Made by a program: the position numbers and the translations under genes. Below the pieces are notes generated by a model. That model was not told the origin of the DNA. It made no database searches and was given only the letters and a program-made list of their open reading frames with translations. From Escherichia phage N2, in sequence record ON645936.1: a stretch of DNA of 64,000 nucleotides. One strand, written 5' to 3'. This document shows, one piece after another, positions 1 through 64,000 of the stretch; within the stretch, counting starts at the first letter, position 1, and every line of letters begins with the position of its first letter.

Positions 1-11
1 AATTTTCCTTA

Positions 12-2189
12 TTAGGCCGCAAGGGCCTTCATAGTTTTAGCGATTTGGGAAACTTCATCATCACTTAAAGAGTTGCGATAACCGATGAAGTCGGAAACAA
101 TACGGAATTTCTTGGTAAACTCAGCAACCATTTTATCACTGTTTTTTGAAGCATTATTTGATAATACATCAAAAAGATTAGTTACTGTCCAGATGTCATG
201 ACCGATGGTATCTTTTCCACCGTTGAAATATACACCCTGTAATGAACTAACCATATTAGCGAGTCGTGTATATTCTTCAGAAACTTCATCTACGCTGAAG
301 TACTTCATCATAAAATCTAACTCAGGATACTTGATAATTTTATCAATATATCGTTTAGCTGAACTTGAATAACCTACATACTTATCATAATCTACATCAT
401 CAAAAGCATCTACATATAAATCACGCAGAGTTTCAAAAATACATTGGCACTGACCAAGTTCTTTTACCTTTTTCTGTAAAAGCGGACGAATAACATAAAA
501 TTCATTAATGCCAATAAGATTAGCTATACGAATCAAAATATTCGTAGATGGATGACAAAGCGATGTAGTACCATCCATAGAGAAAATATCAGAACGATGC
601 ATGTATGCTACATAACCAGTAATTTCATCTGCTTCTGATGTGAGCGTAAATAGTTCCTCTTTTTCCCAGCGCCCGTCTTTAATTTCAAACTTAAATGCAG
701 TAGCAGCTTTAGGACGAGGAGCTGTACTTTTTACTGCCTTTGGAATATAACTTTTAACTAAAGCTTCAATTTCTGACAAATAATGAATGTTAACTTCATC
801 ACTTTCAAACATTGCCATAATATCAGGGAGTAAATCAATCTGTGATTCTACTTCCGGATTAATAAACAGAAGACGCTCATTGTGATGAATATTTAAGGTG
901 TTATTAAATTCACTATCATCTAACGCGCGTGCTAATCCACGGACAATATTAACACGATTTTTAGTATTATCAATAACAATATTAATTTTTGTCGTATTAA
1001 TACCAAACAGACGATAGCTTGACGCAACGGCTGAAGTTTCATGGCTTTGCTTAATGCGTTTCAGTCGAGGGTCAAGATTTACTTCATACACAACTCCTGC
1101 ATTGCACAACTTGCTGTCAGGTTCAAACATGCTCTGCATCTTTTTATATGATAGATTTTTAGTCGTAAATTTGACTGAATTACTAATCATATAATCTCGA
1201 GCAGAATATCCCATCTTCATCAATTCACGGTATGTATGACGAGGAGATGTAGATTCTTTAAATCGTTTTACATCTTCATTGAATGCCTTCTCACTAAGCT
1301 CTTTAACACGCTCAATAATATTTTTACGAGTACGATCATCTAGTGAAAGAGCCTCACGCGATGGAGCAATATCAAGTGAACCCATTGGAAACTTAATGTA
1401 ATTCACTTCATTGCGAATGCTTAACCAGTTACGGTCTCTAATGACACCATCAATAGGATAAACAATACCACCATAGATAGCATACAATCCACCACGATCT
1501 GGCCAGTATCTTTCTGGATTTACGCCGTAATAATCATCAAAATCCGGAAAATAATCAATTTCGCGGTCAAGACCATTAATGATAGCCAAATCTTTGAATG
1601 GTCGCATGATATAGGAAACTTCATAAGCAAAGTTTCTAAAGTCTTTTTCTTCAACTGGAACTACGATTTCAATACCAGTTTTATCGTCTGGACCCATTTC
1701 TTTTACGAATGTAGGTTTAATCTGCGGACCGTCACCATCCATATAAGCTACATAACCGCGAATTTCACCTTTATGGTACGAAGTAATACTAAACGTATCA
1801 GTATAACTAAACGGAGATTTAGAACCTAAACCAAATCCACCAATGAAATCGTTAGATTCAGCCTTAGATGAACTGAAGTATGAATTATACAACCCAGGAG
1901 AATTATCATCACCCTGAATATCAAAATCGCTCATACCCGGACCAAAATCTCGGCAAACAAATCGCGGATCTAATCGTCCTGGAACTTGAATGATAAATTT
2001 TTCATGATTTCCATTGAGAGCATGGGCATCAATCATGTTGGTAATCAATTCACGTACTACTGCGCGAATCTTGTTTGTATACAAATCAGATGATAGAATT
2101 TTAAATACTTTAGGAGATGCTGTGATGCTAAATGCTTTTGATTTAGAACCATTACCAAGAATTGTTTCTTTTTCAGTGGTGATAATCAT
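12..2189 (-). CDS. rIIA: rIIA protein (GHKL-ATPase-like N-terminus)
   Basis: 725-aa ORF, ATG start; N-terminal [10 protein letters not shown] / GFGLGSKS motifs; size and position as T4 rIIA. Confidence 0.85.
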
Positions 2190-2199
2190 AATTTCCTCA

Positions 2200-2403
2200 T
2201 TAATTCATATTGCGTTTAATAACTTCAGCAACTTCTAGTAGTTCATCTTTAGTTGCGGTGTCGGATTGAATTTTATCTCTAATATCCTTAAAGCGGTTTT
2301 TAAACTCTTCAGCTTCTCCCATATCGAAAAAGCGTTGAATGATTCTATATTCTCGATGAACTGCTTTATCAAAAAGTTCTAAATTTACTTTATATGATTT
2401 CAT
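2200..2403 (-). CDS. rIIA.1: small conserved protein upstream of rIIA
   Basis: 67-aa ORF in T4 rIIA.1 position. Confidence 0.55.
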
Positions 2404-2457
2404 TTCAATATCCTCATTTGCCCAATTAATTATACCACATCCTTGTGGTAAAGTAAA

Positions 2458-4275
2458 CTACTGGCTCATCCATTCTTTACGAAGGTCAGCATTATCTCCC
2501 ATGAGCATTTCAAAAAGCTCTTTCCAGTTCTCAGGAAGTTTAACAACATCATATACTGGGTTTTGAATCATCTCACGATATTCAGATTTTTCCAAAGAGC
2601 CAAGTCCTTTAATATAACGGATGCTATGTTTAGGTAGAGCATCTTTGGCACTCTCATATTCAGCGACTGTATAAAACCATTCTTGTTTTTTACCGACCTG
2701 AGCGATGATTACAGGAGTTTTGACAAAGCGAATTCTTCCTTGTTCAAACAATTCTGGCCAATTACTAAAAAATCCGAGCAGAGAAGGATAAATGCTTCCT
2801 AGACCATCGTGGTCAGCATCAGTCATAATAGCAATATTATGATAATTCAAGTTTTCAGCTTTTTCACCAAGAACTAATCCAGTGATTGCGCAAATATCAA
2901 ACAGTTCTTTGTTTTTAAGCATATCAGCATATGACATACCCCAACTGTTGAGAACTTTACCACGCAATGGATAACCGCCATGAAGTTCTTTATCGCGAAC
3001 ATCAATAAGATATCCGATAGCAGAATCACCCTCAGTCAAGAAAAGAGTAGTGTCAGCATCTTTACCGCAAAGATTCGCTTTAATATGTTTATGAACCTTA
3101 GCTTTAGAGGCCTTTTTAGCTGCTTTAGTTTCTGCTGCTTTTTCTGCCGCCAATTTACGAGCCAAAGCAGCTTCAATGATTGGCATTAAAATTGCTTCAT
3201 TATTTAAAATAGCACGTGAAATCTTTTTAGCATCAAGCTGAATATGACTACGAATTTCACCAAATGGAGAAGTCAAACGCTCTTTAGTTTGAGAATCAAA
3301 TCGCATGTTTTTCATATCACGAACAAACATAACGATAGTCAAACATTCTTTAACACGTGCTTTAGTTACATCAATTTTGAATTTACGTTTGATTTGTGGA
3401 ATAAGGTCTTCACAAATATCATCCATAACGCAGTCAATATGATGGCCACCATTCTTAGTATGAATGTTATTGACGTACGTTAATTGACGAAAACCATCCG
3501 GCGAACGACCAACCGCAATAGAACAGTTTTCTTGTTCTTGAACGATAGCATGCTCATCATATTGGCGTGCGTATTTCTTAAAATTACCCTGAACCTTTTT
3601 ACCATTAAAGGTAAATTGAATATCAGGATAAACTACTGCAAGTGTCTGGAGACGATCCAGTGTAATGTCAAGATAAACTTGAGATAGCTCATTAGTTTCA
3701 AATGACATAAAATCAGGAATGAAAGTAACGCGAGTTCCTTTCCATTTTCCAGGAATATCTTCCCACGATTTATTTTCCATGCCGTTTGAACAACGAACTA
3801 CAATATTATTTTGACCGTCGCCAGTTTCACCGACAAACATCACAGAAAAAATGTTAGTTAAACTAGAACCAACACCATTCATACCACCGGTGACGCGTTC
3901 TTTATCATCACCAAAGTTACCACCTGCTTTTGGAATAGTCCAGGCAGCAACTGGACCAGGAATTTCTTCACCAGTAGGTGTTTTAACCATCGCCTGTGGA
4001 ATACCACGACCGTTATCTTCAACTGTTACTTGATTGTTTTTGATAGTAACATTAATTTTATTTGCGAATTTAAACTTAGTACGAATACCTTCATCTACTG
4101 AGTTATCGATAATTTCATCAATAAGCTTAACAAGACCAGGTACATACTGAACACTTTCCCATTTACCAAACAGAAAGCGCTCATGCATTTCATTAGCAGA
4201 AGAACCAATGTACATGCCGCTACGCTTTTTGATATGTTCAATATCGCTCAGAATTTTAATTTCATTCTTAATCAT
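2458..4275 (-). CDS. 39: DNA topoisomerase II large subunit, contiguous (GHKL ATPase + TOPRIM)
   Basis: 605 aa from ATG at 4275; NSVDEG ATPase and EGDSA TOPRIM motifs in one ORF. Confidence 0.85.
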   Translation of the reverse strand: MIKNEIKILSDIEHIKKRSGMYIGSSANEMHERFLFGKWESVQYVPGLVKLIDEIIDNSVDEGIRTKFKFANKINVTIKNNQVTVEDNGRGIPQAMVKTPTGEEIPGPVAAWTIPKAGGNFGDDKERVTGGMNGVGSSLTNIFSVMFVGETGDGQNNIVVRCSNGMENKSWEDIPGKWKGTRVTFIPDFMSFETNELSQVYLDITLDRLQTLAVVYPDIQFTFNGKKVQGNFKKYARQYDEHAIVQEQENCSIAVGRSPDGFRQLTYVNNIHTKNGGHHIDCVMDDICEDLIPQIKRKFKIDVTKARVKECLTIVMFVRDMKNMRFDSQTKERLTSPFGEIRSHIQLDAKKISRAILNNEAILMPIIEAALARKLAAEKAAETKAAKKASKAKVHKHIKANLCGKDADTTLFLTEGDSAIGYLIDVRDKELHGGYPLRGKVLNSWGMSYADMLKNKELFDICAITGLVLGEKAENLNYHNIAIMTDADHDGLGSIYPSLLGFFSNWPELFEQGRIRFVKTPVIIAQVGKKQEWFYTVAEYESAKDALPKHSIRYIKGLGSLEKSEYREMIQNPVYDVVKLPENWKELFEMLMGDNADLRKEWMSQ

Positions 4276-4292
4276 CACTTATCCTCGTTTGG

Positions 4293-4329
4293 TTTCGGGA
4301 ATATTATACTCCGGTAATCATAAAGCTAA
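4293..4329 (-). promoter_or_regulatory. possible MotA-box middle promoter upstream of topoisomerase gene
   Basis: minus strand TTAGCTTTA-N12-TATAAT. Confidence 0.3.
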
Positions 4330-4345
4330 AGGCCCGAAGGCCTTT
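4328..4345 (-). terminator. GC-clamped tetraloop hairpin overlapping stop codon
   Basis: GGCC-UUCG-GGCC on minus RNA; T-run follows on plus strand. Confidence 0.45.
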
Positions 4346-4605
4346 TATTTAAAACGGATAGTCGAATCCTTGAAGAATAGACCAGAACATACTGTTCCTT
4401 CTACTTTCTGCCCGGTAGGTCCAATAGCACGAAATCCAGTGTGTTGGAAATCATTTTCAGAACAACCAAACCAATTGTATCCAGTGATTTCAATATTAGT
4501 AAAACCACTTGAAGACAAAACTTTGGTTGCATTATCAGCATCAGTACATCCTACTAAAGATACTGCTAATACTAATGCCGCGATAGAACGATTAACATAT
4601 TTCAT
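4345..4605 (-). CDS. small lipoprotein
   Basis: signal peptide ending LVGC lipobox; start moved to MKYVNRS. Confidence 0.5.
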   Translation of the reverse strand: MKYVNRSIAALVLAVSLVGCTDADNATKVLSSSGFTNIEITGYNWFGCSENDFQHTGFRAIGPTGQKVEGTVCSGLFFKDSTIRFK

Positions 4606-4609
4606 AATT

Positions 4610-4981
4610 TCACTCAAATTTAATGGCTTGAAGGAGACTAATAATTCTCAAGCGACTTCTTTCATCTTTAACTGTAAAAGAAAGAGGGTCACCAGATTTC
4701 ATAGTGATAGTGCATTCAAAATCAAAATCTTCTGTAACTTCTTCGAAGAAGTCAAATTCTTCATCATAAATTAGAACATTACTCTGAAAACTGTGAAGAA
4801 TTTTTCCATCATTTCCAGATGATGTACTAATCATTGTAACATTATTACCTTTCATATCTTCAACGATAAATTCACTTGTAGATATTACGGCATTAATAGA
4901 ACCATTCCTATAAATAGAAGAAAGCAGATATTTCTTTTCTTCACCTTCGCGAACACGATATTTCTTACCGATTTTAAACAT
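4610..4981 (-). CDS. hypothetical protein
   Basis: 123-aa ORF, coding-like, no overlap conflicts. Confidence 0.45.
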   Translation of the reverse strand: MFKIGKKYRVREGEEKKYLLSSIYRNGSINAVISTSEFIVEDMKGNNVTMISTSSGNDGKILHSFQSNVLIYDEEFDFFEEVTEDFDFECTITMKSGDPLSFTVKDERSRLRIISLLQAIKFE

Positions 4982-4983
4982 AA

Positions 4984-5160
4984 TTATCCTTTAAGTAAGT
5001 CGTAAAATCCACCATTCACATGCTTAGGAGCGGAAACTAACCGAATAGCAATCCGATGACAATCAGGACATACATCAGTATCCCTTTCAGAAATTTTCTT
5101 GATTTTTTCGTATTCTTTTGCACAGTCTTTGGATTGACATTTATAATCATAAAGAGGCAT
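4984..5160 (-). CDS. zinc-ribbon small protein (58 aa, not in ORF track)
   Basis: hand-translated MPLYDYKCQSKDC...CPDCHR; two CxxC pairs. Confidence 0.45.
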   Translation of the reverse strand: MPLYDYKCQSKDCAKEYEKIKKISERDTDVCPDCHRIAIRLVSAPKHVNGGFYDLLKG

Positions 5161-5162
5161 AA

Positions 5163-5582
5163 TTATTCCTTAAAGTGAGCTTTCAACATCTGATACAAAG
5201 ACCATGCTTGTTCATTATTTTCAATAGTAACTTTCATTACCGGGAATTCTGTGAAATCTTCTATTTGTTCTTGCTCTTCCTGCTCTTGTTCTTCAGCAGC
5301 CTGATATGGATTTTCAACTTCATCAAAGAACCCAGCTTCGTTAGTAGAGAGCCAGATAAAGTTTTCATCAAGGATATCACCGCCGGCACAACGTTTGAGT
5401 ACACCTATGGATGTCATAATTTTAGTAGGACGCCCAAGATAATCAGCATCTAAAATTTTAAAAGGCTCCATACCTAAACGTCGTGCATAGATTCCGTTAT
5501 CAGTATGGTCTTTAATAAAATTTTCTTGAGCTTGTTTATTTTTAAATTGATACCATTTATTAACTTCAAATTTAATAGCCAT
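5163..5582 (-). CDS. hypothetical acidic protein
   Basis: 139-aa ORF with [10 protein letters not shown] acidic tract. Confidence 0.5.
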
Positions 5583-5797
5583 TAATAAATTTCCTTCCAG
5601 TAAGTTGTGCCATCTTCAGTAATTTCACGAAATACACCGTAAATTGGCTGTTTATCGCCGACTTTCTCATACACATAAACAGAAGTCAAGTGAGTAAACT
5701 TAACGGTATGTTCCTTTTGAACCACTACCAAATCTGGATCGAATAATACATCTTCAAATTCGTCATTAGTGCAGTTCTGAACAATTTTACGTTTCAT
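5582..5797 (-). CDS. hypothetical protein
   Basis: 71-aa ORF, ATGA overlap with neighbour. Confidence 0.45.
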
Positions 5798-5810
5798 TAC
5801 AATTTCCTCA

Positions 5811-6080
5811 TTAATTGAACAGTGGAGCGATGCGTTTCAGAAGAGTAGCAGCACCTTTGGCAAATTTTACATCATGAAAAACAGTTTCTTCTTCCGTTAC
5901 AACACGAACTTTAATGTTTTCACAATCCCAATTTTTGCGAACAATCTTCAAAAGCTGCAGTAAATCTTTACATTCAGCAATATCGATAACACATCCACGA
6001 GAATCTTCCATTATCGCACGATAACCGTAAGCCATACCATAATCGTTGAAAGATTGTTCGATGATAATTAAGTTTTCCAT
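5811..6080 (-). CDS. hypothetical protein
   Basis: track ORF starts at TTG inside promoter; reassigned to ATG at 6080 with GGAG SD. Confidence 0.45.
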   Translation of the reverse strand: MENLIIIEQSFNDYGMAYGYRAIMEDSRGCVIDIAECKDLLQLLKIVRKNWDCENIKVRVVTEEETVFHDVKFAKGAATLLKRIAPLFN

Positions 6081-6124
6081 TTTATTCTCCAAGTTGTTTT
6101 TCTGTATCAGTAGTTGATATTGAT

Positions 6125-6153
6125 ATAGTACCATAATCAACTACTGATGTATA
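6125..6153 (-). promoter_or_regulatory. sigma70-type early promoter (weaker -35)
   Basis: minus strand TATACA-N17-TGgTACTAT with conserved leader. Confidence 0.4.
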
Positions 6154-6177
6154 TAGTTTTATGAAAAATTTTAAATT

Positions 6178-6675
6178 TTATGCATAGCGGGCTTTGCTAT
6201 AGTGTTTAATCCAACTTTCGGGAATGACTTTGTATGTTCCTAAAAATACCGCGTTGTACAGCTTAACACCATCTTCTACCCACTGATCGGTAATGTATGC
6301 GCACATAGCACGAGTACGGTGTTTTTGAACAACCCCTTCCTCATCTTCAGTAAATTCGAATTCATAAGGAGCAATGAACTTAATAGCCTGACCGAGTTTC
6401 CACTTAAAGTCTACACCTACATGCGAAGTATCAATCGTTTCAATTCCTTTAGCAGGAACAGCTTTCAAAAACGCAGATTCAAGAAATTTCGCACGAACAT
6501 AGCCAAACTGAGGTTTAGACTTTCCATCTTTAGGAATGATACGCACTTTTACTTCAGAATCTTCGTCTTTAACACCACGTTTAAGCTGAATGCTTACAAT
6601 TTCAACCAATTTTCCTGCTGCTTTAGAACGGGATTTATCAGATACACGAGCAATTTCACCAATATTAATAATCAT
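6178..6675 (-). CDS. hypothetical protein, paralog of 6751..7293
   Basis: 165 aa; C-terminal ITDQWVEDGVKLYNAVF shared with neighbour. Confidence 0.5.
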   Translation of the reverse strand: MIINIGEIARVSDKSRSKAAGKLVEIVSIQLKRGVKDEDSEVKVRIIPKDGKSKPQFGYVRAKFLESAFLKAVPAKGIETIDTSHVGVDFKWKLGQAIKFIAPYEFEFTEDEEGVVQKHRTRAMCAYITDQWVEDGVKLYNAVFLGTYKVIPESWIKHYSKARYA

Positions 6676-6718
6676 AGTTATCTCTCACTTGTTAAAAAGA
6701 TTTTATACTCCAGGGACC

Positions 6719-6748
6719 ATTATACTCTGGTCCCAAGAGTTTGTAAAC
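6719..6748 (-). promoter_or_regulatory. sigma70-type early promoter
   Basis: minus strand GTTTACA-N17-TATAAT; -10 inside GGGACCA/TGGTCCC inverted repeat. Confidence 0.5.
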
Positions 6749-6750
6749 TA

Positions 6751-7293
6751 TTAATTTAAAATAGCTACCACCGCACTACGAGGTACTACACTAAAATCAC
6801 CTGCATGAACAACGTTCAGAAGTTCAACACCATCTTCAATCCACTGGTCTGTTACCCAGCCACAGACCGAAATAAATGGAGTCTTGATAGCTACAGCATG
6901 AGTTAGAAGGTCAGTAGGGTCTTGTTCTTCAACTTCTTGGAACAGGATGAACTCTGCTTCATAAACCAGGATTTTCTCTATTTTGTTATTGTCTAAACGA
7001 CGACCGTGGACAATATAAGATTTAGTAAACCATTTACTTTTTTCAAAGTCTTCAACAGTAAATTCGCCTTCGCCAAAAACATCAGTCAAAGTTTTATAGC
7101 CGGAAATCAAGGCATTGGTTTTAATTTCAGGTTCAACTAGTTTGTAGGTTTTGCCGATTTCAATAGCGGTAGTCATAGTAGATTCCTTAATTTCCAGTGG
7201 TTTAACAGGGCATACATAAGTGCTTACAACATCAAAATCAATCAGTTTAGCTACCGGATTTGGTATGTATTCAGGATTATAATTAAATTTCAT
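6751..7293 (-). CDS. hypothetical protein, paralog of 6178..6675
   Basis: 180 aa; C-terminal VTDQWIEDGVELLNVVH. Confidence 0.5.
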   Translation of the reverse strand: MKFNYNPEYIPNPVAKLIDFDVVSTYVCPVKPLEIKESTMTTAIEIGKTYKLVEPEIKTNALISGYKTLTDVFGEGEFTVEDFEKSKWFTKSYIVHGRRLDNNKIEKILVYEAEFILFQEVEEQDPTDLLTHAVAIKTPFISVCGWVTDQWIEDGVELLNVVHAGDFSVVPRSAVVAILN

Positions 7294-7295
7294 AA

Positions 7296-7796
7296 TTATC
7301 TCATTTCAATAAAATCTATGAGTTCAGCATGCGATTTGCGGAACATTACTTGGTGCCCGCCAATGATAACTTCATCTTCAGGAACTTCGTATACAGCGAG
7401 ATAAAATCCTTTAGAAGATAATTCTTCCCGCTCTTCTCGTGTGAACCATCTCATCATATCATATTCACTAGCGAAAGCAAAATGATAAAGAGCTATAAAC
7501 CATCCTGGAATATGATATTCTACTCCAACATAATCTTTCTTGAACTTAGTATTAATTACTATATTAGCGTTTTTAACTAATAGTTTATCTTCGTGTGGTA
7601 AAGGAATTCTTTTATTATTATCGCTATGATGCATAAAATTAGGTCTGTCATAACCTACGTGTACTAGCCACTCTTCGCTCCATGAATCTATTATACTCCT
7701 GTACGGCGTTATTTGAACACAAAGATTTCGACGTATTGTTATAGCATCTTCATAATTAAGAATACTAAAAGATGATTCAACACGATAAATTTTCAT
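7296..7796 (-). CDS. hypothetical protein
   Basis: start reassigned to ATG at 7796 with GAGGAT SD, downstream of promoter. Confidence 0.45.
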   Translation of the reverse strand: MKIYRVESSFSILNYEDAITIRRNLCVQITPYRSIIDSWSEEWLVHVGYDRPNFMHHSDNNKRIPLPHEDKLLVKNANIVINTKFKKDYVGVEYHIPGWFIALYHFAFASEYDMMRWFTREEREELSSKGFYLAVYEVPEDEVIIGGHQVMFRKSHAELIDFIEMR

Positions 7797-7823
7797 TTTA
7801 TTATCCTCAGTAGCTATGGTGTT

Positions 7824-7853
7824 ATAATACCACAACTAACCGAGGAAGTAAAC
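7824..7853 (-). promoter_or_regulatory. sigma70-type early promoter
   Basis: minus strand GTTTACT-N17-TGgTATTAT. Confidence 0.5.
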
Positions 7854-7859
7854 AACTTT

Positions 7860-8543
7860 TTATCGTTTTGTTGGAAGAGATAGAGGATCGCATTCTTCCT
7901 CTGACGGAGCATCTTCAAGACCCATAGCATATCGCAAAGCATACTTCATCATCAGGATGTCTTTCGCACAGTCATGAATAGAATCATGTGCAACGAATCC
8001 ATCTAAAGTTCCCTTTGGAAGAGGACACGTGGTCATATCACGAACAAGGAGAAGTGCTTCAATTCTGGTACGAATATCACGCTGATTCCAGAATTTACAT
8101 GGTTCTAACTTAAATGTGTCAAGTTCATTCTCAGATACGCCATTAAGACGTTGAATATCGCGAATGAGATCGACTAAAATTGGAAAATCAAACGACATTC
8201 CACGGCACCAGCCTTGAGATTTCCAAGGATCGATGTTATGTGCATTGATGTAATCATTAAATTTTACAATACCATCGATAGTGCTTACATCTTCATCTGA
8301 CGGTGCAATATTTTTTCGAGCTTCAGGAGACTGATTTTTCCACCATTCGATAGTGCTTTTAGTAAAAAGACGATGTCCTTTTTGGCTTTTTAAATCAAAT
8401 TTGATTTTAATGCCGCGTGAAACTAATTCATCAAACGTTTCAACTACTTCTGGATTAGGGTCAAAGGCAATAACAGCCAAATCAATAACAGCTGCCTTTT
8501 CACCGCTTCCCATTGTTTCAAAATCTATAATAAAATCAAACAT
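7860..8543 (-). CDS. dexA: DEDD-family 3'-5' exonuclease DexA
   Basis: 227 aa; N-terminal IIDFETMG exonuclease motif; position before dda. Confidence 0.75.
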   Translation of the reverse strand: MFDFIIDFETMGSGEKAAVIDLAVIAFDPNPEVVETFDELVSRGIKIKFDLKSQKGHRLFTKSTIEWWKNQSPEARKNIAPSDEDVSTIDGIVKFNDYINAHNIDPWKSQGWCRGMSFDFPILVDLIRDIQRLNGVSENELDTFKLEPCKFWNQRDIRTRIEALLLVRDMTTCPLPKGTLDGFVAHDSIHDCAKDILMMKYALRYAMGLEDAPSEEECDPLSLPTKR

Positions 8544-8818
8544 TAAATTTTCCTCGCTAAATCGCGAATTTGACCTACAGTATAATCTTGGATATAAACT
8601 TTATTAATGGGCTCATCAATAAATTTTGCCATAGATTCAATATCTTTTTGTATCTCTTCAAGACTGTATACTATCTTTGAAGCTTTTTCGCGAATAGTAA
8701 CATTATCAGGTCCTGGATTTTCCTCAATGACAGCTTTAACATTTGCCATAAGAGATTTAAATTGATGCAAACTTAATTCAATCATTAATAACCGCCTTAT
8801 AAAGATGGCTAATTTCAC
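8543..8818 (-). CDS. hypothetical protein
   Basis: 91 aa; resembles next ORF (LEEIQKDIES / YIQDYTVGQI). Confidence 0.4.
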   Translation of the reverse strand: MKLAIFIRRLLMIELSLHQFKSLMANVKAVIEENPGPDNVTIREKASKIVYSLEEIQKDIESMAKFIDEPINKVYIQDYTVGQIRDLARKI

Positions 8819-9038
8819 CTAAAATGTAATCACTGATTGTGACAGTTTTCACTTCACCACAAAAGAATTCTAACGCAATCAAATCTCGTTCAATTTCTTC
8901 TAGTTGAAGCATTAACTTGCCTGATTCAATTTTTACATTTCTACGATTTTTACTATAAGCTATTTCATAAATTTCGCTCACTTTATCTTGAAGTAGATAA
9001 AACTGGTCTTTAGTTATTTCCACGAATAGCTTCCTCAA
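8778..9038 (-). CDS. hypothetical protein
   Basis: 86 aa; LEEIERDLIA / TISDYILGEI; start may be internal. Confidence 0.4.
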   Translation of the reverse strand: MRKLFVEITKDQFYLLQDKVSEIYEIAYSKNRRNVKIESGKLMLQLEEIERDLIALEFFCGEVKTVTISDYILGEISHLYKAVIND

Positions 9039-9044
9039 ATTTAA

Positions 9045-10364
9045 TCATACATAAAACACATCATAACGACCACGTGTTACACCAACATAAAGAAGCTGCT
9101 GAGCTAGTTCAGCATCTGCATAATGAATACAAGGCGTATAGATAAAAGCACGGTCTACAGACATGCCCTGAGCTTTGTGGAATGTTGATGCAGGAAGTGC
9201 TTTCACTTTACTAAACTGTGATTTAGCATCCCAAAAATCACTCCATGGAGCTTTTCCACCTTTATTCCAATTTTTATAAGTTTCTGCAGTTTTACCTAAA
9301 AATAAGTTAAACTTATACAGCTCTTCATCAGATGAAATTATTTTAATCTTTTCACGATAATATTCATCATCGCCGTAAGTTTCTACTGTTAAATCCCAAT
9401 GACGAATTAGATATTCTCCAGAAACACCACGAGCTTTAACAAATGTTGATGTATACTCTGCTTCTATAATACGAACTAATTGTCCGTTATTAAAAATAAT
9501 TTCTGACACAGGCTTTCCATCAATTTTATATGTTTTAATTAGTGGTTCCTGCATTACAATAATTTCACCGACAATAAAATCTTTATCAGTTTCAAAAATC
9601 TTTTTACGAATAATGCTATTTAACTTATCAACAGATTTATTCGTAAATGCCATTACGCGATTTTCAAACAAATCATCTAGTGATTTAACGATTGAAAAAT
9701 AATTTACCATAAAATCGCGTAAAGCGGTATCACCGGTAAATCCACGTACTCCATGCCCGTCAACAACTTTATCATAAATCCACTTACCGTTACGAACATC
9801 AGTAGCTACATCAATAATAGGAGCATTACTGCGTTTAACTTCAGTGAGTTCACACTGATAAAAGTCTTTGTGCGTAAAGAATGGACTGATATAAGCAGTA
9901 TTTTCTCCTGGGTCAACAGGTCTAATTTGCTTATTATCGCCTATTCCAATTATAGTACACCACGGCGGAATAGTTGAAAGCAGAATTTTAAACAGCTTTC
10001 TATCATACATTGACACTTCGTCGCAGATTAATACTCTGCATTTAGCCAAATCCGGTACTTCTTTTTGTTCAAAAAGAACGTTTTCTTCGTATGTTACTGG
10101 GTTAATTTTAAGAATACTGTGAATAGTACTCGCTTCTTTCCCTGACAGTTTTGAAAGAATCTTTTTAGCTGCATGTGTAGGAGCTGCTAAAATAATTCCA
10201 GTTTCGCCTGTAGATATTAAAGCTTCAATGATGAACTTAGTAAGAGTAGTCTTACCGGTACCAGCAGGTCCATTAATAGTTACATGATGTTTCTTTTCTT
10301 TAATAGCCCTCATAACAATGTTAAAGGCATTTTTCTGGCCTTCGGTCAAATCATCAAATGTCAT
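9045..10364 (-). CDS. dda: SF1 DNA helicase Dda
   Basis: 439 aa; Walker A GPAGTGKTT; ATG start. Confidence 0.9.
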   Translation of the reverse strand: MTFDDLTEGQKNAFNIVMRAIKEKKHHVTINGPAGTGKTTLTKFIIEALISTGETGIILAAPTHAAKKILSKLSGKEASTIHSILKINPVTYEENVLFEQKEVPDLAKCRVLICDEVSMYDRKLFKILLSTIPPWCTIIGIGDNKQIRPVDPGENTAYISPFFTHKDFYQCELTEVKRSNAPIIDVATDVRNGKWIYDKVVDGHGVRGFTGDTALRDFMVNYFSIVKSLDDLFENRVMAFTNKSVDKLNSIIRKKIFETDKDFIVGEIIVMQEPLIKTYKIDGKPVSEIIFNNGQLVRIIEAEYTSTFVKARGVSGEYLIRHWDLTVETYGDDEYYREKIKIISSDEELYKFNLFLGKTAETYKNWNKGGKAPWSDFWDAKSQFSKVKALPASTFHKAQGMSVDRAFIYTPCIHYADAELAQQLLYVGVTRGRYDVFYV

Positions 10365-10672
10365 CGTAAATTCCCTGCAATTGGTATACTAACAATACGC
10401 CCAGTATCTAAAATTCGCCGATATAATCTTTGTGTGTCTACATCAGGCTTAACATGTTTAACTTCTATTTTATTAAACCAAAACTTGCGTGGAGTCTCAA
10501 CTAATCTAGGAATTCCCATACCTAAAGCTAGTCGATACTGCTCTTTAAGAGTTGTAAAAACTTTATCAGCAATCTCCCTTTCAAAAAATACAGCAGGACG
10601 ATGTTCATCAAGAGGAACAGGCACCGCAAATCCATCTTTATCTCTATACACTATCGCATATACATAAAACAT
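10361..10672 (-). CDS. hypothetical protein
   Basis: 103-aa ORF, ATGA-coupled to dda. Confidence 0.45.
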   Translation of the reverse strand: MFYVYAIVYRDKDGFAVPVPLDEHRPAVFFEREIADKVFTTLKEQYRLALGMGIPRLVETPRKFWFNKIEVKHVKPDVDTQRLYRRILDTGRIVSIPIAGNLR

Positions 10673-10673
10673 A

Positions 10674-11420
10674 TTATCCTCGGATAAGTTTAAAAATTGA
10701 ACAATTTAGCGGGTATCCTCTTTTCAGTTTAAGTTTATCAATAAAAGACAAATTTTGATACCGCTCTACACCTTGAATAATTTTATCACACATATCATAT
10801 TGCATTTCTGCTTCTGACAACTTTTTCACGGTTTTCCAATCCGAGCCTTTAAGAAGAACGTTCAGTTTAACAACTTCAGCGCCTTCTGCTATACGAGAAC
10901 CATCAATACGAGCTTTGAGTGCTACAATCGTTAGCTTAACGTCAGAGGTTTGTTTTGATTTAGAAAGCTGAGAAATGTGCTCAATTCGGTTTTCACGTTT
11001 TTTCTGTATAGCTTTAATTTGATTATAAGTCTTTTTGATTTTAGCCCATTTCTTTTCATCTAAATTTAGTTTATGAACTTTTTTCGCAGATGAACGACCA
11101 ATTCGCAAAGCAAATAAATCACGCTTTTCAATCAACTCTTCTAAAGTATAATCAGAACGAAATGTATTATACTTTTTCTTTACTGCAATAACATTCCCTT
11201 TAATGTATCCAACGTTATTATCAAAACGTTCTAATGATAATTTCTCTCCTTCAATACGATTATCAAAAGGTTCTCCCGAGTAAGCGCAAACTTTCTGATC
11301 TAAAATGTTCTTAATGTAATTGAAGTCTAAGTTAAAATCTTTAGAACGTCTTTTAGCAGATGCCTGAGTATGCTCTAGACGACGTTTAATTTTACGAATT
11401 TGATTATTAGTCAGTTTCAT
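10674..11420 (-). CDS. srd: Srd-like basic protein
   Basis: 248 aa, lysine-rich, between dda and modA as in T4. Confidence 0.5.
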   Translation of the reverse strand: MKLTNNQIRKIKRRLEHTQASAKRRSKDFNLDFNYIKNILDQKVCAYSGEPFDNRIEGEKLSLERFDNNVGYIKGNVIAVKKKYNTFRSDYTLEELIEKRDLFALRIGRSSAKKVHKLNLDEKKWAKIKKTYNQIKAIQKKRENRIEHISQLSKSKQTSDVKLTIVALKARIDGSRIAEGAEVVKLNVLLKGSDWKTVKKLSEAEMQYDMCDKIIQGVERYQNLSFIDKLKLKRGYPLNCSIFKLIRG

Positions 11421-11450
11421 ATTTTTCTCACGGACGGGTTAACTACTTAT

Positions 11451-11480
11451 ACTATAACATTTTTACTTTAATTTGTAAAC
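11451..11480 (-). promoter_or_regulatory. sigma70-type early promoter upstream of srd-like gene
   Basis: minus strand GTTTACA-N17-TGtTATAGT. Confidence 0.5.
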
Positions 11481-11536
11481 AACTTTATGAAAAATGCTTT
11501 AAAACTTTCATGGTATAATGAATCTAAGTCCTTCCA

Positions 11537-12139
11537 TTATAGATTAAATCCTTCAAAGTCAAGAGTATAGATAGTGTATGTTGAATACTTTTTATACTCG
11601 TATCTATCCGCAATTCTAAATACACTTCCAGCTGGTATCATTACTTCTTGTTCATCTGAAACTAATTCCATATTACGATAGCGATGACTATCCGGAAACT
11701 TAAAACTTGGACTGTATTCTTTACAGCGTAGAGCTTTTATAGCATACTCCTGGAAATTAAATACCATAGGAGCTTTGAATTCAAAAATAACTTGTGTATT
11801 GTATTCTAATCCAGAAGCAAAATGTAGAGCTATATTTTTATCATATGAAGCTGATACTACTTTATCAAATGTAATAATATCAATTCCTTGATTTAATACC
11901 TGCTTAGTCTCAACTGGAACACCTCTCCAAAGAGGTTTATCGTTTGGAACCAAACGAGATTTGATTATTTCATTTAACCAAGAATGATCGTCTGGCTTAT
12001 TAGTAATACAATGAATTAAAAGTTCAATTTCAGATAAATTAAATCCTTCAGAAAGTAATTCTTCACGAATAGAAGCGCGCACCGATGCATCCATTGATTT
12101 GATTTTAAAATCTTTTAATTGCATTGCTGAATATTTCAT
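11537..12139 (-). CDS. modA: ADP-ribosyltransferase ModA
   Basis: 200 aa; size and position; tandem with paralog. Confidence 0.7.
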   Translation of the reverse strand: MKYSAMQLKDFKIKSMDASVRASIREELLSEGFNLSEIELLIHCITNKPDDHSWLNEIIKSRLVPNDKPLWRGVPVETKQVLNQGIDIITFDKVVSASYDKNIALHFASGLEYNTQVIFEFKAPMVFNFQEYAIKALRCKEYSPSFKFPDSHRYRNMELVSDEQEVMIPAGSVFRIADRYEYKKYSTYTIYTLDFEGFNL

Positions 12140-12759
12140 TCAACTACCTCAATATCATACACTTTAAATGTTCCAAATGAATCGTGTAATTTTTCTTTTG
12201 AAATAGAAGTTATTTTATACTTTCCAATTGGAATCATCCATTCTTGTTCACGCACAATCATCATTAAGTTATCAGTACGTTCTGAATCTAATCCATCAGT
12301 ATCTTCATATGTATACTTAAACTCAGTATTAGGAGAAGAAAGTATAATATCGCTGATATGGTCAGAATAATTAAAAGCTTTATCAGTTTTTAAGCGAAAT
12401 ATTATTTCAGTGAAATACTCAACATAAGAAAAACCACATGCTGTGTGCAAACTAGTAGTAAATGAATCTACTCTATTCGTTGAAAACACTTCTCCAACTT
12501 GTAAATCTTTAATGAGCTCTTTTGTCGATTTTGATATACCACGATATAGCTGATAAGGTGATTCAGTTAAATGCTTTTTAATGATTTTATTTAACTGCCG
12601 ATGAAGAGCTTCATTCTTTTTGGCTTCCATACATTGCCAAAGAACTGACTGCTCAAAGTCAGTAAATTTTTCACAGACTTTTTTATACATATCATATTGA
12701 AAATCAACACTTTCAGCTTTTATAGATAACTGTTCAACATCTGCAAGATTAATAATCAT
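12136..12759 (-). CDS. modB: ADP-ribosyltransferase ModB
   Basis: 207 aa from ATG at 12759 with GGAGG SD; upstream promoter. Confidence 0.7.
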   Translation of the reverse strand: MIINLADVEQLSIKAESVDFQYDMYKKVCEKFTDFEQSVLWQCMEAKKNEALHRQLNKIIKKHLTESPYQLYRGISKSTKELIKDLQVGEVFSTNRVDSFTTSLHTACGFSYVEYFTEIIFRLKTDKAFNYSDHISDIILSSPNTEFKYTYEDTDGLDSERTDNLMMIVREQEWMIPIGKYKITSISKEKLHDSFGTFKVYDIEVVE

Positions 12760-12785
12760 GATAGCCTCCATATACTTCAGAAGCT

Positions 12786-12815
12786 ATCATATCATTGTTA
12801 GGAAGGAAAGTAAAC
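12786..12815 (-). promoter_or_regulatory. sigma70-type early promoter upstream of modB
   Basis: minus strand GTTTACT-N17-TGaTATGAT. Confidence 0.5.
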
Positions 12816-12826
12816 AACTTTTTGAA

Positions 12827-13009
12827 TTATTTTGCCCAGGGAGCCCAGGGCGGAGGGTCAAGATGGTATGAAGCTAGTTCTTCTAGAAGAGCATCTGGGG
12901 CTTCAATTCCATAATTCTGTAATACTATACGGTATTCTTTCTTATAATCACTAGAATCATTCTGGATATTCGTAGAATGATTATCTTCTAACATCTCAAA
13001 TAAATCCAT
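12827..13009 (-). CDS. hypothetical protein
   Basis: 60-aa ORF. Confidence 0.4.
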   Translation of the reverse strand: MDLFEMLEDNHSTNIQNDSSDYKKEYRIVLQNYGIEAPDALLEELASYHLDPPPWAPWAK

Positions 13010-13017
13010 ATTAATTC

Positions 13018-13488
13018 CTAGCGATAAAAACCAAAATAACGATTAGTTTCAATAATCTTTCTTTCTTCTTCGGACATTCTCCAGCGTAGTCCAACATCAA
13101 AATGAGCCCAGACCATCTTAACGAATGCATTTATATCTTTAATATCTTCAATAATGAATGTTTTACTTTTAGAAGGTTGACTCGCTAATTTAACTTTATC
13201 ATCTTCAAACAGGTCAAAAAGACCATATTCATGAGCTCTTTTATAGCCTTTAATAGTTAAAGCTTCAGAAGAAGAAAACGGTGAATCAGTGTTCTGCAAA
13301 ATATCTTCAGTATGCTTTATAATTAGAATGACATTTTCTGGATATTTTCTTTCTTTTATATCTTTAATTAAAAGATCCGGATTTTCTGCTAAAGGAATAA
13401 TTAATGAGCACTCTTTATCAAGTGTATTTACCGATTTACCTTCTTTAGACATAAATTCTATTGAATAATGTTTTGCTACTTCAATCAT
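13018..13488 (-). CDS. hypothetical protein
   Basis: 156-aa ORF. Confidence 0.5.
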
Positions 13489-13633
13489 GTGATTTCCTCT
13501 TGCCTACTAATGGGCCGTCAGGAATTTTGTTTTCCTGGATATATTTCTCATTTTCTTCCATCATTTTACTGCCAATTTTAAGAAGCAAATCCAATGCTTC
13601 ATTTGCTTTAGCCTTGGCCTCTTCTAGCGTCAT
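13481..13633 (-). CDS. small ORF (50 aa, not in track)
   Basis: hand-translated [17 protein letters not shown]...; stop overlaps next start. Confidence 0.35.
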
Positions 13634-13641
13634 ATCTCTGT

Positions 13642-13845
13642 TCACGATTTATCCCCATAGATGTCTCTCATCAATTTAAGCGCTGAGCGTTCTAATTTCT
13701 TTTCTTTCTCGGCACTAATCATTGATTTCATCCATTCTTCTGATTCGTTCTGCATTTCTTTATTTGCTTGTTCAACCCAACCATCATCAATATACATTGA
13801 GTTTGGTCTATTGAACCATTCAAACATTTTCTTCAGAACTTTCAT
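13642..13845 (-). CDS. hypothetical protein
   Basis: 67-aa ORF. Confidence 0.45.
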
Positions 13846-14317
13846 TTATTTTACCTAAAACAACAGTAGGAGCATCGTCAAATTTATGAATTTTTAGCAA
13901 ATTTGGATTTAAATTATTCCATAAAGAGGTAATAAAATATGATAGCGCATTTTCTTCCGTAATTATAAATTTATTTCCCTTATCTATTTTCCAGTCATAT
14001 ATTGAATCATATGAATATAATGGCAGCGGTTTATTGTTATAATATGCTTCAGCAACATCAATATAGTTAGATTTAGTAAATGCTTCAATTGCTCTAAATG
14101 GAATATTTGGTACAGTTTCAATGATACCAATCTTTTTAAGCTTTATTTCAGCATCTTCTGGAACTGGCATTGAAACGAAATTTTCTACGAGATACATTGG
14201 GTCACAATAACCCTTATCAATCATTATTGCTACTGTAATTGGAACATCTTTAGCAAACGACATGCTATCACTGCTAATATACATTTCAAACAAAATCGCT
14301 TCCATAATTTTCCTCAA
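13820..14317 (-). CDS. hypothetical protein
   Basis: 165-aa ORF. Confidence 0.5.
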
Positions 14318-14655
14318 TCACAAGATGTAGATGAACAACTAGAATCACAAGAACTTCCACACGAATCGCCCGTCCATACATGAACAGGAACATTAGTGTC
14401 ATATGAATCAGAACTAGACTGTGTATTCTGCGTATTAGATGATGTAGTAGGTGTTGACCAACGCCAAGGATTTTTATAATATTCTTGGGCTTCTTCATAA
14501 GTCATAGTAACTGCTTCTACTGTTCCATCTCCCATATAAACATATTCAACTACAGTTAAAGGAAGATTGTCATTTGAAATAGGAACTACACCTTCTCCGG
14601 GAGTTGTAGAGAAAAAATCCGTAAAGAAACTTTTAAACCAATTAAAGATAAACAT
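14314..14655 (-). CDS. hypothetical protein with Cys/Ser-rich C-terminal tail
   Basis: 113 aa ending [18 protein letters not shown]. Confidence 0.5.
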
Positions 14656-14867
14656 TACAAAAAGCCTCTTTGAAATTCGACTCTTTGAAATCCACCCCAG
14701 TCAGTGTATCGCATTTCAGCATTGAACTCGACTGAACCATCTGCATGCATCATGAATGAATGCGTGACGATATCACAATCCCAGCTTTTCATACCCCATT
14801 TATCAGAGATAGCTTTATCAAGAACCTTCTGGAGGTCTTCATTTGGTTTAATCCAGCGATTTAACAT
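14655..14867 (-). CDS. hypothetical protein
   Basis: 70-aa ORF downstream of promoter 14894..14923. Confidence 0.45.
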   Translation of the reverse strand: MLNRWIKPNEDLQKVLDKAISDKWGMKSWDCDIVTHSFMMHADGSVEFNAEMRYTDWGGFQRVEFQRGFL

Positions 14868-14893
14868 AGTGCTCTCCTCTATAAGATAATTCT

Positions 14894-14923
14894 ATTATAC
14901 CATACTCATTTTGGAAAGTAAAC
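14894..14923 (-). promoter_or_regulatory. sigma70-type early promoter
   Basis: minus strand GTTTACT-N17-TGgTATAAT directly after soc terminator. Confidence 0.55.
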
Positions 14924-14928
14924 CGGTA

Positions 14929-14957
14929 AAATGAAAAAAGGACTCCTTCGGGAGTCC
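14929..14957 (-). terminator. intrinsic terminator after soc
   Basis: GGACUCC-CGAA-GGAGUCC then UUUUUUCAUUUU on minus RNA. Confidence 0.65.
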
Positions 14958-14966
14958 TTGAATTTA

Positions 14967-15212
14967 TTAACCACCAGTTACTTTCCACAAATCTTCGTTT
15001 GCGGCAATCCATTCAGTACGTTGATTTTCTTCATATACTGTAGAATATGCTGCTTTTTCTGAAGGGAATGTCTGGTAATGAGCGCCAGAAATTTTGTGAA
15101 CGTCAGAATAAAGAGGGAAAGCTACAGAAATTTCCTTTCCTTCAATTTTCTTATTTCCATCTAATTTCTGCTCAAACGTTTTGATATTAACATAACCGCG
15201 AGTACTAGCCAT
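14967..15212 (-). CDS. soc: small outer capsid protein Soc
   Basis: 81 aa starting MASTRGYVNIKTFEQ; late promoter upstream, terminator downstream. Confidence 0.85.
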   Translation of the reverse strand: MASTRGYVNIKTFEQKLDGNKKIEGKEISVAFPLYSDVHKISGAHYQTFPSEKAAYSTVYEENQRTEWIAANEDLWKVTGG

Positions 15213-15242
15213 GTAATTCTCCTTTTATTTAAATTACATGAT

Positions 15243-15250
15243 TATTTATA
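15243..15250 (-). promoter_or_regulatory. late promoter upstream of soc
   Basis: exact TATAAATA on minus strand about 30 nt before soc ATG. Confidence 0.6.
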
Positions 15251-15920
15251 CATCTTCTTTTCTGAATAAGTAAATTAAATTCTTAAGAGCTGAACTTGTT
15301 ACATCATATTTTCCTTTAAGCGCCTTTACAACCGGGCCTGTTGCTGGTTTACCTAAAGAAACCCATAACTCGTGTATTTCGCTTTTAAGTGGTTCATGCC
15401 AATGCGGTGCTTTTCTTTGCGCCCTTGAAGTTCCTTCTGAAATCTTTTTATTTCCGCCATTTGAATAAAACTTTTTCATTACTTCAGATTGCCGAGCTTT
15501 TCGTTCTGCTCTATTTTGGGCTATACGTTGTGAATTCTTCATCCGAGTTTTTGTTTCAGGGTTGTTTAATCTAAGTTTATGTTCTAATCGTTGTTGCTCA
15601 GTCCATTTTCTTCCTTCTCCACCCTGACCACCAGGAGAAATATTAATGCAAGTATCTGGGTGTTTACGTTTTAATGCAGATATTAGCTCGCGTTCAACTT
15701 CATATGATTTTTCTCTAGAACCATGGCATTTTGACCAACGTATTTTATAATTAAAACCATACTTACGATATATGTTCCATAGTATTTTGCCTGAACCCGG
15801 ATATTTATCATCATATGGATTTACAATAAATGATTCATGCTTCCCAGCGTACCAAAAGACGCCTTTCGGCGTCCTAACTTTTACTATATATGTTCTATAA
15901 AATTTTTGTTTAATACCCAT
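15246..15920 (-). CDS. segF: GIY-YIG homing endonuclease (SegF-like)
   Basis: 224 aa from ATG at 15920; YIVKV...FWYAGKH motif; between 56 and soc. Confidence 0.6.
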   Translation of the reverse strand: MGIKQKFYRTYIVKVRTPKGVFWYAGKHESFIVNPYDDKYPGSGKILWNIYRKYGFNYKIRWSKCHGSREKSYEVERELISALKRKHPDTCINISPGGQGGEGRKWTEQQRLEHKLRLNNPETKTRMKNSQRIAQNRAERKARQSEVMKKFYSNGGNKKISEGTSRAQRKAPHWHEPLKSEIHELWVSLGKPATGPVVKALKGKYDVTSSALKNLIYLFRKEDV

Positions 15921-16425
15921 TATCTTGACGTTCAAAATTATGTTTATTTTTCAAATAATAAAGTTTAAAAATTTCTTCCGCATTCATTCCAAGGCCAGCA
16001 AACATATTTAATACGAAATGAAATATATCCACAAGCTCAAATTTAATTTCGAGCTGATCTTCTGGGGACATTTCATCAATGCGTTTTTCTTGCGCTTCAA
16101 TATAACGTGCTTTCCATTTTTTCCAAACTGCCGATGCATCTTTTTCACCACGTGACATTTCACCAAGAGAAGTCAGAAGTTCGCGGAATTCATCATCAAT
16201 ACAGTCTTTTTGTTCACGCATCCAAGAAACAACATCACCGGCAGTTTCTAATTTATCTGGATGATAGCAGTATTCGCGGTCATTTGCTAAACGAACCTGC
16301 AAAGATTTCTGCATATCAAGCATAACCTGCAGCGGGTCTTTTTCATCACCGAGAATATCCCAGTATTCATTTTGAGCTTTATCAGCGCCTTCGATCAGAT
16401 GACTACATTCGTTGAAATGTGGCAT
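15910..16425 (-). CDS. 56: dCTP/dUTP pyrophosphatase
   Basis: 171-aa ORF, size and position of T4 gp56. Confidence 0.8.
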   Translation of the reverse strand: MPHFNECSHLIEGADKAQNEYWDILGDEKDPLQVMLDMQKSLQVRLANDREYCYHPDKLETAGDVVSWMREQKDCIDDEFRELLTSLGEMSRGEKDASAVWKKWKARYIEAQEKRIDEMSPEDQLEIKFELVDIFHFVLNMFAGLGMNAEEIFKLYYLKNKHNFERQDNGY

Positions 16426-16498
16426 GTTATTTTTCCTTTCAATTCATGGGTTAGTAGATTAATTATACAATAAATATATAAAGCAATAAGGAGGACAT

Positions 16499-16699
16499 AT
16501 GGTACAAAAATTAATGGCACTTGTTAATGCCATCAAAGGTAATAAAAAACGTATAGCTTTTACTATTTCTGCTATGATAGGAATTTTACTTTGGAATTTT
16601 GTTTTATCGCCAGTTGCTCTCGCTCATGGCGTTAGTATTCCAGTAATTACTCTTGATACATTCGTAGATTTAGCATTTGCTTTAGTTGGGTTAATTTAA
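16499..16699 (+). CDS. small hydrophobic membrane protein (plus strand)
   Basis: 66 aa, AAGGAGG SD 6 nt before ATG; convergent with primase. Confidence 0.4.
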   Translation: MVQKLMALVNAIKGNKKRIAFTISAMIGILLWNFVLSPVALAHGVSIPVITLDTFVDLAFALVGLI

Positions 16700-17724
16700 A
16701 TCTTAGCATATTTAGATAGACGCATTTTAGCCATCAACCCTTGAGCAATATTATTTTTCATATATTCCATAATTTGTTCAGGGGTTGCACCTTCCTTTCT
16801 AATCATATCATTAACATCTTTTGATTTCCAGGGAGATTTGTCCCAAAACATAACCCTTTCTCCTGCATCAACTAATTTAGTCATTCGTTTAATAGTATCA
16901 GGGTGACGAGGTTCATTATCTAAAACCCATACACGTCTATCTTTAAATGGAACAATTTCTAGGTCTAATTGACCACCCGTAATAGCTATACCATTTTCAA
17001 TAAAAAGTGAATCTATAGGTCCTTCTAGAACATATACATCACCATCTTTGACTCGTTCGACTCCATAGATTTTTGTTGCCTCGGGATAAGCTTTGATGGT
17101 GATATATTTTTGAGGAGCATCTTTCTTTAATGCACGTCCTTGAAAAGACTCAGCTTTTCCATTAGCATTATAAATTGGAATAACAAGACGAGGCTCAGGT
17201 ATTTCCTTTTTATATGTTCCTGGTGCTATACTATTAACTAATTTAGGCCATTCGGTTGTAAACCAAAGATATTTCCATTTATCCTTTGGAATACAACGAG
17301 CTTTTACGTATTTTATAATTGGATGGTCTTCCGCCAGTTTATCTAATCTAATGCATGACGGAAGAGATTTAATTATTTTCGTCTCAGGTTGTTTAGGAAG
17401 TTCTTTAGGTTTTTCTACTGGACGACTTTTACCTTTTTCTTTTCTTATTTCAAAGATATACTCACGATATAAATCAGGTTCAAACTCCTTTAAATATATT
17501 CCGATTGGTGCATGATAGTTACAGTTATAACAATGAATATTTCCTTCATTATTATCACCATAATACCATCCACGAGCTTTATTTTGGTCGGTTTTTGAAT
17601 CTCCACAAACAGGGCATCTAAACCGTAATTTAAAAGTTGAACTATTATTTACTTGTGTGAATTTAGGTAAATGAGCTAGCGCACGATATGCAAACTCATT
17701 ATCAATCCAAGGTATTGATGACAT
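16696..17724 (-). CDS. 61: DNA primase
   Basis: 342 aa; zinc finger CPVCGDS...CYNC. Confidence 0.9.
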   Translation of the reverse strand: MSSIPWIDNEFAYRALAHLPKFTQVNNSSTFKLRFRCPVCGDSKTDQNKARGWYYGDNNEGNIHCYNCNYHAPIGIYLKEFEPDLYREYIFEIRKEKGKSRPVEKPKELPKQPETKIIKSLPSCIRLDKLAEDHPIIKYVKARCIPKDKWKYLWFTTEWPKLVNSIAPGTYKKEIPEPRLVIPIYNANGKAESFQGRALKKDAPQKYITIKAYPEATKIYGVERVKDGDVYVLEGPIDSLFIENGIAITGGQLDLEIVPFKDRRVWVLDNEPRHPDTIKRMTKLVDAGERVMFWDKSPWKSKDVNDMIRKEGATPEQIMEYMKNNIAQGLMAKMRLSKYAKI

Positions 17725-17726
17725 TT

Positions 17727-17891
17727 TTACTCTTCTTTTTCTTTAGATTCCTCTTTTTTCTTTTTAGGAATCTGTTCAGGACCTTTATTTACTACAGCGC
17801 CTGATGTTGTTCCAGTAGAGATATTTTCAGGACTACCACCTGAATCTCCAGCGACCATATCTTCTTTGATAAATTCTTTATATGTTTTCAT
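17727..17891 (-). CDS. small acidic ORF (54 aa, not in track)
   Basis: hand-translated MKTYKEFIKEDMVAGDSGG... Confidence 0.35.
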   Translation of the reverse strand: MKTYKEFIKEDMVAGDSGGSPENISTGTTSGAVVNKGPEQIPKKKKEESKEKEE

Positions 17892-17892
17892 A

Positions 17893-18249
17893 TTAACCTC
17901 TATTCATAAAAGCATTAAAAATTTGGTCATCAATAGATGGTGCAGTAATATTTTCTGCATCATTTAGCAAATCATTAATTTCATCAGATAGCATAACACA
18001 TGTACCTTTATTTCCTGTAATTGTTACTGCGCAATTACGAACGTTTTCTTTATTAAATTTTAGGTTAATATTTTCGTAATGAAAATCCTTTAATGCTGAA
18101 TATATTTTTAAAATGAAATTGTCTTTTACTACAATAAACCCAACCTCACTATTAAAACGCGGTTCATGGAAACTGTAATAAACCTTTTCATCTATAAAAT
18201 CGTATGAAATTTTTTCCATTTTTAAATATGAAAATTCAGAACTATACAT
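17893..18249 (-). CDS. hypothetical protein
   Basis: 118-aa ORF. Confidence 0.5.
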   Translation of the reverse strand: MYSSEFSYLKMEKISYDFIDEKVYYSFHEPRFNSEVGFIVVKDNFILKIYSALKDFHYENINLKFNKENVRNCAVTITGNKGTCVMLSDEINDLLNDAENITAPSIDDQIFNAFMNRG

Positions 18250-18261
18250 ATTAACCTCTAA

Positions 18262-18555
18262 TTACTCACCTACCACTTCAGCGATGATATTTTTATTATT
18301 AAAGTTTTTATCGCAATATAGAACATAATTATACTGCATTACACCACCAGACTTAAGCTGTTTTTGCACTTCAGCTTTCATTTCAGGACGATCACGTTCA
18401 ACGATATTCATAATATCCGCTTCAATTTGAGTTTCAACCTCAGTCTGATCCGCAGTCATAGACCATTCGCACAAATCTTTATCATAACCTGCCATAGCAG
18501 GCTGAGCAGCACAAGAAGCTAAAGCAAAAATTGTAGCAAAGATAAATTTTTTCAT
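18262..18555 (-). CDS. sp: periplasmic spackle-like protein
   Basis: 97 aa from internal ATG (MKKFIFATIFALASCAAQPAMA signal peptide); promoter 18585..18614 lies inside the longer track ORF. Confidence 0.65.
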   Translation of the reverse strand: MKKFIFATIFALASCAAQPAMAGYDKDLCEWSMTADQTEVETQIEADIMNIVERDRPEMKAEVQKQLKSGGVMQYNYVLYCDKNFNNKNIIAEVVGE

Positions 18556-18584
18556 GATTAATCTCCTCAGTAGTTTATGTTTAT

Positions 18585-18614
18585 ATAGTATCTCAATTTC
18601 CAATAAAAGTAAAC
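18585..18614 (-). promoter_or_regulatory. sigma70-type early promoter upstream of sp
   Basis: minus strand GTTTACT-N17-TACTAT. Confidence 0.5.
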
Positions 18615-18616
18615 AG

Positions 18617-18916
18617 TTATTTTAAAACTTTTGCGTAATCACATGTTACAAACTGTTTCTCTAGCTTAACGATCTTACGAAAATACCTTTTACACTGACG
18701 AATCTGCCGCTTCGTAGGGCGAACAGCAAACTTAATAAATTCCACTCGACCAAATGGAGGACTTTCTTCTGCTGGAATATCTAACACCAATTCCCACGTA
18801 TCGGCAATAAGTGCTTTGAATTGCGTATTTTTCCTGACGTTATACGGAGTAGGTTTAAATAAAACAATATGCATATTATCCTCGGCAATCCACTTCACAT
18901 ACTTTCTTGTCATCAA
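18617..18916 (-). CDS. hypothetical protein
   Basis: 99-aa ORF between primase and helicase genes. Confidence 0.45.
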   Translation of the reverse strand: MMTRKYVKWIAEDNMHIVLFKPTPYNVRKNTQFKALIADTWELVLDIPAEESPPFGRVEFIKFAVRPTKRQIRQCKRYFRKIVKLEKQFVTCDYAKVLK

Positions 18917-19058
18917 TGAAAGCTTTAACTAATGCTTTATTAACTTCAGCATATTGAGTAGTAGCCCATTGAACGTCATCTTTCATCATTGTGATTTCTT
19001 TAGTAAACATGCTTTCATTCTTAAACCACCCCATAAAAACTACCTTTACCAATTCCAT
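18876..19058 (-). CDS. dmd: Dmd-like small protein (candidate antitoxin)
   Basis: 60 aa immediately upstream of gene 41, as T4 dmd; own promoter. Confidence 0.5.
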   Translation of the reverse strand: MELVKVVFMGWFKNESMFTKEITMMKDDVQWATTQYAEVNKALVKAFIDDKKVCEVDCRG

Positions 19059-19087
19059 AACAATCTCCCCATTTAACCAACAAGACT

Positions 19088-19117
19088 ACTATACCATAGT
19101 CTTGTCAGCTTGTAAAC
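19088..19117 (-). promoter_or_regulatory. sigma70-type early promoter upstream of dmd-like gene
   Basis: minus strand GTTTACA-N17-TGgTATAGT; overlaps gene 41 stop. Confidence 0.5.
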
Positions 19118-20544
19118 TAAAATTTTAATTCATTTGCCAAAGCATCTAACTGAGCTCGAGTCGATTCGTTTCTTTGATAGCGATTCTGTTCAGCCTGAAT
19201 CTGTTGTGAACCTGCTACCTCACTCACTTCAGTTGGAGTAGAATCTTGTTCAATTTCTACCCATTTCTGATTTCCTTTTTGAACACCCATCAAAAACTTA
19301 TTCCACTTATTCTTATCACCATATCGTGATTTGATTTGCTTAATGAGTTGTTGTTCAGCAGCTGCTAGCTCCTCGGTTTCAATGACCGCAAGCATAAAAT
19401 CAGCTGTTGCTGGAAGACCAGCAGATTCTGCGATATCACTCATGTTAACATCAGAAGAGTCCCAAGCTTGTTTACCAACCTGTGCTGCAGTCCAAAGAAC
19501 AGTTTCGGTTTCAACAGCCAGAGCACGCAATTCCTCTGCGATAGCTTTAACAGTTGTGTAACTATTTTCTGAATAAACTCTAATGCGGCAAGATTTACAA
19601 ATACCTAGATAGTCGACAATAATGATTGTTGGAACAAAATTCTTCTTGAGCTTCAATTCGTTTAAAAGTGATCGAAATGTATTAGCGTCTGCTCCACCAG
19701 TAGGATATTGCTTAACGATTAAACGACCAAGGGTAGATTTCTCACGCCATTTTTCCATTTTTCCTTTATATTCAGCGTAAGAAATATGTCCATCATCAAT
19801 ATCGTCAAGAGAAACATCGAGCATGTTAGCATCAATACGTTTAGCACAGACTTCTTCTGCCATTTCCATGGAGATATAAAGAACGTTATGACCAAGCTGC
19901 AAATAATCTGCTGCTAATGAACAAAGTCCTAATGATTTACCAACGTTAACGCCAGCCATTAAAACGTTCAGTGTTCCAGTCTCAGCTCCGCCTTTAGTAA
20001 TTTTGTTTAGAATTCTGAGTTTAAATGGAACCTTACGAGCTTTATTCATATAAGATAGCCAACGCGCTTCATAGTCATCCATCCAATCATGACCAACGTA
20101 GCTATCAAATGAAATTGATAATGCTTGGCGCATGATGTCAGGAATAGCACCTACATCTGGCATTTTCTTATTTCGTTTTTCCGGAGGAAGCTCAGCATTA
20201 GTTTGAATTTCGATTATTTTAGACGTAGCATTAAACATCGCCCTTTGCTGAACATATTTTTCTGTTTCTTTTACTAACCAGCTGTGGTCTTCCGGAGAAT
20301 CAGCCAGTTTTGAAATAAGTGTTTTTACACCAGAATATTCTGTTTCAGTAAATGAACTATTTTCTAATGCAACATTTAACGCATTAATAGATGGAACGCT
20401 ATGATACTCATTGACATGAGATTTAATTAATTTGAATGTATTTTTAGCTGGACCACTTTCAAAATATTCTGAATCCATATATGGCCAAACTTTTGAAAAA
20501 TAAGCTTGATCAAATATGAGATGAGAAAGAATAATTTCTACCAC
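19117..20544 (-). CDS. 41: replicative DNA helicase (DnaB-like)
   Basis: 475 aa; Walker A GVNVGKS. Confidence 0.9.
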   Translation of the reverse strand: MVEIILSHLIFDQAYFSKVWPYMDSEYFESGPAKNTFKLIKSHVNEYHSVPSINALNVALENSSFTETEYSGVKTLISKLADSPEDHSWLVKETEKYVQQRAMFNATSKIIEIQTNAELPPEKRNKKMPDVGAIPDIMRQALSISFDSYVGHDWMDDYEARWLSYMNKARKVPFKLRILNKITKGGAETGTLNVLMAGVNVGKSLGLCSLAADYLQLGHNVLYISMEMAEEVCAKRIDANMLDVSLDDIDDGHISYAEYKGKMEKWREKSTLGRLIVKQYPTGGADANTFRSLLNELKLKKNFVPTIIIVDYLGICKSCRIRVYSENSYTTVKAIAEELRALAVETETVLWTAAQVGKQAWDSSDVNMSDIAESAGLPATADFMLAVIETEELAAAEQQLIKQIKSRYGDKNKWNKFLMGVQKGNQKWVEIEQDSTPTEVSEVAGSQQIQAEQNRYQRNESTRAQLDALANELKF

Positions 20545-20553
20545 ACTTACTCC

Positions 20554-20916
20554 TTAAAAGAATTTAAATTTTTTCTTTGACCTTTTATTAAATGCATCTT
20601 GTAGTTGCATTGTAATACATTTTTCTACATGAGGAGCTAACTCAGCTTTTCTTTCTTGGTCAAGAACAGCAAAGTCCATTACAACCTTTCCATCAACCCA
20701 ATCCAGTTTAGTTACATACACTATATGTGTAGAACCATCTTCTAGTTTAATGACAATCTCCTGGATAACATTTTCCATGGCAGATTTAATTATCTTAAGA
20801 GATTCATTAAAAAGACGTTCTTTTCTTTCTTCTTCCCCCTCCGAAGAGGGGGATTCATCGATAATTTCTAGATCTAAATCTAAATCATCTTTATTCATTA
20901 AATTCTTCCATATCAC
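20554..20916 (-). CDS. 40: gp40-like protein
   Basis: 120 aa between 41 and uvsX. Confidence 0.5.
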   Translation of the reverse strand: MIWKNLMNKDDLDLDLEIIDESPSSEGEEERKERLFNESLKIIKSAMENVIQEIVIKLEDGSTHIVYVTKLDWVDGKVVMDFAVLDQERKAELAPHVEKCITMQLQDAFNKRSKKKFKFF

Positions 20917-22072
20917 TTAACTGATCTAGGTCAGTTTCTAAATCAGCTGCTGATTTGTTTTTACTTTCTGGAGATTTAAATTTTTCAACCTTTGAGTTAA
21001 TCAATTCATCAACTTCAGCTTCAACAATTTCATTACTATCAATAGCACCTAACTGATAAGCACGTTTAATAGCATCTCGGAATGGCTGATGCTTAAATAA
21101 AGGACCCCAGAATGTAGTGCAGTTGGTATCTTTTGCACGCCAAGATTTTTCTTCGCGAATCATCTCGCCTGTTTCTTCGTCAAGAAATTCACGAGCATAC
21201 CAGCCATTTTTAGGTTTTACTACAAATCCTAATTCAAGAGCCATATCTAACAATCCAGAATAAGGATCGATACCACCGTCAAATTTAACATCAATAAAGA
21301 ATTTACTTTTTTCTTTAACAGTACGAGATTTTTCTACATTTAGAACAAATTGATACCCCTGAAGATCAGAACCATCTTTAATCTGGCGCTTACCGATAAT
21401 GAATACAGTATCAGCCGAATACATTACGCCTGTACCACCTGTCATCACGGTTTTACTAAACATTTCAATTGTTTCAATTGTATGGTTAACCGCAACACAT
21501 GGAATATTTTTAATGCTAAAATAAGGAGTAACAATACGGAATAATGACTTCAGTGATTTAGCACGAGTCATATCTGCCACAGATTTTTCATTCAAGGCAT
21601 CTTCCGTTTCTTTCTTAGAAGCCATATTACCGATTGAGTCGATGAATACAATAACTTTTTCACCGCGCTCAATAGCTTCAAGCTGATTCACCATATCAAT
21701 TTTCAGCTGTTCAACTGACTGGATTGGCGTATGAATTACTCGTTCCGGGTCAACCCCCATGGATCGCAAATAAGCTGGAGTAATACCAAATTCACTATCA
21801 TAGAATAGACAAACCGCGTCAGGATATTTGTTCAAATATGCCGCAACCATAGTCAAAGACATATTTGATTTAAAGTGTTTAGAAGGCCCTGCGAAAATAG
21901 TTAAACCAGACTGCATACCGCCATCAATCGCACCAGAAATAGCAATATTGAGCATTGGAATTTTTGTACGGATTACATCCTTTTCATTAAAGAATTTAGA
22001 TGTAGTCAGTTCAGCAGTCATTTTAGAAGTGGAAGCTTTAATCAAACGGGATTTTAAATCTGCAATAGACAT
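20891..22072 (-). CDS. uvsX: RecA-like recombinase UvsX
   Basis: 393 aa; RecA core GPSKHFKSN. Confidence 0.9.
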   Translation of the reverse strand: MSIADLKSRLIKASTSKMTAELTTSKFFNEKDVIRTKIPMLNIAISGAIDGGMQSGLTIFAGPSKHFKSNMSLTMVAAYLNKYPDAVCLFYDSEFGITPAYLRSMGVDPERVIHTPIQSVEQLKIDMVNQLEAIERGEKVIVFIDSIGNMASKKETEDALNEKSVADMTRAKSLKSLFRIVTPYFSIKNIPCVAVNHTIETIEMFSKTVMTGGTGVMYSADTVFIIGKRQIKDGSDLQGYQFVLNVEKSRTVKEKSKFFIDVKFDGGIDPYSGLLDMALELGFVVKPKNGWYAREFLDEETGEMIREEKSWRAKDTNCTTFWGPLFKHQPFRDAIKRAYQLGAIDSNEIVEAEVDELINSKVEKFKSPESKNKSAADLETDLDQLSDMEEFNE

Positions 22073-22149
22073 TCATTTTTTCCATAGGCATCATTATATT
22101 TTCCTCACTGGTTAAAGATAGAGTAATTATAACACAATAAATTTAGGCA

Positions 22150-22998
22150 TTAATCAACCGCTATTGGATGAATAGCATTAAACTTATGAAACGCTTCTGA
22201 TTTTTCTTTGCGCGAAACACACATGCGAAAAACCTTTAATGGCTCGTCTTCTTCACCCAACGATTTTCGTTTTTCAATATTAGAAGTTTTCCAACGAGCT
22301 TGCTCTGGAAACTCTTTATTGATTTGCTCAAGAGCTCTATTATGTTTTGAATTACTACGAATTGAGCTGCATCCACCGGGAGCCTGCGCTTTTCCAGATA
22401 CAACCAAATATTTGAACAAGGCCAAATGCGGATAACCTTGATTAATTAAATTGAGAAATGCATACATATCTTCGCATAAATCAATTTTTCCATACCCAAT
22501 TTGTTCTGTTGTAAGTTTTCCAAGGTCATACCATGTATTCGTGAATCCATATGAATTTTCACGATAATTACCCCAAGATGAAGTAATTTTAAAAATAGGT
22601 AGACGAGCATGGCCATGATAATACCCGCAATCCATGGCATCTTCAACGTATTGAATCAATTCATAGAACTGTTCACGAGTTAATTGATTAATTTTATCTA
22701 CGCAGCGACGATCATCTTTCTTTCGCATTGAACTCATACGAATAGTAGTATCATCATCAATCATCCAAATTCGCTGACCTGCATACATATCAGTAATTGC
22801 TTTACGAGTACCAGCAATTCCATTAACATCATCAGGAATAGTTATAATTTTAGCTCTAGACCCGTAAGCGTCATAATAAGCTTTTTCTTCATGTTCACGT
22901 ACTACAATATGAGGTTCATAATCAGTCGGAAACATATCAAGGGCAGAAACTGCCCCTACGCGTTGATAGCTTGGAATTACGAATTGAATCATTTCCAC
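22150..22998 (-). CDS. putative DNA glycosyltransferase (DxD-type)
   Basis: 282 aa with IWMIDDDTT motif; sits where T4 has beta-gt but translation does not resemble T4 beta-gt as recalled. Confidence 0.5.
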   Translation of the reverse strand: MEMIQFVIPSYQRVGAVSALDMFPTDYEPHIVVREHEEKAYYDAYGSRAKIITIPDDVNGIAGTRKAITDMYAGQRIWMIDDDTTIRMSSMRKKDDRRCVDKINQLTREQFYELIQYVEDAMDCGYYHGHARLPIFKITSSWGNYRENSYGFTNTWYDLGKLTTEQIGYGKIDLCEDMYAFLNLINQGYPHLALFKYLVVSGKAQAPGGCSSIRSNSKHNRALEQINKEFPEQARWKTSNIEKRKSLGEEDEPLKVFRMCVSRKEKSEAFHKFNAIHPIAVD

Positions 22999-23729
22999 TC
23001 ACCATTATAATCTTTTTTCGCAATATGAGTTTCGCCAGTTTTCCACCAATGGTCAACCAAATAAAAATGACGGGAATACACATGAAGGCTTCCGACATTC
23101 CATATAATGGAACCTGCTTTATACTGACGAGTTGAATCGCCTGCATTCAAATCAGATACTAATTTATCTAATACGTATTTTTGCCATGCATAATCATTAC
23201 GGAATCCGAAGACCACGTCATTTGAGCGCATGCTTACTACTGCATTGACTTTCTTATCACGAATCAGGTACTGTACTGTATTAGTACACATGAAATCTGA
23301 CATGCCATCTTTATTGTAGTCAAACTGCATAGATGGACGAGTATAAATCATGATACCACGTCGAGAATCAGGATTTTGACCAAGTTCAGCTAAACACATG
23401 TCATATTGAGCATAGTTATCTTCTGACCAGATAGCCCAACCATAATTCGAGTTAATTTCACCTTTAGAAGATGCTACCTGTTGCCAAATCTTTGGTGTTT
23501 CACCTGGAATATCTTTAACAAACAGACTTTGAGACTTGTACCATTCAAGTTCACGCTGAATGTATTCATCATTAAGAGCGCCAAAAATAAACGGTTCATC
23601 TGCTACAAATGATGCGCCAATAATTTCAATAGTTTTAACACCAGTTTTATCAACTACGAAATCTTTTTCCTTTAATGCAGTTCCCAAATGAAGACGGATT
23701 TCTTCAACTGTCATAGAGTCACTAATCAT
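22989..23729 (-). CDS. 42: dCMP hydroxymethylase
   Basis: 246 aa, thymidylate-synthase-like; position. Confidence 0.85.
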   Translation of the reverse strand: MISDSMTVEEIRLHLGTALKEKDFVVDKTGVKTIEIIGASFVADEPFIFGALNDEYIQRELEWYKSQSLFVKDIPGETPKIWQQVASSKGEINSNYGWAIWSEDNYAQYDMCLAELGQNPDSRRGIMIYTRPSMQFDYNKDGMSDFMCTNTVQYLIRDKKVNAVVSMRSNDVVFGFRNDYAWQKYVLDKLVSDLNAGDSTRQYKAGSIIWNVGSLHVYSRHFYLVDHWWKTGETHIAKKDYNGEWK

Positions 23730-23882
23730 TTAAACCTCAATTGATACATTCATATTTAACTTGTAACAGTAATAAACCCCAACCTAAAATAATAGTTGGA
23801 ATCATAAGAGGAACCGTTACACTATAGTATATACTTATTATAATCATCAAGATTAAAAGCAATGCTGATATAATTTTGCTTT

Positions 23883-24134
23883 TCATTCCTTCTCTCTGAT
23901 GATAATTACCTGATTTGGCTGCGCAGACTTTTTAGTTTCACCTGCAATTGACCAAATAAATGTAATAAACCAACCAATAATTGACCAGTTAAACAGTAAA
24001 GATGTGAAAAAGATTCCTACTGTCGATTTTGACCCACGCATCAAGGCGATAAACCATGGAAGCATGTATATAATAATAGCCAACACGCCTGAAACTAAAA
24101 CCACAAAAATTGAACCTGCTACTAAAGTTTCCAT
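23883..24134 (-). CDS. imm: immunity protein Imm (membrane)
   Basis: 83 aa, two hydrophobic helices. Confidence 0.75.
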   Translation of the reverse strand: METLVAGSIFVVLVSGVLAIIIYMLPWFIALMRGSKSTVGIFFTSLLFNWSIIGWFITFIWSIAGETKKSAQPNQVIIIREKE

Positions 24135-24141
24135 GTTTTCC

Positions 24142-24522
24142 TCACTTAGTCAAATTTTTTACGCATGAATTATAAGAATTTACTACATACTCCATCGGAG
24201 CATTTTTACCGGTACGCCATTGGTAATTATTAGCCCAATTTGCCCAAAGTTCAGCACAGTAGTTTTCAATTTTTTCTTCACGTGTAATCACATCTGAATT
24301 ACGATATGCTTGGGCAGATTCATCTGGACGAATAGCTTCGTCAAAATTCGCCTGCATTTGTTCTACTGTCTGTTTTGGAGCCTCTTTATAACACTTAACA
24401 TTAGGATTATAAAATTTGCTTGAACAGTTTACAATTTTTCCTACATCAGACTGATTTACTACTGGTCCTTGAGCTACACAACCAGTAAGACCCAATGCAA
24501 TAACCAAAATAGCGATTTTCAT
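24142..24522 (-). CDS. lipoprotein
   Basis: start reassigned to MKIAILVIALGLTGC (lipobox); promoter 24557..24586. Confidence 0.5.
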   Translation of the reverse strand: MKIAILVIALGLTGCVAQGPVVNQSDVGKIVNCSSKFYNPNVKCYKEAPKQTVEQMQANFDEAIRPDESAQAYRNSDVITREEKIENYCAELWANWANNYQWRTGKNAPMEYVVNSYNSCVKNLTK

Positions 24523-24556
24523 TTCATTCTCCAAATCCGTATCAGTTGATAGTTAT

Positions 24557-24586
24557 ATAGTACCATAAAGGAACCGGGATGTAAAC
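24557..24586 (-). promoter_or_regulatory. sigma70-type early promoter with conserved leader
   Basis: minus strand GTTTACA-N17-TGgTACTAT. Confidence 0.5.
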
Positions 24587-24668
24587 CATTTTGTGAAAAA
24601 ATTTTTAATGAATTCAAAGGGCCCAGAATCATCTATTTTTCCTAAGTATAGATTTATATTACTTGTAT

Positions 24669-24690
24669 GAAAAAGGGACCCGGAGGTCCC
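24669..24690 (-). terminator. intrinsic terminator after gene 43
   Basis: GGGACC-UCCG-GGUCCC then UUUUUC on minus RNA. Confidence 0.55.
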
Positions 24691-24703
24691 TAGATTTATT
24701 CTA

Positions 24704-27400
24704 TCAGCCAAACAGGAAGTCTAACGAAGCTTTTTCCTCATAGTCCATACCTGCCGATTCACACATGCCCGCAAGCGGTTTAACAAACGATTTTTGGAAC
24801 AAAGTTGAGTAGTCAATCCAAGACAGTACATCAGAACGAATTTCTTTTGGAAGTTCCGTACCCGACGGCCAAGCAATGCACTTATCACCAAATGGATTTC
24901 CTTCACGTAATGGAAGAACCATTACCTTATTTCCATCCAAAATTGGAGCTACACCTAAACCATTAACAGCTCGACGATAAGTTAGCACCCCACGAATGTG
25001 GAACGGGCATTTAAATCCTGGCCAACCTTTATCATCATATTTCGCTATATCGTTCGCAGTTTTTACTTCAGCAATAACTTTATAGTCAAGTTGACGATAT
25101 TCTTTCTCAAAGTTCTTGTAGTATTCTTGGACAGACTCTTCACCTTCCTGAAGAATACGACGAATACTTTCTTCGAGAGCTTCTTGTACTGCTTTTGGTG
25201 TTGAACTCTGCTGAGTTTCCATACCCATGATTTTTAGATGTGGTTCAGCAAATCGTTTATCTTCCATATCATAAACGTTCAGAGCATAACGCTTTTTCGC
25301 TTTCCAAAATCCACCAACACCCTTTGAACCAAGTGGAGGGCAAGAAATAGCTTCACGGTCCATATGCATCAGATGCTCGCGGTTATTCATATAATCACAT
25401 AACTCACGATATGCAACATCAATCATAGGTTCCATCTTTTTCTTACCAAACTGATTCATGAATTCAACTAAATCGTTCTGCTCTTTGAATCGGTCAAGAC
25501 CAACTTTTTCAACAACTTTATCTACGCAAACATATACCGAATCAGTATCACCTGCTGCGATGAAATCTTCACCATTAGTTCCGCATACTTTATTCAGATA
25601 TTCATTAATTTTACGAGCAATCCACTGAATACCAACTTGGCCGAAAATTGTGATAGCAGTAGCATTTCGCAAATCATAGTAACGGAAATGAATATTACCA
25701 AGAGCACCATAAAGACTGTTAATAAGAATTTTACGGTTCAGTTGATTTGTGTTAGCAAGTGTAGCCGCTTTTTCACATTCTTCAATCAGACTATTGAGAA
25801 CGGATTCGGTGTAATTCGATAGTTCATTTAAGAAATCATCATTGAACTTAACATATCGTTCAACTTCTGGTTTAGTTGAACAAGACCCTGCGCCTTTCAT
25901 AATAATCTTTTTAATAGCTTCGGCATTCATTTCTTCAGCGAACATTTTCTTTTTCCAATCTTTACGCTGGAAAAATACTTTAGCGATTTCCTTTGGAATG
26001 ATACCTTCTTGATGCTTATCATACATCCATCCATTCGGAGAGCAAGAATATTCATCACTCGGTTTAGGAGCTGTTCCTGCAATATATTCATGAATTGGAT
26101 GAACTTTAAACTGCCCACGAATAGTCTCAGGACTAATGTTAACCTGACGAATAATGCTAGGATACAGAGACGTCAAGTCAAAACTCATAATATATCGACG
26201 AGCAATTGGTTTAGGTTCAAACACAAATGCACCCGGAAAACTCTGTTTAACGTGCGAACCCTGTTGAGGAATAACCTTATGTTCACCTTTCAATGAGTTA
26301 AAAATAATAGCATCCCAAGTTTTAATAGGACTCATTACACCAGAAAAAGGCATTTTAGCGTAATAAGACATACTTAAAACTAGATCGATAAACCCGCGAA
26401 TTTTATCAATTGCTTGAACTGATTCTACGTCAATGATGTTATAACTAATGTATCGTTGATGATTAGTCTCACGAAGTTTATTAATAGGACCGTCGTATGG
26501 TAATTTACCTTTTTTGGTTTCATGTTGAGCAACTGATTCCAAAGAGAATGACGGCAAATTAGTAAATGCGAATTTCTTGTACAAATCTAAATAATCAAGA
26601 ATAGATACGCCATCAATAGAATAAATTTCTTTGCTACCGTACACATTTTGAATTAGTTTAGATTTTACCCGACCGATTGGAGAGAAACGTTTCATACTAC
26701 GTTCACCGAGAACCATTTTAACGCGATTCATGATATATGGAACGTCAAACCCCTCAATATTCCAACCAGTAAAAATAGCAGGTCGTTTCTGTTCCCAGAG
26801 ATTGATATATTCCATGAGCATATCACGCTCATTATCGAATGGCATATAAATTACTCGGTCAAGAATTTCTTGAGGAACTTCATCACCACCTTCACAGTCA
26901 AGCTTAGCAGCTAACTTTGCATCCCATTTTGATACTGAACCGTACATTGAATTCAAAAGGTCGAAAACATAAAAACGATCGTCAATTGAATCGTAATGAG
27001 TGATAGCATCAATTTCATATTCTGCTTTCATTGGGTCAGGAAATTTATCACCAGTAACCTCAATGTCACAGTTAGCTATACGAACAAATTTTCGGTCATA
27101 AACAATTTCTGAACCATATGTATCACTGATATAAGCGAGTTTAAAATCGTTCATACCGAGAGCTTCGAGACCGATGTCTTCCATTCGTTTCATCCAATCT
27201 CGGGCATCTTTCATTGATGGAAATTTTTGAGGAGCGCAGTTTTTACCGTAAATGTCTTTGTACTTTGACTCTTCCTTACAATGCCTAAACATAGTCGGAA
27301 GATATTCTACTTCACGAGTACGTTCCTTTCCGTTTTCATCAATATAACGTTCAACAATGTTATTTCCGACTGTTTCAATAGAGATATAAAATTCTTTCAT
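24704..27400 (-). CDS. 43: family B DNA polymerase
   Basis: 898 aa; exonuclease and polB motifs incl. AAGDTDS. Confidence 0.95.
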   Translation of the reverse strand: MKEFYISIETVGNNIVERYIDENGKERTREVEYLPTMFRHCKEESKYKDIYGKNCAPQKFPSMKDARDWMKRMEDIGLEALGMNDFKLAYISDTYGSEIVYDRKFVRIANCDIEVTGDKFPDPMKAEYEIDAITHYDSIDDRFYVFDLLNSMYGSVSKWDAKLAAKLDCEGGDEVPQEILDRVIYMPFDNERDMLMEYINLWEQKRPAIFTGWNIEGFDVPYIMNRVKMVLGERSMKRFSPIGRVKSKLIQNVYGSKEIYSIDGVSILDYLDLYKKFAFTNLPSFSLESVAQHETKKGKLPYDGPINKLRETNHQRYISYNIIDVESVQAIDKIRGFIDLVLSMSYYAKMPFSGVMSPIKTWDAIIFNSLKGEHKVIPQQGSHVKQSFPGAFVFEPKPIARRYIMSFDLTSLYPSIIRQVNISPETIRGQFKVHPIHEYIAGTAPKPSDEYSCSPNGWMYDKHQEGIIPKEIAKVFFQRKDWKKKMFAEEMNAEAIKKIIMKGAGSCSTKPEVERYVKFNDDFLNELSNYTESVLNSLIEECEKAATLANTNQLNRKILINSLYGALGNIHFRYYDLRNATAITIFGQVGIQWIARKINEYLNKVCGTNGEDFIAAGDTDSVYVCVDKVVEKVGLDRFKEQNDLVEFMNQFGKKKMEPMIDVAYRELCDYMNNREHLMHMDREAISCPPLGSKGVGGFWKAKKRYALNVYDMEDKRFAEPHLKIMGMETQQSSTPKAVQEALEESIRRILQEGEESVQEYYKNFEKEYRQLDYKVIAEVKTANDIAKYDDKGWPGFKCPFHIRGVLTYRRAVNGLGVAPILDGNKVMVLPLREGNPFGDKCIAWPSGTELPKEIRSDVLSWIDYSTLFQKSFVKPLAGMCESAGMDYEEKASLDFLFG

Positions 27401-27458
27401 AGATATTCCTTAGTTTATAGCCCGAGTTATTAGGCTCTTGATATATTATACTCCAATT

Positions 27459-27476
27459 AAGGGGCCGAAGCCCCTT
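27459..27476 (-). terminator. UUCG tetraloop hairpin between regA and gene 43
   Basis: GGGGC-UUCG-GCCCC on minus RNA, overlapping regA stop. Confidence 0.4.
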
Positions 27477-27478
27477 GC

Positions 27479-27847
27479 TTAATTACCAATCGTATATTTA
27501 GGAACGAGTTTCCATTCATGTTTTTGTTTAAAAGAAATAACTCGGAAGTTATTAGTTAAATCTTTCATAAAAGTTCTTTGACCAGGAACGATTTCAATTA
27601 GTCCCCAATCTTCTAATAGCCATGCGATTGAACCACGACGAACTTCATCTTCTTCTGTCATTTCAACCTGGCGACCATCCATACGAAGCATTTCTTTAAA
27701 ATGAACGATATAGTATAGTCCTTTTTTCTGAAGAATATGACAGGACTGATACAGAACTTTATCTTTATTATTAGCAATTCCCATACGAGTCAAAGTTTCT
27801 TTTACTTTCAGAAAATCTTCAGGTTTTTTAAGAGTAATTTCAATCAT
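27479..27847 (-). CDS. regA: translational repressor RegA
   Basis: 122 aa; position between 62 and 43. Confidence 0.8.
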   Translation of the reverse strand: MIEITLKKPEDFLKVKETLTRMGIANNKDKVLYQSCHILQKKGLYYIVHFKEMLRMDGRQVEMTEEDEVRRGSIAWLLEDWGLIEIVPGQRTFMKDLTNNFRVISFKQKHEWKLVPKYTIGN

Positions 27848-27848
27848 T

Positions 27849-28412
27849 TTACCATTCCAATGCTAGTTTTTTGAGTTGTTTCTGTTCTTTTACGTTCTTA
27901 GTCACTTCTTTCAAAAAATCATCCGTGACTAAACCTTTTAGTTCTTTTAATACTAAAGGAAGTTTTCCATTTTTAGTAAGAATTGATTTATAGTTAATTG
28001 CATCATTTGTATTAACTTGATACCGCTTAGCAAGTAACTTAATAATCAATACTTCGGTAGAATCTTCAACCAGTTTTGCCCATTTACCATATCTTTTACC
28101 CCGAGGAACAGCAGCCATCAGATAATTAAAATGGGCTTCATCACTTAAACCTGATCCAATTAAATTCATAGCATATACAGCTGGCATGCACTCTGGAAAT
28201 TGTGATAATGCATTCTCAACCATGTATTTTGAATAATCTTTTTGAGCAATAGAGCATTTAGTTTTATTATTAATAGCTCCAATTATTTCAAAAAACTCAT
28301 TTTCAGCTTTTTCTTTAAAAGAATCAGCAGCGGATTGGACAGCTGTCCAATCTTTAGAATACCAAGCAACTTGATGCTCGTTTAATTGAATATCATCTTC
28401 AAATAAGCTCAT
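27849..28412 (-). CDS. 62: clamp loader small subunit
   Basis: 187 aa from ATG at 28412 (track ORF starts at GTG). Confidence 0.85.
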
Positions 28413-28413
28413 A

Positions 28414-29373
28414 TCACTTCCACTGCATTTCACATGCCAATTGAATGAAAAGATATGCTAAATGTAATTCAGTATTAGCCGCAATTCCATGATACTGGTT
28501 ATTTTCACCAACAATTTCATACATACGAATAATACTTTGCGGAGTTACGCGTGTATAGATTTCTTCGGCAAGTTTACCTACGAACCACGAATAATCAGCC
28601 GCATATTTTGGTGCTAAAGCTCTGAGTTGTTTAACATCTTTATTTTTGAGAGACTCAAGAACATCATCAATAGCACCACGATCGTTAGTAACCAGTGATA
28701 AAATACCAGCATCCAAAACACCTTTAGATGAATAACTATCGAGCTCACCAATAGTTTTACGAAAATCAGGAAAATTCTTTTTAACCAAAGCTGCTACAAC
28801 TTTCATATCAGCTATAGCAATTCCTTCATGCTTACAGATTTCAGTCAATCGACGAATCATCTGCTTCATCATTTCAATTTTATCTTCATCGGTCGGTTGA
28901 CCGAACGTAATAACTCGACAGCGTGACTGAAGCGGTTTAATAATACCATCAATATTGTTAGCAGTAATAATAATACTGCAGTTTGAACTATAAGCTTCCA
29001 TAAAGGAACGAAGATGTCGCTGAGACTCTGCTAACCCTGAACGGTCAAATTCATCAATAACGATTACTTTTTGACGACCATCAAATGAAGCTGCACTAGC
29101 AAAATTAGTCAAAGGACCACGAACGAAATCAATTTTACAATCTGACCCATTCACAAACATCATATCAGCATTTACATCATGACACAACGCTTTTGCTACA
29201 GTTGTTTTACCTGTTCCTGGAGAAGGAGAATGAAGAATAATATGTGGAATCTTACCTTTACTCGTAATAGATTTAAAGGTTTCTTTATCAAAGGCAGGAA
29301 GAATACATTCATCGATAGTAGATGGACGATATTTCTGTTCAAGAATGTGTTCTTTTTCATTTACAGTAATCAT
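28414..29373 (-). CDS. 44: clamp loader AAA+ subunit
   Basis: 319 aa from ATG at 29373; Walker A GTGKTT. Confidence 0.9.
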
Positions 29374-29407
29374 AATTTCCTCATTCAAGTTTTAGTGTAA
29401 ATTATAA

Positions 29408-29421
29408 AGGGCCGAAGCCCT
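29408..29421 (-). terminator. UUCG tetraloop hairpin between 45 and 44
   Basis: GGGC-UUCG-GCCC on minus RNA. Confidence 0.4.
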
Positions 29422-29424
29422 CTA

Positions 29425-30111
29425 TTAAAAATCGTGGGTAGAATCAGCTTCAAGAGCTACTACATAATTCGCGTGTTCACCTTCAAATTTAGCAGCGCCT
29501 TGTTTACCTTTTGCCCAGAGCAGAAGTTTATAATTTCCTGGTTGCATTTTCATATTTGCCATATTGATAATGAAATTAAATGTATTTTCACCGTCATAAT
29601 CACCAAGAGTCAAAGAATATTTAACACGGGTCAAAGCAGAATCTTCCACTTTATTAAAACCGTTAATTACGATTTTACCTTCTTTTACTGTGATAGCAAT
29701 TGTATCAATCTGCAGACCGCGAGATACACGCAACAGCTGTTGAAGGTCTTCCGCTTTAATTTCAGTAACAACAGATGCTACCGGGAATGGAATTGGTTTA
29801 TTAGGAGCAACTACTGTACTCGGATCAGCTGCTGGCCAAAAAATTGTTGAACGGGCATCAGCAATTTTAATATTACCATCTTCTGACTGGGAAATTTCTG
29901 CATCATCATTAACTAGAGACAGAATACCGAGAAAACCGTTCAAATCGTAAATTGCTACATCAAAATCAATAGTGTCAGAAATATTTGCTTCCGCATAAGT
30001 TGTGCCATTAACCGCGCGAGTCATAATAAATTGACCGGATTTAAGCATAATACCAGAGTTAATAGTAGCGAAATTTTTCAAAATATTCAGCGTGTCTTTA
30101 GATAATTTCAT
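29425..30111 (-). CDS. 45: sliding clamp
   Basis: 228-aa ORF, position. Confidence 0.9.
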   Translation of the reverse strand: MKLSKDTLNILKNFATINSGIMLKSGQFIMTRAVNGTTYAEANISDTIDFDVAIYDLNGFLGILSLVNDDAEISQSEDGNIKIADARSTIFWPAADPSTVVAPNKPIPFPVASVVTEIKAEDLQQLLRVSRGLQIDTIAITVKEGKIVINGFNKVEDSALTRVKYSLTLGDYDGENTFNFIINMANMKMQPGNYKLLLWAKGKQGAAKFEGEHANYVVALEADSTHDF

Positions 30112-30995
30112 TTCAATTTCCTATTTACATAATAGTTAGACCAGGACCGTACAGCACCCTGATAAGATTCGTCGTTAAACCCATTAGCTACTGCAATTTT
30201 ACGAAATTTATTATAACTCGGTTTTCCGTAAGCATGCCATAAAGATTTTAATTCATCTTCATGTTCAATCCAAGTTCCTCTAGCTTTAGATTTTCTAAAT
30301 TTTGATTTGAATTCCGGTAAATTATTTCTAACAGTTGCTTGAATTGAAGCTCTCTGTCTTCTTTCAGCATTATTCCATAATTCTTTTTGAGATTTAGAAA
30401 TTTTTGATCTTACACTTTCTGAATTCATTATATCACTAAACTTTTTAGCATAACTACAATCAAGATATTTCAATTTCATCTTATTTGAGAGTTTAAGCTT
30501 TTTCTCATCGGTCCAGTGAATCTTCATTGAATTAGATATTTTGTATTTTACGTCAGAACTATGTTTGTAACCTTTACGAATACCAACATAATCTGGTGTG
30601 ATTTCAGATTGTGAAAGCTTTACAATTTTTCCAGTTAAAACATTTTTATATGTTCCATATCCTTTAGCACCAATTAAAGTATTTTCATCTGCGTACGCTT
30701 TATTAAAATATTTTATATTACTTTTTGCTTTAACTTTTAATTGAAAAAATCTTTCCAATTTTCTTGGATCTAATATAGTTTCAGCCAAAATTTTGACGGT
30801 ATATTTAGTGGTTTTAATAAGCTCAAAATATTCATCGCTATAACTCGATGACACGCTTCCAGTATAAATCTTTCCAGCTGAATCAATTATATTTGTTCCA
30901 TCGAAAATTGCGTCAATTTTCGAACCTATATAATAACACGGAAAAATATTTTTAGCTTCCCGCTCTGGAAAGCTAATAAGATATACTAAATTCAT
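30108..30995 (-). CDS. GIY-YIG homing endonuclease (seg-like)
   Basis: 295 aa; VYLISFPE...CYYIGS motif; basic repeat-rich C-terminus. Confidence 0.6.
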
Positions 30996-31381
30996 TTATT
31001 AAAATCAGCCGCAATTGTTTCCGCAACAATTTGAGCAGCAACAATTAGACGTTCATCTGCATTACCGCAATAATCATCTTCAAGGCGTTCACCGCATGAA
31101 GTTATAATAAATTTAGCACCAGCATTTAGAGATTCTGCCGTATGTTTGCGCATCAGTTCAATCCATTTATCACTCACTTCACGATCGATAGCTTCATAAT
31201 ACGCATGACGAGCAGGTGCAGATTTAATTTTGCTCTGAATAACTTCCATCGCGTTATCAGAAAGAGACAAAACCCATGCTCGACGAATTTTATTTTGGTT
31301 TTGTGGATTTGATTCAGAACGCACGTGTTTTGGCTGAATATCTTTTACATCAACAGTATAATTCACAGTAATTTTAGTCAT
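30992..31381 (-). CDS. rpbA: RNA polymerase-binding protein RpbA
   Basis: 129 aa; position. Confidence 0.6.
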
Positions 31382-31390
31382 AATACACCT

Positions 31391-31582
31391 TTAGTCATAA
31401 TAATCAGTAACAGTCCAAGCTTCATTTCTGTTGGACATTATTTTCGTATATTCTGATTTAAATGCATTCTTAAGCATAGATTCAGTAACTATATGCTCTT
31501 CATTAGAAAAATTATTTCTCAGAATATATCGTTTTATTTCAGGAATAGTTAATAGATGCTGTCCAGTTGAATATTCTGCCAC
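31391..31582 (-). CDS. hypothetical protein
   Basis: 63-aa ORF. Confidence 0.45.
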   Translation of the reverse strand: MAEYSTGQHLLTIPEIKRYILRNNFSNEEHIVTESMLKNAFKSEYTKIMSNRNEAWTVTDYYD

Positions 31583-31592
31583 AGTTCCTCCG

Positions 31593-31600
31593 TATAAATA
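31593..31600 (+). promoter_or_regulatory. late promoter for plus-strand HNH endonuclease
   Basis: exact TATAAATA on plus strand 33 nt before ATG 31634. Confidence 0.55.
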
Positions 31601-31633
31601 TGTTTATCACTCGCTGTATCAAAAGGATATGTT

Positions 31634-32350
31634 ATGAATTATAAACTAATTTATGAAAAGTTAATCTCTAATGCTAAATCTCGAAAACTTGATTGCTATA
31701 CTGAATCTCATCACATTATACCACGCTGTTTAAATGGCAGCGATGATGCTTCAAACTTAGTAGATTTAACACCAGAAGAGCACTATGTAGCTCATCAACT
31801 TTTAGTAAAAATTTATCCTTCTGAACCAAAATTAGTCTATGCTGCTAACATGATGACAGTTTCTACGAAATACGCTAAACGTAACAATAAAACTTTCGGC
31901 TGGATTCGTCGTAAACTCTGGGAAATAGAAAAGAATAAAGAGTTCTCCCAAGAGACACGAAAGAAAATGTCCGATGCAGTAGCTAATAAAGCAAGACTAA
32001 CTTGTCCACATTGCGGTAAGTCTGGATTAAGCGGGAATATGAATCGATGGCATTTTGATAACTGCCCAAATCACCCCAATCCTAAAGTTAGACCGCCAAT
32101 GTCTAAAGAACACAGAAATAATATCTCAAACGGGCTTAAAGCAATCGTTCTTGAAGAAACATCCTGCGAATTCTGCGGAATGATAGGCAAGAAATGCGTT
32201 ATCGCAGCGCATAGAAATTTCTGCAAGAAAAATCCAAATGGACGCAAGAAAACTGAAAAGACTGGTACTTGCGTCCATTGTGGTAAAGTTACCACTTTCG
32301 GAAATTTATCAAGATGGCATAATGATAATTGTAAATATAAACCTAGCTAA
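31634..32350 (+). CDS. HNH homing endonuclease with three zinc-ribbon repeats (plus strand)
   Basis: 238 aa; ESHHIIPRC...NLVDLTPEEH; three CxxCG...RWH..NC repeats; AAAGGA SD. Confidence 0.7.
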   Translation: MNYKLIYEKLISNAKSRKLDCYTESHHIIPRCLNGSDDASNLVDLTPEEHYVAHQLLVKIYPSEPKLVYAANMMTVSTKYAKRNNKTFGWIRRKLWEIEKNKEFSQETRKKMSDAVANKARLTCPHCGKSGLSGNMNRWHFDNCPNHPNPKVRPPMSKEHRNNISNGLKAIVLEETSCEFCGMIGKKCVIAAHRNFCKKNPNGRKKTEKTGTCVHCGKVTTFGNLSRWHNDNCKYKPS

Positions 32351-34031
32351 TCTTAGCTAAACTAAATCTACCAACTTTTTCCATTTGAATGTGCTGACCA
32401 TATTCCTGTGGGTCATGGTCTTTATGCGAAATTATGAAGAAGTTGGTATCCTTCAAACCATCTAAAATTTTAGCCACATTTTTAATACCTTCAGCATCAA
32501 ATGCACCGTCATACACTTCATCAAGAAATAAACAACTTATTTTAACACCTGAAACTTTTTCAGCAATATCACGCCAAGTAAATAAAAGAGCAATATCAAT
32601 TCGTGCTTTTTCACCTTGACTAAATGAAGCATAACTAAAATCTTCACGACCACGGGATTTAATTGTCTCATTAAATTCTTCATCTAATGTAAACACATAA
32701 TCCGCTTCCATTATTTTAAGATAATGGTTAATCTGCTTATTAAATAATGGAATGTACTTTTTAATAATAGCGCCTTTAATACCAGAATCTTTGAGCATAT
32801 CAGTCAAAATTCCTCTATGGTATTTTTCCATTACTAAATTAGTTTTTGTCTTAACAATTTTATCAAGTTCTTCTTGAAGCAGTGCTATTTCATCAGCATG
32901 GTCAATAAACTCAGATGATGCTTTTTCTATAGCCGCTTTAACTTTTTTAGCTTTATCTACCGTCGTGATTAGAGATTGCTTTTTATTGCGAATATCATTC
33001 GCCAACGTCTGCTGGGTTTTAATATTATCTCGGTATTCGTCAACAAGAACTTTTAAATTATCACGATGTGTTGAAAGCTGTTCAAATGAATGCGTACATT
33101 CAGAAACTTTATCTTTAATTTTAGAAACAACTTTATCACCAGAACTTAATTGTGACAAACAGGTTGGACATAATCCACCTTCGTGATACATATTAATGAC
33201 TTTATTATACGAGTCAATTTTTGATTTAATTAAAAATGCTTCTTGACCGATTTTATTAAATGCATCAGTCGGGTCTTCATCCAAAACAATATTAACTAAT
33301 CTTTCATTAGCTTCTTCTATTTCCGATTTTAACGTTCTAGCTTCTTTCGCCAAATCATCATACATATTCTGCAGACGAGTAAGGTTATCACCAGTTAATT
33401 TTTTCTGGCGTTCAACGTTATCATTATATATTTTAATTTGTTGGATAATACTATCTTTTTTAACATCAAGCACTTGGTTTTGTGAATTTAATTCACGTAT
33501 TAGTGCTTTATTAAGCTTATCCATTTCAGCTAATGTTCCTACCTCAAGCAGGTCTTCCACAAGCTTTCTTCGCGCAGGGGTCGACAAACCCATGAAAGGG
33601 GTATACCCTGCTGTACCAAGGACAACAATCTGCTTGAAACTGGCATATGACATTCCGATAAGCTGTTCAAATTCTGCTTGGAAATCTTTACTGCTGGCAG
33701 ATTCATTAAGACGTGTACCGTTAACGGTGATTTCGAAAACGTTTGGTTTTTGTCCTCTTTTGATATAGTACTTTTTCTCATCATATTCCATCCACAGTTC
33801 AACTAAAAGTTCTTTCTTATTTGTGCTGTTTATTAATTGACCTTTCTTTACATCACGGAATGGCTTGCCAAAAAGCCCAAATGTGATGGCTTCTAACATA
33901 GTAGACTTACCACCGCCATTTCGTCCAGTAATAAGAGTTTTTTGAACCTTATCTAATTGAATGTCAACTCCATTTTGACCAACTGACATTATATTTTTAT
34001 ATTTTACTCTATTAAGTTTAAATGATTTCAT
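32343..34031 (-). CDS. 46: Rad50/SbcC-like recombination ATPase
   Basis: 562 aa; Walker A GRNGGGKST; coiled-coil middle. Confidence 0.9.
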   Translation of the reverse strand: MKSFKLNRVKYKNIMSVGQNGVDIQLDKVQKTLITGRNGGGKSTMLEAITFGLFGKPFRDVKKGQLINSTNKKELLVELWMEYDEKKYYIKRGQKPNVFEITVNGTRLNESASSKDFQAEFEQLIGMSYASFKQIVVLGTAGYTPFMGLSTPARRKLVEDLLEVGTLAEMDKLNKALIRELNSQNQVLDVKKDSIIQQIKIYNDNVERQKKLTGDNLTRLQNMYDDLAKEARTLKSEIEEANERLVNIVLDEDPTDAFNKIGQEAFLIKSKIDSYNKVINMYHEGGLCPTCLSQLSSGDKVVSKIKDKVSECTHSFEQLSTHRDNLKVLVDEYRDNIKTQQTLANDIRNKKQSLITTVDKAKKVKAAIEKASSEFIDHADEIALLQEELDKIVKTKTNLVMEKYHRGILTDMLKDSGIKGAIIKKYIPLFNKQINHYLKIMEADYVFTLDEEFNETIKSRGREDFSYASFSQGEKARIDIALLFTWRDIAEKVSGVKISCLFLDEVYDGAFDAEGIKNVAKILDGLKDTNFFIISHKDHDPQEYGQHIQMEKVGRFSLAKIS

Positions 34032-34046
34032 TTTGTATCCAATTGT

Positions 34047-34901
34047 TCACAATGAAGAAAATTCTTTAACTAAAGCCTGTAATGAAGCCTCTATTGGATA
34101 TCCATTCTTAACTAACATTTTCCTAAACATCACATGTTTAGGACGATTATATGATATCCACAATTCATACAATTTATCTTTATTATCCCAATGATAGCCT
34201 TTTCGTCGAGATGCTATATGAGCTTTTCTAATCTCCGGATTTTTCCAACTAGCAGCTACTGAATTTGATATAGCTATTTTATATTCAGGTTTTGATAAAG
34301 CAGCGCGAACAGCCCTTTGGTGTTTAATTTTATTTTCTTCGTTATTAAACCATTCCCTTGAAGCCATTGAAATTTTTTGTTTTGTTTTAAAATTATTTAA
34401 TCTTTCTTTGTTATCTTTTCTATTTTTTGCTACTGAAAAATATTTTAATGCCCTTTCTCTAGCAGCATTTCTATTTTGCGGATTTGAATAATACTGTTGA
34501 AGCCTTTTTGATATTGTGTCACTTACATCTTGTTTTATAAAACTATATTCAGCAGCTATTAAATCAACTTCGGCTAAAGATAAATTTTTATATGTTTTTC
34601 CTGACATCATTCTATTTAAAGCATTTAGCATTTTTCCATTTTTACCTTTTGCTAATAAGAAATGTGCTTTGAAATGATTGAAATGACTTAAATTAACTAA
34701 ATTCCATGTAGATTTTAAATATTCAGGAAATATTGATTTAGGAAGCACGTGATGTGCTTCCGTTTTACCTGGAGTTTTAACAGTTGAATTCATAGAAATA
34801 AAATTAATGTAAGACTTGGCGTCTTCTTCGCTCAACACTAATTTTTCAACTAATTCCTTTATTAAAAATTCATCATTAATATCAAGTTTAAAATTCTTCA
34901 C
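34047..34901 (-). CDS. HNH homing endonuclease
   Basis: 284 aa; EAHHVLPKS...NLVNLSHFNH; GTG start with AAGGAA SD. Confidence 0.6.
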   Translation of the reverse strand: MKNFKLDINDEFLIKELVEKLVLSEEDAKSYINFISMNSTVKTPGKTEAHHVLPKSIFPEYLKSTWNLVNLSHFNHFKAHFLLAKGKNGKMLNALNRMMSGKTYKNLSLAEVDLIAAEYSFIKQDVSDTISKRLQQYYSNPQNRNAARERALKYFSVAKNRKDNKERLNNFKTKQKISMASREWFNNEENKIKHQRAVRAALSKPEYKIAISNSVAASWKNPEIRKAHIASRRKGYHWDNKDKLYELWISYNRPKHVMFRKMLVKNGYPIEASLQALVKEFSSL

Positions 34902-35113
34902 AAAAGATTCCTTTTAATGTATCTTTTAGACCATTCTATCATATCATCATAATCTAAAAAGTATTCATCAAATTCAGCCATGCAAACAACACCTTGTGCT
35001 GCTTTTGATGTGATATAAATTATTCCAACATATCTAGAATCTTCTTCGGTGTAATCAATATTTGCTATGAATTCATCGTTAATGTCAAATGTCGAAAACT
35101 TCACAGTATGCAT
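34898..35113 (-). CDS. hypothetical protein
   Basis: start moved to internal ATG (MHTVKF) to limit overlap. Confidence 0.4.
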   Translation of the reverse strand: MHTVKFSTFDINDEFIANIDYTEEDSRYVGIIYITSKAAQGVVCMAEFDEYFLDYDDMIEWSKRYIKRNLL

Positions 35114-35348
35114 CCTTAATACAAGATACAGCCATATCTTGTAATGATTTAGGTGTGTCATTATCTAAAATGTTGAAGTTAAAAGATACAGCCCAGTCAG
35201 TGCAGACCGTGACCTTTTTAATACAATTATCTTCAACCTCTAACGGTTCAAACCAATATTCAATAATTTCTTTATGCCCAATATCATCTTTTACTTCACA
35301 TTCAAAATGCTGACTCATCATAACATTTTTAAATTCATCAAAAGTCAT
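35085..35348 (-). CDS. hypothetical protein
   Basis: 87-aa ORF upstream-coupled to gene 47. Confidence 0.4.
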   Translation of the reverse strand: MTFDEFKNVMMSQHFECEVKDDIGHKEIIEYWFEPLEVEDNCIKKVTVCTDWAVSFNFNILDNDTPKSLQDMAVSCIKDAYCEVFDI

Positions 35349-36364
35349 TGTGTTGCCTCTACATATAACTGATTTGCATATTGAATAAGTGCTTCGCGAT
35401 CAGAATCAGTGATGTCTGGAATTGCATTAATGTATTCTTCCATCAACGTCTGAAGAGATTGAACTTCAACTTCTTCGCTATCATCTGACTCGACAGAGTT
35501 ATCAATCTTTGACACAACTCGTAATGAATGCACAACTTTTTCTAGTTCAGATTCGAACTTCGTTAGATTTTTGTCTACCTCAGTTACTATAACACGCACT
35601 GATAGATTTGTAAAATCTTTATAGTCAATTTTTCCCTTAAATGGATACTGAATTCGACGATGCCAGGTAGTGTTGTTTGGAATAAATTCCATTCGTTCTG
35701 TTTCTGTATCAAACATCCAGAACCCACGAGAGTCATTCTCGTCACCTGCAGTTAGTGTCCATGGTGTCCCAATATATCTGACGTTAGCAGCCTCAGAGAT
35801 AGTATGGAAGTGACCAGACCACACCTCTTTATAAGTCTTAAGGAAATCAGGTTCAAGACCGTGAGATTTCATTCCTTTATAAAAATAAAATCCATTCAAC
35901 TCCCAGTGACCAACACAAAAAGAAGCAGATGAAGTTTTGATGTGTTCAAGAATTTCACCAGTATTTTCTTCGCACATCCAAGGAATTAAATCAATCAAAC
36001 ATCCGTCAAAATCTACTGTAGTAGGCTTATCATATACTTTAACATTAGGATATTTAGCCAAAAGCTCAGTAGAGGCATTTGGATGCATTACATTTTTATA
36101 GTGGAGATCGTGATTTCCTACAATAGTATGTAATGTGATTCCAACGTCATCAAGCATTTGAACTATTTCGCGAGCAAACTCCATAGTTTTATGCGTGATC
36201 GCTTTTCGCACATCAAAAATATCACCATATTGAATCCATACAGTAATTCCGTTTTTCTTAGAATATTCTATCGCTTGCTTAATTCCATCAATTTGAATAC
36301 CGCGAATCCACTCATCATCAGCTTTAACGCCTAAATGCCAATCACCTAAATTTAAAATTTTCAT
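35345..36364 (-). CDS. 47: Mre11/SbcD-like nuclease
   Basis: 339 aa; phosphoesterase motif GDWHLG. Confidence 0.9.
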   Translation of the reverse strand: MKILNLGDWHLGVKADDEWIRGIQIDGIKQAIEYSKKNGITVWIQYGDIFDVRKAITHKTMEFAREIVQMLDDVGITLHTIVGNHDLHYKNVMHPNASTELLAKYPNVKVYDKPTTVDFDGCLIDLIPWMCEENTGEILEHIKTSSASFCVGHWELNGFYFYKGMKSHGLEPDFLKTYKEVWSGHFHTISEAANVRYIGTPWTLTAGDENDSRGFWMFDTETERMEFIPNNTTWHRRIQYPFKGKIDYKDFTNLSVRVIVTEVDKNLTKFESELEKVVHSLRVVSKIDNSVESDDSEEVEVQSLQTLMEEYINAIPDITDSDREALIQYANQLYVEATQ

Positions 36365-36501
36365 ATATCAAGAACCGTCATTGAAATGCAAAATAAAATT
36401 ATTGAAATAAATCCATCTGGAGTGCTAAAGAACCCAATCCAACATGCTCTAGTGAATAGATAAAATGCAAGAAAAAGTATCACATATCCAAGAAATATCA
36501 T
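36358..36501 (-). CDS. small hydrophobic peptide (47 aa, not in track)
   Basis: hand-translated MIFLGYVILFLAFYLF...; TGA overlaps gene 47 ATG. Confidence 0.35.
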
Positions 36502-36524
36502 TATATCAAACTCCGTATAAAGCT

Positions 36525-36542
36525 AAAGGGCCGAAGCCCTTT
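36525..36542 (-). terminator. UUCG tetraloop hairpin overlapping alpha-gt stop
   Basis: AAAGGGC-UUCG-GCCCUUU; T-run on plus strand. Confidence 0.45.
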
Positions 36543-37743
36543 ATTTTGTAATAATGTCAAACTGTTCTTTAAAGCAGAAGCTTGAATCTTGATGCTGATA
36601 CAAAAATTCATAAGCTTTTTCACGTTCACGGTCATAAAGAGCTCGGTCAGATGACAGTTCTTTAATACGTTCAAATGTTGATTCCATGTCATTTTCATCA
36701 AACCAAACGATACCGCTATCGTGTGAAATTAATGGAGTATTATCAACACGGAATTTTAAATTTTCGCCAGTAGATTTCCAAAATACCGGAATTGTTCCAC
36801 ATGCACCAAGCTCGAGATGAGTATATTCTAAAGAACGTTGTAGATATTTTTTGTCCAACTTACTCAGCTGATAACCAAATCCGGATTTACTCATGCGTTC
36901 AAGCATTTCGCTATTTACATAACGGTCGAGAATTTGCGTCGGCAAATTAGGAGCAATTTTAATTTGGTCTACTTGGTGAAGACGATAATACTCGTATGGA
37001 ATTCCTTTTTCTTTAATAGGAATGAACGCTGGAGAACGTTCCAGACCTTCCATAATAGTACTTAGTCCTGCAGGTTTAAGATGTTTTTCATGAAAATCAA
37101 ACATCTGATAAAAACCTTTCCATGTAGTCGTACGACCAATCCAACGGTTGATATTCATGTTAATTTCAGAAACATCTTTCCAGTAGGTTGACCGAACCTT
37201 CGCAATATCCATAGGAGGCTGAAAGTTATATACTGCCGGTGCTTCTTCAATATCATCAAACAGAGAAACTGTTTCAGGATACCATTCTTTCATCAGAACT
37301 TTATTAAAATCACCATTATCAGAATGGCTAAAAATAACATCAGCTCGACGAACAGTTTCTTCTAATCCCAAATTTCGGCGCAAAGAAAGAGAAGAATGGT
37401 CATGTTGATAAACTACAACACGAACAGAAGGTTTAATGTTATCAATAATTTTTTTATAGTTATTAATAGTGTCTTCTTCAACCGAAGTAGCAGGAACTGA
37501 ATTGATAATTAGAATATCACAATCATTTACCAGCTTAAGTGTTTTATCGTATTCTTTTGCCAATAAAACTGGAATTGAAAATGATTTATAATCATGCGCG
37601 CAATTACGAGTAAATGATTTATCTTTAGCATAAACCAAAGTCACTTCATGACCATTTTTAATAAACCAATCACGTTGCTCGAGTGAGAATTTTGTTACAC
37701 CACAACCTTCAAGACCTCGAGCCATAAAAATACATACTTTCAT
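36541..37743 (-). CDS. agt: alpha-glucosyltransferase
   Basis: 400 aa starting MKVCIFMARGLEGCGVTKF. Confidence 0.85.
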   Translation of the reverse strand: MKVCIFMARGLEGCGVTKFSLEQRDWFIKNGHEVTLVYAKDKSFTRNCAHDYKSFSIPVLLAKEYDKTLKLVNDCDILIINSVPATSVEEDTINNYKKIIDNIKPSVRVVVYQHDHSSLSLRRNLGLEETVRRADVIFSHSDNGDFNKVLMKEWYPETVSLFDDIEEAPAVYNFQPPMDIAKVRSTYWKDVSEINMNINRWIGRTTTWKGFYQMFDFHEKHLKPAGLSTIMEGLERSPAFIPIKEKGIPYEYYRLHQVDQIKIAPNLPTQILDRYVNSEMLERMSKSGFGYQLSKLDKKYLQRSLEYTHLELGACGTIPVFWKSTGENLKFRVDNTPLISHDSGIVWFDENDMESTFERIKELSSDRALYDREREKAYEFLYQHQDSSFCFKEQFDIITK

Positions 37744-37809
37744 TTAATATCCTCTTTGTTTTGGTTTATTTTACCAAAAATTTATAAAGCAATATAGGAG
37801 CCGAAGCTC

Positions 37810-37980
37810 CTATCCACATAATACGTCATACAGAGGCTCATTTGAACTTTTAAATCGAATGGGCTTGTACGTAATAGTTCCTTCGGCTTTAGCTTTATCA
37901 TAAGACTCTTTAAAACGTCTCATTCTTTCTGCTTTGCCTTTACGGATTTTATCGAAATTTTCAGAAGTCTGGGTGTTCAT
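37810..37980 (-). CDS. small basic ORF (56 aa, not in track)
   Basis: hand-translated MNTQTSENFDKIRKGKAERM... Confidence 0.35.
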   Translation of the reverse strand: MNTQTSENFDKIRKGKAERMRRFKESYDKAKAEGTITYKPIRFKSSNEPLYDVLCG

Positions 37981-37983
37981 CTT

Positions 37984-38190
37984 TCACAGTTGCCACCATT
38001 TTTTGACTTGATAAGAATCAACCCACACTTTCATATTAGGGTCTGCTCTTACAATAGGAGGATTAACTTCTTTAATTGAACTATCATGGTATTCTTTTTC
38101 AGAAATTTTCACACAAAGATGACCGTTCAAAGATTCAGTAAATCCTGCATTAATTTTAAGACGCTTGAATTTTACGTGTGTAAGCATCAA
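37984..38190 (-). CDS. hypothetical protein
   Basis: 68-aa ORF. Confidence 0.4.
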   Translation of the reverse strand: MMLTHVKFKRLKINAGFTESLNGHLCVKISEKEYHDSSIKEVNPPIVRADPNMKVWVDSYQVKKWWQL

Positions 38191-38473
38191 TCATATCCTC
38201 AATCTGCGATCTAGTAGTCTTCCAAAGAATACTAATGAGTTCATCGTTATATGGCTGTTTTAGAATATCCCGACTTTTCTTGATAGCATATTCGTATTGA
38301 GCAAAATTATTGTTTTCGGCTGCAATCTGAGCATGTTTATAAAGACGGTTCAGTTCGCGTTTATTTTTAGACAATAACTTATTTGCTTTTCTTTCTGCTT
38401 CAAAACGGTTCTTTTCTTCAATAGAAGAAATAAGCTTTTCCACTTCATCATTAATTTCGGGTTTATCAGTCAT
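38156..38473 (-). CDS. hypothetical protein
   Basis: 105-aa ORF. Confidence 0.45.
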   Translation of the reverse strand: MTDKPEINDEVEKLISSIEEKNRFEAERKANKLLSKNKRELNRLYKHAQIAAENNNFAQYEYAIKKSRDILKQPYNDELISILWKTTRSQIEDMIDAYTRKIQAS

Positions 38474-38474
38474 A

Positions 38475-38693
38475 TTATTTCTCTAATATAAAATAAAAAT
38501 CATCATCTGTTAAATGATACCGATAGTTTAATTCTACACCATTAGATTTAAAAGCGGTATCATACGGATTTTCTGGATCAATATCAATGTCAAGAGCTAA
38601 AACTTCCCTGAGATACATTTTAAGTAAATAGGGAATAGCTTCAACTTCAGGTATTTCTTCCAAGAATCCGGAGAGGTTAATCGTTAGCCTCAT
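38475..38693 (-). CDS. hypothetical protein
   Basis: 72-aa ORF. Confidence 0.45.
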
Positions 38694-39234
38694 ATAAAAA
38701 ATCCAAACTAGGAGAATCGTCTACAACACTTTTCTTTTCAGCCCCCGGTGTTCTATAGGTTGATTCTTCGTAATGCGTCATTTTATCGTAGATGTCTTGA
38801 ATAAAAGTTTCATCTACTAACGCAACCATATCGTCGTCACGGCTGTCATAGACATTGTGAACGAAGTAACTATATTTCTTTGCAACTTCCTTACGTTCTT
38901 TTTTAATACGCTGGACGAATGCATTAAAACAAGCTTGAGTTATATACGCATGTGGGTTTTTATATTTCGTTTCATCAAAATTATGAAGCCCCTTAATAGA
39001 AGCTTCTATACCATCTGCAATCATTTCTTGTTTCCAAGACTGGGTGTATCCTGAAAAGTTGAAACGTTTAGATAAGCCTTCTGCAATAAGCATAATGGCT
39101 AATCCGATAGTATCATTCTGACGAACTACTTTATTTGGGTCTTTATTATTTGCTAATTCTGTTTTCCAATCAATAATAGCTTGTAAAAGCTCTTTATTGT
39201 TTACGTAATTATATTTAGGCTTAGTTTCTGACAT
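38677..39234 (-). CDS. 55: late-transcription sigma factor
   Basis: 185 aa from ATG at 39234 ([10 protein letters not shown]...). Confidence 0.85.
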
Positions 39235-39312
39235 TTTCACCTCTTAGCTCAATTCATAGATCTATTATATCATAATATTTGAAGATCTATCTTAAAGCAT
39301 AGAGGATATCAG

Positions 39313-39582
39313 TTATCTAAGTAAACAGTATGCTTGGAACACTTTCTCCATCATCTTTTTAAATTCATGAATATCTATGTAATGATCATTAATATCAGCA
39401 CGATATAAAAAGTCTAAAAACTTTTTATGGGTGTTAGAATATTTACTTTCATTTAATTCAGAAACATGGCTTTCCCAATATCCAACACCAATCTTATTTG
39501 GGAAAAATGAAATTTTCATGTATTGGTCAACATAGAAAATACCAAAATTTTCAATAGCAATAGAAATATTAATTAATTTCAT
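39313..39582 (-). CDS. hypothetical protein
   Basis: 89-aa ORF. Confidence 0.45.
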   Translation of the reverse strand: MKLINISIAIENFGIFYVDQYMKISFFPNKIGVGYWESHVSELNESKYSNTHKKFLDFLYRADINDHYIDIHEFKKMMEKVFQAYCLLR

Positions 39583-39794
39583 GCATTCATCAACTTAGCC
39601 GCTTCAAGAGCTGCATCTAGTGAATCAAATTGGTCAACGTATTCAATCAATTCGCCGTAATTAGCGTATAACCACCATTGGCTAAATTCATACTCAAGGA
39701 TGAATCCATTTCCTTCAATTTGAGTTAAACCAATACCGTTTGTATTTACTTCATATCCGGCAAGACGCAAATCGTTAATAAGAGCTTCGTTCAT
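39579..39794 (-). CDS. hypothetical protein
   Basis: 71-aa ORF. Confidence 0.45.
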   Translation of the reverse strand: MNEALINDLRLAGYEVNTNGIGLTQIEGNGFILEYEFSQWWLYANYGELIEYVDQFDSLDAALEAAKLMNA

Positions 39795-39796
39795 AA

Positions 39797-40123
39797 TTAT
39801 ACCTTAGCAATTTTCAGGTCTGCAAATTTTTTCTTGCGTTGATTTTTCATGCGACGAATAGTTTTATCGGAAATTTCATGCTTTTGATAAGCTTTAGATT
39901 CTACACCAAAAGCTTTAACATCAAATTCTGACAAGATATATTGAACCAACAATTCACGGACAGTATTGCGTCCAATCTTCTGATCATTCTGTTTCATCAT
40001 TTGATGAAGCTCTTTTTCCCATTTATCCAAAATTTGAGGAGTTACAATATCGCCTTTTTCTAGCAAAGAAACTACTTTATCATATGCGTAAGAATTAATG
40101 ACGTTTTTAATTTGAATAGTCAT
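39797..40123 (-). CDS. hypothetical protein
   Basis: 108-aa ORF. Confidence 0.45.
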   Translation of the reverse strand: MTIQIKNVINSYAYDKVVSLLEKGDIVTPQILDKWEKELHQMMKQNDQKIGRNTVRELLVQYILSEFDVKAFGVESKAYQKHEISDKTIRRMKNQRKKKFADLKIAKV

Positions 40124-40156
40124 ACATTATCCTCAATTACGTTAAAATTTTATTAT

Positions 40157-40177
40157 CCAAAAAGGGCCGAAGCCCTT
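40157..40177 (-). terminator. intrinsic terminator
   Basis: GGGC-UUCG-GCCC then UUUUUGG on minus RNA. Confidence 0.55.
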
Positions 40178-40376
40178 AGCTAAACCGTTTGGCACCCTTC
40201 CAGCCTTCGTACATCATTGCGGCTGATATTAATATTGCTCCTGAGCAACTTGAATATTTGTGATTCCAAAACCAGTTTAGAAAAACTTCATCATCAATAC
40301 CTTGGGCTATCATATTTTCAAAGAACTGACGACGAGCTTCGGCAATTCGTTGTGATAATTTAGATTCAGGATTCAT
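40176..40376 (-). CDS. hypothetical protein
   Basis: 66-aa ORF followed by terminator. Confidence 0.4.
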   Translation of the reverse strand: MNPESKLSQRIAEARRQFFENMIAQGIDDEVFLNWFWNHKYSSCSGAILISAAMMYEGWKGAKRFS

Positions 40377-40592
40377 TTAAATTTTCCAGTTACCGTTTTC
40401 ATCAATAAATTTAATCCAGTCATTTACTGACCACTTAGTTGTATCACCTTTTGGAGTAACATTTAAAGTGTATAATCCTTGTTTAAAAAGCATTCGTTTG
40501 ATATTCATATTTTCCTCAGCTGTAACGATAACACTCGTTTGATTTACGCTTAGCAACTCGTTGAGAAGTATTATAATCAAAATCATCGTCAA
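40377..40592 (-). CDS. hypothetical protein
   Basis: 71-aa ORF. Confidence 0.4.
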   Translation of the reverse strand: MTMILIIILLNELLSVNQTSVIVTAEENMNIKRMLFKQGLYTLNVTPKGDTTKWSVNDWIKFIDENGNWKI

Positions 40593-40809
40593 TGTAAACT
40601 GATTTTTTCAACTTTCTTACTTCACTACGTAATTGACGATTTAGCTCATCTTTAACTTCTGAATCAATGCCTTTCATTCTACGCCATTTATCAGAGCGAA
40701 AAATGTTTTCAACCATATCTTTATGACTTACACCATCAGGAGCTTTGCGCTTTCCAAAATAGTCATAATCACGTACTTTTAAATCTTTACGACGATATGT
40801 TTTACCCAT
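40516..40809 (-). CDS. hypothetical basic protein
   Basis: start moved to internal ATG (MGKTYRRKDLK). Confidence 0.4.
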   Translation of the reverse strand: MGKTYRRKDLKVRDYDYFGKRKAPDGVSHKDMVENIFRSDKWRRMKGIDSEVKDELNRQLRSEVRKLKKSVYIDDDFDYNTSQRVAKRKSNECYRYS

Positions 40810-40984
40810 GGAGTTTAATTTCCTTAGCAACTGAACTAAATACAGCACGATCACAAATCATCTGTTTATGTAACTTGAGTATAAGATAATAAACTTCAAA
40901 ACCGTTTACGTAAGTAACACGAACAACATTACCATTAATAAAATAATATTGTCCCTTTTTAATTTCTTTATCAACCACAACCAT
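40802..40984 (-). CDS. hypothetical protein
   Basis: 60-aa ORF downstream of promoter 41015..41044. Confidence 0.4.
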   Translation of the reverse strand: MVVVDKEIKKGQYYFINGNVVRVTYVNGFEVYYLILKLHKQMICDRAVFSSVAKEIKLHG

Positions 40985-41014
40985 ATCAAATCCTCAAAGG
41001 CAATTCATATGTTA

Positions 41015-41044
41015 ATAATACCACAGTTTGAACTTGTTGTAAAC
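41015..41044 (-). promoter_or_regulatory. sigma70-type early promoter
   Basis: minus strand GTTTACA-N17-TGgTATTAT. Confidence 0.5.
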
Positions 41045-41120
41045 AACTTTGTGAAATTATTTTAGGGAATGATAAGAAGTGAATGATAGTTAGAATGGTA
41101 ATATACAGAATGTGAGAAAG

Positions 41121-41137
41121 AAAGGCCCAGAGGGCCC
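41121..41137 (-). terminator. intrinsic terminator after nrdH
   Basis: GC-only stem then UUUCUUUCU on minus RNA. Confidence 0.5.
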
Positions 41138-41140
41138 GTC

Positions 41141-41464
41141 TTAGTCTTCTATGATATCTCTATCATATCCAAGTGAAATGAGAGTTTCTTTGAAGTGTTT
41201 AATGTTCTTTTGTCTAGAATCATTAATGAAAATGACTGGATAACGAATGTTAAGAGATGTGAATCCAGCTCGTTTAGCAAGAGATACAATCAGTGGACGA
41301 TCATACTCAATCTTACCATTATTTGTAAGAACTTTATAGAAAGTAAAAGGAGCATTGAGCTCCTTTAGAAGTTTTGTAACTGATTGACATCCAGGACAAC
41401 GACCTACTTCATCTGGAATTCCATAGACTTCAATCTTATTCTTTAAGTTCGAGTTTTGTTCCAC
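41141..41464 (-). CDS. nrdH: glutaredoxin-like protein NrdH, probable GTG start
   Basis: CPGC redox motif after KIEVYG; no in-frame ATG near domain; GTG at 41464 with AAGGA SD 9 nt upstream. Confidence 0.5.
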   Translation of the reverse strand: MEQNSNLKNKIEVYGIPDEVGRCPGCQSVTKLLKELNAPFTFYKVLTNNGKIEYDRPLIVSLAKRAGFTSLNIRYPVIFINDSRQKNIKHFKETLISLGYDRDIIED

Positions 41465-41747
41465 GAGAAATAATTCCTTGATAAGCCCAGTATGGCGGGT
41501 TAACAGAATCATCGCCAGAATTTTCTTCAGGAAAATAAACCTGGATAACAAATCCAGATGCATCAAAGGTAAAATAAACCGTAGGCAGTTCACCTAACAA
41601 TTCAGCACGAGCATTAATTTCTTCGAGATCTCGTTCACGTCCAGCCCAAAAACTAGGATTTAGACTACATTCATAGAAATAATAGTCATTACCAAACATA
41701 TCAAACCCCTTCCAACTCTCTACCACATACTGCTCAAAACTAATCAT
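41436..41747 (-). CDS. hypothetical protein
   Basis: 103-aa ORF. Confidence 0.45.
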   Translation of the reverse strand: MISFEQYVVESWKGFDMFGNDYYFYECSLNPSFWAGRERDLEEINARAELLGELPTVYFTFDASGFVIQVYFPEENSGDDSVNPPYWAYQGIISRGTKLELKE

Positions 41748-41749
41748 AA

Positions 41750-41989
41750 TTAAGCCTTTTTATCAAGAACAGCATTAAGCTTGTTAGTAATTTTATCCAG
41801 ACGCTCATTGAACTCGCTAGAAGATAAGCCTTTTTCTGGAGAAATTAAGCTAATTACGAAAAATATAGCAATAAAAGGAATAAGAAAAATAGCACCAACT
41901 GCCATAAACAAAAAGAACGTTACAGTTGTAAGAAAATCAGCTAAACCTTTACGAAATTTATACATATTTACCCTTAATTGATTAACCAA
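41750..41989 (-). CDS. small membrane protein
   Basis: 79 aa with hydrophobic segment. Confidence 0.45.
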   Translation of the reverse strand: MVNQLRVNMYKFRKGLADFLTTVTFFLFMAVGAIFLIPFIAIFFVISLISPEKGLSSSEFNERLDKITNKLNAVLDKKA

Positions 41990-42079
41990 GCATTGATAAG
42001 TACTAAACTATACTGCGAATAAAATTCTGGACCAAAATGAAAAATCATATCATTTATAGTATCAATAATATAATTCAGT

Positions 42080-42550
42080 TTAATCATGTTTCCACACCCC
42101 ATCGGTATTTGACCAAAGTCGCTGATTATCTGAACCTCGCCACAGCTTTTTGGTTGGAAGATTTTTCTCATACTTCCCATCAATAATAACATCAACATAT
42201 TTAAGCATTTCTAGTTGTTTAATATCTTCAAACTTGTACCCTGTCCACAACCAAATGCTTTTATTTGGATAAAGATTTTTTACAGTTTGAACAATGCAAT
42301 GAACATCATCTCGGTTATCAGGATAAAGAGGGTCACCTCCAGTTATAGTTAATCCTTCTATATAATCATTATTCAAACATTCAATTAATTGTTCTAGTGT
42401 TTCACCAGTAAATGGAACGCCATTTCTAGCATTCCATGTTGATTTATTATAACACCCTTCGCATTTATGCAAACAACCTGTAACGAAAAGAACTGTCCTG
42501 CATCCAGGACCATTAACAAAGCAGCACGGGTATATTCTGTCATAATTCAT
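42080..42550 (-). CDS. nrdG: anaerobic RNR activating enzyme (radical SAM)
   Basis: 156 aa from ATG at 42550; CLHKCEGC cluster motif. Confidence 0.85.
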   Translation of the reverse strand: MNYDRIYPCCFVNGPGCRTVLFVTGCLHKCEGCYNKSTWNARNGVPFTGETLEQLIECLNNDYIEGLTITGGDPLYPDNRDDVHCIVQTVKNLYPNKSIWLWTGYKFEDIKQLEMLKYVDVIIDGKYEKNLPTKKLWRGSDNQRLWSNTDGVWKHD

Positions 42551-43377
42551 AATAATATCCAATTTTTCCAAGCTTCATCAGTAGAATTACAGCGTTTTAG
42601 TATAAGATGTCTAGAAACTTTTATGGCATTTGAGCACTTTTTAATTGAATCATATTTAATACCGTCAACTGAAACGGTTTTGCTAGTTGGAGAAATTTTT
42701 CCATACATTGGATTTTTTGAACCAACTTGAAGTCCTTTTAAAGCTTTTGAAAGCTTTTGTCTAGATTCCAATGACATGGGAGAATTCTTTTTACCTTCAA
42801 TAATTCGCTTGCGATGAAGTTCGCGTTCTTCTTCACTCAAAGAATTGTAATATTTTTTAACACCGTTTGATATAGATAATTTATCTTTCTCAGACCGCTC
42901 TCCAGCTAATTTACTTCTAACATCTTTTCGCTTCATAGCTATGCTTACGGCTTTATTTAAATTTGCTTGATGCTCTGGCGTACGTTTATATTTCTTTAAA
43001 GCACGTGAAATAGCTATTTTAGTTTCTTCTGTTCTCTTTTTACCTTTATTTGCTAAACTATTTTTGCGGCGATGTTCAAGTGTCTGTTCATAGGCAGTTC
43101 CACCTTTTCCACCAGGTTTAATATTATATGTATTTTCTTTTAGACAATACTCTTCGGTTACAAGTTCAGCTTCTTTATCATACATTTGTTTTTCATTATC
43201 AAAAACATGTAAAATTTCTTTATTAAAATTTTTTCTACCATATTTTAATAAAGCGGCACGAATCAATGTTCCTGACCCCATATAACCGTCATTTATGTTA
43301 TCGGTGCTATGCGCACCGATATATTCCTTTGAATTAATTATATTTGTTATTTTATAAATTATATAATACCTATGCAT
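42547..43377 (-). CDS. GIY-YIG homing endonuclease between nrdD and nrdG
   Basis: 276 aa; YIIYKITN...EYIGAH; start overlaps nrdD stop by 8 nt. Confidence 0.6.
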   Translation of the reverse strand: MHRYYIIYKITNIINSKEYIGAHSTDNINDGYMGSGTLIRAALLKYGRKNFNKEILHVFDNEKQMYDKEAELVTEEYCLKENTYNIKPGGKGGTAYEQTLEHRRKNSLANKGKKRTEETKIAISRALKKYKRTPEHQANLNKAVSIAMKRKDVRSKLAGERSEKDKLSISNGVKKYYNSLSEEERELHRKRIIEGKKNSPMSLESRQKLSKALKGLQVGSKNPMYGKISPTSKTVSVDGIKYDSIKKCSNAIKVSRHLILKRCNSTDEAWKNWILL

Positions 43378-44644
43378 GTTTTACTCGTTTTACCATTTCT
43401 TTCATTTTACCTAAATTCCATGGAACAACGCTAGGAGTTCCAAGATATCCGCATGTTCTTCTTATTGTGTTCATCTTTTTAGGATCAGTTTCTCCACAAA
43501 TAGAACAAACAAATCCGTTTTCAGTAGGAGTCATTTCATGGGTACTTCCACATGTAAAACATTTATCTACTGGCATATTAACACCAAAATAATCTAAATG
43601 TTGTGCAGCATAATCCCATACAGCCTCAAGACCTTTTAGGTTATTTTTCATATCAGGAAGTTCAACATAAGAAATGTGACCACCTGTCGCAATGAAATGA
43701 TACGGGGCTTCGCGAGAAATCTTTTCAAACGGAGTAATATTTTCTTCTACTGAAACGTGGAAACTGTTAGTATACCAGCCTTTATCGGTAACATCTTTTA
43801 CACTTCCATATTTCTCAGTATCAAGTTTACAGAAGCGATAGCACAGGTTTTCAGCAGGAGTAGAATACAAACTAAAAGCAAATCCGGTTCTTTCAGTCCA
43901 CTGCTTAAGACGAGCATTCATTTTAGTTAAAATTTCTTGTCCAATATCACGACCGACAAGAATATTCAATTCGTGAATACCAATGTATCCTAAGGACACT
44001 GAACTTCTACCGTTTTTAAATAACTCAATTATATCGTCATCAGGTTTAAGACGAACCCCGAATGCACCTTCTTGGTAAAGAATAGGAGCAACAGTCGCTT
44101 TAACTCCTTTTAAGGAACTAATTCTACACATCAAAGCTTCAAAACATAAATCCATTCGTTCATTGAACAATTCGGCAAATTTCTGTTCATTGAACTGTGT
44201 TCCAATATAAGAATCTAACGCAATACGAGGAAGATTCAGTGTTACAACGCCAAGATTATTACGTCCATCAAGAATTTCATTACCAGTGGAATCTTTCCAT
44301 ACGCCCAAGAAACTACGACAACCCATTGGAGAAACAGGAATAGATGAACCTGTGATAGCTTTATTGTTCTTAGCTGAAATAATATCAGGATACATCCTTT
44401 TGCTTGCGCACTCTAAAGCAAGCTGCTTAATATCATAGTTCGGATCGTCTTTATAAAGATTAACACCCTCTTCAACGAACATAACAAGCTTAGGGAAAAT
44501 AGGAGTTATCCCATCACGACCGAGACCTTTAATACGATTTTTCAGAATTGCTTTCTGAATCATTCGTTCAGTCCAGTCAGTTCCCGTGCCAAACGTAATT
44601 GTTACAAAAGGCGTTTGTCCATTAGAGCTGAAAAGTGTATTTAC
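43370..44644 (-). CDS. nrdD: anaerobic ribonucleotide reductase NrdD, exon 2 (5' boundary approximate)
   Basis: C-terminal glycyl-radical motif RRTCGYLG and CxxC..CxxC zinc ribbon; splice site not mapped. Confidence 0.75.
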   Translation of the reverse strand, partial: VNTLFSSNGQTPFVTITFGTGTDWTERMIQKAILKNRIKGLGRDGITPIFPKLVMFVEEGVNLYKDDPNYDIKQLALECASKRMYPDIISAKNNKAITGSSIPVSPMGCRSFLGVWKDSTGNEILDGRNNLGVVTLNLPRIALDSYIGTQFNEQKFAELFNERMDLCFEALMCRISSLKGVKATVAPILYQEGAFGVRLKPDDDIIELFKNGRSSVSLGYIGIHELNILVGRDIGQEILTKMNARLKQWTERTGFAFSLYSTPAENLCYRFCKLDTEKYGSVKDVTDKGWYTNSFHVSVEENITPFEKISREAPYHFIATGGHISYVELPDMKNNLKGLEAVWDYAAQHLDYFGVNMPVDKCFTCGSTHEMTPTENGFVCSICGETDPKKMNTIRRTCGYLGTPSVVPWNLGKMKEMVKRVKHA

Positions 44645-44675
44645 TTCATCATTATATTCAGCATGAGTCGCAAAT

Positions 44676-45446
44676 TCATGCCCGTTTATATGAAACAACA
44701 AAATTTGGATAGTCCATAGATATGCAACGTTCTTTTATAGTGCTAGGATGAAAATTTAGCGCTTTAGCTGCTTCTATATAAGACGTATACTTAATACCGT
44801 CAACAACCACATATTCAGGAACTTTATGAATAGTAGTCTTAATACTCAAAACAAGAGGATGAGTTTCGACTTCACTTTCAGTGCAATTTAAATATTCCGC
44901 TGCTTTTTTAAAACTTCTAAAAGTTTTATTTTTAAGCTTTATCGATACTTGTTTTTTACTTTTTCGACTATTGATATTATTTTGCACATGTTCCTTAGAT
45001 CTTCCGTTTTTAGCATAATATTCAGCTACAGAAGATTTTATATTGTTTTTATGAGATTCGGATAACACTTTACCCTTATGAGCATCTCTTAATTTTTGAA
45101 TATGTTCTTCAGTATCCGGATGCTTATAAAACTTTTTACCGCCTATGGATTTATTTAAACATTTTTTGCTATAAAAATATTTACGTATGACCTCTTCTTC
45201 ATGTTTTAATGCATCTTTATAACTATCAAATGTTTTTAAAATTATCCATTTAGTAGGTGTATCAGTTTTTAAGCGTTCATTTATATACTTAGATGACGTT
45301 GTGTAAGTTTTCCAGTTTGTGGGCTTGTTTTTAATTGTTCTAAATTTTTTATAACCGATATAAATGTCGCCATTAGAAAACTTAACTAAGTATGTAAATG
45401 CGTCTTTATCTTTTATTTTAGTACAACGTCTTTTTATCCATTTCAT
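44676..45446 (-). CDS. intron-encoded GIY-YIG endonuclease (I-TevII-like)
   Basis: 256 aa; YLVKFSNGDIYIGYKK; GAGGTG SD; late promoter upstream. Confidence 0.65.
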   Translation of the reverse strand: MKWIKRRCTKIKDKDAFTYLVKFSNGDIYIGYKKFRTIKNKPTNWKTYTTSSKYINERLKTDTPTKWIILKTFDSYKDALKHEEEVIRKYFYSKKCLNKSIGGKKFYKHPDTEEHIQKLRDAHKGKVLSESHKNNIKSSVAEYYAKNGRSKEHVQNNINSRKSKKQVSIKLKNKTFRSFKKAAEYLNCTESEVETHPLVLSIKTTIHKVPEYVVVDGIKYTSYIEAAKALNFHPSTIKERCISMDYPNFVVSYKRA

Positions 45447-45475
45447 TGTTTCACCTCGTATTCATAAGATAATCT

Positions 45476-45483
45476 TATTTATA
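45476..45483 (-). promoter_or_regulatory. late promoter inside nrdD intron
   Basis: exact TATAAATA on minus strand about 30 nt before endonuclease ATG 45446. Confidence 0.55.
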
Positions 45484-45689
45484 CAAGATGACTGCTGCAT
45501 GTCGCCATGCAGATTAGACTATATCTTCATCTTTCGATGCCGGCCGTTTCGAATAGCATTAGCTTCTATTCTACACCGCTACATTCATCACGGTTAGTCG
45601 TTAGGCATTTAGTTCAAAAGAACATTTAGCACGGGATTGTCTACTAGAGAGGTTCCCCGTTTAGACCGGTTTTACATGAGCCTGAATTA

Positions 45690-46232
45690 AATTAACTCAT
45701 ACGCCTGGAATGCATCGTATACGTCTTTTTCTGTTTTAGATTGGGCATAATTCAATGCATCTGCGATTTGCCATTTTTCCGCGTCCTCAATATGTTTTGC
45801 ATAGGTGCGTTTAACATAAGGAGAAAGTACTTTATCTACATTCGCAAAAGTCGTTCCACCATATTGATGGGAAGCAACCTGTGCAGTAATTTGTGCCATA
45901 ATTGCAGTAGCAACGCCAATTGATTTAGGAGTTTCAATTTGAGCATTGCCTAATTTAAATCCATTCTCAAGCATCCCCTTTAAATCGACTAAACAGCAAT
46001 TAGTAAATGGAAGAGCAGGGGAATAATCAATATCGTGCACGTGAATAATTCCGCTTTCATGCGCTTTCATAATAAAAGACGGGACCATATTTTTGGCAAT
46101 GTGCTTAGACACAATACCAGCCATAAGGTCCCGTTGAGTTGGAAAAACACGAGAATCTTTATTAGCATTCTCGTTTAAAAGGTCTTTATTAGTTTTATGA
46201 ATCAATCCTTCAATTTCTTTTTCAATTGTCAT
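45690..46232 (-). CDS. nrdD: anaerobic ribonucleotide reductase NrdD, exon 1 (3' boundary approximate)
   Basis: 181-aa N-terminal part; frame closes at 45687 at intron edge. Confidence 0.75.
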
Positions 46233-46702
46233 TTTAAACTCTTTCTAAGCTGCTTCTTAAATGAAGCTATTAATTGTGTTTTAGTGTCAGATTCATTATA
46301 TTCAAATCCTCTTTGAAGCATCTCAGCCATCATTTCCTCTTTTCCTAAACGAGAAAATTCCTTTGATTTATCTCCAACAAAGTTAGGGTGAATATTATTT
46401 TGGGTGTAATCGGATTTTAAATAAGTAAGTAAATTTTCTAACCATTCAAGATAATCAACACCTTGTCCCTTTAAACCAGAACGATTAAATTTGTGTTTCA
46501 TTTGACCTTCTGCTGCATTGCAGAGATTACAAAGCAATCCACGTACCTTTCCTGCTTTTGGTCCATTTAATTCATGGTCATGGTCAAGGTGATTAGCTTG
46601 AACATCAGGATTTAGTTCTCGTTGGCAAATTAAGCATTTACCGTTTTGTGCATTATAAAATTTTTGTTTTTCTTCTTTGTATAATTTGCCAGTCAATAAC
46701 AT
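46229..46702 (-). CDS. 49: endonuclease VII (Holliday junction resolvase)
   Basis: 157 aa starting MLLTGKLYKEEKQKFY with zinc-binding Cys cluster. Confidence 0.9.
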   Translation of the reverse strand: MLLTGKLYKEEKQKFYNAQNGKCLICQRELNPDVQANHLDHDHELNGPKAGKVRGLLCNLCNAAEGQMKHKFNRSGLKGQGVDYLEWLENLLTYLKSDYTQNNIHPNFVGDKSKEFSRLGKEEMMAEMLQRGFEYNESDTKTQLIASFKKQLRKSLK

Positions 46703-46751
46703 AATAAAACCCTTACCTTAAATAGATAAGGGTATTTATTATTTTCAAGTA

Positions 46752-47216
46752 TTAAAATGCTCGGTCAGAAAAAGAAATTTGAGTTTCAAGCCATTCAATA
46801 TATTCTGCCGCAGCTTGCATCAAATTTCCTTCATAACCATCGTTATTTTCTTGTGCAGCTAATTTAGCTAATGCATATGAAATACGTTCACCTTGAAAAG
46901 CGGCTTTAGGTTTATGAATAGCTTGATCAACTCGTTCTACGACTTCTTCAATTTCGCCATTTTCTACCGATTCAGTATTCCATAAGCACCAATACGTAAT
47001 TGGCTTATCGTAGATGTTAATAATCTTTCCATCAGAAAGTTCAATTTCAATAATTCCAATATCAGGTTCTATATCATCTTCACATTCTTTTACAAGTTCA
47101 CGAACTTTAAATACAGTACCTGCACTAAGTTCCGGCCAGTAATTACACAGCTCTTTATCAGCACGATTAATTCTAAACCACTTATCTACTGTAATCATGT
47201 CCCATCTCCGTATCAA
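46752..47216 (-). CDS. hypothetical protein
   Basis: 154-aa ORF. Confidence 0.45.
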   Translation of the reverse strand: MIRRWDMITVDKWFRINRADKELCNYWPELSAGTVFKVRELVKECEDDIEPDIGIIEIELSDGKIINIYDKPITYWCLWNTESVENGEIEEVVERVDQAIHKPKAAFQGERISYALAKLAAQENNDGYEGNLMQAAAEYIEWLETQISFSDRAF

Positions 47217-47321
47217 TTAAGTCATTTATCGTTGGTTCATTATATACTGTTTCTTCATCAGTGTAAACCGGTTCTTCCGGCTCTGGCTCTACAGTTTCCC
47301 ATCTAACCGCCCACCAGGGTT

Positions 47322-47630
47322 TTATAGCGTAATCCATTCTCGTATTGTCTGAGTTACTACACGTTCACGGGGCTCGACTAATTCAACAGTCGGAACTGCA
47401 TAATACCAGTCAGAATGGTAAGAACCTGAACGGCATTCATTTACGGAAACATGTACATTATGTTTTTGGCTAAAATAAACACACTGCCGATATTGGCATT
47501 TACCATCTTGCACCCAGTCTTCTATTTCGATAGGTTTAAGATAATCCGAAAAATCGAAATCATAATTTTCAGAAAATGCATCATGGTCTTCGATTATTTC
47601 ACTCAAAACTGCATCAACATCGTAAATCAT
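47322..47630 (-). CDS. hypothetical protein
   Basis: 102-aa ORF. Confidence 0.45.
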   Translation of the reverse strand: MIYDVDAVLSEIIEDHDAFSENYDFDFSDYLKPIEIEDWVQDGKCQYRQCVYFSQKHNVHVSVNECRSGSYHSDWYYAVPTVELVEPRERVVTQTIREWITL

Positions 47631-47632
47631 AT

Positions 47633-47848
47633 TTACCCCAGTTTAACCATGCAATCGCCATATTTCCATTTAGAAATAGACTTTTCACCATTAGAATAAT
47701 AAACTTCGAGTTTAGCACGGCCATTTTTAATTTGAATAACCTTTGCTGTCATCAAAGTTCCATACCCATAATAAACTGCAACCTCATCACCCACATATAC
47801 CGCGCTTCCGCGGTAGTCATGGATATAATCAGTTCCTTCAAGCATCAT
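47633..47848 (-). CDS. hypothetical protein
   Basis: 71-aa ORF. Confidence 0.45.
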   Translation of the reverse strand: MMLEGTDYIHDYRGSAVYVGDEVAVYYGYGTLMTAKVIQIKNGRAKLEVYYSNGEKSISKWKYGDCMVKLG

Positions 47849-48108
47849 TTAAAGTATTCCCGCAATTGGTCAAATCCACCAATATGACTTCCATCAGGAG
47901 CAAATACTTGTGGCATCGTCAGTCCAATTTGAGTATCACGACCAAGTTTAGTCAGAAGCTCAGCGATTTTCTCATCATCAAAAACACCTTTTTCCGGCAT
48001 AATGTTGATAAATTCAAACGGCTGTTTCTTCACAGTCAAAAGACGTTTTGCATTATCACAATATACACATTTATGGATGTTGCTATCATAACCATATACT
48101 TTAAACAT
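47845..48108 (-). CDS. nrdC: phage thioredoxin/glutaredoxin
   Basis: 87 aa starting MFKVYGYDSNIHKCVYCDNAK. Confidence 0.9.
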   Translation of the reverse strand: MFKVYGYDSNIHKCVYCDNAKRLLTVKKQPFEFINIMPEKGVFDDEKIAELLTKLGRDTQIGLTMPQVFAPDGSHIGGFDQLREYFK

Positions 48109-48109
48109 A

Positions 48110-48400
48110 TTATTCCTTAATTCCTAGTACTTGTTTAAAAGTCTCGTCGTAATCAAGACTTTGGCCCGTTTGTTCTTTATGTTTGTATATAATATCACTT
48201 ACTTCTGATAGCATATTTTTATATGAACGAGTTAAAGCAGATTTAAGAACGCTATATCTATCAGGAAATTTACCGTGTTCATTATAATAAGCTATTGCTA
48301 ATTCACGGACTGCTTTTTCAGCAATCTCCATATATTCTTTACGCTTGGTCATTTTCTTCTCTCTCAAATCGGTGTTTGCAATGACGGCATTTATATTCAA
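48110..48400 (-). CDS. hypothetical protein
   Basis: 96-aa ORF; true start may be internal MTKRKEY. Confidence 0.4.
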
Positions 48401-48656
48401 GTTCCGGTTTACGCCAGTTAATCAATTGGACCTGTTCAGTACCGCATTTTGGGCAGTTCGGAACATTCTTAGAAGCCCTTTCGCGGCGTTCAACCATAAC
48501 CATAATGGCATCCCAAGCAGGAGGTTTAAAGTCTAGATCGTCACAACCATGAATCTTTCCACGCATTTCTAGATCGTCTTCTTCACCAGCCATAATAGTT
48601 TTAATTAGACTAGAATTACTTGAAGCTGCAATATCTTCTAATAAGCGCTTTTTCAT
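48339..48656 (-). CDS. zinc-ribbon protein
   Basis: 105 aa; CPKCGTE...CRHCKH. Confidence 0.45.
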
Positions 48657-49582
48657 TTCAATACCTCAATAGCATTACGTAAACCATTTGCTTTTGCATT
48701 AAGAGCTTTTAACAATTTAGTGTGTTCGGCAATCTGGGCTTCAACTTCAATCAAACGAGCATTGAGATATTCGCGTTCTTCGCTCAGGTTATCAACCTTT
48801 TCTACTTTAGGTTCTTTTACAACTGGCTTATATGTATTAGGATTCTTCAGTTTAATTAGAATGCGTGAACTGTATAACATTGAACCATTATCTTCGGTTT
48901 CGTCATACATTTCCACTACGTCCATCATCTCCACCATCGTGCAGAGTTTATAAGACAACGAACGAATAGTTTTGTTATGCTTATTAATTTCTCTAGCTGT
49001 CATGGTGCCGAGATTACGTGAGTAATAATAAGGAACCTGGATATTAATTAATACTGATGAACCACCTGGCTTGTGTGTTACTTCATCAGCAATAACCCAG
49101 TCCTTAACATGAACTGTATTTGTACGGTCATCGCCCGCAGTAAATAGTTTACGAGCATGCTTAAAAAGCATATTCACTTGGTCATTGAATTGACAAGCAA
49201 ATTTATCAGCAAATTTAGTTTCAGGAATGGTAGATAACCAATCAGCTAAATGGGTCTTTTTAACATCGTTAACAATAGTAAATTCAACCAAATCGGTTAT
49301 AGATGTCGCAGATTTAATGAAGCTCGGCTTCATAAAGTTTTTAATGTTATCACTAGCTACAGTAGAAGATAACAGACGAGAACGTTTAAACCATTGAAGC
49401 AAATTGCCTAACGAATGAGAATAAGCGTTTTGAGTATCTTTACAGATATGATTTTCCTGGCCAACATATTGAAAGAAATCACGAAGAATATTATTGATTA
49501 CTGCTCTGTGCCCAATCTGATAATTACGGTGTTTAGTAATAAGACTATCAAAATAATCAATATAATGTTTACGAGTTTTCAT
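48653..49582 (-). CDS. hypothetical protein
   Basis: 309-aa ORF with coiled-coil C-terminus. Confidence 0.5.
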   Translation of the reverse strand: MKTRKHYIDYFDSLITKHRNYQIGHRAVINNILRDFFQYVGQENHICKDTQNAYSHSLGNLLQWFKRSRLLSSTVASDNIKNFMKPSFIKSATSITDLVEFTIVNDVKKTHLADWLSTIPETKFADKFACQFNDQVNMLFKHARKLFTAGDDRTNTVHVKDWVIADEVTHKPGGSSVLINIQVPYYYSRNLGTMTAREINKHNKTIRSLSYKLCTMVEMMDVVEMYDETEDNGSMLYSSRILIKLKNPNTYKPVVKEPKVEKVDNLSEEREYLNARLIEVEAQIAEHTKLLKALNAKANGLRNAIEVLK

Positions 49583-49590
49583 GGTGTTCC

Positions 49591-50244
49591 TTAAGATTTA
49601 AGTAAATCAACAATTTTAATTAACTTTTCACGCTCAGATTTAGCTTTACTACTCAATCCAGATAGTCTGAAAATTTCATCATCATATTGTTGAATAGAAA
49701 TATTCAGCTCTTCAATTTGCTTATTAAAATAATCAATTTGTTCAGAATGTTTTTCATTACTATGAACCGGTACAGGTTTTGTAGGCAATTTAGTTGAACT
49801 GGATTCATCCGGGCGATAAATTAAAATACAACTTGAACCAATCGGACATTTAGCACCAGACACATATTCTAATGTTCCGGCTTCTTTTAAAATTTCAAAA
49901 GCTAAACAGAGATGATGCCCCATATTAACATAATCTGTAGAGCGAGCTCTGACGTAATAATCATCTCCATGAGTACTAAATTTAAAGCATTTAAGGTCTT
50001 CTGTATTATTAGTTTTAAAAATCATTTGTTTATCTAGACCTTTAGCTAATCGAGCGCCCAATGCTAATAATCGTCGTTGATTTTCCCACAAATCTGCGAT
50101 CATTTGGTCAAATGATAATTTCGGCATTAGTCGACCATAAAGGTCATATCCTTTATTATAATTGCGAAGAATTTCACTCGCGTTAATGCGAGACAACGCT
50201 CCAATTTTATTAAGGGCTTTCATGATGCGATTAGATAAAAGCAT
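49591..50244 (-). CDS. hypothetical protein, apparently 5'-truncated by frameshift
   Basis: 217 aa from first ATG; frame stays open 63 codons upstream without a start. Confidence 0.5.
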   Translation of the reverse strand: MLLSNRIMKALNKIGALSRINASEILRNYNKGYDLYGRLMPKLSFDQMIADLWENQRRLLALGARLAKGLDKQMIFKTNNTEDLKCFKFSTHGDDYYVRARSTDYVNMGHHLCLAFEILKEAGTLEYVSGAKCPIGSSCILIYRPDESSSTKLPTKPVPVHSNEKHSEQIDYFNKQIEELNISIQQYDDEIFRLSGLSSKAKSEREKLIKIVDLLKS

Positions 50245-50413
50245 TCCAGACCCGTTTGTTCGTTGTAAATGTTTTTCTAATCCAAATCCAATATCAACTT
50301 TAAACTTATCTAAAATTTCGGCGTGAACATCTTTATCAATAACATTTAAATTTAGTACTGGGTTAAATTTATGAAAAAATTTATCTGACTCGTCGTGTTG
50401 AAGTACAGTCCAT

Positions 50414-50479
50414 TCATTTGATTTTTTTATTAACTAAAGATTTAATTACTGCATTGACATTATTAATTGCTACTGACAT
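50414..50479 (-). other. 21-codon N-terminal ORF fragment ending after A7 tract (50421..50427)
   Basis: ATG at 50479 (MSVAINNVNAVIKSLVNKK); removing one A joins it to 49591..50244. Confidence 0.5.
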
Positions 50480-50486
50480 ATTTTCC

Positions 50487-50894
50487 TCACTCAATTTCAA
50501 TTTTACTAAATACACAGAATATGATTGAACAGACTACATAAGCACCGCACACAGATTGAACTAATACCATCCCAAAGAACCAAACAATATTATCAAACAG
50601 TGTCTGTTTTACGTCGAAAGGACGTAAACTTACAGTAATATTATCACCTTTTTCTATTGAAGAATACATCTCTGGGGAAATATATTCACTAAATCTATAA
50701 CCGTCTTTGAGTTCATATACAGCAATAAACGATAAACTAGACCCTTTTCCTTGTGTTCCTGTGATAGTATTAACTACAGTAACATCATAATCTTTATAAT
50801 GCATATAATCATTAATTGCGTAATAACCGTATGCAATTGCTATACATAAACAACATATCAATAAATTCAATCTTTTAATTATCAACTGTTTCAT
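50487..50894 (-). CDS. membrane protein
   Basis: 135 aa with N- and C-terminal hydrophobic helices. Confidence 0.5.
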   Translation of the reverse strand: MKQLIIKRLNLLICCLCIAIAYGYYAINDYMHYKDYDVTVVNTITGTQGKGSSLSFIAVYELKDGYRFSEYISPEMYSSIEKGDNITVSLRPFDVKQTLFDNIVWFFGMVLVQSVCGAYVVCSIIFCVFSKIEIE

Positions 50895-50949
50895 AATAAT
50901 CTCAATTAAAAGGGCTTAGAACCATTATACCATCCTTGGTATAAAGCAG

Positions 50950-51477
50950 TTATGCGAGTACCGTCTTTAACCGTTCTTCAAACTTCCGAAGAGTATTTTG
51001 GCGTTCAGCTCTTTGCTTTTTGTAAGTTTCAATACGCTCTGAAATGAGAGTGTATCGTTCATTTACTGATTCTTTCATAAAATCAGGAATTTCACGAGAA
51101 GCTTTAATCTCATCAAATTTATCAATAACAGCTTGCTCTTCAGCAATTAAATTATCATACATTAAAATATCTTTCTTGATGAACTCAATATCTTCTTGAG
51201 TTACACGAGACATTTTAGATGCTTTATCCTTTTTGTAATGTTCGTTAGTATCACGAGACCAGTGTAATGTACGATTTTTATTCGTATTTTTGTAAATTTC
51301 TACAATACCAATCTCATCGATAATAACGATCCAATTCCAACGGGATTTGTAAATTTGTCCTCCATCAACCGTGATTTCACCTCCGATTGAGATGTCGTTA
51401 AAGAACTTGCTTTGTGCTTCAGATTTAAATTTACCATCGTTGTAATTTACCAAGTTGAAAATATCTTTAGCGTTCAT
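50950..51477 (-). CDS. hypothetical protein
   Basis: 175 aa; GGAGGAACAG SD; promoter 51506..51535. Confidence 0.5.
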   Translation of the reverse strand: MNAKDIFNLVNYNDGKFKSEAQSKFFNDISIGGEITVDGGQIYKSRWNWIVIIDEIGIVEIYKNTNKNRTLHWSRDTNEHYKKDKASKMSRVTQEDIEFIKKDILMYDNLIAEEQAVIDKFDEIKASREIPDFMKESVNERYTLISERIETYKKQRAERQNTLRKFEERLKTVLA

Positions 51478-51505
51478 TTTCTGTTCCTCCGTAGTTGATA
51501 GTTGT

Positions 51506-51535
51506 ATAGTACCACAGAGGAACAGTCTTGTAAAC
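51506..51535 (-). promoter_or_regulatory. sigma70-type early promoter with conserved leader
   Basis: minus strand GTTTACA-N17-TGgTACTAT. Confidence 0.5.
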
Positions 51536-51537
51536 CA

Positions 51538-51852
51538 CTAAAAGAAACTTCTTTCACAATTTTTTCCACTGAACCATGCGCTCACTGCTTTCTTAGTCTC
51601 AGGAGCAGTGTTATCCATAAACCATTCAAAGGCAGCCTTTTTATGATTCTGGAGGGCTTCTCGGGCTTTAATCTGCTCACGGTCTATTAACACTAACATA
51701 TGAGCCTTTCTTGTCACCATGGGCTTCTTATGATTTTTTGAATACTCCCAGTCATTTGTCCATCGCATTGTCGTTGCGAATTGAAATACAGCTTCTTTAA
51801 TCTTAGTTTCGTAAATTTCACGAGCCTTTGAGTATAACATCACTACCTCCAT
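51538..51852 (-). CDS. hypothetical protein
   Basis: 104-aa ORF. Confidence 0.45.
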   Translation of the reverse strand: MEVVMLYSKAREIYETKIKEAVFQFATTMRWTNDWEYSKNHKKPMVTRKAHMLVLIDREQIKAREALQNHKKAAFEWFMDNTAPETKKAVSAWFSGKNCERSFF

Positions 51853-51921
51853 TCACCAGTTTAATTCTAGTCATCTTTTTGATGGCAGTCCATATAATCT
51901 ATTTCTGAACTGCCTTTTGTC

Positions 51922-52641
51922 TTAGGATTCTTCTAAATGTCTTTTCTGAAAAGTTGATACCATACTACGATACGGTTCATTTGGATATCCGTGTTTTATA
52001 GCTTCCTTTGTAAATTTTCTCCATCCATATTTAGTTTCTTTCCAAAGCTCGAATAATTCATCTTCATACTGCCATATAGTTAAATGAGAACGCTTTGCAG
52101 CTTTAATTCCATTAATATGCTTTTCTTTTACTGCAGGATTGCTTAGTTTCTTTTTAATAATATTACTAACTTTTCTAACAAAAACTGGGTCCTTATATCG
52201 TTGCGAAGTTTTTATTGAAGTGTTTAATTTAGCTTCCGGCGTGGATGTAACCTCTTTCATCTTTTTCTTCATATGCTGTATATGATTAGGATTTTTCCAT
52301 AAATTTATAGAATGCTTTTTGCATTTTATCCTAGTTTCATCTGCAACCTTTCCTCCTTCACCCCCGTATGACAGGTTAACACAGTTTTTTCCATATTTCA
52401 ATTTACCTGCCATGATATATAATATTTCAGCTTGTACCATTTTATCATAATTATCAAAAACTTCTAAAACCGTTTTTGATAATATGTGGTCATTTGACAC
52501 TTTTACACGTTCTATATAATTTCCACTACCAACATACGAATCATTGATGTTATTAGTTATATGTCGACCATAATAGTATTTCTTAATACCTGTCTTTAAA
52601 TTTAATATTTCAGTTTTATAGATAGTAAAATATTTTTTCAT
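51922..52641 (-). CDS. GIY-YIG-like homing endonuclease
   Basis: 239 aa; FTIYKTEI...YYYGRH...YVGSG; basic C-terminus. Confidence 0.5.
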   Translation of the reverse strand: MKKYFTIYKTEILNLKTGIKKYYYGRHITNNINDSYVGSGNYIERVKVSNDHILSKTVLEVFDNYDKMVQAEILYIMAGKLKYGKNCVNLSYGGEGGKVADETRIKCKKHSINLWKNPNHIQHMKKKMKEVTSTPEAKLNTSIKTSQRYKDPVFVRKVSNIIKKKLSNPAVKEKHINGIKAAKRSHLTIWQYEDELFELWKETKYGWRKFTKEAIKHGYPNEPYRSMVSTFQKRHLEES

Positions 52642-53606
52642 TTTAATAATACCGTTTCAGCAATTTCTTCCCAATGATTTTTGTCGGTCATAATAAAGTC
52701 AGCAAGATAAAGAGCAGTACGCAGTGAAACATTGCGTAAACGATTAACATTGACTTTCATCCATGATAATGCTTTATAAGTTTCTTCATCAGAAAGACCG
52801 CGCTTTTGCATCATGTCGGTTGAAAGAATAACATCTTCAACCCTGACCATAATTTCTTCATTAGTGTGAACACCCAAATCCAAATAAACTGAGCGGGACA
52901 CTAATGCCTGTAAATGTGGAGCAAGTTTAGTACCACGGTCTAATTCGCGGTCAATGTCAACGTTTGTGATAAAAACAATCGTTCCTTTAAATTCAAACTC
53001 ACGCTCAATGCCTTTTTCTTCTAAGTAAGAAGATGCAGTGCTCCAGCAGACTTTACGGGTTTCTCCGGTGTCCAGAGCGGCTTTTAGAAGATTAAGAATG
53101 TCCATATCAGAGAAAACATCCACATCATCAATCAAAAGGACAGAATTCTCTTCACGATTATTCCAAAGCTGTTCATAAAGACCAATACCAGAGATTTTAC
53201 CATTAATGCTTTTATATTCAATGTATCCAATATCATTTGCTTTATTTAAAGCTTTATCTAAAGAATACGTTTTACCAATACCTGCTGCGCCAGAGATAAT
53301 TAATGAACGAATATTTCCATTAATAATACCGTTCGTCATCATTCCCATAACATTAAATCTTTTATTAATGCGGGTTTTCATATCTTCATATGATTCTTTA
53401 ACTTCTTCAACTTTTACACCATCATATGAAATATCTGATTTGTAAACCCAAACACCGCGACGTTTACCGTCAATTTCAACAAAAACTTTACCATCTCCTT
53501 GTGCATCTACCGGAGCATTATCTGGGAACCATTCGCCTAAGAGCTCAAAAGTTCCAGAGATTTCTTTACCAAAGTAGATACCCTTATTGATAGTTACAGT
53601 TTTCAT
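52638..53606 (-). CDS. P-loop AAA-type ATPase
   Basis: Walker A GAAGIGKT, Walker B LLIDDVD; start at ATG 53606 with GGAGAA SD. Confidence 0.6.
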   Translation of the reverse strand: MKTVTINKGIYFGKEISGTFELLGEWFPDNAPVDAQGDGKVFVEIDGKRRGVWVYKSDISYDGVKVEEVKESYEDMKTRINKRFNVMGMMTNGIINGNIRSLIISGAAGIGKTYSLDKALNKANDIGYIEYKSINGKISGIGLYEQLWNNREENSVLLIDDVDVFSDMDILNLLKAALDTGETRKVCWSTASSYLEEKGIEREFEFKGTIVFITNVDIDRELDRGTKLAPHLQALVSRSVYLDLGVHTNEEIMVRVEDVILSTDMMQKRGLSDEETYKALSWMKVNVNRLRNVSLRTALYLADFIMTDKNHWEEIAETVLLK

Positions 53607-53643
53607 TTTATTCTCCAAATCTGTATCAGTAGTTGATAGTTGT

Positions 53644-53673
53644 ATAGTACCATAAAGCTTTATGCTTGTAAAC
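53644..53673 (-). promoter_or_regulatory. sigma70-type early promoter with conserved leader
   Basis: minus strand TTTACA-N17-TGgTACTAT. Confidence 0.5.
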
Positions 53674-53700
53674 TGTTTTGTGAAAAAATTTTTGAAATAA

Positions 53701-53727
53701 AAAGGGGACCTTTAGGGCCCCTTTGTG
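53701..53727 (-). terminator. intrinsic terminator
   Basis: GGGGCCC-UAAA-GGUCCCC then UUUUUAUUU on minus RNA. Confidence 0.6.
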
Positions 53728-53732
53728 TTGAT

Positions 53733-54218
53733 TTATTCCATTTCTACTATATGCATGTTCTTTTTGCTATCAAAATATATGTTTTTAACTATTAACTCAG
53801 AATTAATTGGCAGTAAAAACTCTCTTTCATAATCTACCATACAAAGATTATCATAAAGCTTGTTAAGCTTATCATCGTCAGTTTGGCCAGATTCTTCAAT
53901 TGCGATTAAATTTTCTAAAATGTCAATCATGGCAGTCGAATAGTCGAAAACGTTTGCATTTTTTAACACTACTAAAACATTAGTCATATAGCGTTCTGCC
54001 GCAAACGTTTCAGCTATATGAGACTCACTGCTAAAGGAAGTTATTCTTTTAAATTTGATTCTCCTATTAACTTCAAACTTATAAGATAGCACTTCCTCTA
54101 TTGTAAGTCCTCTAAAAAGTATGTCTTTAATCTCAAGTTTGTCTTTAATGTAATCATTAACACGCTTATGATTAAAATCATTAATTTTGTTGCCAAGGCA
54201 TTGCATTAAAATATGCAT
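53733..54218 (-). CDS. hypothetical protein
   Basis: 161-aa ORF bracketed by promoter and terminator. Confidence 0.5.
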   Translation of the reverse strand: MHILMQCLGNKINDFNHKRVNDYIKDKLEIKDILFRGLTIEEVLSYKFEVNRRIKFKRITSFSSESHIAETFAAERYMTNVLVVLKNANVFDYSTAMIDILENLIAIEESGQTDDDKLNKLYDNLCMVDYEREFLLPINSELIVKNIYFDSKKNMHIVEME

Positions 54219-54264
54219 TGTATTCTCCTCAATTTTTAAAGAGCAATTAATTAACTACACATAT

Positions 54265-54294
54265 ATTATAATATGCTTTGTGATAGAAGTAAAC
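54265..54294 (-). promoter_or_regulatory. sigma70-type early promoter
   Basis: minus strand GTTTACT-N17-TATAAT. Confidence 0.5.
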
Positions 54295-54317
54295 AACTTT
54301 GTGACGTCATTTTAAAC

Positions 54318-54342
54318 AAAAAAAGGGAGCCCGAAGGCTCCC
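54318..54342 (-). terminator. intrinsic terminator after nucleotidyltransferase gene
   Basis: GGGAGCC-UUCG-GGCUCCC then UUUUUUUGUUU on minus RNA. Confidence 0.65.
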
Positions 54343-54344
54343 TA

Positions 54345-55358
54345 TCATTTATAATAACTTCGGTAGTTTTCAAGATAAACCCTCTCAAGGAAGTCATCCC
54401 AAAAACCCATGTCTACTTTTTGCTGCATACCGTTCTTAGAAGCTTCAATGGATGCTGCTTCTACTTGATCGACCACATCTTCCAAAAACTCTTGAACAGT
54501 TTTAAATGGGTGTTTACCCAGCTTCACGTCGAGAATAAATGGAGCGTCTTGAAGTGGATAAACCAAGTCACCAGTTTTGTAAATTTCCAATAGTTGGAGT
54601 CCACCACGACAAGCATGACTTAGAGCTTTCCAGTCAATGCCCTCATTCGCTTCAGCCTTACGAGCACGTTCGCCATATTCAGCATCAAGTTTATTCAAAG
54701 ACTGCTTAAGCTCAATAAGAGAAAGTGTTGTCTGATATTTACGACCCAACACGGTATAGAACATTTGCGGGCCTGTTTTCTCATGGTTATGGAATACCCA
54801 TTCACAGAACTCGTTTTCAGGGAGTCTGTGTTTGATATCTTCTACCTTAGTACGACGAAGTCTATCAGGGATTCCTTCTTGATAGTCGACCCACTGGTCA
54901 GGGATTTGATTAACTACTTTCAATACATCACGTAATGCGGCCAAACGAGAACCCTTGACACCGTATTTAGAAGCTTGCTTGCGGACATATCCTAAATAGG
55001 ATTTCATGTTAGTTGTATAAAACCGTGAACGATTGTCTTGGATAAATTTCCATACATCAGGCAAATCAGATTTAACCACTAGTTCAGGCGGAGTGTGAAG
55101 CATATCCAATGCTACAGTTTCACCATCTGCTGCTAATTTAAAGAAATACTTAAGACTGTACAGTTCATGGTCAATATCATCTTTGGTGTTTTTAGATGAT
55201 GTGTTGTTAGTGTTTTTACTCATATGCTCTTTAACATTTCCGATAAGAATATCGCGAGCAGGAGGAACAAAGATTTCTTTAAAATCTACATCAGATTCTG
55301 GAGTAGAAGTTCCATAAAGATGACTACCAAAATAGCTTTTCATTACTGTTTTCATCAT
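54345..55358 (-). CDS. pol-beta-superfamily nucleotidyltransferase-like protein
   Basis: 337 aa; N-terminal GSHLYGTSTPESDVDF (hG[GS]...DhD) motif. Confidence 0.55.
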   Translation of the reverse strand: MMKTVMKSYFGSHLYGTSTPESDVDFKEIFVPPARDILIGNVKEHMSKNTNNTSSKNTKDDIDHELYSLKYFFKLAADGETVALDMLHTPPELVVKSDLPDVWKFIQDNRSRFYTTNMKSYLGYVRKQASKYGVKGSRLAALRDVLKVVNQIPDQWVDYQEGIPDRLRRTKVEDIKHRLPENEFCEWVFHNHEKTGPQMFYTVLGRKYQTTLSLIELKQSLNKLDAEYGERARKAEANEGIDWKALSHACRGGLQLLEIYKTGDLVYPLQDAPFILDVKLGKHPFKTVQEFLEDVVDQVEAASIEASKNGMQQKVDMGFWDDFLERVYLENYRSYYK

Positions 55359-55816
55359 TCAGCCTTATATTCAATAACAGGACATACTTTAGCTTTACGC
55401 GCTTTTAAAAATTCGACGATAATAGATTTCTTGGGTTGAATAGGAGGTAAACCTTTATACGCCCTATCAATATTTTCTACATGTAAAGCATAATCCTTTT
55501 TCCATTTATAATCTTTATATTTTTCATGCAATTGTGCAGGAATAACAAATGAACCGATAATAAGTAAAACAAGCAAAATGGCAAGTATAAATGCTGCTGG
55601 AATAAGAGTCCATAAACTACCAAAAATAAGCCATTTCTGTATGATTTCTGCACAGATGATAGTTAGACCTGCGAGTATAGTACATCCGAAAAAAGAAACG
55701 AAAAATGTAGGAATAACAATAGACCAAAAATACGCGCATAGTGTCTTAGGTCGTTTCCATTCATCATTAAACATTTTGAATAATTTATAGTGCCAAGAGC
55801 TTTCATTAATAATCAT
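55355..55816 (-). CDS. integral membrane protein
   Basis: 153 aa with about three hydrophobic helices. Confidence 0.5.
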   Translation of the reverse strand: MIINESSWHYKLFKMFNDEWKRPKTLCAYFWSIVIPTFFVSFFGCTILAGLTIICAEIIQKWLIFGSLWTLIPAAFILAILLVLLIIGSFVIPAQLHEKYKDYKWKKDYALHVENIDRAYKGLPPIQPKKSIIVEFLKARKAKVCPVIEYKAE

Positions 55817-55818
55817 AA

Positions 55819-56340
55819 TTATCCTTTCATTGAAGGTGTAACAGTTGTTAAATACTTAATCATAGCTTCAGCTTCTGATTTTGATAATGAAATTTCTCCA
55901 TTGTTTTGACGAATAGAAATAAAATCCGGATGACGGTCACCACCAGCTTTCAAAACACACATATAAGTATCAGTTTCATCTTCAATATTTGAAATGATTG
56001 AAGCAGTTCCACATGAATGTGGTTTTTGATAAATCAATGCAGCTTTTCTTCCACCGTTTGACTGTTCATAAACTTTTAACACATCAAACAAATCACTTCT
56101 TTTATCAATAGCTAAGATGTTGTTTTCATCTTCAATGTTAAATCCTTCGGATACTTCATAAAGTGTCACCCATAAATCGCCTATATCGATAGTAGCATTT
56201 CCTTTTCCACAACTTTCAAGAGCATGACAAATTTTCTTGATTTCGTCATAACTCATTTTAATAATATCATCTCCTTGAATAAGGAAGATGTCATTTTTAA
56301 ATTCAACATGAATTAAACCACTTTCACTTGAAATAAACAT
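55819..56340 (-). CDS. hypothetical protein, paralog of 56347..56904
   Basis: C-terminal SLSKSEAEAMIKYLTTVTPSM. Confidence 0.45.
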   Translation of the reverse strand: MFISSESGLIHVEFKNDIFLIQGDDIIKMSYDEIKKICHALESCGKGNATIDIGDLWVTLYEVSEGFNIEDENNILAIDKRSDLFDVLKVYEQSNGGRKAALIYQKPHSCGTASIISNIEDETDTYMCVLKAGGDRHPDFISIRQNNGEISLSKSEAEAMIKYLTTVTPSMKG

Positions 56341-56346
56341 ATTTCC

Positions 56347-56904
56347 TCACTTTGAAATCATAGTTGGAATGACAGAATCAAGATAAGTCTTTAGCGCAAT
56401 AGCTTCGTCTTTGGTAAATGTGACAATATGTGATCGAAAATCATCAATTTGACGAATAGTTAAGACATCTCCCTCTTCATAACATTTTGATACATTTAAA
56501 AGAGTTTCATCATTCTGATTGCAATCGTTAGTAATAATAGCATTGCAATTTTTGAGCCATTTTAAACTATGTTTTCTTTCATTAGAATAATAAAAATATT
56601 TAATCTTATCTATAAAACTATCCCAATGAATAACTGATAAACACATTGACTCACTTTTAATATTAAATCCTGGGCATGAAGAATAAAAATGAATTTTGTG
56701 CTCATCATTGATGCTTACTATTTTATCAGTATAAGGATATTCAATTTGGATTAAATGAATGATTTCACTAGGCGTAAAATATAGCATATCGTCTTCTTGC
56801 GTCAAACGATACATATTATTTACTTTTTCTATAGCCAATTCACCAAAAAGCGGACTAACTTCTAATACTAATCGTTTCATATTGATTCTCTTCGACTCAC
56901 TCAC
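56347..56904 (-). CDS. hypothetical protein, paralog of 55819..56340
   Basis: C-terminal TFTKDEAIALKTYLDSVIPTM; GTG start. Confidence 0.45.
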   Translation of the reverse strand: MSESKRINMKRLVLEVSPLFGELAIEKVNNMYRLTQEDDMLYFTPSEIIHLIQIEYPYTDKIVSINDEHKIHFYSSCPGFNIKSESMCLSVIHWDSFIDKIKYFYYSNERKHSLKWLKNCNAIITNDCNQNDETLLNVSKCYEEGDVLTIRQIDDFRSHIVTFTKDEAIALKTYLDSVIPTMISK

Positions 56905-57039
56905 AATTACATACTCCTTTGAATAATATCAATAATGTTGTTCACTAGATTATAAGTAAACATTGGGTAATTATATTGAATCATCACATACACAGCAAAC
57001 AAAACTTTCATTCTCTTCTCCTTGGCAGTTGGCAAGATT

Positions 57040-57069
57040 ACTATACCATAACCTTGCCAACTTGTAAAC
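57040..57069 (-). promoter_or_regulatory. sigma70-type early promoter
   Basis: minus strand GTTTACA-N17-TGgTATAGT; -10 inside 10-bp inverted repeat. Confidence 0.5.
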
Positions 57070-57234
57070 CATTAAATGACGTTTTCAATAAAATTCTGGA
57101 GTTTTGTGTGAGCATCAACCATGATTTTCATTTCTTCCTTTGCGAAAGCTATGCCTCTTTCCCGAGAAGAACACTCATAGTCAGAAACTGCATTAGCATA
57201 TTCTTCAATTAGCTTCATTAAAAACATCTGCTTT

Positions 57235-57429
57235 TCAGTTTTCATTATTCCACCTAATCATTTCAAGATATTGAACTAACTTAGCTTTAGATTTATCCAA
57301 ATCCTTTTTAGCTGCTGCTATACCTTCGTATGAATATCCTTCACAGTGCTCAACTGCTAATTGATATGAATCTATTTCAATATCACGTGCTAATTTAATG
57401 ATTTTTTCAAACTGTTCACGTGTCAGCAT
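57235..57429 (-). CDS. hypothetical protein
   Basis: 64-aa ORF. Confidence 0.4.
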   Translation of the reverse strand: MLTREQFEKIIKLARDIEIDSYQLAVEHCEGYSYEGIAAAKKDLDKSKAKLVQYLEMIRWNNEN

Positions 57430-57431
57430 AC

Positions 57432-57650
57432 TTAAACTCTCGTATTATGATCGATAATTTCATCAAGAAACATATCTAAAGCTTCTAAAGCATTATCAAC
57501 TTTAGCTTCAAATTCTTCAATACTTGATAAGGCAAAGTTAATGCGTTCCTCATCTGCTTTGCGAATTAAAGCTACCAATTCTTTAATTTTATCTGCTTGT
57601 TCGATACTAATCATTATTCCACCACATATGAAAGAGAGAACATTGCACAC
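57432..57650 (-). CDS. hypothetical protein
   Basis: 72-aa ORF. Confidence 0.4.
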
Positions 57651-57802
57651 GCCATATGAGTTGCAGCTTCATCACACATATCATAACGTTTCTTAAGAAG
57701 TTCTACAAGTTCTTCACTAGTAACTTCATCCATGTCGACGAAAAAATCACCATTAATGATAACGTAGATATTTCCTTCTTGATTAAGTGCTTCAATTTTC
57801 AT
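57614..57802 (-). CDS. hypothetical protein
   Basis: start reassigned to ATG 57802 with GAGGAG SD, downstream of promoter. Confidence 0.4.
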
Positions 57803-57830
57803 GATGTTCTCCTCTTTATCCGATAGTTGT

Positions 57831-57860
57831 ATAGTACCACGGCTCAAACGAAAAGTAAAC
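57831..57860 (-). promoter_or_regulatory. sigma70-type early promoter
   Basis: minus strand GTTTACT-N17-TGgTACTAT directly after terminator. Confidence 0.5.
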
Positions 57861-57870
57861 CGGTAAAATG

Positions 57871-57892
57871 AAAAAAGTCTCCCGAAGGAGAC
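57871..57892 (-). terminator. intrinsic terminator
   Basis: GUCUCC-UUCG-GGAGAC then UUUUUUCAUUUU on minus RNA. Confidence 0.65.
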
Positions 57893-57897
57893 TAATG

Positions 57898-58284
57898 TTA
57901 TTCGAGGGAAAGAAGATATTTACTCTGGTAAAACATTCCAGTAATATCATCTATCGTGCTTTGGATGGCTGGAGGCATTTCTTTATAAATGCTGTTAGAT
58001 TGGTCTAGTATGCGATCAATCATTTTAATTGTGTCGGTAGGAAGTTTACTGGCATCTGGAATTGAAGGCGTGTATTTTCTACCAGAATACCCCAAATACT
58101 GCTCACCAAATTTATCAATCAAATCTGGCAACTCAGAGAAAATAAAATCGTATGCTTTGTGTCTAGCATAACTTTTAGTTTCAAAATGTGCAGAATGAAA
58201 ATAAGCTTGTGCAGCCATTAATAAACCTAAGTATTCATCTGCCTTTGAAGGTTTTCCACTTTGTGAAAAGTCGCTGAATTTCAT
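57898..58284 (-). CDS. hypothetical protein
   Basis: 128-aa ORF coupled to rI; terminator downstream. Confidence 0.5.
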
Positions 58285-58574
58285 TCAGTCTCCAATTTAA
58301 TGTTCATAATTCTAGCGTATGATTGTGCCATCTCCGCGCCTCGCTCTATACATTCAAAATCGGAAGAGCACGGGTCATTTTTATAAGTCGTTCGCATAAA
58401 ACTATAGAACTGTTCAGATGATTCTACGCTTTTATTTTCAAAAAGCATATAAACATGTCTAATACCAGATTCCATAAATTTATCAAAATGAGGATCGACA
58501 TTTGCTTCAATTGGTGGAGATAAAGCAAACGCTAATCCTAGCATGGCAAATAGTGCCGTTGCTTTTAAGGCCAT
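58281..58574 (-). CDS. rI: lysis-inhibition regulator RI
   Basis: 97 aa starting MALKATALFAMLGLAFALSPPIEA (signal anchor). Confidence 0.8.
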   Translation of the reverse strand: MALKATALFAMLGLAFALSPPIEANVDPHFDKFMESGIRHVYMLFENKSVESSEQFYSFMRTTYKNDPCSSDFECIERGAEMAQSYARIMNIKLETE

Positions 58575-58586
58575 AAAGGCCTCCTA

Positions 58587-58799
58587 TCATTTTTGTCCTG
58601 TATTTACTTTATGCCGGTGCACGGCCTTAACTTTATCAAGGTATTTTTCAAAATTTCGCAATCTAGTATAGTCTGCCGGAGATTGGTTGAGTGATACTTC
58701 TCGACGCAAAGCTGAAATGATATTTCCAACTTCCCTACGAATTTCATCTAATTGAAGAACAGTAAGATTGCGAAGTTGCTTTTCAGTTAATTGTAGCAT
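58587..58799 (-). CDS. hypothetical protein
   Basis: 70-aa ORF. Confidence 0.45.
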
Positions 58800-58841
58800 A
58801 TATACCCCTTTAGTTAGATAAACCTATTTATAACTTTTACA

Positions 58842-59423
58842 CTAACCGAGCTTTTTAGTTAATTCATTCCAGTGTTTTCTACACAAAGAAACATAAATTT
58901 CATCACCAATACAGATTTGATTACCTTCTTTAACTGGTGTTCCATCTTCCATTAATCGAGCTGTCATAATAGCTTTTTTACCACAATGACAAACTGCTTT
59001 TAGTTCAATAAGTTTATCTGCAATCGCCAAAAGTTCTTTAGAACCTTCAAATAATTTTCCAGCGAAATCAGTCCTTAGACCATAAGCCATAACAGGAACA
59101 TTATATGTATCAACAATTCGGCTTAATTGATGCACCTGTTCAGTTTTTAAAAACTGGGCTTCATCTACAAATACACAATGAATATCTTTTTGTGCTTCAG
59201 CCCATTTATAGAACTCAAAAATATCCATATCATCCGTAATAATATTCGCTTCCTGTTTAATTCCAATGCGAGAAACGACTTCACAGACAGAATCGCGAGT
59301 ATCAATAGCAGGCTTAAGAACTAATACACCCATTCCGCGTTCTTTATAATTATGCGCAGCAGTCAAAAGAGAAGCAGATTTTCCAGCATTCATTGCTGCA
59401 TACGTAAAAATTAAACTCGCCAT
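58842..59423 (-). CDS. tk: thymidine kinase
   Basis: 193 aa; P-loop MNAGKSASLL. Confidence 0.9.
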   Translation of the reverse strand: MASLIFTYAAMNAGKSASLLTAAHNYKERGMGVLVLKPAIDTRDSVCEVVSRIGIKQEANIITDDMDIFEFYKWAEAQKDIHCVFVDEAQFLKTEQVHQLSRIVDTYNVPVMAYGLRTDFAGKLFEGSKELLAIADKLIELKAVCHCGKKAIMTARLMEDGTPVKEGNQICIGDEIYVSLCRKHWNELTKKLG

Positions 59424-59432
59424 ATCACCTTC

Positions 59433-59639
59433 TTAAAGCGTATTCACATAAGCTATTAATTCATTTTCTTTCTTATCAAACCGATCAGCAAATTCTTCCT
59501 GTTGTTCGGGAGATAGCGGGCCGTATTCATCATAAAAGGTGTTTGCTTCTGTATGCTCATCTAGAAGTTCATGGATAAGCTCAAACAATTTATCTTTTTG
59601 TTCTTTACTCAGACTCATAACCATTGCACCTTTAAGCAA
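59433..59639 (-). CDS. hypothetical protein
   Basis: 68-aa acidic ORF. Confidence 0.4.
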   Translation of the reverse strand: MLKGAMVMSLSKEQKDKLFELIHELLDEHTEANTFYDEYGPLSPEQQEEFADRFDKKENELIAYVNTL

Positions 59640-59827
59640 TATTCTTCTACATGCTGTTTACGTTTATTTTTATCTATAAAAGTATATTCAACATATTCAC
59701 CGATATACCATTTATCAGTGTTGTGTTGACTTTTTATAGGACATTTGGTTACTCGAGTTTCGGTCCAGCGTCGAATAATTTCCGCTTTGTTTTTAGGGTC
59801 AAACGGATGCGGGTAATGTGCTTTCAT
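59615..59827 (-). CDS. hypothetical protein
   Basis: 70-aa ORF. Confidence 0.4.
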   Translation of the reverse strand: MKAHYPHPFDPKNKAEIIRRWTETRVTKCPIKSQHNTDKWYIGEYVEYTFIDKNKRKQHVEEYCLKVQWL

Positions 59828-60278
59828 AATCCACCACTATTAAATCAATATCAGGAGTAAACATGTCGATTAATTTAGAAACCTTATCCCAATCGCCGCC
59901 AGCAATACCACAACCTATGCGTGGAATATAAATTACTGGTTTAAACAAAAGGGTCTCTGCCTGTAGATTTAATTCTATCATGCAGTTTACTAAAGCACCA
60001 TAATCAAGATTAGGACCTGGTTCGTATTGCGTATACAGGTTATAGCATATACCAAATCCTGTAGGATTATGTTTAAAAACAATAGACATATCGCCTAATT
60101 TATCACGAGAACCGTACTCAGTAGTGGTTTTATCTATTTCTAAAATTTTAGGATAGGCCCTTGCTAATTGACCTGCTACACCTGAACCCATAGTATGAAA
60201 ACAATTGCACCCGTGCGCAATAATATTACCTTGAAGAAATAGGGCGACAATATCGCCCTTGATATATTTTACAATCAT
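59799..60278 (-). CDS. macro-domain-like protein
   Basis: 159 aa; GDIV...QGNIIAHGCNC...MGSGVAGQL pattern. Confidence 0.5.
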   Translation of the reverse strand: MIVKYIKGDIVALFLQGNIIAHGCNCFHTMGSGVAGQLARAYPKILEIDKTTTEYGSRDKLGDMSIVFKHNPTGFGICYNLYTQYEPGPNLDYGALVNCMIELNLQAETLLFKPVIYIPRIGCGIAGGDWDKVSKLIDMFTPDIDLIVVDYESTLPASV

Positions 60279-60616
60279 CTAGTACTCAATCCTCGATTAT
60301 AAGAATCTACCAAACGGTCAACCATTGAATGACAAGCGGCTTTATCTTTCTCCTCCGCAACTGAACATTCTAAGGTATTCCACTTTTTAGCATATCGTTT
60401 TAATAAAGTATCATTTTTGTATCTGCTTGATTTATCTCTTTCTCCGTCTTTATATGCATATATTAATTTCTGCGCAAATTCAGCTTGGCATGCTTTATTT
60501 TTCCCACAATAATCCGCGGCAGTACGGTTTACATACTCTCTAATTTCAGTGTATGATGTATTTGCTAACACAGAAAATGAAATTAATCCTACACATAAAA
60601 CCAAAATTTTAGTCAT
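60275..60616 (-). CDS. secreted protein
   Basis: 113 aa with N-terminal signal peptide. Confidence 0.45.
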   Translation of the reverse strand: MTKILVLCVGLISFSVLANTSYTEIREYVNRTAADYCGKNKACQAEFAQKLIYAYKDGERDKSSRYKNDTLLKRYAKKWNTLECSVAEEKDKAACHSMVDRLVDSYNRGLSTR

Positions 60617-61154
60617 TTACTATTTCCAACAGTTTATTATTTTTAAGGTAGTTAGCCTTTTCTAGGACTTCAGAAGCATATTTAGAACCTGCTTTAACAT
60701 TCCATCCCGAATTATAAGAGGATATTGCCTTTCTTATATCGCCCTTATGTATATTTAACCAATAAGAAAGTTCAATGTACGCCCAGGAAGCTGAATTGGA
60801 CCGTTTATTCAACATTCTTTTTATTTCGGCATCGGTCATATTATAACCAAGTTCCTTAACTCTTGCTCGCATAGTTGGCAAATAATTTTGGAACATTCCG
60901 TAGGCATGATGCTTTGGTTTAGATTTTAAATTAACTCCGGCAGAGCTTTCTTGCCACAAAATAGCAGCCATTATATGACCCAATCCGCTCTTGTGGATGT
61001 TTTTGTGTGTTTTATATTTTCCATCCTTAGAAAATTGTTCCCCGAATTGATATGCGTAGCGCATGTTATCGAGTTGGACATTACTGAAAGTATGCTCGGA
61101 GCTATGTGCCATCATTGAAATGGCCAATAGACCAGCGAGTAGTGCTTTTCTCAT
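60609..61154 (-). CDS. lytic transglycosylase-like protein with signal peptide
   Basis: 181 aa; ILWQESSAG motif. Confidence 0.5.
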   Translation of the reverse strand: MRKALLAGLLAISMMAHSSEHTFSNVQLDNMRYAYQFGEQFSKDGKYKTHKNIHKSGLGHIMAAILWQESSAGVNLKSKPKHHAYGMFQNYLPTMRARVKELGYNMTDAEIKRMLNKRSNSASWAYIELSYWLNIHKGDIRKAISSYNSGWNVKAGSKYASEVLEKANYLKNNKLLEIVND

Positions 61155-61161
61155 GCTTACC

Positions 61162-61623
61162 TCATTGAGTTTTAATTACTGCTTTAGAAGCCTTTCCTGG
61201 TAAACGACGACTGTTGATAATTGCCATCCTACATTGAAGCGACGGGTCTTTGAACTTCGCATTAGGTTTACAAACTGTGAATCCAAGCCAAAGATTTCCA
61301 TCTGTGATTTCTAAACGTCCAGGGCGATATTCAACCCCATCAATAAAATCCTCGTCAATGTCAGGACGCGGAGGCATACTCAGGAATTCATTAACTTCTA
61401 AAACATGGTCTTTTATTTTGTGGAATAATTCAAAAACATATGTCTCATCAATCTCCCGTTGAATTGCACGATCAAGAAGATGCTGAGAATATTTTAGATG
61501 AAACGATGAGACCCCTGCTGCTTTTGATGCCTCACGAATCTCATTGTTAATTTGACGAAACTCCGACTCAAAGTGACGACGAAGCTTATTTCGACGGATA
61601 AAAACTTCTGTGTTGATAGTCAT
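61162..61623 (-). CDS. regB: endoribonuclease RegB
   Basis: 153 aa starting MTINTEVFIRRNKL; strong promoter upstream. Confidence 0.8.
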   Translation of the reverse strand: MTINTEVFIRRNKLRRHFESEFRQINNEIREASKAAGVSSFHLKYSQHLLDRAIQREIDETYVFELFHKIKDHVLEVNEFLSMPPRPDIDEDFIDGVEYRPGRLEITDGNLWLGFTVCKPNAKFKDPSLQCRMAIINSRRLPGKASKAVIKTQ

Positions 61624-61650
61624 GTTATTCTCCTCTTAACTGATAGAAAA

Positions 61651-61680
61651 ATTATACCACAGTCAAGAGGAAAAGTAAAC
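61651..61680 (-). promoter_or_regulatory. sigma70-type early promoter upstream of regB
   Basis: minus strand GTTTACT-N17-TGgTATAAT. Confidence 0.6.
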
Positions 61681-61682
61681 AG

Positions 61683-62003
61683 TTATTCTTTAAATCTAAT
61701 CAATTTATTCATAGACTTTGAAACTTCTGCACGAACCTCATGTAGGTTTTTAAGCTGTTCAAGACGTTGCTCATAGTAAGCAATTTCATCTTCTTCGAGA
61801 CAGTCCTGTGAATCTTCTTTAAGATAACGTGCGTAGTCCTGGAAAGCTTTACGGACTACTTCTTGGAAGTCATCAAGACTTTGAATTTTCTTAGGAGCAA
61901 CAGATACACGACGAGGGGCAGTATAATACTCATAACCAAACCCTGCGCTTAATTGAGCCATTAATATTTTTCCTCTGGTTGGAACACTGCGCGACAAGCC
62001 CAC
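61683..62003 (-). CDS. hypothetical protein
   Basis: 106-aa ORF. Confidence 0.45.
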
Positions 62004-62227
62004 ATACTGGCTTCTTTGAGTTTCGTTTTAGCAATAGTTAACTGATCGAGGCTTTCGGCGTAATTCTTCGCAAGTTCATCATCTTCACAGCTATCAAATG
62101 CTTCCCAAAATTCATCGTATAAAGCATCAAAGATAAGTCCTAAACGAACTTCAGCGTCTTTGATGGCATTCACTTTACCGATTTTCTTTTCAGTATGTGG
62201 CTTATAACCCTTAATATCTTCAATCAT
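61961..62227 (-). CDS. hypothetical protein
   Basis: 88-aa ORF; start may be internal. Confidence 0.4.
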
Positions 62228-62441
62228 ATTTTACTTCCTCGCCAGTACCCAAATCATATTCAACTAAACGAATAGGTTCATGAATGCCATATCCCTGAAC
62301 AGAAATTTCTGTCGTAGGATAAATTCCATCAATATCACCCATATTCCATGCTTCATTAAATTGCTGTTCGCCTGAATTACTAAACCACTCGGCGAAAGCA
62401 TTTAGCACATCTTCAGAACCTTCAATAATTATCTTTGCCAT
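62220..62441 (-). CDS. hypothetical protein
   Basis: 73-aa ORF. Confidence 0.4.
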   Translation of the reverse strand: MAKIIIEGSEDVLNAFAEWFSNSGEQQFNEAWNMGDIDGIYPTTEISVQGYGIHEPIRLVEYDLGTGEEVKYD

Positions 62442-62803
62442 TACAGACTCTCAGTAAAGGTACGAGCGATAACGTCGCGCTGCTGTTCCGGAGTCAGAGA
62501 GTTAAAGCGAACTGCATAACCGGATACACGGATGGTCAGCTGCGGATATTTTTCCGGATGCTTAACTGCATCTTCCAGAGTTTCACGACGCAGAACGTTA
62601 ACGTTCAGGTGTTGACCACCTTCAATTTTAACTGTAGGCTGTTGCTCAATTTCAATTTCACGGGCATGCAAACCGTAGAAAATTTCTGGGTCTACAAAAG
62701 AGTCCTCTTTAAAGGTTTTAGAAACAATAATTCGTGCTTGAATACCATCTTCAAAATAAATAGTACCTTTATGTGTGCCTTCAAGAATTTGATATGCTTT
62801 CAT
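62441..62803 (-). CDS. GrcA/YfiD-like glycyl-radical protein
   Basis: C-terminal half [14 protein letters not shown]...[29 protein letters not shown]. Confidence 0.7.
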
Positions 62804-62809
62804 ATAACC

Positions 62810-63190
62810 TCAATTAGAAAATAAATTTATCCAAGATTGTTCTTTAATTAAAAATGGCTCAGAATCATATGCCATTAAACTTTGGGTGATTAGTCCTTTA
62901 AAAGGCCCATCAATAAATTCCATGGTAAAATATGGAATTTTATTCATTAACTTTGCATTAGGAGCAGTGCACAAAACTCTGCATCCTTTGAATACACCTT
63001 TTTGTAATTTGTATTGCTTAGGATAAAATTCGCTCAAGACGTTGTTATTTGCCAAAATTTCAAAATGATTCACCAATTTATTTTTAATAGTTTTTGGCGA
63101 AAAATAAAGATATTCGAAAAGTTGCGTATCTGTCATCATTGCATTCCAATTACGAAAAACTGCGGACGAGTAATACCACCAATGCAGCAT
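62810..63190 (-). CDS. hypothetical protein
   Basis: 126-aa ORF; likely true start MMTDTQ. Confidence 0.45.
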   Translation of the reverse strand: MLHWWYYSSAVFRNWNAMMTDTQLFEYLYFSPKTIKNKLVNHFEILANNNVLSEFYPKQYKLQKGVFKGCRVLCTAPNAKLMNKIPYFTMEFIDGPFKGLITQSLMAYDSEPFLIKEQSWINLFSN

Positions 63191-63726
63191 TTACTATTGC
63201 AGCAGTGTTGCACAGTTTCAATATGAATATCGTAAATTTTATCCATATCAGGAGATTTAACAGGCTCATCGATTATATACAAAATTCGAGAAAGCGATAA
63301 ACCTCTGAACTTGCTACCTCTATTACCAACAAAACTACGGACAGAATCAGTAAATAAACGGAATCGAATATCATCGCTAGAATAACGAGAAAATTCTTTT
63401 TTAATGCGGCCCGCAGAAATTTTAGCGTAAGCTGAAGTATTAGAAAGAACAATAACTGTTCCACCGTCATACAACCAATTAGCGGCAAAATTAGTTACTG
63501 CAGTTGATTTACCAGATTGTCTGCCACCATCTAAACGAAGTGTACAATATTCTTTAAATAAATGCGACGAATCAGGTACATAAAATCCACTATTACAAAT
63601 TTCTTCTACTCTAGCATCAGAATGGTGTGTAAAAGCATTCATCAGGGATAGATAAGGACCAGTTAAAAATGTTCTCATTTTATTCTCTCTAAATTTGGGC
63701 CATTCCATGGCGCATGAATTGTCCAT
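63136..63726 (-). CDS. P-loop NTPase-like protein
   Basis: 196 aa; GGRQSGKST Walker A. Confidence 0.5.
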   Translation of the reverse strand: MDNSCAMEWPKFRENKMRTFLTGPYLSLMNAFTHHSDARVEEICNSGFYVPDSSHLFKEYCTLRLDGGRQSGKSTAVTNFAANWLYDGGTVIVLSNTSAYAKISAGRIKKEFSRYSSDDIRFRLFTDSVRSFVGNRGSKFRGLSLSRILYIIDEPVKSPDMDKIYDIHIETVQHCCNSKCCIGGITRPQFFVIGMQ

Positions 63727-63918
63727 TTCTGTATTTACCCATTACCGCACTTGGGCTCGACCTTATTACAGGTTGGCGGGAATCCCTCATAGAATCATGA
63801 GGTCCAGGTTGTTCCCATGTTATTTGAATGTAAATATTTTTGCCTTAATACTTATACCAGTGTGGCTTCATTAAAATTTTTTCATCGAGTCATTTTACCT
63901 CTCTAAGTAATTATGAAT

Positions 63919-63948
63919 ATACTATCACAATTTTAGGAGAAAGTAAAC
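63919..63948 (-). promoter_or_regulatory. sigma70-type early promoter
   Basis: minus strand GTTTACT-N17-TGaTAGTAT. Confidence 0.45.
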
Positions 63949-64000
63949 TGTTATTTACCTTTAATTACTTTAGCTGCTTCGATAGCCGCTTGCTGAAGGT

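Follow-up and report, generated by a model that had tools for sequence, protein, structure and literature searches.

The DNA analysed here, a 64,000-nt stretch of Escherichia phage N2 (ON645936.1) that we refer to as the window, comes from a T4-like phage (Tequatrovirus), and its synteny with T4 extends over roughly 1-64 kb. It holds two exact plus-strand copies of a 26-nt block, AAAGTAAACCGGTAAAATGAAAAAAG, at 14915-14940 (copy A) and 57852-57877 (copy B), 43 kb apart. Copy A lies between soc and mrh.2 (site A), and copy B lies between rI.-1 and a small downstream ORF (site B). Nearly all genes in both neighbourhoods are on the minus strand, and the element is therefore to be read on that strand. 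Read in this direction, both sites present the same order of features: a stop codon, a GC-rich hairpin, T6, CATTTTACCG, GTTTAC, 18 nt, a −10 element with TGn in front, a Shine-Dalgarno sequence and an ATG.

The upstream gene at site A is soc, which encodes the small outer capsid protein (14967-15212, minus strand; translation ending in ...EDLWKVTGG) and is annotated at the orthologous place in T4, RB14 and T2. Its stop codon (14967-14969) is followed 7 nt downstream by the hairpin AAGGACTCC-CGAA-GGAGTCCTT (14938-14959, minus strand), a terminator-like match with nine pairs and a T tail. The core of this hairpin (14940-14957) reads GGACTCC-TTCG-GGAGTCC on the plus strand and GGACTCC-CGAA-GGAGTCC on the minus strand, and as minus-strand RNA it is predicted to fold with −14.2 kcal/mol (z −4.1). 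Copy A itself, again on the minus strand, consists of C-TTTTTT (T tract at 14934-14939, about −52 to −47 of the promoter), CATTTTACCG, the −35 element GTTTAC (14918-14923) and TTT. The promoter spans 14894-14923, with TATAAT (14894-14899) placed 18 nt after GTTTAC; it scores 10/12 in the promoter scan with TG present, and the TGG that precedes TATAAT makes an extended −10. In the T4 record M30001, the orthologous GTTTAC...TATAAT upstream of mrh.2 coincides exactly with a 30-nt feature named 'early promoter 14.95', and fPS-2 carries a terminator annotated at the place orthologous to the hairpin, with a 'predicted early promoter' beside it. The first gene that this promoter would serve is mrh.2 (14655-14867, minus strand), annotated under that name in RB14 and T2, with its GAGGAG Shine-Dalgarno sequence at about 14874-14879 and then the ATG.

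Site B is built in the same way. The rI.-1 ORF (57898-58284, minus strand; annotated as rI.-1 in RB14 and ime09 under the match) ends at a stop codon (57898-57900) located 4 nt upstream of a second terminator-like hairpin, AGTCTCC-TTCG-GGAGACT (57876-57893, minus strand; AGTCTCC-CGAA-GGAGACT on the plus strand), with a predicted fold of −10.8 kcal/mol (z −4.2) as minus-strand RNA. Within copy B the T run occupies 57871-57876 and the −35 GTTTAC occupies 57855-57860; the promoter as read from the sequence (57831-57860) continues through 18 nt to TACTAT (57831-57836) with TGG in front. A stricter generic sigma-70 scan called the site A promoter and did not accept the TACTAT −10 of site B. A terminator and a promoter are annotated at the orthologous place in Lutter and fPS-2. 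Downstream lie the GAGGAG Shine-Dalgarno sequence and ATG of a 62-codon ORF (MKIEALNQ..., 57614-57802, minus strand), at a place where T4 and Lutter have a 189-nt CDS. By its position on the T4 map we take this ORF to be mobD.5-like. Compared with T4, Lutter and three IMG/VR relatives, the window differs by a short insertion or replacement at about 57500-57528, inside the small ORF at 57432-57650.

Both sites show the features expected of an intrinsic terminator, namely stems of 7-9 bp with 4-5 GC pairs, a T6 tail and a stop codon 4-7 nt upstream. They likewise show those of a T4-type early promoter, with an exact −35 GTTTAC (TTTACW) and, 17 nt from TTTACW (18 nt from GTTTAC), a −10 of the form TAYWAT with TGn. 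T4 early promoters are very strong promoters with UP, −35, TGn as well as −10 sequences, used by the unmodified host RNA polymerase immediately post infection (PMC2988021). The UP element of strong sigma-70 promoters is A/T-rich and lies at −40 to −60 (PMC2988021). In this region the two sites carry T6 at about −52 to −47, which is the position of the distal UP subsite, and a T-rich segment at −46 to −40, with a GC hairpin rather than an A tract further upstream. The role of the block as an UP element is uncertain because its proximal part, CATTTTACCG, is T-rich, unlike the A-rich proximal UP subsite. From the sequence and from the annotations of relatives, some of which are themselves predictions, we infer that transcription terminates and initiates at both sites.

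The anatomy and the annotations in relatives agree with the first-pass annotation, which had read the block on the minus strand as supplying both the U-run of a terminator and the GTTTAC −35 of the next promoter. The same annotation had described a different GC-rich hairpin next to each copy, and the sequence at both sites bears this out, with the qualification that the two hairpins are related as well as different, sharing a CTCC-loop-GGAG core. Compared with the T4 promoter P_E 14.95 and soc terminator, and with the T4 rI.-1/mobD.5 pair, the two sites occupy orthologous positions with the same flanking genes and the same layout. The 26-nt repeat is thus the common core of two already-described T4 terminator/early-promoter junctions; it is real, and it represents a known class of element at known T4 loci rather than a novel type. 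A limited literature search found no genome-wide maps of T4 start sites and terminators.

The identity of the two 26-mers withstands a direct search. Across the whole window, no further match to AAAGTAAACCGGTAAAATGAAAAAAG is found on either strand with up to three mismatches, and none appeared in 100 dinucleotide-preserving shuffles. Many copies genome-wide would have marked the block as a generic promoter consensus, and the repeat search places it at two positions only. Eighteen minus-strand early promoters of the window were listed and their 153 pairs compared over the 26 positions of the block. The sites A and B form the only pair at 26/26 and have the longest in-register shared run. That this identity merely mirrors the strong T4 early-promoter consensus, with no specific relationship between the two sites, would fit the unusual conservation of T4 early promoters outside −35 and −10 (PMC2988021) and the recurrence of GTTTAC, of TGG before −10 and of TTTTTTCA in other promoters of the window. 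However, the promoter pairs have a median identity of 14/26, with 22/26 for the second-best pair, most of the other 16 promoters carry ...TTCACAAAGTT rather than CATTTTACCG before GTTTAC, and a third copy is absent in about 500 genomes. These observations already largely refute the consensus reading, which we consider very improbable.

The A/B pair nevertheless stands at the top of a distribution instead of apart from it. In-register runs of 24, 19, 18, 18, 17 and 16 nt are shared by other promoter pairs, and over 95 nt the A/B cassettes rank second of the 153 pairs, the cassettes at 24586 and 53673 being more alike. When both cassettes were searched against the whole window by permissive BLAST, only trivial short matches came up besides the A/B pair and a common −10/leader block. 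The −10/leader half of site B, GTGGTACTATACAACTATC, also occurs in the promoters at 51535 and 53673, members of a second sub-family, which makes site B a mosaic that combines two sub-families. On sequence comparison, the early-promoter cassettes of the window form sub-families of related, partly mosaic sequences, of which A/B is one. We further observe that the promoters at 51535, 53673, 57860 and 24586 have TGGTACTATACAACTATC in common at the −10/leader and make up this second early-promoter sub-family, and that the most similar cassette pair, 24586 and 53673 (positions of the −35 G, minus strand), has AAAAATTTTTTCACAAAA upstream in both members.

Some other primary function for the block, as the start of a small plus-strand ORF or as a binding site for a phage protein, was also considered. 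Both copies hold ATGAAAAAAG on the plus strand, and the ATG at 14931 or 57868 opens ORFs of 43 and 46 aa, respectively, that run antisense to soc and rI.-1. Beyond a common MKK these ORFs are unrelated, neither is preceded by a Shine-Dalgarno sequence, and their antisense course takes them through conserved genes; as translated products they were rejected, the peptides being unrelated and lacking a ribosome-binding site. An Rfam search of the whole window at gathering thresholds gave no matches, and a terminator plus a promoter fully explain the anatomy, which leaves another primary function scarcely credible. Three further candidates were also rejected: a MotA-box middle promoter, as the −30 position lacks a TGCTT motif; a target of homing endonucleases, as nothing ties the block to cleavage even though segF and mobD genes lie nearby; and a viable deletion between the direct repeats, as the interval holds the DNA polymerase, helicase, primase and clamp-loader genes.

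The distribution of the two cassettes among related phages bears on the age of the pair. Both 2-kb neighbourhoods match hundreds of Tequatrovirus genomes at 92-98% identity. At site B, T4 has the exact 26-mer, and the block is identical in every genome read. At site A, T4 carries CTTTTTTCATTT-AAAT-GGTTTACTTT, which matches the block at 23/26 positions, the three differences lying inside a 4-nt patch that reads TACC in the window. This patch is TACC also in RB14, TACT in SH-1 and in Dhakavirus VR5, AAAT in T4, fPS-2 and 11B, AAAC in T6, TAT in RB32, TTGC in T2 and TAAG in AnYang. VR5, which belongs to another genus, has 24/26 of the block at site A, and the block sequence is therefore old at this locus. 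Sequences were read from about a dozen genomes, and the allele frequencies that follow are BLAST identity bands rather than alignments. In the phage collection, the site B query finds a second strong match in 272 of 503 records, 136 of 515 records are identical to the 44-nt site A segment of the window, and 110 records are identical to its site A over 97 nt. No genome among about 500 Tequatrovirus records has more than two places at the BLAST thresholds used. IMG/VR was scanned with the exact 26-mer and with a degenerate 4-nt patch, and both scans returned the same seven loci on five contigs; Tequatrovirus contigs are too few there to give allele frequencies.

By these counts, a near-identical pair appears in about half of the roughly 500 Tequatrovirus genomes and the TACC-type allele in an estimated quarter to a half of the genus. 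The comparisons indicate that the 26/26 identity is a common allele state (TACC at site A) and no event private to this genome, that both cassettes stand at fixed orthologous loci across the genus, and that no recent duplication in this genome lies behind them. A recent ectopic gene conversion or duplication, in which a short patch of site B was copied onto site A, or the reverse, in this lineage, is an alternative that we regard as unlikely. The differences between sites A and B of T4 are clustered in the 4-nt patch (AAAT versus TACC), as would follow from one short conversion tract; site B is invariant in the sequences read while site A is polymorphic; and all four combinations of soc haplotype and patch allele are found, a pattern that takes either recombination or recurrent change inside some 55 nt. 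On the other hand, the VR5 outgroup and SH-1 both have TACT at site A, a single step away from TACC, so that TACY may be ancestral and AAAT derived. The patch alleles form a graded series (TACC, TACT, AAAC, AAAT, TAT, TTGC and TAAG), the identity between the two sites of the window stops sharply at both ends of the block, and the frequency of the TACC-type allele argues against a lineage-specific event. The cassettes at A and B may share a common descent, and much the same picture would result if A had later been copied to B or if conversion had recurred.

The first-pass annotation had suggested duplication or recombination of a regulatory cassette, and had asked whether the copies mark recombination breakpoints among related phages. 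Recent duplication in this genome does not hold, and recombination finds support at site A and not at site B. The segment from 14837 to about 14975 (~140 nt) is 85-100% identical between the window and T4, RB14, T2 and fPS-2; it reaches from the first ten mrh.2 codons through promoter and terminator to the soc stop codon. The rest of mrh.2 (14672-14836) has 40-78% nucleotide identity, and the protein is 59% identical to T4 Mrh.2. On the other side of the segment, RB14 and fPS-2 have soc alleles whose divergence sets in at the stop codon. The four combinations of soc type and patch allele are represented by T4, the window, RB14 and fPS-2, and exchange or recurrent change must therefore have taken place within about 55 nt. 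Gene content beyond soc varies, with a segF-like endonuclease in the window and T4 and small ORFs in RB14 and T2. Site A thus has the appearance of a recombination junction, with a conserved island set between soc and mrh.2 alleles that diverge. Around site B, all genomes read show flanks of 90-100% identity, the full 2 kb is covered by 495 of 502 records, and the flank comparison gives no sign of a breakpoint in the genomes read.

Several smaller observations concern the surroundings of site A. The divergent mrh.2 allele (14672-14836) has flanks that are 95-100% identical on both sides, and the closest full match is phage vB_EcoM-PM105 (97.3% over 2 kb). Between soc and gene 56, at the position of segF (formerly gene 69), the window has a 229-aa homing-endonuclease-like ORF (15246-15935, minus strand), and at this position RB14 and T2 have small unrelated ORFs. 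Two IMG/VR contigs, L006 and L008, join an RB14-type soc 3' end (...ACAGAGAAATAGGTGGTTAA) to the same site A cassette and are another instance of different soc alleles on one cassette.

The hairpins vary in a manner of their own. In T4, the 12-mer CTCCTTCGGGAG of the hairpin core is common to both sites on the same strand, and the two T4 cassettes also have two further bases in common after the block. At site A of the window, the loop (14947-14950) reads CGAA on the minus strand, whereas T4, RB14, T2, T6 and fPS-2 have its exact reverse complement, TTCG, with the stem unchanged. One inversion, a hairpin 'flip', seems a better account of this difference than four substitutions. The flipped allele is common, since the 110 phage records that match site A over 97 nt do so at 97/97 positions.

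A class of elements with this composition has been described in T4-like phages. PeSLs (promoter-early stem-loops) are recurrent cassettes of a stem-loop and an early promoter that occur at indels and replacements in RB49 and phi1 (Arbiol et al., 2010, PMC2839356), and they have also been reported for the T4/PST pair, with a promoter of the form TTTACW-N17-TAYWAT (Comeau et al., 2014, PMC4122927; defined in the legend of Fig. 3). Both sites have the full PeSL composition of stem-loop, early promoter, Shine-Dalgarno sequence and start codon, and both resemble PeSLs in their promoter form; the site B promoter, with its TACTAT, fits the PST/T4 PeSL consensus (PMC4122927). Repetition with conserved sequence in one genome is seen as well, both in the rank of the A/B pair and in the 16-24-nt runs of the others. 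As for adjacency to replacements, site A lies between divergent soc and mrh.2 alleles and in this resembles published PeSLs. The differences are that no rearrangement is seen near site B in the genomes sampled, where the flanks are uniform, and that 43 kb separate the A/B copies. The mini-circle mechanism in the literature, with circles detected by inverse PCR, depends on PeSLs that are neighbours (PMC2839356, PMC4122927), and mini-circle excision is inapplicable to the A/B pair because essential replication genes lie in the 43 kb between the copies. An inter-genome crossover or a short conversion is the only form of recombination relevant to this pair.

Taken with the anatomy, these comparisons make it likely, in our assessment, that the two copies are the cores of related terminator-to-early-promoter cassettes of the PeSL class, related from long ago and maintained by selection. 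A rho-independent terminator, made of the GC hairpin and U6, would end minus-strand transcripts coming from soc or rI.-1, and 16-17 bases further on a strong sigma-70 early promoter would restart transcription into mrh.2 or the mobD.5-like ORF, with the host sigma-70 polymerase starting about 7 nt past the −10. The activity of these elements and any dual use of the T tract we infer. The T tract would, by a weaker argument, serve both as the terminator tail and as an UP-like upstream element of the promoter, and this dual use is probable because the hairpin-less early promoters at 24586 and 53673 carry TTTTTTCA at the same place. The TACC allele at site A of the window would simply coincide by chance with what site B invariably has. 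Recombination or short-patch conversion may have contributed now and then, and the data need none.

A stronger proposal is that the terminator and promoter are functionally coupled rather than merely adjacent, with the T tract read as terminator tail and as upstream promoter element alike, and this we consider doubtful. Promoter-coupled terminators are reported to be widespread in bacteria, where the next start follows the transcript end at a distance of about 8-11 bp (Fletcher et al., bioRxiv 2026, 10.64898/2026.08.19.745784). The sites described here are similar in that a terminator overlaps the next promoter on the same strand and a T tract is proposed to serve both. In the system of Fletcher et al., however, the −35 is provided by the DNA of the stem and the T tract precedes the −10, whereas the sites here are arranged more loosely: their T tract lies at about −52 to −47, and the promoter has its own −35 and −10. 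Any coupling here would thus act through the upstream (UP-like) region. If coupling were to hold, polymerase at the early promoter would alter the termination of soc and rI.-1 transcripts, and the reverse; such a dual code, perhaps together with ectopic conversion, would explain an identity of 26-28 nt across 43 kb in about half of the genus.

The interpretation as PeSL-class cassettes leaves the current understanding of T4 transcription unchallenged. Its value for annotation is that it marks two transcription-unit boundaries in a T4-like genome. The soc and mrh.2 locus also provides a clean example of the PeSL idea, in which cassettes act as linkers where neighbouring alleles are exchanged between phages, and the compact geometry, with a T tract within the upstream region of a promoter, makes both sites convenient test cases for terminator-promoter coupling. 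Finally, a separate family of hairpins, GGGC-CGAA-GCCC on the plus strand and thus with UUCG loops on the minus strand, occurs at 4327, 27458, 29405, 36524 and 40160; these hairpins are probably further minus-strand terminators.

Follow-up and report, generated by a model that had tools for sequence, protein, structure and literature searches.

The open reading frame (ORF) between uvsX and gene 42 of Escherichia phage N2 very probably encodes a beta-alpha-glucosyltransferase of the T2/T6 type (ba-gt, also g-gt), a TAGT-family enzyme that makes gentiobiosyl-5hmC. The computed basis for this assignment is orthology, fold, conserved motifs, the partner alpha-gt and the absence of a T4 beta-gt from the window, by which we mean the whole stretch of DNA analyzed, spanning 64 kb out of a genome of ~170 kb; the chemistry and the T6 deletion phenotype were taken from the literature. 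The gene is already known and is ordinary for T4-like coliphages, and it is already annotated under the correct name in the GenBank entry with the identical protein. The features on which the analysis draws are as follows.

22061..23006, no strand: cassette without DNA homology to T4 (blastn of the window against T4)
22150..22992, minus strand: predicted ba-gt (beta-alpha-glucosyltransferase; beta-glucosyl-HMC-alpha-glucosyltransferase; TAGT family), from identity to orthologues, PF20691 and PHROG 842
22750..22758, minus strand: codons for D79-D80-D81, a DxD-type motif (gatgatgat read on the minus strand; 39-sequence alignment)
22989..22992, minus strand: ATGA overlap of the gene 42 stop and the ba-gt start (sequence ...GGTGAGTGGAAATGATTC...)
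22989..23729, minus strand: gene 42, dCMP hydroxymethylase (PF00303, thymidylate-synthase family; ~96% DNA identity to T4; PP01, T2 and T6 annotation)
36541..37743, minus strand: a-gt, DNA alpha-glucosyltransferase, 400 aa (PF11440, E = 9e-236; PDB 1xv5, E = 2.4e-256)

The slot between uvsX and gene 42

Starting with rIIA (12..2189), the window covers the left-hand end of a T-even (Tequatrovirus) genome, and nearly all genes in it are encoded on the minus strand. On one side of the slot, uvsX (20891..22072) was recognized by matches to PF21134 and PF00154 (RecA). Placed between uvsX and gene 42, the ba-gt ORF directly follows gene 42 and overlaps it, which is the location characteristic of its orthologue group. 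When the window was compared with T4 by blastn, ~93% identity extended as far as 22060, within the 5' end of uvsX, and ~96% identity resumed from 23007, within the 3' end of gene 42. The 946-bp cassette between these points stands in place of the 1941 bp of T4 (23556..25496) that hold segA and beta-gt. The initial annotation had correctly stated that T4 carries beta-gt (351 aa) in this slot, leaving segA, which is also there, unmentioned. Its claim that the slot in the window holds an ORF other than beta-gt was borne out: BLASTP of the ORF product against T4 beta-gt found no similarity (best E = 3.2), tblastn with T4 beta-gt found no match in the whole 64-kb window (best E = 1.4), and the T4 beta-gt family PF09198 was absent from the ba-gt protein even at E <= 1. 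The cassette DNA was 95-97.5% identical to the equivalent interval of T2, T6, PP01, Some and Geo. Base composition gave no sign of foreign origin: the GC content of ba-gt, 36.4%, equals that of uvsX and gene 42, and the gene is therefore one of long residence, not newly acquired.

Counted from a GTG at 22998, the ORF (22150..22998, minus strand) encodes 282 aa. The true start is likely the ATG at 22992, two codons further in and giving 280 aa, because this ATG overlaps the gene 42 stop in an ATGA, the corresponding ATG opens the annotated orthologues of PP01 and T2 (843 nt), and the 280-aa translation is identical residue for residue to GenBank UTQ79363.1 (phage N2). The ATGA overlap is kept in T2, T6 and PP01 and suggests translational coupling and co-transcription of ba-gt with gene 42. 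A scan for promoters and terminators around ba-gt gave counts not above those of shuffled sequence (12 versus 10.5 and 1 versus 0.8).

The sole terminator-like match of the region was a perfect hairpin, GGGGCAG-UUU-CUGCCC followed by a U-rich stretch, at 22938..22958 (minus strand), within codons 12-18 of ba-gt. The surrounding 86 nt fold with a z-score of -2.2, and the bases of the hairpin are invariant across T2, T6 and PP01. It lies just upstream of an internal methionine, Met20, which is the start used in T6 record MH550421. The hairpin may be due to chance.

Orthologues and prevalence

Alignment with the T2 and T6 beta-alpha-glucosyltransferases, which had been proposed as a check, gave protein identities of 98% (T2, 280 aa) and 97% (T6), and the Durham phages Some and Geo gave 98% and 97%. 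The PP01 orthologue differed from the window protein at one position only (L255F; effectively 100% identity). The protein matched PHROG 842 over residues 2-277 (E = 4e-89) and PF20691 (TET-associated glycosyltransferase, TAGT) at 38.8 bits, above the gathering cut-off of 27.5. Coverage of the latter profile was full, with residues 5-209 aligned to positions 2-205 of 205, and PF20691 is also carried by homologues. RB69 arabinosyltransferases had been named for comparison as well; these are not relevant to ba-gt, because the RB69 candidate is alpha-gt-like, scoring against the alpha-gt HMM (PMC6024577, Table 1), and orthology with T2 and T6 is decisive.

The ba-gt protein was found by tblastn in 689 of 50,697 phage records. 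At >=90% identity there were 472 such records, from T-even phages of Escherichia, Shigella and Yersinia, and these matches were mostly named "beta-glucosyl-HMC-alpha-glucosyl-transferase," "beta-alpha-glucosyltransferase" or "glucosyl transferase"; ~200 further records, at 60-80% identity, came from T4-like phages of Klebsiella, Enterobacter, Salmonella and Citrobacter. T4-type beta-gt, in comparison, was found in only 126 phage records, 29 of them at >=90% identity to T4. It has been reported that most glucosyltransferase-encoding phage genomes pair alpha-GT or beta-GT with TAGT and that alpha-GT is paired with beta-GT in only 6 of 753 (PMC13216743). Taken with the 689 and 126 records counted here, that figure indicates that the arrangement in the window is the rule and T4 the exception. 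The initial annotation had implied that the gene was unusual for its position, and this did not hold up, since the arrangement is that of the majority of Tequatrovirus genomes.

The public names of the two enzymes are confused. In RB55 the label 'beta-glucosyl-HMC-alpha-glucosyl-transferase' is given to the T4-type beta-gt; the TAGT-type gene is entered as 'b-gt' for PP01 and T2 and as 'putative beta-glucosyltransferase' for teqsoen. The name beta-glucosyl-HMC-alpha-glucosyltransferase has also spread to homologues of 62-66% identity that lie beside beta-gt, not alpha-gt.

Predicted fold and conserved residues

The DxD-like motif IWMIDDDTT pointed out in the initial annotation does occur, spanning residues 75-83 of the 280-aa protein. 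In a family alignment of 39 sequences extending down to ~21% identity, the invariant residues were I6, R11, R63, D79, D80, D81, D175, G186, G206, G207 and R212. The window ORF is full length, and its product keeps every one of them.

An AlphaFold2 model built from the same alignment (mean pLDDT 93.1, pTM 0.91) showed an alternating beta-alpha, Rossmann-like arrangement in which D79-D80-D81 directly follows strand 74-78, at the end of beta4. On this model, ba-gt is predicted to be a small single-domain enzyme of GT-A fold resembling solved GT-A enzymes. The T6 TAGT, modelled with AlphaFold3, was likewise assigned to the GT-A superfamily, where it is the sister of GT2, and T4 alpha-GT and beta-GT are GT-B enzymes (PMC13216743). 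A sequence search of the PDB with the ba-gt protein returned no meaningful match (best E ~1). As the family has no member with a solved structure, the fold comes from prediction and the roles of residues are inferred. By analogy with GT-A enzymology, the invariant D79-D80-D81 would presumably bind a divalent metal and the UDP pyrophosphate. D175, which belongs to a CED motif where helix 174-184 begins, is the candidate catalytic base for displacement with inversion; inversion is expected because UDP-alpha-glucose gives a beta-1,6 linkage.

Predicted pathway and DNA sugars

The partner gene alpha-gt accompanies ba-gt in the window, as it does in the orthologue group. It had been described as intact, and we confirmed an intact ORF of 400 aa, all of which (residues 1-400) was spanned by the match to 1xv5, the T4 alpha-GT structure. 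In the pathway that we propose, gene 42 would start the modification by making 5hm-dCMP, which would be incorporated during replication. Alpha-gt would then glucosylate about three quarters of the 5hmC in alpha linkage, producing the acceptor for ba-gt, which would add a second glucose from UDP-glucose, beta-1,6, onto the alpha-glucose to give gentiobiosyl-5hmC. The phage DNA should contain 5hmC, alpha-glucosyl-5hmC and gentiobiosyl-5hmC, without beta-glucosyl-5hmC from genes in the window.

This scheme follows what is known of T2 and T6, in which alpha-gt glucosylates ~75% of 5hmC and a second enzyme adds a beta-linked glucose onto alpha-glucosyl-5hmC, with gentiobiosyl residues reaching 5% in T2 and 72% in T6 (PMC6024577; bioRxiv 10.64898/2026.02.25.707755). 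T6 lacking ba-gt contains only alpha-glucosyl-hmC, and its DNA turns Brig1-sensitive in vitro (PMC11078745). Similarly, DNA of T6 delta-g-gt is a substrate of the BapA deglucosylase and wild-type T6 DNA is not (bioRxiv 10.64898/2026.02.25.707755). Ten Tequatrovirus isolates, Some and Geo among them, have had their alpha-5-gentiobiosylmethyl-dC measured by HPLC/MS; these isolates carry alpha-GT together with a TAGT that is syntenic with T4 beta-GT, and they have neither beta-GT nor beta-glucosyl-5hmC (PMC13390438). The initial annotation had raised the possibility of a second-sugar transferase acting on alpha-glucosyl-HMC, which is supported by orthology with T2 and T6 (PHROG 842, 97-98%) and by the T6 deletion (PMC11078745). 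Its prediction of a sugar pattern unlike that of T4 is supported through the same orthology.

A broader acceptor range is rather unlikely. The ba-gt lineage could be indifferent to the linkage of the first sugar, extending both alpha- and beta-glucosyl-5hmC, with the extent of gentiobiosylation (5% in T2, 72% in T6) set elsewhere, for example by expression, timing or the partner. The TAGT homologues of CC31, Klebsiella, Salmonella and Citrobacter phages share 62-66% identity with the window protein, lie beside gene 42 and bear the same annotation name. However, in several CC31-like, Salmonella and Citrobacter genomes the TAGT gene adjoins a beta-gt homologue, whereas the partner in the window is alpha-gt. 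The beta-gt neighbor implies that the acceptor in those phages is probably beta-glucosyl-5hmC or that the enzyme does not discriminate, and the question of whether TAGT enzymes discriminate between first-sugar linkages has also been raised in PMC13216743. If such indifference were true, the window allele and its background would be a natural variant for mapping the determinant of extent.

We consider it very unlikely that ba-gt transfers the first sugar to bare 5hmC, as a functional substitute for the T4 beta-gt whose genomic position it shares. Identity of 97-98% to the T2/T6 enzyme makes a change of acceptor improbable; T2, T6 and the Durham phages have the enzyme and yet retain ~25-33% unmodified 5hmC, without beta-glucosyl-5hmC; and T6 delta-ba-gt loses the second glucose only (PMC11078745).

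Extent of gentiobiosylation

The T2 and T6 enzymes are near-identical, yet the proportions of gentiobiosyl residues in these phages are 14-fold apart, and identity is therefore no guide to the extent or proportions of modification. In an alignment with T2, T6, PP01, Some and Geo, the window allele had the non-T6 residues Y40, D55 and R106; the high-gentiobiosyl phage Some likewise has D55 and R106, but has H at position 40. No substitution tracking the gentiobiosyl phenotype was found in the alignment of T2, T6, Some and Geo.

There is only a very slight chance that the window enzyme is inactive or weakly active, giving T2-like gentiobiosylation of ~5% or less through, for example, L255F or low expression. 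The T2 enzyme, at 98% identity, converts only ~5% of residues, and the apparent lesions of the gene in both public T6 records (described below) suggest that it is possibly dispensable in laboratory stocks. However, the ORF is full length, all family-invariant residues are kept and the ATGA overlap with gene 42 is preserved. L255F is a private change of the window protein with respect to the five aligned orthologues (T2, T6, PP01, Some and Geo), but position 255 is hydrophobic and variable in the family (F, L or I), and the change is unlikely to matter functionally. In addition, Some and Geo, with similar alleles, are one third to two thirds gentiobiosylated.

It is scarcely credible that ba-gt transfers a sugar other than glucose, or forms a linkage other than beta-1,6, so that the disaccharide would not be gentiobiose. 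In favor of this reading, TAGT proteins form a large and varied family (a profile searched against 1.84 billion cluster representatives gave 2169 proteins at E <= 1e-3 and 746 at E <= 1e-10), and mono- and disaccharides based on arabinose are made by other T4-like phages. Against it, near-identical enzymes occur in phages with chemically verified gentiobiosyl-5hmC, and the ORFs from gene 43 to uvsX follow the T2/T6/PP01 order, with no sign of the arabinose-pathway module that RB69 has in that interval.

The presence of dam serves as a proxy that separates Durham modification groups iii and iv, and the dam-less Tequatrovirus group has been reported to carry mostly gentiobiosyl-5hmC, ~two thirds (PMC13390438). 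Using Dam of Geo as the tblastn query, we did not find dam in the window. In Geo it sits between genes 56 and 61, for which the counterpart interval in the window is 16425..16696, and the restriction-enzyme-like ORF adjacent to dam in Geo was also absent from the window. As a correlation from a single paper, the proxy was not used for prediction.

T6 records and other features of the window

Both public T6 records showed apparent lesions in the ba-gt orthologue. Codon 10 is TAG in MH550421 (4138-4980, minus strand), where the annotated gene begins at Met20. In AP018814 (4135-4974, minus strand), one Asp of the invariant DDD is missing (WMIDDTTIR), giving 279 aa. Unlike these records, the window gene is free of both the codon-10 TAG and the DDD-to-DD deletion, and the lesions were not seen in T2, PP01, Some or Geo either. 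They are odd given that T6 is cited as 72% gentiobiosylated, and they may reflect variation among laboratory stocks or an error in sequencing the GATGATGAT repeat.

Unlike in T4, segA is missing beside uvsX. SegA-like (GIY-YIG) sequences, all on the minus strand, were found at 43033..43371 (49% identity to T4 SegA; inside ORF 42547..43377), 51946..52581 (25%; inside ORF 51922..52641) and 15618..15908 (28%; inside ORF 15246..15935). Three ORFs matched PHROG 655 (HNH/Mob-type homing endonuclease), at 30108..30995 (minus strand, E = 2e-31), 31634..32350 (plus strand, E = 9e-69) and 34047..34901 (minus strand, E = 8e-45). They are interspersed with genes 45, rpbA, 46 and 47 and form a dense cluster of mobile endonucleases in the replication and recombination block; the opposite-strand member shares 8 bases with the 3' end of gene 46. 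Searches of the whole window found no Rfam families and no tRNAs. When positions 1..25000 were compared with the phage collection, the best match was ~96% overall and 97.7% locally; with no record above ~96% overall, the genome is a mosaic unlike any of the isolates listed.

Host defenses and comparison with known systems

The gene indicates T2/T6-like DNA modification and in this way predicts how the phage would behave toward host defenses. DNA with gentiobiosyl-5hmC withstands the Brig1 glycosylase in vitro (PMC11078745), and the modification resists the BapA deglucosylase (bioRxiv 10.64898/2026.02.25.707755). The ~25% of 5hmC predicted to remain bare would leave the phage open to attack by systems directed at 5hmC, such as Brig3. 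The GmrSD-type enzyme BrxU cuts DNA with 5hmC, alpha-glucosyl-5hmC and gentiobiosyl-5hmC alike (PMC13390438). The assignment is useful for annotation and host-range prediction and brings no new biology.

The closest known system is ba-gt of T6 and T2, with which the window shares the slot between uvsX and gene 42, the ATGA overlap and the partner alpha-gt; the differences are a handful of conservative substitutions and the private L255F. With the PF20691 TAGT family as a whole, the window protein has in common the predicted GT-A fold and the DDD motif. Unlike the situation of TAGT enzymes linked to TET/JBP, however, 5hmC in the window would come from dCMP hydroxymethylase (gene 42) at the nucleotide level and not from a DNA dioxygenase, and by analogy with T2 and T6 the acceptor of the window enzyme would be a sugar already on the base.

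T4 beta-gt (PF09198) shares with the window enzyme the slot, the UDP-glucose donor and the formation of a beta-glucosidic bond. It is a GT-B enzyme without sequence similarity to the window protein, which is modelled as GT-A, and its acceptor is the hydroxymethyl group of 5hmC, whereas that of the window enzyme would be a sugar hydroxyl of alpha-glucosyl-5hmC. The GT2-like inverting GT-A enzymes TarP, TarS, AvpGT and SpsA share only 7-15% identity with the window protein; compared with them, it has neither membrane nor carrier-lipid domains, and its substrate is borne on DNA.

Follow-up and report, generated by a model that had tools for sequence, protein, structure and literature searches.

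The three open reading frames (ORFs) that break up the gene 45 to 47 block of Escherichia phage N2 are very probably classical free-standing homing endonuclease genes (HEGs) of the T-even seg/mob kind, each in its own slot of the block, and their sequences point to mobile elements. All three were analyzed within the window, the whole 64-kb stretch of record ON645936.1 studied here. ORF1 (30108-30995, minus strand, 295 aa, ATG start), ORF2 (31634-32350, plus strand, 238 aa, ATG start) and ORF3 (34047-34901, minus strand, 284 aa, GTG start) are open, full-length reading frames in the ORF listing, exactly where and on the strands that a first-pass annotation of this DNA had placed them.

The ORFs and their neighbors

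The neighbors named by that annotation were confirmed by Pfam. They are gene 45 (sliding clamp, gp45; 29425-30111, minus strand), RpbA (30992-31381), gp45.2 (31391-31582), gene 46 (Rad50/SbcC-like, 562 aa; 32343-34031, minus strand), the small ORFs 46.1 (DUF5487) and 46.2 (T4_Y03C), and gp47 (35345-36364); genes 45 and 46 are intact in the ORF listing. The T4 order 45-rpbA-45.2-46-46.1-46.2-47 is thus broken by the three ORFs. The annotation had stated that T4 carries no endonuclease genes at these junctions, and the reference genome NC_000866 indeed has no gene, and hence no ortholog, at any of the three: the 45|rpbA and 45.2|46 spacers are 55 bp each, and 46.1 overlaps 46. BLAST against T4 showed three clean segments unique to the window, of 875, 786 and 857 bp.

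The PHROG 'homing endonuclease' families matched ORF1 (E 2e-31), ORF2 (PHROG 655, E 9e-69) and ORF3 (PHROG 655, E 8e-45; PHROG 12434 'HNH endonuclease', E 6e-16), and other phages have near-identical genes with a homing endonuclease annotation, which identifies all three as real genes rather than chance ORFs. The assignment of one GIY-YIG and two HNH types also held, with similarity to T4 SegG (E 5e-16), MobB (E 6e-30) and MobD (E 4e-18), respectively. Pfam and NCBIfam gave no above-threshold nuclease-domain match for any of the three; genuine T4 SegG and MobD likewise have none in Pfam.

The genes had been described as insertions into essential genes, but they lie at gene boundaries, and genes 45, 46 and 47 stay full length. 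What changed are gene ends, namely the last codon of rpbA, the start codon of 45.2, and the last four and first three codons of gene 46, which is remodelled at both ends by its flanking HEGs and is itself intact. The genes flanking the three ORFs are complete and contiguous, indicating that none of the ORFs resides within an intron or intein. At the gathering score, Rfam gave no match to an intron or any other RNA family, and the one sub-threshold hit was a chance hit.

ORF1 at the 45|rpbA junction

By its sequence, ORF1 is a free-standing SegG-like GIY-YIG HEG with predicted nuclease activity. Its N-terminal nuclease domain is 39% identical over 103 aa to that of SegG, which Table 1 of PMC2988022 includes among the active GIY-YIG enzymes. 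The motif pair L-V-Y(5) and Y-I-G(22-24) near the N-terminus is invariant in the family members and in SegG, and the spacing of 16 residues between the GIY and YIG elements, usually 10-11, is also that of SegG. All family members keep the candidate catalytic residues E81 and N98, which align to I-TevI E75 and N90, in a profile-profile alignment with a probability of only 37% (E 3.5e-4). The position aligned to I-TevI R27 holds no Arg, nor do SegG and the other Seg proteins show an obvious one; K26 and K42 of ORF1 are invariant and might act as stand-ins. The Pfam GIY-YIG model did not match ORF1, a test that cannot discriminate the SegG subgroup, because T4 SegG has no match either. The C-terminal half contains helical repeats and an HTH-like tail, as in MobD, SegA, SegF and ORF3.

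As defined by BLAST and junction alignment, the insert of 875 bp (30123-30997) replaces 51 bp of the T4 45|rpbA spacer (T4 32614-32664), in which a motif scan found the middle-promoter-like motif TGCTTTA-N-TATAAA (T4 32657-32633). ATGA overlaps link ORF1 to the rpbA stop and to the gene 45 start, and gene 45 has its Shine-Dalgarno sequence, AGGAAA, within the 3' end of ORF1. The same region holds a candidate embedded middle promoter for gene 45, TGCTTAC-N12-TATAAT (30210-30234, minus strand, motif scan). ORF1 relatives with 57-59% identity fill the same rpbA|45 slot in other T4-like genera, and in those designated L011, L013 and L014 the same promoter-like motif is found 126-129 nt upstream of the gene 45 ATG. 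The motif suggests that ORF1 may carry a promoter for gene 45, and protein constraint may explain part of its conservation.

ORF2 at the 45.2|46 junction

ORF2 is classed by similarity as a free-standing MobB-like HNH HEG, again with predicted nuclease activity. It lies on the strand opposite to all its neighbors, and ORF2 and gene 46 share 8 bp where their 3' ends meet. The N-terminal HNH domain is 44% identical to that of T4 MobB, with the HH..N..H motif formed by S-H-H(26-27), N41, H50 and H54. The Pfam HNH model scored 16.9 bits, under the cut-off of 21.4, and genuine MobD scored similarly (18.1 bits). A joint profile of the Mob proteins, ORF2 and ORF3 matched the solved HNH domains of 6me0 (E 9e-5), 6ghc, Cas8f-HNH and pyocin AP41. 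Three CxxC..H..C repeats give the C-terminus a cysteine-rich tail with a putative DNA-binding role, and this part of the protein shows 38% identity to the remnant of I-TevIII in T4 (E 1e-8).

The insert of 786 bp (31577-32362; BLAST and junction alignment) replaces 72 bp of T4 (33244-33315), consisting of the 45.2|46 spacer with a middle-promoter-like motif and the last four codons of gene 46. As a result, the gp46 tail ...GRFTVMV (stop) of T4 becomes ...GRFSLAKIS (stop), and 45.2 starts with GTG instead of ATG and gains one codon. The T4 late-promoter consensus TATAAATA is present at 31593-31600 on the plus strand, 34 bp upstream of the ORF2 ATG, and is followed by an AAAGGA Shine-Dalgarno sequence ahead of the gene. 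The 64-kb window contains five copies of TATAAATA, two of them on the plus strand, versus ten expected by chance. The bins around the motif (31560-31679) show zero differences from the ORF2 carriers RB32 and F13076. The equivalent of ORF2 is RB32ORF054w, and relatives with 36-62% identity fill the same slot in other T4-like genera.

ORF3 at the 46.1|46 junction

ORF3 is identified by homology as a free-standing MobD-like HNH HEG whose product is predicted to be a nuclease. It is 30% identical to T4 MobD over 243 aa, and every residue of its HH..N..H motif (H50, H51, N67, H76 and H80) is shared with T4 MobB, MobC, MobD and MobE. In the predicted model, a strand at 47-51, a strand at 68-72 and a helix at 73-84 form a beta-beta-alpha arrangement with pLDDT of 85-90.

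The junction sequences place an insert of 870 bp (34014-34883) after codon 6 of gene 46. The first six codons and the initiation site of ORF3 are those of T4 gene 46, and a diverged version of gene 46 codons 1-6, ATG AAA TCA TTT AAA CTT, closes the insert. The 9-bp direct repeat TTTAAACTT is present at 34884-34892 and 34014-34022. The junction structure in T6 is identical, and the equivalent gene there is T6ORF054. The T2 copy is broken into two ORFs and is evidently a HEG in the decay stage of its life cycle.

Distribution among relatives

Copies with at least 95% identical DNA, mostly 98-100%, were counted in about 503 Tequatrovirus records: 24 carry ORF1, 58 ORF2 and 70 ORF3. The known carriers include T6, T2 (with the decayed copy), RB32, RB33, RB51 and RB68. 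Each element is present or absent at one precise site among genomes that are more than 95% identical, and the T4 sites are empty. The junction was the same in every carrier inspected: T6, RB32 and F13076 at the level of single bases, GRNsp7, G28 and Lutter from the annotated gene positions, and T2 with its decayed copy. The distribution is patchy and independent across the three elements: all pairwise combinations occur, in 4, 3 and 11 records versus 3.3, 2.8 and 8.1 expected under independent assortment. The first-pass annotation had called the three genes a phage-specific set. Rather, many sequenced relatives carry one or two of these ordinary elements, which are already annotated, and only the exact triple is absent from the other records, where about 0.16 would be expected by chance. 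Phage G28 also has three HEGs in the same block, including one in a fourth slot at 47|a-gt.

Sequence tracts linked to the inserts

A divergent allele of the gene 46 3' end (32343-32620, minus strand) is linked to ORF2. In comparison with T4 and T6, this tract has 9-16 mismatches per 60 bp, versus 0-3 with RB32 and F13076. It is about 19% diverged, with 16 silent and 18 replacement codon differences, and covers the ABC signature, Walker B, D-loop and H-loop of the Rad50-like ATPase together with its C-terminus. A database search gave 59 records that match this allele at 95% identity or more, none at 90-95% and all others at 82% or less; the linkage to ORF2 (58 records) is near-perfect, with no intermediates. 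Given its many replacement changes, the tract need not be a target-immunity allele and could simply be mosaic sequence acquired from an unknown lineage.

Around ORF3, a donor-type tract of about 2.2 kb (33066-35256) matches GRNsp7 and not F13076 at 34 consecutive informative sites, and an unbroken run of 66 F13076-type sites covers the ORF2 block. No other uninterrupted run of one parental type is as long in the 9.6 kb compared; beyond the HEG blocks, F13076-type and GRNsp7-type sites form a fine mosaic, and 43 differences are private. The flanks of ORF2 and ORF3 look like footprints of homing with co-conversion. The junction comparison with relatives showed no obvious linked flank tract for ORF1.

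Proposed mechanism and alternative readings

We propose that, when the phage co-infects with an element-free relative, the enzyme would cut the empty allele near the insertion point, and recombination-dependent repair by the phage would then copy the HEG and flanking donor sequence into the break. The outcome would be intronless homing with co-conversion, also visible as marker exclusion. Such a cut-and-copy scheme is established for T4 SegF, SegG, SegB and MobE. ORF1 and ORF3 would be promoter-less cassettes read from the upstream early/middle transcript, with ORF1 translationally coupled to rpbA through ATGA and ORF3 to 46.1 through GTGA. ORF3 appears to have recombined into codon 6 of gene 46, where it would use the gene 46 ribosome-binding site and GTG, and gene 46 would take a new ATG, followed by recoded codons 2 and 3, from the ORF3 element. 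For ORF2, late transcription from the gene's own TATAAATA promoter is probable. Promoter-less cassettes, promoters inside HEG coding regions, co-conversion and marker exclusion are typical of T4 HEGs (PMC2988022).

It is unlikely, though worth weighing, that some of these genes, above all ORF1, are no longer mobile and are fixed, vertically inherited HEG derivatives kept for embedded signals. The signals in question, whose role as the reason for retention we regard as similarly doubtful, would be, within ORF1, the gene 45 ribosome-binding site and the candidate middle promoter, and, from the ORF3 element, the start of gene 46. Consistent with such fixation, the ORF1 homologs of distant T4-like phages sit at the same junction, all of them with a MotA-box-like motif upstream of gene 45; the insertions removed promoter-like motifs of T4; ORF1 is without a HEG-linked flank tract; and embedded promoters are described as favoring the retention of HEGs (PMC2988022). 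The divergence of ORF1 across genera also tracks that of its neighbors (gp45 79%, 68%; gp46 82%, 65%), which fits vertical descent no less well than homing. However, within Tequatrovirus, only 24 records have ORF1 although the genomes otherwise exceed 95% identity, and it occurs in free combination with ORF2 and ORF3, a pattern that requires repeated gain or loss. In addition, the full length and the candidate catalytic residues of ORF1 are kept at 57% identity, implying selection on the protein and not on embedded DNA signals alone.

The nucleases may instead be kept mainly for the benefit of the phage, by keeping out replication and recombination alleles that relatives bring into the same cell or by promoting useful rearrangements, which we consider quite improbable. 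Three elements within 5 kb would jointly form an exclusion zone over genes 45-47, and the ORF1 and ORF2 lineages have long stayed intact at the same sites across genera. Benefits of phage HEGs have recently been reported as well: PMC11620839 describes an intron HEG acting in interference competition, and PMC13096335 describes SegB amplifying anti-defence loci. On the other hand, nothing in the sequence distinguishes benefit from selfish drive, and each element is absent from most Tequatroviruses, with ORF3 decayed in T2, as for dispensable selfish genes. Least of all do we expect the patchiness and the linked tracts to reflect general T-even recombination mosaicism without nuclease-initiated conversion, in which the nuclease genes would only be carried along passively. 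The mosaic background outside the HEG blocks, private differences included, does indicate that recombination is rampant with or without HEGs. Even so, the two longest parental-type runs are precisely those holding ORF2 and ORF3, the ORF2-gene 46 linkage persists over about 500 genomes despite the mosaicism, and the catalytic motifs of the ORFs are intact.

Comparison with known systems

Among known counterparts of the proposed HEGs, T6ORF054 in T6, RB32ORF054w in RB32, RB51 and RB68, and F13076_0130 in Salmonella phage F13076 match both in the gene itself, with 98-100% DNA identity, and in the junction it occupies; none of these phages has all three elements. The records examined label RB32ORF054w and F13076_0130 as homing endonucleases, and T6ORF054 is a 'hypothetical protein' in MH550421 and a 'homing endonuclease' in RefSeq T6. 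A literature search found no publication that names or tests these three genes.

T4 SegG is a free-standing GIY-YIG gene between genes 32 and 59, whereas ORF1 is at rpbA|45. They share the VY-x16-YIG spacing and a position directly upstream of an essential replication gene, but their C-terminal halves differ. The segG gene contains promoters for gene 32 (PMC2988022); that for gene 45 in ORF1 is a candidate only. ORF2 shares the N-terminal HNH domain of MobB but is without the NUMOD1 modules that Pfam finds in MobB, and its zinc-finger-like repeats resemble the C-terminal repeats of I-TevIII in a free-standing gene. Unlike T4 MobB, MobE and I-TevIII, it is an opposite-strand gene overlapping the 3' end of gene 46, and its putative late promoter resembles the late-promoter expression of intron-encoded T4 HEGs (PMC2988022). 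T4 MobD, an uncharacterised free-standing HNH protein, shares with ORF3 the HNH core, the basic helical repeats and a C-terminal 'HW..D.LY.LWI..NRPK' domain. ORF3 differs in its locus, in an N-terminal extension of about 25 aa typical of its subfamily, and in having its first six codons swapped for those of gene 46.

Insertions that disturb the coding sequence of a host gene that remains functional are also found in Aeromonas phage Aeh1, with mobE in nrdA ('genes in pieces'), and in T4, with mobA between genes 60 and 39 (PMC8351571, PMC2988022). Unlike nrdA, gene 46 is not split: the ORF3 insertion leaves a second, recoded version of its first six codons, and gp46 therefore remains one full-length protein.

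Three endonuclease genes at the gene boundaries of the 45-47 block

The window represents the opening 64 kb of a T-even (Tequatrovirus) genome. By BLAST it aligned collinearly with T4, starting at coordinate 1 (rIIA) and reaching about 64 kb, with 87-97% identity in nearly all aligned blocks and lower identity in the nrdG-nrdC stretch. Over the 45-47 block, the closest database relatives were the Salmonella phages GRNsp7 and F13076 and various Escherichia and Shigella Tequatroviruses. The first-pass annotation had placed three homing endonuclease genes (HEGs) in this block, and the ORF coordinates confirmed their positions and strands: ORF1 at 30108-30995 (minus strand, 295 aa), ORF2 at 31634-32350 (plus strand, 238 aa) and ORF3 at 34047-34901 (minus strand, 284 aa, GTG start). 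The neighbors were identified with Pfam as gp45, RpbA, gp45.2, gp46 (SMC/Rad50-like), 46.1 (DUF5487), 46.2 (T4_Y03C) and gp47 (metallophosphoesterase). By homology to T4 and T6, 46.1 is a 68-aa protein (34898-35104), and the listed 87-aa ORF (34898-35161) is over-extended.

In the annotated T4 reference, none of the three junctions holds a gene; 45/rpbA and 45.2/46 are separated by 55-bp spacers, and 46.1 overlaps 46. Window-only segments of 875, 786 and 857 bp with clean edges were found by BLAST against T4. Hence the earlier claim that T4 lacks endonuclease genes at these junctions was correct. The description of the elements as insertions into essential genes was not, since they lie at gene boundaries and genes 45, 46 and 47 remain full length.

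Protein families of the three ORFs

The identification of the ORFs as HEGs was supported by PHROG "homing endonuclease" families, which matched ORF1, ORF2 and ORF3 with E values of 2e-31, 9e-69 and 8e-45, and by their relatedness to SegG and the Mob proteins. Pfam and NCBIfam gave no above-threshold nuclease match for any of the three. This result is uninformative, since T4 SegG, an active GIY-YIG enzyme (PMC2988022, Table 1), has no Pfam match and T4 MobD falls short of the HNH cut-off; for annotation pipelines, it means that SegG-like and MobD-like subfamilies sit below the Pfam and NCBIfam thresholds. Searches of PDB sequences with the three single sequences or with a SegG-group profile returned nothing relevant.

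The N-terminal part of ORF2 is 44% identical to MobB (E 6e-30) with the motif S-HH...N...H...H, and its C-terminus contains three CxxC..H..C repeats with 38% identity to the T4 I-TevIII remnant (E 1e-8). ORF3 is 30% identical to MobD across 243 aa (E 4e-18), and its residues H50, H51, N67, H76 and H80 are invariant with T4 MobB-E. In the predicted model of ORF3, a confident strand-strand-helix lies precisely over these five residues; fold searches with the whole model gave no informative match. A profile built from the Mob proteins, ORF2 and ORF3 matched solved HNH domains at the catalytic motif. The C-terminal halves of ORF1 and ORF3 are related (E 2e-11), and this module is also found in MobD, SegA and SegF.

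Distribution and history of the elements

In a set of about 503 Tequatrovirus records, copies with at least 95% identity were found in 24 for ORF1, 58 for ORF2 (including RB32, where it is RB32ORF054w, "similar to mobB", and RB33, RB51 and RB68) and 70 for ORF3 (including T6, as T6ORF054). The three genes, which had been described as a phage-specific set, are thus already known from public genomes (T6, RB32, RB51 and dozens more), many of them annotated as homing endonucleases. Literature searches for names of, or experiments on, these three genes found no paper. In every carrier whose locus was inspected, the element occupies the same junction.

Eighteen records carry two elements: ORF1 and ORF3 in 4, ORF1 and ORF2 in 3, and ORF2 and ORF3 in 11, compared with 3.3, 2.8 and 8.1 expected under independent assortment. 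Coverage of the 7-kb block did not exceed 89% in any record, which means that none holds all three; this is unremarkable because only 0.16 such records are expected. A different HNH gene of 624 bp replaces 47.1 at the 47/a-gt junction in phages Lutter (5604-6227 of locus L009) and G28 (6318-6941 of locus L010), which brings the HEG slots of the 45-to-a-gt block to four over the pangenome; G28 already has three HEGs there.

The histories of the elements differ. ORF1 has very few relatives, and those at 57-59% identity occupy the same rpbA/45 junction in T4-like contigs from metagenomes; the gp45 and gp46 of these contigs have 65-82% identity to those of the window. In several T4-like phages of Klebsiella, Enterobacter and Cronobacter, more distant relatives of the ORF2 zinc-finger domain (36-62% identity) adjoin or overlap gene 46; the one in Cronobacter phage leE (Pseudotevenvirus) is likewise on the opposite strand and has a 14-bp overlap with the gene 46 end. 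These distant relatives at the same junctions indicate that ORF1 and ORF2 come from old, site-bound lineages. ORF3 occurs within Tequatrovirus only at 95% identity or more, and its next relatives, at 45% or less, are at other loci. The T2 copy of ORF3 (1201-2053 of locus L016) is 97% identical and annotated as two ORFs of 615 and 258 bp; this HEG is frameshifted and in decay. ORF3 therefore looks like a recent invader whose decay is already under way in one host.

Junctions and predicted expression signals

Insert 1 takes the place of 51 bp of the T4 spacer and changes the last rpbA codon from R to K. ORF1 shares ATGA overlaps with the rpbA stop on one side and the gene 45 start on the other, and the Shine-Dalgarno sequence of gene 45 lies within the final ORF1 codons. 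Insert 2 takes the place of 72 bp of T4. With it, gp46 ends in ...GRFSLAKIS instead of the ...GRFTVMV of T4, and 45.2 (31391-31582) starts with GTG instead of ATG and gains one codon. ORF2 is on the strand opposite to its neighbors and shares 8 bp with the gene 46 end.

The most unusual of the three junctions is that of insert 3. In T4, gene 46 starts with GTG AAG AAT TTT AAA CTT, followed by AAT AGA..., and overlaps the 46.1 stop. In the window, these first 18 bases of T4 gene 46 open ORF3, and gene 46 restarts 870 bp downstream with ATG AAA TCA TTT AAA CTT, again followed by AAT AGA; the Shine-Dalgarno sequence of this new start is weak. A 9-bp direct repeat, TTTAAACTT, is present on both flanks of the insert, and the structure in T6 is identical. 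Relatives of ORF3 at other loci open with MNYDRFYPCDFVNDKL and have the same N-terminal extension, which indicates that only the first six ORF3 codons were exchanged, with gene 46 as their source; an origin of the extension from a gene 46 fusion was rejected on the same grounds. More speculatively, the capture of a host gene's start and first six codons, as by ORF3, could be a general HEG route to undeletability.

MotA-box/-10 motifs are present in both replaced T4 spacers. Neither ORF1 nor ORF3 has an obvious promoter of its own, and both appear to be translationally coupled to the upstream genes. A candidate middle promoter, TGCTTAC-N12-TATAAT, is embedded in ORF1 (30234-30210, minus strand), and in the ORF1 homologs at 57-59% identity the same motif, there with a still better MotA box, is found 126-129 nt upstream of the gene 45 start codon (ATG); protein constraint could be a partial cause of this conservation. 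Upstream of ORF2, a motif scan found the T4 late-promoter consensus TATAAATA (31593-31600, plus strand), which occurs five times in the window against ten expected by chance; the bins around this copy showed zero differences from RB32 and F13076. Within ORF2, and antisense to it, is a MotA-box-like motif, TGCTTTA-N12-TATTAT (32118-32143, minus strand), about 540 nt upstream of 45.2. It might substitute for the middle promoter lost from the 45.2/46 spacer, in which case RNA antisense to ORF2 would result. A sigma-70 promoter scan showed no enrichment (39 found, 34 expected from shuffles).

A hairpin with a 10-bp stem (UUAGCUUUCC...GGAAGCUAA) followed by a U-rich stretch spans ORF1 codons 7-15 (30976-30952, minus strand), and the 91-nt fold has an energy of -23.3 kcal/mol (z -2.6). 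A role as translational regulator or terminator was considered and set aside, since two divergent ORF1-homolog loci (L011 and L013) show no conservation of the hairpin in the part of the alignment that is visible. Structure did not exceed shuffled controls in the 5' regions of ORF2 and ORF3 or at the new start of gene 46. The sole Rfam match in the region, RAGATH-8, scored 21.5 bits against a gathering score of 86.7 and was regarded as chance.

Linked tracts and probable homing

The last 240-280 bp or so of gene 46, next to ORF2, showed 9-16 differences per 60 positions from T4 and T6, which do not have ORF2, and 0-3 from the ORF2 carriers RB32 and F13076. Database-wide, this 3' allele was at least 95% identical in 59 records; no record fell between 90 and 95%, and all others were at 82% or less. 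ORF2 itself is present in 58 records. The tract starts at the ABC signature, takes in Walker B, the D-loop and the H-loop, and reaches the C-terminus, with 16 silent and 18 replacement codon differences. The replacements indicate a foreign allele travelling with the HEG, beyond silent immunizing changes.

The window was also compared at informative sites with F13076 (ORF1 and ORF2) and GRNsp7 (ORF1 and ORF3). A run of 66 consecutive sites over ORF2 and the gene 46 tract was of F13076 type, and 34 consecutive sites in 2.2 kb centered on ORF3 were of GRNsp7 type; outside these two runs, the window was a fine mosaic of both. The T4 empty allele at the ORF3 site is identical to the ORF3 flanks. 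In RB32 and F13076, which do not have ORF3, the gene 46 5' end contains a substitution cluster (CTA AAC CGA GTT AGG TAT CAA...) with 13 differences in 60 bp, some of them amino-acid-changing. It starts exactly at the ORF3 insertion point and corresponds to 33960-34022 of the window, immediately 3' of that point. Judged from its sequence, this variant may be a cleavage-resistant target allele. No linked tract was seen in the ORF1 flanks.

Homing in mixed infection is the established mechanism for T-even seg and mob genes (PMC2988022, PMC2790892, PMC2330249), and the same process is the best-supported explanation for the three elements. In a mixed infection, the HEG enzyme would cut the HEG-less allele, and the recombination-dependent repair of the phage would then copy the HEG into the break along with donor markers from its flanks. 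We infer nuclease activity, target sites and present mobility from family membership, from intact motifs, and from the distribution and the linked tracts. Ordinary recombination alone might be proposed as the source of the pattern, and the fine mosaic outside the two runs is in its favor; this is very improbable and is weakened by the near-perfect linkage of ORF2 with its gene 46 allele. An alternative that seems unlikely is that some copies are fixed and kept for the expression signals that they carry; it concerns above all ORF1, with its embedded motif and its flanks free of a linked tract. Maintenance of the nucleases for a competitive benefit is distinctly unlikely.

We tentatively consider, as a possibility that we doubt, that the three elements act as a joint drive cassette imposing the window's alleles of the clamp gene 45 and of the Mre11/Rad50-type nuclease genes 46/47 on co-infecting relatives. 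The ORF2 lineage would then have spread a functionally distinct gp46 C-terminal ATPase allele, covering the ABC signature to the H-loop with its 18 replacement changes, through the Tequatrovirus population. If true, a selfish nuclease reshapes the recombination enzyme which its own homing is thought to need.

Other HEG-like genes in the window

A 276-aa classical Seg-type GIY-YIG ORF (YYIIYKITNIINSKEYIGAHS...) at 42547-43377 (minus strand) lies between nrdG and nrdD, the slot which holds mobC in T4. It matched Pfam NUMOD3 and, weakly, SegE_GIY-YIG and I-TevI_DNA-bd, and we take it to be probably SegH of Sandegren et al. 2005. A 239-aa Seg-like ORF (YFTIYKTE...YYYGRHITNNINDSYVGSG) at 51922-52641 (minus strand) lies in a window-only insert between the T4 nrdC.9 and nrdC.10 positions. 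It has no Pfam match, and its C-terminus (TIWQYEDELFELWKETKYGWRKF...GYPNEPY) is the DNA-binding module of ORF1, ORF3 and MobD. Gene nrdD (43370-46232, minus strand) is interrupted at the T4 nrdD intron position by about 985 bp, which divide it into two ORFs; Rfam found no group I intron there at the gathering score, and the inner ORF (44676-45446, 256 aa) is about the size of T4 I-TevII.

The HEGs of T4 itself are missing at 2793-2858, 22060-23007, 37734-37759 and 55355-56340. The 60.1/mobA segment is absent, with the gene 60/39 region about 1.05 kb shorter; one 282-aa ORF (22150-22998) is in place of segA and b-gt; mobB is absent; and two unrelated ORFs occupy the mobD slot. Of the free-standing HEG-like ORFs found in the window, none copies a free-standing HEG of T4, and only the nrdD intron ORF corresponds to a T4 element.

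Comparison with known systems

Free-standing seg and mob endonuclease genes, patchily distributed among T-even phages, have been textbook knowledge since the 2000s, and the discovery value of the present genes is small. Start-codon capture by ORF3 and the gp46 allele linked to ORF2 are neat but minor details. The locus is a convenient natural system, with three independent HEG slots, and a fourth at 47/a-gt in relatives, all in about 6 kb, and culturable phages offer alleles that are empty, occupied, decayed (T2) or possibly resistant (RB32-type gene 46 5' end). It also exemplifies the fit of HEGs to host expression through translational coupling, a putative late promoter of its own for the opposite-strand gene, a candidate embedded middle promoter and start-codon capture. 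The motif embedded in ORF1 parallels the gene 32 promoters embedded in segG. The common C-terminal module of ORF1 and ORF3 is an example of the shuffling of nuclease and DNA-binding modules familiar among phage HEGs, and the absence of an obvious promoter from both genes fits the "promoter-less cassette" behavior of many T4 HEGs (PMC2988022).

Follow-up and report, generated by a model that had tools for sequence, protein, structure and literature searches.

What kind of gene runs against its neighbours beside gene 46 of this T4-like phage (Tequatrovirus)? The window analysed here is a 64,000-nucleotide stretch of Escherichia phage N2 (ON645936.1), and a first-pass annotation of it, made from the letters alone, had pointed to a long plus-strand gene in a minus-strand region. 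The open reading frame (ORF) in question, 31634-32350, was confirmed. Besides it, just two plus-strand ORFs of at least 110 aa were found between 15 and 50 kb: 29434-29850, which lies entirely within gene 45 on the opposite strand, and 47743-48120, for which a family search returned no match. ORF 31634-32350 is the sole unshadowed long plus-strand ORF of this interval. The Shine-Dalgarno (SD) sequence AAAGGA that had been noted ahead of it is likewise present. The gene and its boundaries are:

31634-32350, plus strand: gene for a probable 238-aa free-standing HNH homing endonuclease of the Mob family, with ATG start; orthologue of RB32ORF054w / RB51ORF057
31622-31627, plus strand: Shine-Dalgarno sequence AAAGGA, 6 nt ahead of the ATG, as seen in the letters themselves
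32343-32350, both strands: convergent overlap of 8 nt between the endonuclease stop (TAA) and the gene 46 stop (TAG, minus strand)

These two stops abut or overlap (0-23 nt) in all lineages examined. Compared with RB51, the gene differs at 17 nt and its product at 2 aa, and the resulting dN/dS of 0.03, at the lower end of the observed range of 0.03-0.26, points to strong purifying selection. We assign a probability of about 0.82 to the reading that this is a free-standing homing endonuclease gene of the T4 Mob (HNH) type, inserted in inverted orientation in the 45.2/46 site of Tequatrovirus. The kind of gene is already known, and it is annotated in many related phages.

The N-terminal HNH motif that the first-pass annotation had described was found as follows:

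31703-31795, plus strand: HNH (ββα-metal) catalytic core with H26/H27, N41 and H50 (H54), ESHHIIPRC...NLVDLTPEEHYVAH

All 78 homologues have the same residues at H26/H27, N41, H50 and H54, and AlphaFold2 (AF2) placed the core on strands 24-27 and 42-45 and helix 47-60. Searching with a family profile gave matches to solved HNH cores, namely those of EcoKMcrA (E = 5e-4), Cas8-HNH, IscB and a group II maturase; a single-sequence search against PDB sequences gave no significant match. Pfam PF01844 (HNH) scored 16.9 bits (E = 0.0072), under its gathering cutoff of 21.4, and the protein represents a divergent HNH subfamily. The same Pfam family is listed for a few homologues in precomputed Pfam, and in a separate scan the homologue P0043 just passed (21.6 vs the cutoff of 21.4). 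The protein matched PHROG 655 (homing endonuclease) with E = 8.6e-69 and T4 MobE with 35% identity over the full length (E = 3e-34). When T4 was searched by tblastn, five places in the record were matched, the best of which was mobE. Judged by these similarities, the protein is almost certainly a member of the HNH homing-endonuclease family. The earlier description of an HNH endonuclease opposite in strand to its neighbours was therefore correct as far as it went, and the mobile, free-standing Mob-family identity had not been recognised. A packaging-associated (terminase-linked) HNH role was set aside: no terminase gene lies near in the annotated neighbourhood, and the gene belongs to the Mob family.

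The distribution of the gene is patchy. The surrounding region was matched by 711 phage records, 59 of which also matched the element, and 58 of these 59 did so with 97-100% DNA identity over at least 97% of its 778 nt. The gene is thus near-identical in 58 phage records, and it is absent from T4 and most relatives; the best match in T4 is MobE only. The coding sequences of RB32ORF054w / RB51ORF057, Aplg8, teqhad, slur07 and F13076, among others, are the same gene (97-100% DNA identity). RB51ORF057/RB32ORF054w are annotated as 'similar to mobB', and the coding sequences of the other relatives as 'homing endonuclease'. Experimental work on any of these coding sequences, or studies of transcription, cleavage or homing for the three-finger lineage (named after the zinc fingers described below), were not found in the literature.

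The gene occupies the interval between 45.2 and 46, where the early/middle genes around it run in the opposite direction. All examined loci of three-finger homologues, which span several genera (37-99% identity), show the same site and orientation; these were six diverged lineages of 37-64% identity together with F13076 and RB51, the two close relatives examined. The empty site was defined in Salmonella phage GRNsp7. Scanning of IMG/VR contigs with gp45.2 yielded six loci, and the endonuclease gene was absent from all of them. In GRNsp7 and the six empty IMG/VR loci, identity in the neighbouring genes 45.2 and rpbA is 95-100%. Alignment with GRNsp7 placed the left boundary of the insertion:

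31577-31592, no strand: left insertion junction, where the start of gene 45.2 is altered to GTG plus an extra Ala codon, vs ATG in GRNsp7

On the other side, the element is accompanied by a diverged stretch of its neighbour:

32351-32580, minus strand: diverged 3' tract of gene 46 (Rad50/SbcC-like), covering Walker B to H-loop and the C-terminal tail, which travels with the endonuclease gene

Compared with endonuclease-free alleles, this tract of ~240 nt at the end of gene 46 has 73-77% nucleotide identity (61-88% in 60-nt bins), and a single protein comparison (with L003) gave 72% amino acid identity for the tract. The next 1.4 kb of gene 46 are mostly 95-100% identical, with a few 60-nt bins at 86-93%. 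Endonuclease-free phages hold at least two gene 46 3' alleles, ~80% identical to each other, so that divergence in the tract is not specific to the element and locates no cleavage site. For the same reason a simple two-allele model of the tract was rejected. At roughly even odds, this pattern places a putative homing target in the final ~250 nt of gene 46. According to the main reading, the gene would be transcribed late from its own gp55-type promoter, with a start near 31606. In mixed infections the enzyme would use its helices and fingers to bind an extended site, and endonuclease-free genomes would be nicked or cut within or close to the 3' end of gene 46. Through recombinational repair, the recipient would then acquire the endonuclease gene together with the adjoining 46 tract, and the carrier's own 46 allele would resist cutting. 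As points against the homing endonuclease reading we counted the Pfam HNH and NUMOD3 scores under their cutoffs, the Foldseek E-values for the finger array, all above 0.001, and the existence of at least two gene 46 3' alleles among endonuclease-free phages.

The upstream region contains the following signals:

31593-31600, plus strand: T4-type late promoter core TATAAATA, an exact match 33 nt before the ATG
31602-31621, plus strand: 5'UTR motif GTTTATCA-N4-CTGTATCA, kept in diverged copies

The exact TATAAATA had been reported at this distance by the first-pass annotation, and the transcript predicted from it would start near 31606-31607 (+). The 64 kb contain five copies of TATAAATA, two of which are on the plus strand, and ~10 were expected from shuffles; the core is therefore depleted in the window rather than common. 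In six of the eight diverged lineages an exact copy precedes the ATG by 27-53 nt, and the other two have a near match. This conservation supports the claim that the gene has its own late promoter, and TATAAATA is likely to be functional as such. The motif GTTTATCA-N4-CTGTATCA is retained in the Mosigvirus, Klebsiella Roth67 and metagenomic (L016) copies, with coding DNA only ~70% identical.

Several further candidates around the gene were tried and rejected. An SD-sequestering hairpin of the I-TevI / T4 lysozyme type at the late promoter folded no better than shuffles (z = -0.03). An upstream UUCCUCC is able to pair with the SD in read-through RNA. The insertion displaces the middle promoter that is native to the empty site, and a MotA-box with a -10 match on the minus strand inside the ORF (32118-32143) is a candidate replacement, which we treat as a lead only. 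An embedded middle promoter was not accepted, as the match is limited to the Tequatrovirus copies and chance would account for ~8 of the 21 matches of this type in the window. A 3' hairpin was rejected as a general feature: it is strong in Tequatrovirus carriers and Slopekvirus and absent in Mosigvirus and Roth67.

The element could alternatively be a domesticated, non-mobile nuclease or DNA-binding protein that no longer homes and is kept for the benefit of the phage, either by excluding the markers of competitors or through late regulation by DNA binding or antisense transcription into gene 46. The strong purifying selection is compatible with this, and the constant site and orientation of the lineage in different genera, down to 37% identity, resemble vertical inheritance. 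A late transcript would run antisense into gene 46. No plus-strand terminator was found, and I-TevI doubles as a repressor (PMC2988022). The patchy presence among near-identical Tequatroviruses (59/711 records), in contrast, speaks for mobility, and the sharply bounded diverged flank is typical of co-conversion. Also, the promoter region lacks operator-like similarity: when the promoter/5'UTR was compared with the empty site or the 3' region of gene 46, the best score for an I-TevI-like operator was 8, against a shuffle mean of 9.8. Finally, the Klebsiella Roth67 copy, which is split into two ORFs, is decaying, as expected of a selfish element. We consider domestication unlikely.

Also unlikely is an old homing element that has become locked to this site in phages spanning Tequatrovirus, Mosigvirus, Slopekvirus and other relatives. 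Here, the segment of the Rad50-like gene 46 that codes for Walker B to H-loop would be recognised by the A-B-A array, in which ββα CCHC fingers alternate with NUMOD3 helices, and an antisense late transcript into gene 46, ending at an allele-specific hairpin, would modulate gp46 late in infection. If this were true, the element would be a selfish gene and at the same time a regulator of the recombination nuclease needed for homing.

An inactive, decaying homing endonuclease remnant is very improbable: many T4 homing endonuclease genes are defunct, such as T4 I-TevIII (PMC1865063), and Roth67 carries a split copy, but the ORF in the window is full-length with intact catalytic residues and all 12 zinc-ligand residues, its dN/dS is 0.03-0.26, and 58 of the 59 copies are conserved as described above.

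Returning to the homing endonuclease reading, we examined the C-terminal part of the protein, through which it would recognise DNA. The predicted features of this part are:

31940-31984, plus strand: NUMOD3-like helix 1, residues 103-117 (predicted helix 106-117)
32003-32065, plus strand: zinc finger 1, type A, residues 124-144, CPHCGKSGLSGNMNRWHFDNC, with C124, C127, H140 and C144
32096-32143, plus strand: NUMOD3-like helix 2, residues 155-170, MSKEHRNNISNGLKA (predicted helix 158-170)
32165-32224, plus strand: zinc finger 2, type B, residues 178-197, CEFCGMIGKKCVIAAHRNFC, with C178, C181, H193 and C197
32270-32332, plus strand: zinc finger 3, type A, residues 213-233, CVHCGKVTTFGNLSRWHNDNC, with C213, C216, H229 and C233

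The fingers follow the motif C-x2-C-x11/12-H-x3-C, with x12 in fingers 1 and 3 and x11 in finger 2; the classical C2H2 finger spacing is C-x2-C-x12-H-x3. Beyond these three modules, the pattern C..C.{10,14}H...C was found in none of the six frames of the 64-kb window. The first-pass annotation had described three tandem repeats of the form C-x2-C-G-K...RWH-x-D-NC, and pairwise alignment upheld this for repeats 1 and 3 (z = 15 against shuffles). Repeat 2 (CEFCGMIGKKCVIAAHRNFC) has only the CCHC scaffold in common with them, at z ~2.3, and 62-85 of 2000 shuffles scored as well. The spacers between the fingers are 33 and 15 residues long, and the modules are not arranged head-to-tail. There are indeed three Cys/His modules, in which 12 of 12 ligand positions are invariant in 24 homologues (31-61% identity), but the term 'triplicated' was an overstatement, as the arrangement is A-B-A, with two finger subtypes, fingers 1 and 3 being clear copies and finger 2 divergent. 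Of the three fingers, only finger 3 is invariant in all 78 homologues; T4 MobE has it too. C188 is not regarded as a ligand because it is replaced by Ser in three homologues (P0010, P0013 and P0017).

Residues 103-115 matched Pfam NUMOD3 (PF07460) with 12.6 bits, under the gathering cutoff of 20.4. In the corresponding region of more distant homologues, NUMOD3 was significant in one (P0025, residues 109-137, E = 4.4e-8) and sub-threshold in another (P0023, residues 103-119). The helices are called NUMOD3-like because the match is sub-threshold here, yet homologues match in the corresponding region. Distant homologues have further NUMOD3 repeats in place of helix 2. The predicted order of the C-terminal part is NUMOD3-like helix, finger A, NUMOD3-like helix, finger B, finger A.

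The modules had been described as zinc ribbons forming a DNA-binding array. C-x2-C pairs are common in ribbons, and homologues gave weak, sub-threshold Pfam matches to several Zn_ribbon models. However, a zinc ribbon is built from two β-hairpin knuckles with two ligands each and takes no ligand from a helix, and each module here has a single C-x2-C knuckle. In two independent AlphaFold2 runs (pLDDT 94.4 and 89.7), C-x2-C of each module was located on a β-hairpin, and the remaining ligand pair (H-x3-C) came from a helix, at its C-terminal end; in finger 1, the hairpin spans residues 121-132 and the helix residues 133-143. The Foldseek lists consisted mostly of ββα finger arrays (CTCF, TRAF6, TFIIIA), with best E-values of 0.0035-0.02, all >0.001, and none of the listed hits was described as a zinc ribbon. 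Also, the spacing is that of classical C2H2 fingers and of the I-TevIII fingers (PMC1865063). From these models, the modules are very probably ββα CCHC fingers, and three tandem ribbons are highly improbable. The predicted role as a DNA-binding array was retained, as it is supported by homology to the I-TevIII fingers (E = 1e-8).

The coding sequence should therefore be annotated as a Mob-type HNH homing endonuclease with I-TevIII-type CCHC zinc fingers and not as a zinc-ribbon protein. It is a gene of an ordinary kind, which stands out by its three zinc fingers, reversed orientation and own predicted late promoter, and it leaves the current understanding of homing endonucleases unchanged. For specialists, the whole three-finger clade at one site beside gene 46 across genera is of interest, and the linked diverged allele of the gp46 C-terminus marks out a defined candidate region in which the target of this uncharacterised Mob enzyme can be tested for. 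Nuclease engineers could be interested in the helix-finger-helix-finger-finger array as a natural form of modular DNA recognition.

Among known systems, T4 MobE is a free-standing HNH homing endonuclease encoded between nrdA and nrdB, and it nicks T2 nrdB (PMC2790892). Both proteins have an N-terminal HNH domain, NUMOD3-type helices and a C-terminal type-A CCHC finger, and both genes stand free in an intergenic site beside a conserved gene of DNA metabolism, where the flank on the target side is polymorphic. In contrast, MobE has one finger, with NUMOD3 repeats at the positions of fingers 1 and 2 of the present protein. The mobE gene is promoterless, co-oriented and co-transcribed with nrdA (PMC2790892), whereas the gene in the window runs against its neighbours and carries a TATAAATA of its own. 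Its site is a different one too, and its presumed target is gene 46, compared with nrdB for MobE.

I-TevIII of phage RB3 is an intron-encoded HNH endonuclease with two CX2CX12-13HX3C zinc fingers, which were shown experimentally to bind zinc and to be required for DNA binding; its catalytic mutants are H26, H27, N39 and H48 (PMC1865063). The HNH residues of the two proteins are near-identical in position (H26, H27, N39/41, H48/50). Fingers 2 and 3 align with the I-TevIII pair in the order B then A, so that finger 2 corresponds to I-TevIII finger 1 (CDFCGHIGKGPGFYLKHNDRC). Against the T4 I-TevIII remnant, identity was 38%; the finger pair aligned with E = 1e-8 and finger 1 with 8e-7, and PHROG 27406 and 12324 matched residues 165-235. 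Unlike I-TevIII, which has two fingers and cuts as a dimer, the window protein is free-standing and has an extra NUMOD3-like helix and finger, and its finger 2 spacer is 11 instead of 12-13. MobE nicks and I-TevIII cuts as a dimer, which gives two modes among HNH homing enzymes. The C2H2/TRAF-type ββα arrays of CTCF, TFIIIA and TRAF6 resemble the predicted fingers in the hairpin C-x2-C and the helix-end His/Cys pair, but here the last ligand is Cys and the linkers are long, with NUMOD3-like helices. Common ancestry with these arrays is not shown, because neither sequence nor structure comparison gave a significant E-value (best 0.0035).

The homing endonuclease genes of T4 are all co-oriented with their neighbours except for the promoterless segD (2010 review, PMC2988022). 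Both segD and the present gene are free-standing endonuclease genes in opposite orientation to their neighbours. However, segD encodes a GIY-YIG enzyme and has no recognisable promoter, and its transcript is assumed to be at a very low level (PMC2988022), whereas the gene described here encodes an HNH enzyme and is preceded by a conserved predicted late promoter.

The ORF at 31634–32350 lies in a T4-like phage of the genus Tequatrovirus. The surrounding 4.7 kb shares 98.4% identity with Salmonella phage F13076 and 96–98% with RB51, RB68, and many Escherichia and Shigella phages. The minus-strand order is 44, 45, a 295-aa homing endonuclease gene, rpbA, 45.2, the plus-strand ORF, gene 46, and a 284-aa HNH endonuclease gene:

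30108–30995, minus strand: homing endonuclease gene between gene 45 and rpbA, 295 aa; PHROGs 655 (2.1e-31) and 7504
minus strand: rpbA; Pfam Phage_RpbA, 5.8e-42
minus strand: 45.2; Pfam Gp45_2, 4.9e-35
31634–32350, plus strand: endonuclease ORF, 238 aa
minus strand: gene 46, SbcC/Rad50-like, 562 aa
34047–34901, minus strand: HNH homing endonuclease gene just downstream of gene 46, 284 aa; EAHHVLPKS...NLVNLSHFNHFKAH

The ORF had been described as the only convincing long plus-strand gene here, and this held: at 15–50 kb, only two further plus-strand ORFs reach 110 aa, one wholly within gene 45 and one without a family hit. Three endonuclease genes lie within 5 kb. The 295-aa protein had no Pfam or NCBIfam hit at threshold, and its gene is a second presence/absence element, as it is missing from RB51, RB68, Aplg8, and others. 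The 284-aa and 295-aa proteins align over ~220 residues (26% identity, E = 2e-11); the C-terminal ~45 are part of this alignment, the N-terminal regions are not. The plus-strand ORF without a family hit (47743–48120, 125 aa), amid a minus-strand region, matched no PHROG and is probably not a real gene.

The ORF at 31634–32350 is a mobile gene for a homing endonuclease; its family has long been known, and dozens of genomes already have the gene annotated. Its protein matched PHROG 655 'homing endonuclease' (8.6e-69) and T4 MobE across its whole length (35% identity, E = 3e-34); MobE is the best match in T4, where an orthologue is absent. The same gene appears in GenBank as RB32ORF054w/RB51ORF057, 'similar to mobB, putative site-specific intron-like DNA endonuclease', and in RefSeq records as 'homing endonuclease'. 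The 778-nt element was found in 59 phage records (58 at 97–100% identity), while 711 records match the surrounding region; the empty site was represented by Salmonella phage GRNsp7 and six IMG/VR loci. The protein is under purifying selection, as dN/dS was 0.03 against RB51 (17 nucleotide and 2 amino-acid differences) and 0.26 against a 60%-identical homologue. The identical protein (DNA 99.6% identical) also occurs in PV654520.1, 'Pseudomonas phage vB_PSGBLB0006' (host P. aeruginosa, 142 kb). Such a host is unexpected for a Tequatrovirus-like sequence, and the record may be mislabelled or contaminated.

The Pfam HNH score was below threshold (16.9 versus 21.4 bits). E24, H26, H27, N41, H50, and H54 were invariant in 78 homologues, a ββα core was predicted by AlphaFold2 (pLDDT 94.4), and the family profile hit the HNH cores of EcoKMcrA (E = 5e-4), Cas8-HNH, IscB, and a group II intron maturase. 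The HNH residues correspond to those of the I-TevIII catalytic mutants H26A, H27A, N39A, and H48A (PMC1865063). The HNH assignment of the first-pass annotation was right in outline.

The C-terminal half contains three matches to C..C.{10,14}H...C, a pattern found nowhere else across the six frames of the window:

finger 1, residues 124–144, plus strand
finger 2, residues 178–197, plus strand
finger 3, residues 213–233, plus strand

All 12 ligand positions were invariant in 24 homologues of 31–61% identity. The proposed consensus C-x2-C-G-K...RWH-x-D-NC describes only two of the three repeats, because repeats 1 and 3 aligned at z = 15 against shuffles, whereas repeat 2 had only the ligand scaffold in common (z ~2.3). 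Two independent AlphaFold2 runs (full length and residues 100–238) predicted two short strands followed by a helix in each module, placing C-x2-C at the hairpin and H-x3-C at the helix C-terminus. On these models, the modules are ββα (C2H2-like) fingers with CCHC ligands, not the zinc ribbons originally named. Foldseek against the PDB returned almost only ββα finger arrays (TRAF6, CTCF, Cep104, TFIIIA, Snail, ZFAT), and the full-length model also matched HNH domains; as no E-value fell below 0.0035, the fold class is supported and homology is not.

Residues 174–234 (fingers 2 and 3) align with both fingers of the T4 I-TevIII remnant (38% identity, E = 1e-8). Residues 165–235 matched PHROGs 27406 ('endonuclease') and 12324 ('intron-like DNA endonuclease'), whose profile lengths of 97 and 269 suggest the I-TevIII remnant and full-length I-TevIII, respectively. 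In I-TevIII, each CX2CX12-13HX3C motif binds one zinc and is required for DNA binding, and the dimer interface maps to the finger region (Robbins et al. 2007, PMC1865063). Pattern and ligand conservation support the earlier proposal of Cys/His modules, and this alignment supports a DNA-binding role for them. Fingers 1 and 3 share type A (CPHCGK..N..RWHxDNC) with I-TevIII finger 2 and the sole MobE finger; finger 2 shares type B (CxFCGxxGK...H...CKxNPN) with I-TevIII finger 1. A NUMOD3-like helix, sub-threshold here and significant in homologues, precedes each of fingers 1 and 2. Among the 120 best homologues, 86 had one finger, 7 had two, and 25 had three, 23 of the latter in the order A-B-A.

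Upstream, the reported signals were present: an exact TATAAATA at 31593–31600, 33 nt 5′ of the ATG, and an AAAGGA SD at 31622–31627. The octamer is depleted in the 64 kb (5 copies, 2 on the plus strand, versus ~10 expected from dinucleotide shuffles), so that a copy correctly spaced from a start codon is meaningful. Six of eight lineages had it unchanged 27–53 nt 5′ of the ATG, and the other two had CTTAAATA and TATAAGTA; this conservation argues for the claimed late promoter. Directly after it, a 5′UTR motif, GTTTATCA-N4-12-C(T/A)GTATCA (31602–31621, plus strand), was full in Tequatrovirus, Mosigvirus, and Roth67 and partial in the metagenomic locus L016, although coding DNA is only ~70% identical across these copies. 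Neither a hairpin near the promoter that would sequester the SD (z = −0.03) nor an I-TevI-style operator resembling the target was supported.

At the empty site, a textbook MotA-box plus −10 middle promoter (TGCTTTA-N11-TATAAT) precedes 45.2 (2696–2721, minus strand, of the endonuclease-free locus L003). The insertion displaces it; in Mosigvirus, a middle promoter is retained between 45.2 and the endonuclease gene. Within the ORF itself, carriers show a MotA-box plus −10 match (32118–32143, minus strand) that would yield antisense RNA to the 5′ half of the ORF. This match was confined to Tequatrovirus copies, and a conserved embedded middle promoter was unsupported.

Homology to the empty site breaks on the left at ~31577, at the 45.2 start codon (ATG to GTG plus one extra codon), and resumes on the right inside the end of gene 46, where the C-terminal tail ...GRFTVMV becomes ...GRFSLAKIS. 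Carriers and non-carriers were 95–100% identical in rpbA and 45.2 and mostly so in gene 46 upstream of ~32580 (a few 60-nt bins, 86–93%), versus only 73–77% DNA identity in the last ~240 nt of gene 46 (72% protein identity in a single comparison, window versus L003). The tract covers the coding sequence from Walker B (LFLDEV) to the H-loop (ISH). In carriers, part of it is near-identical in protein to the allele of Klebsiella phage Roth67, though the 200 upstream gp46 residues compared are only 64.5% identical, which suggests transfer together with the endonuclease element. In free-standing endonucleases, co-conversion and target-site immunity usually show as a one-sided, sharply bounded diverged flank, e.g., MobE/nrdB (PMC2790892), and we infer by this analogy a homing target in the gene 46 3′ end of endonuclease-free phages. 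These phages carry two tract alleles, only ~80% identical, so the tract is generally polymorphic and the cleavage site is not assignable computationally. Across 32341–32580 and the equivalent tracts of L003 and L009–L013, at least three allele classes (one carrier, two non-carrier) were 74–81% identical to each other in otherwise 96–100% identical Tequatroviruses.

Within this gene 46 end, 20–100 nt past the endonuclease stop, a 13-bp long-range stem (32369–32381 with 32437–32449) occurs in endonuclease-carrying alleles only (z = −2.7 in the window, −5.3 in RB51; ~−0.5 in empty alleles). For a late plus-strand transcript, it could stabilise the 3′ end or act as a barrier. In Slopekvirus, another strong hairpin occupies this position, and Mosigvirus and Roth67 have none; a universal 3′ hairpin was thus not supported.

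We examined three-finger relatives from Mosigvirus (58% identity), Roth67 (64%), Slopekvirus phT4A (42%), and three metagenomic contigs (60%, 48%, 37%). All six adjoin the 3′ end of a gene 46 homologue, run opposite to it, and abut or overlap its stop codon; the upstream neighbour, where identifiable, is 45.2. The Roth67 orthologue (L005 2501–3235) is split into two annotated ORFs of 90 and 133 aa, apparently a copy decaying at the same site.

Sequence, homology, and prediction together show the domain architecture with its catalytic and ligand residues, the presence/absence polymorphism, the purifying selection on the gene, the conserved late-promoter octamer, and the linked diverged flank. 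In the proposed mechanism, late transcription would start at ~31606, the protein would bind extended DNA through its helices and fingers, the endonuclease-free 46 allele would be nicked or cut, and a ~1 kb cassette (~31577–32580) would be copied by recombination. The first-pass annotation was correct in observation, and its reading holds in outline, except for the fold label and the missed mobile homing endonuclease. This kind of gene is already known; the predicted A-B-A array, the fixed inverted placement beside gene 46, and the conserved putative late promoter are of modest specialist interest.

Among known systems, MobE nicks and I-TevIII cuts as a dimer, and both are candidate modes for this enzyme. 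The diverged flank of MobE lies at nrdB, whereas that of the present element lies at the gene 46 3′ end. T4 homing endonuclease genes are all co-oriented with their neighbours, except segD, which is promoterless (2010 review, PMC2988022). Like segD, the present lineage is inverted; unlike segD, it has a conserved TATAAATA, a putative late promoter of its own.
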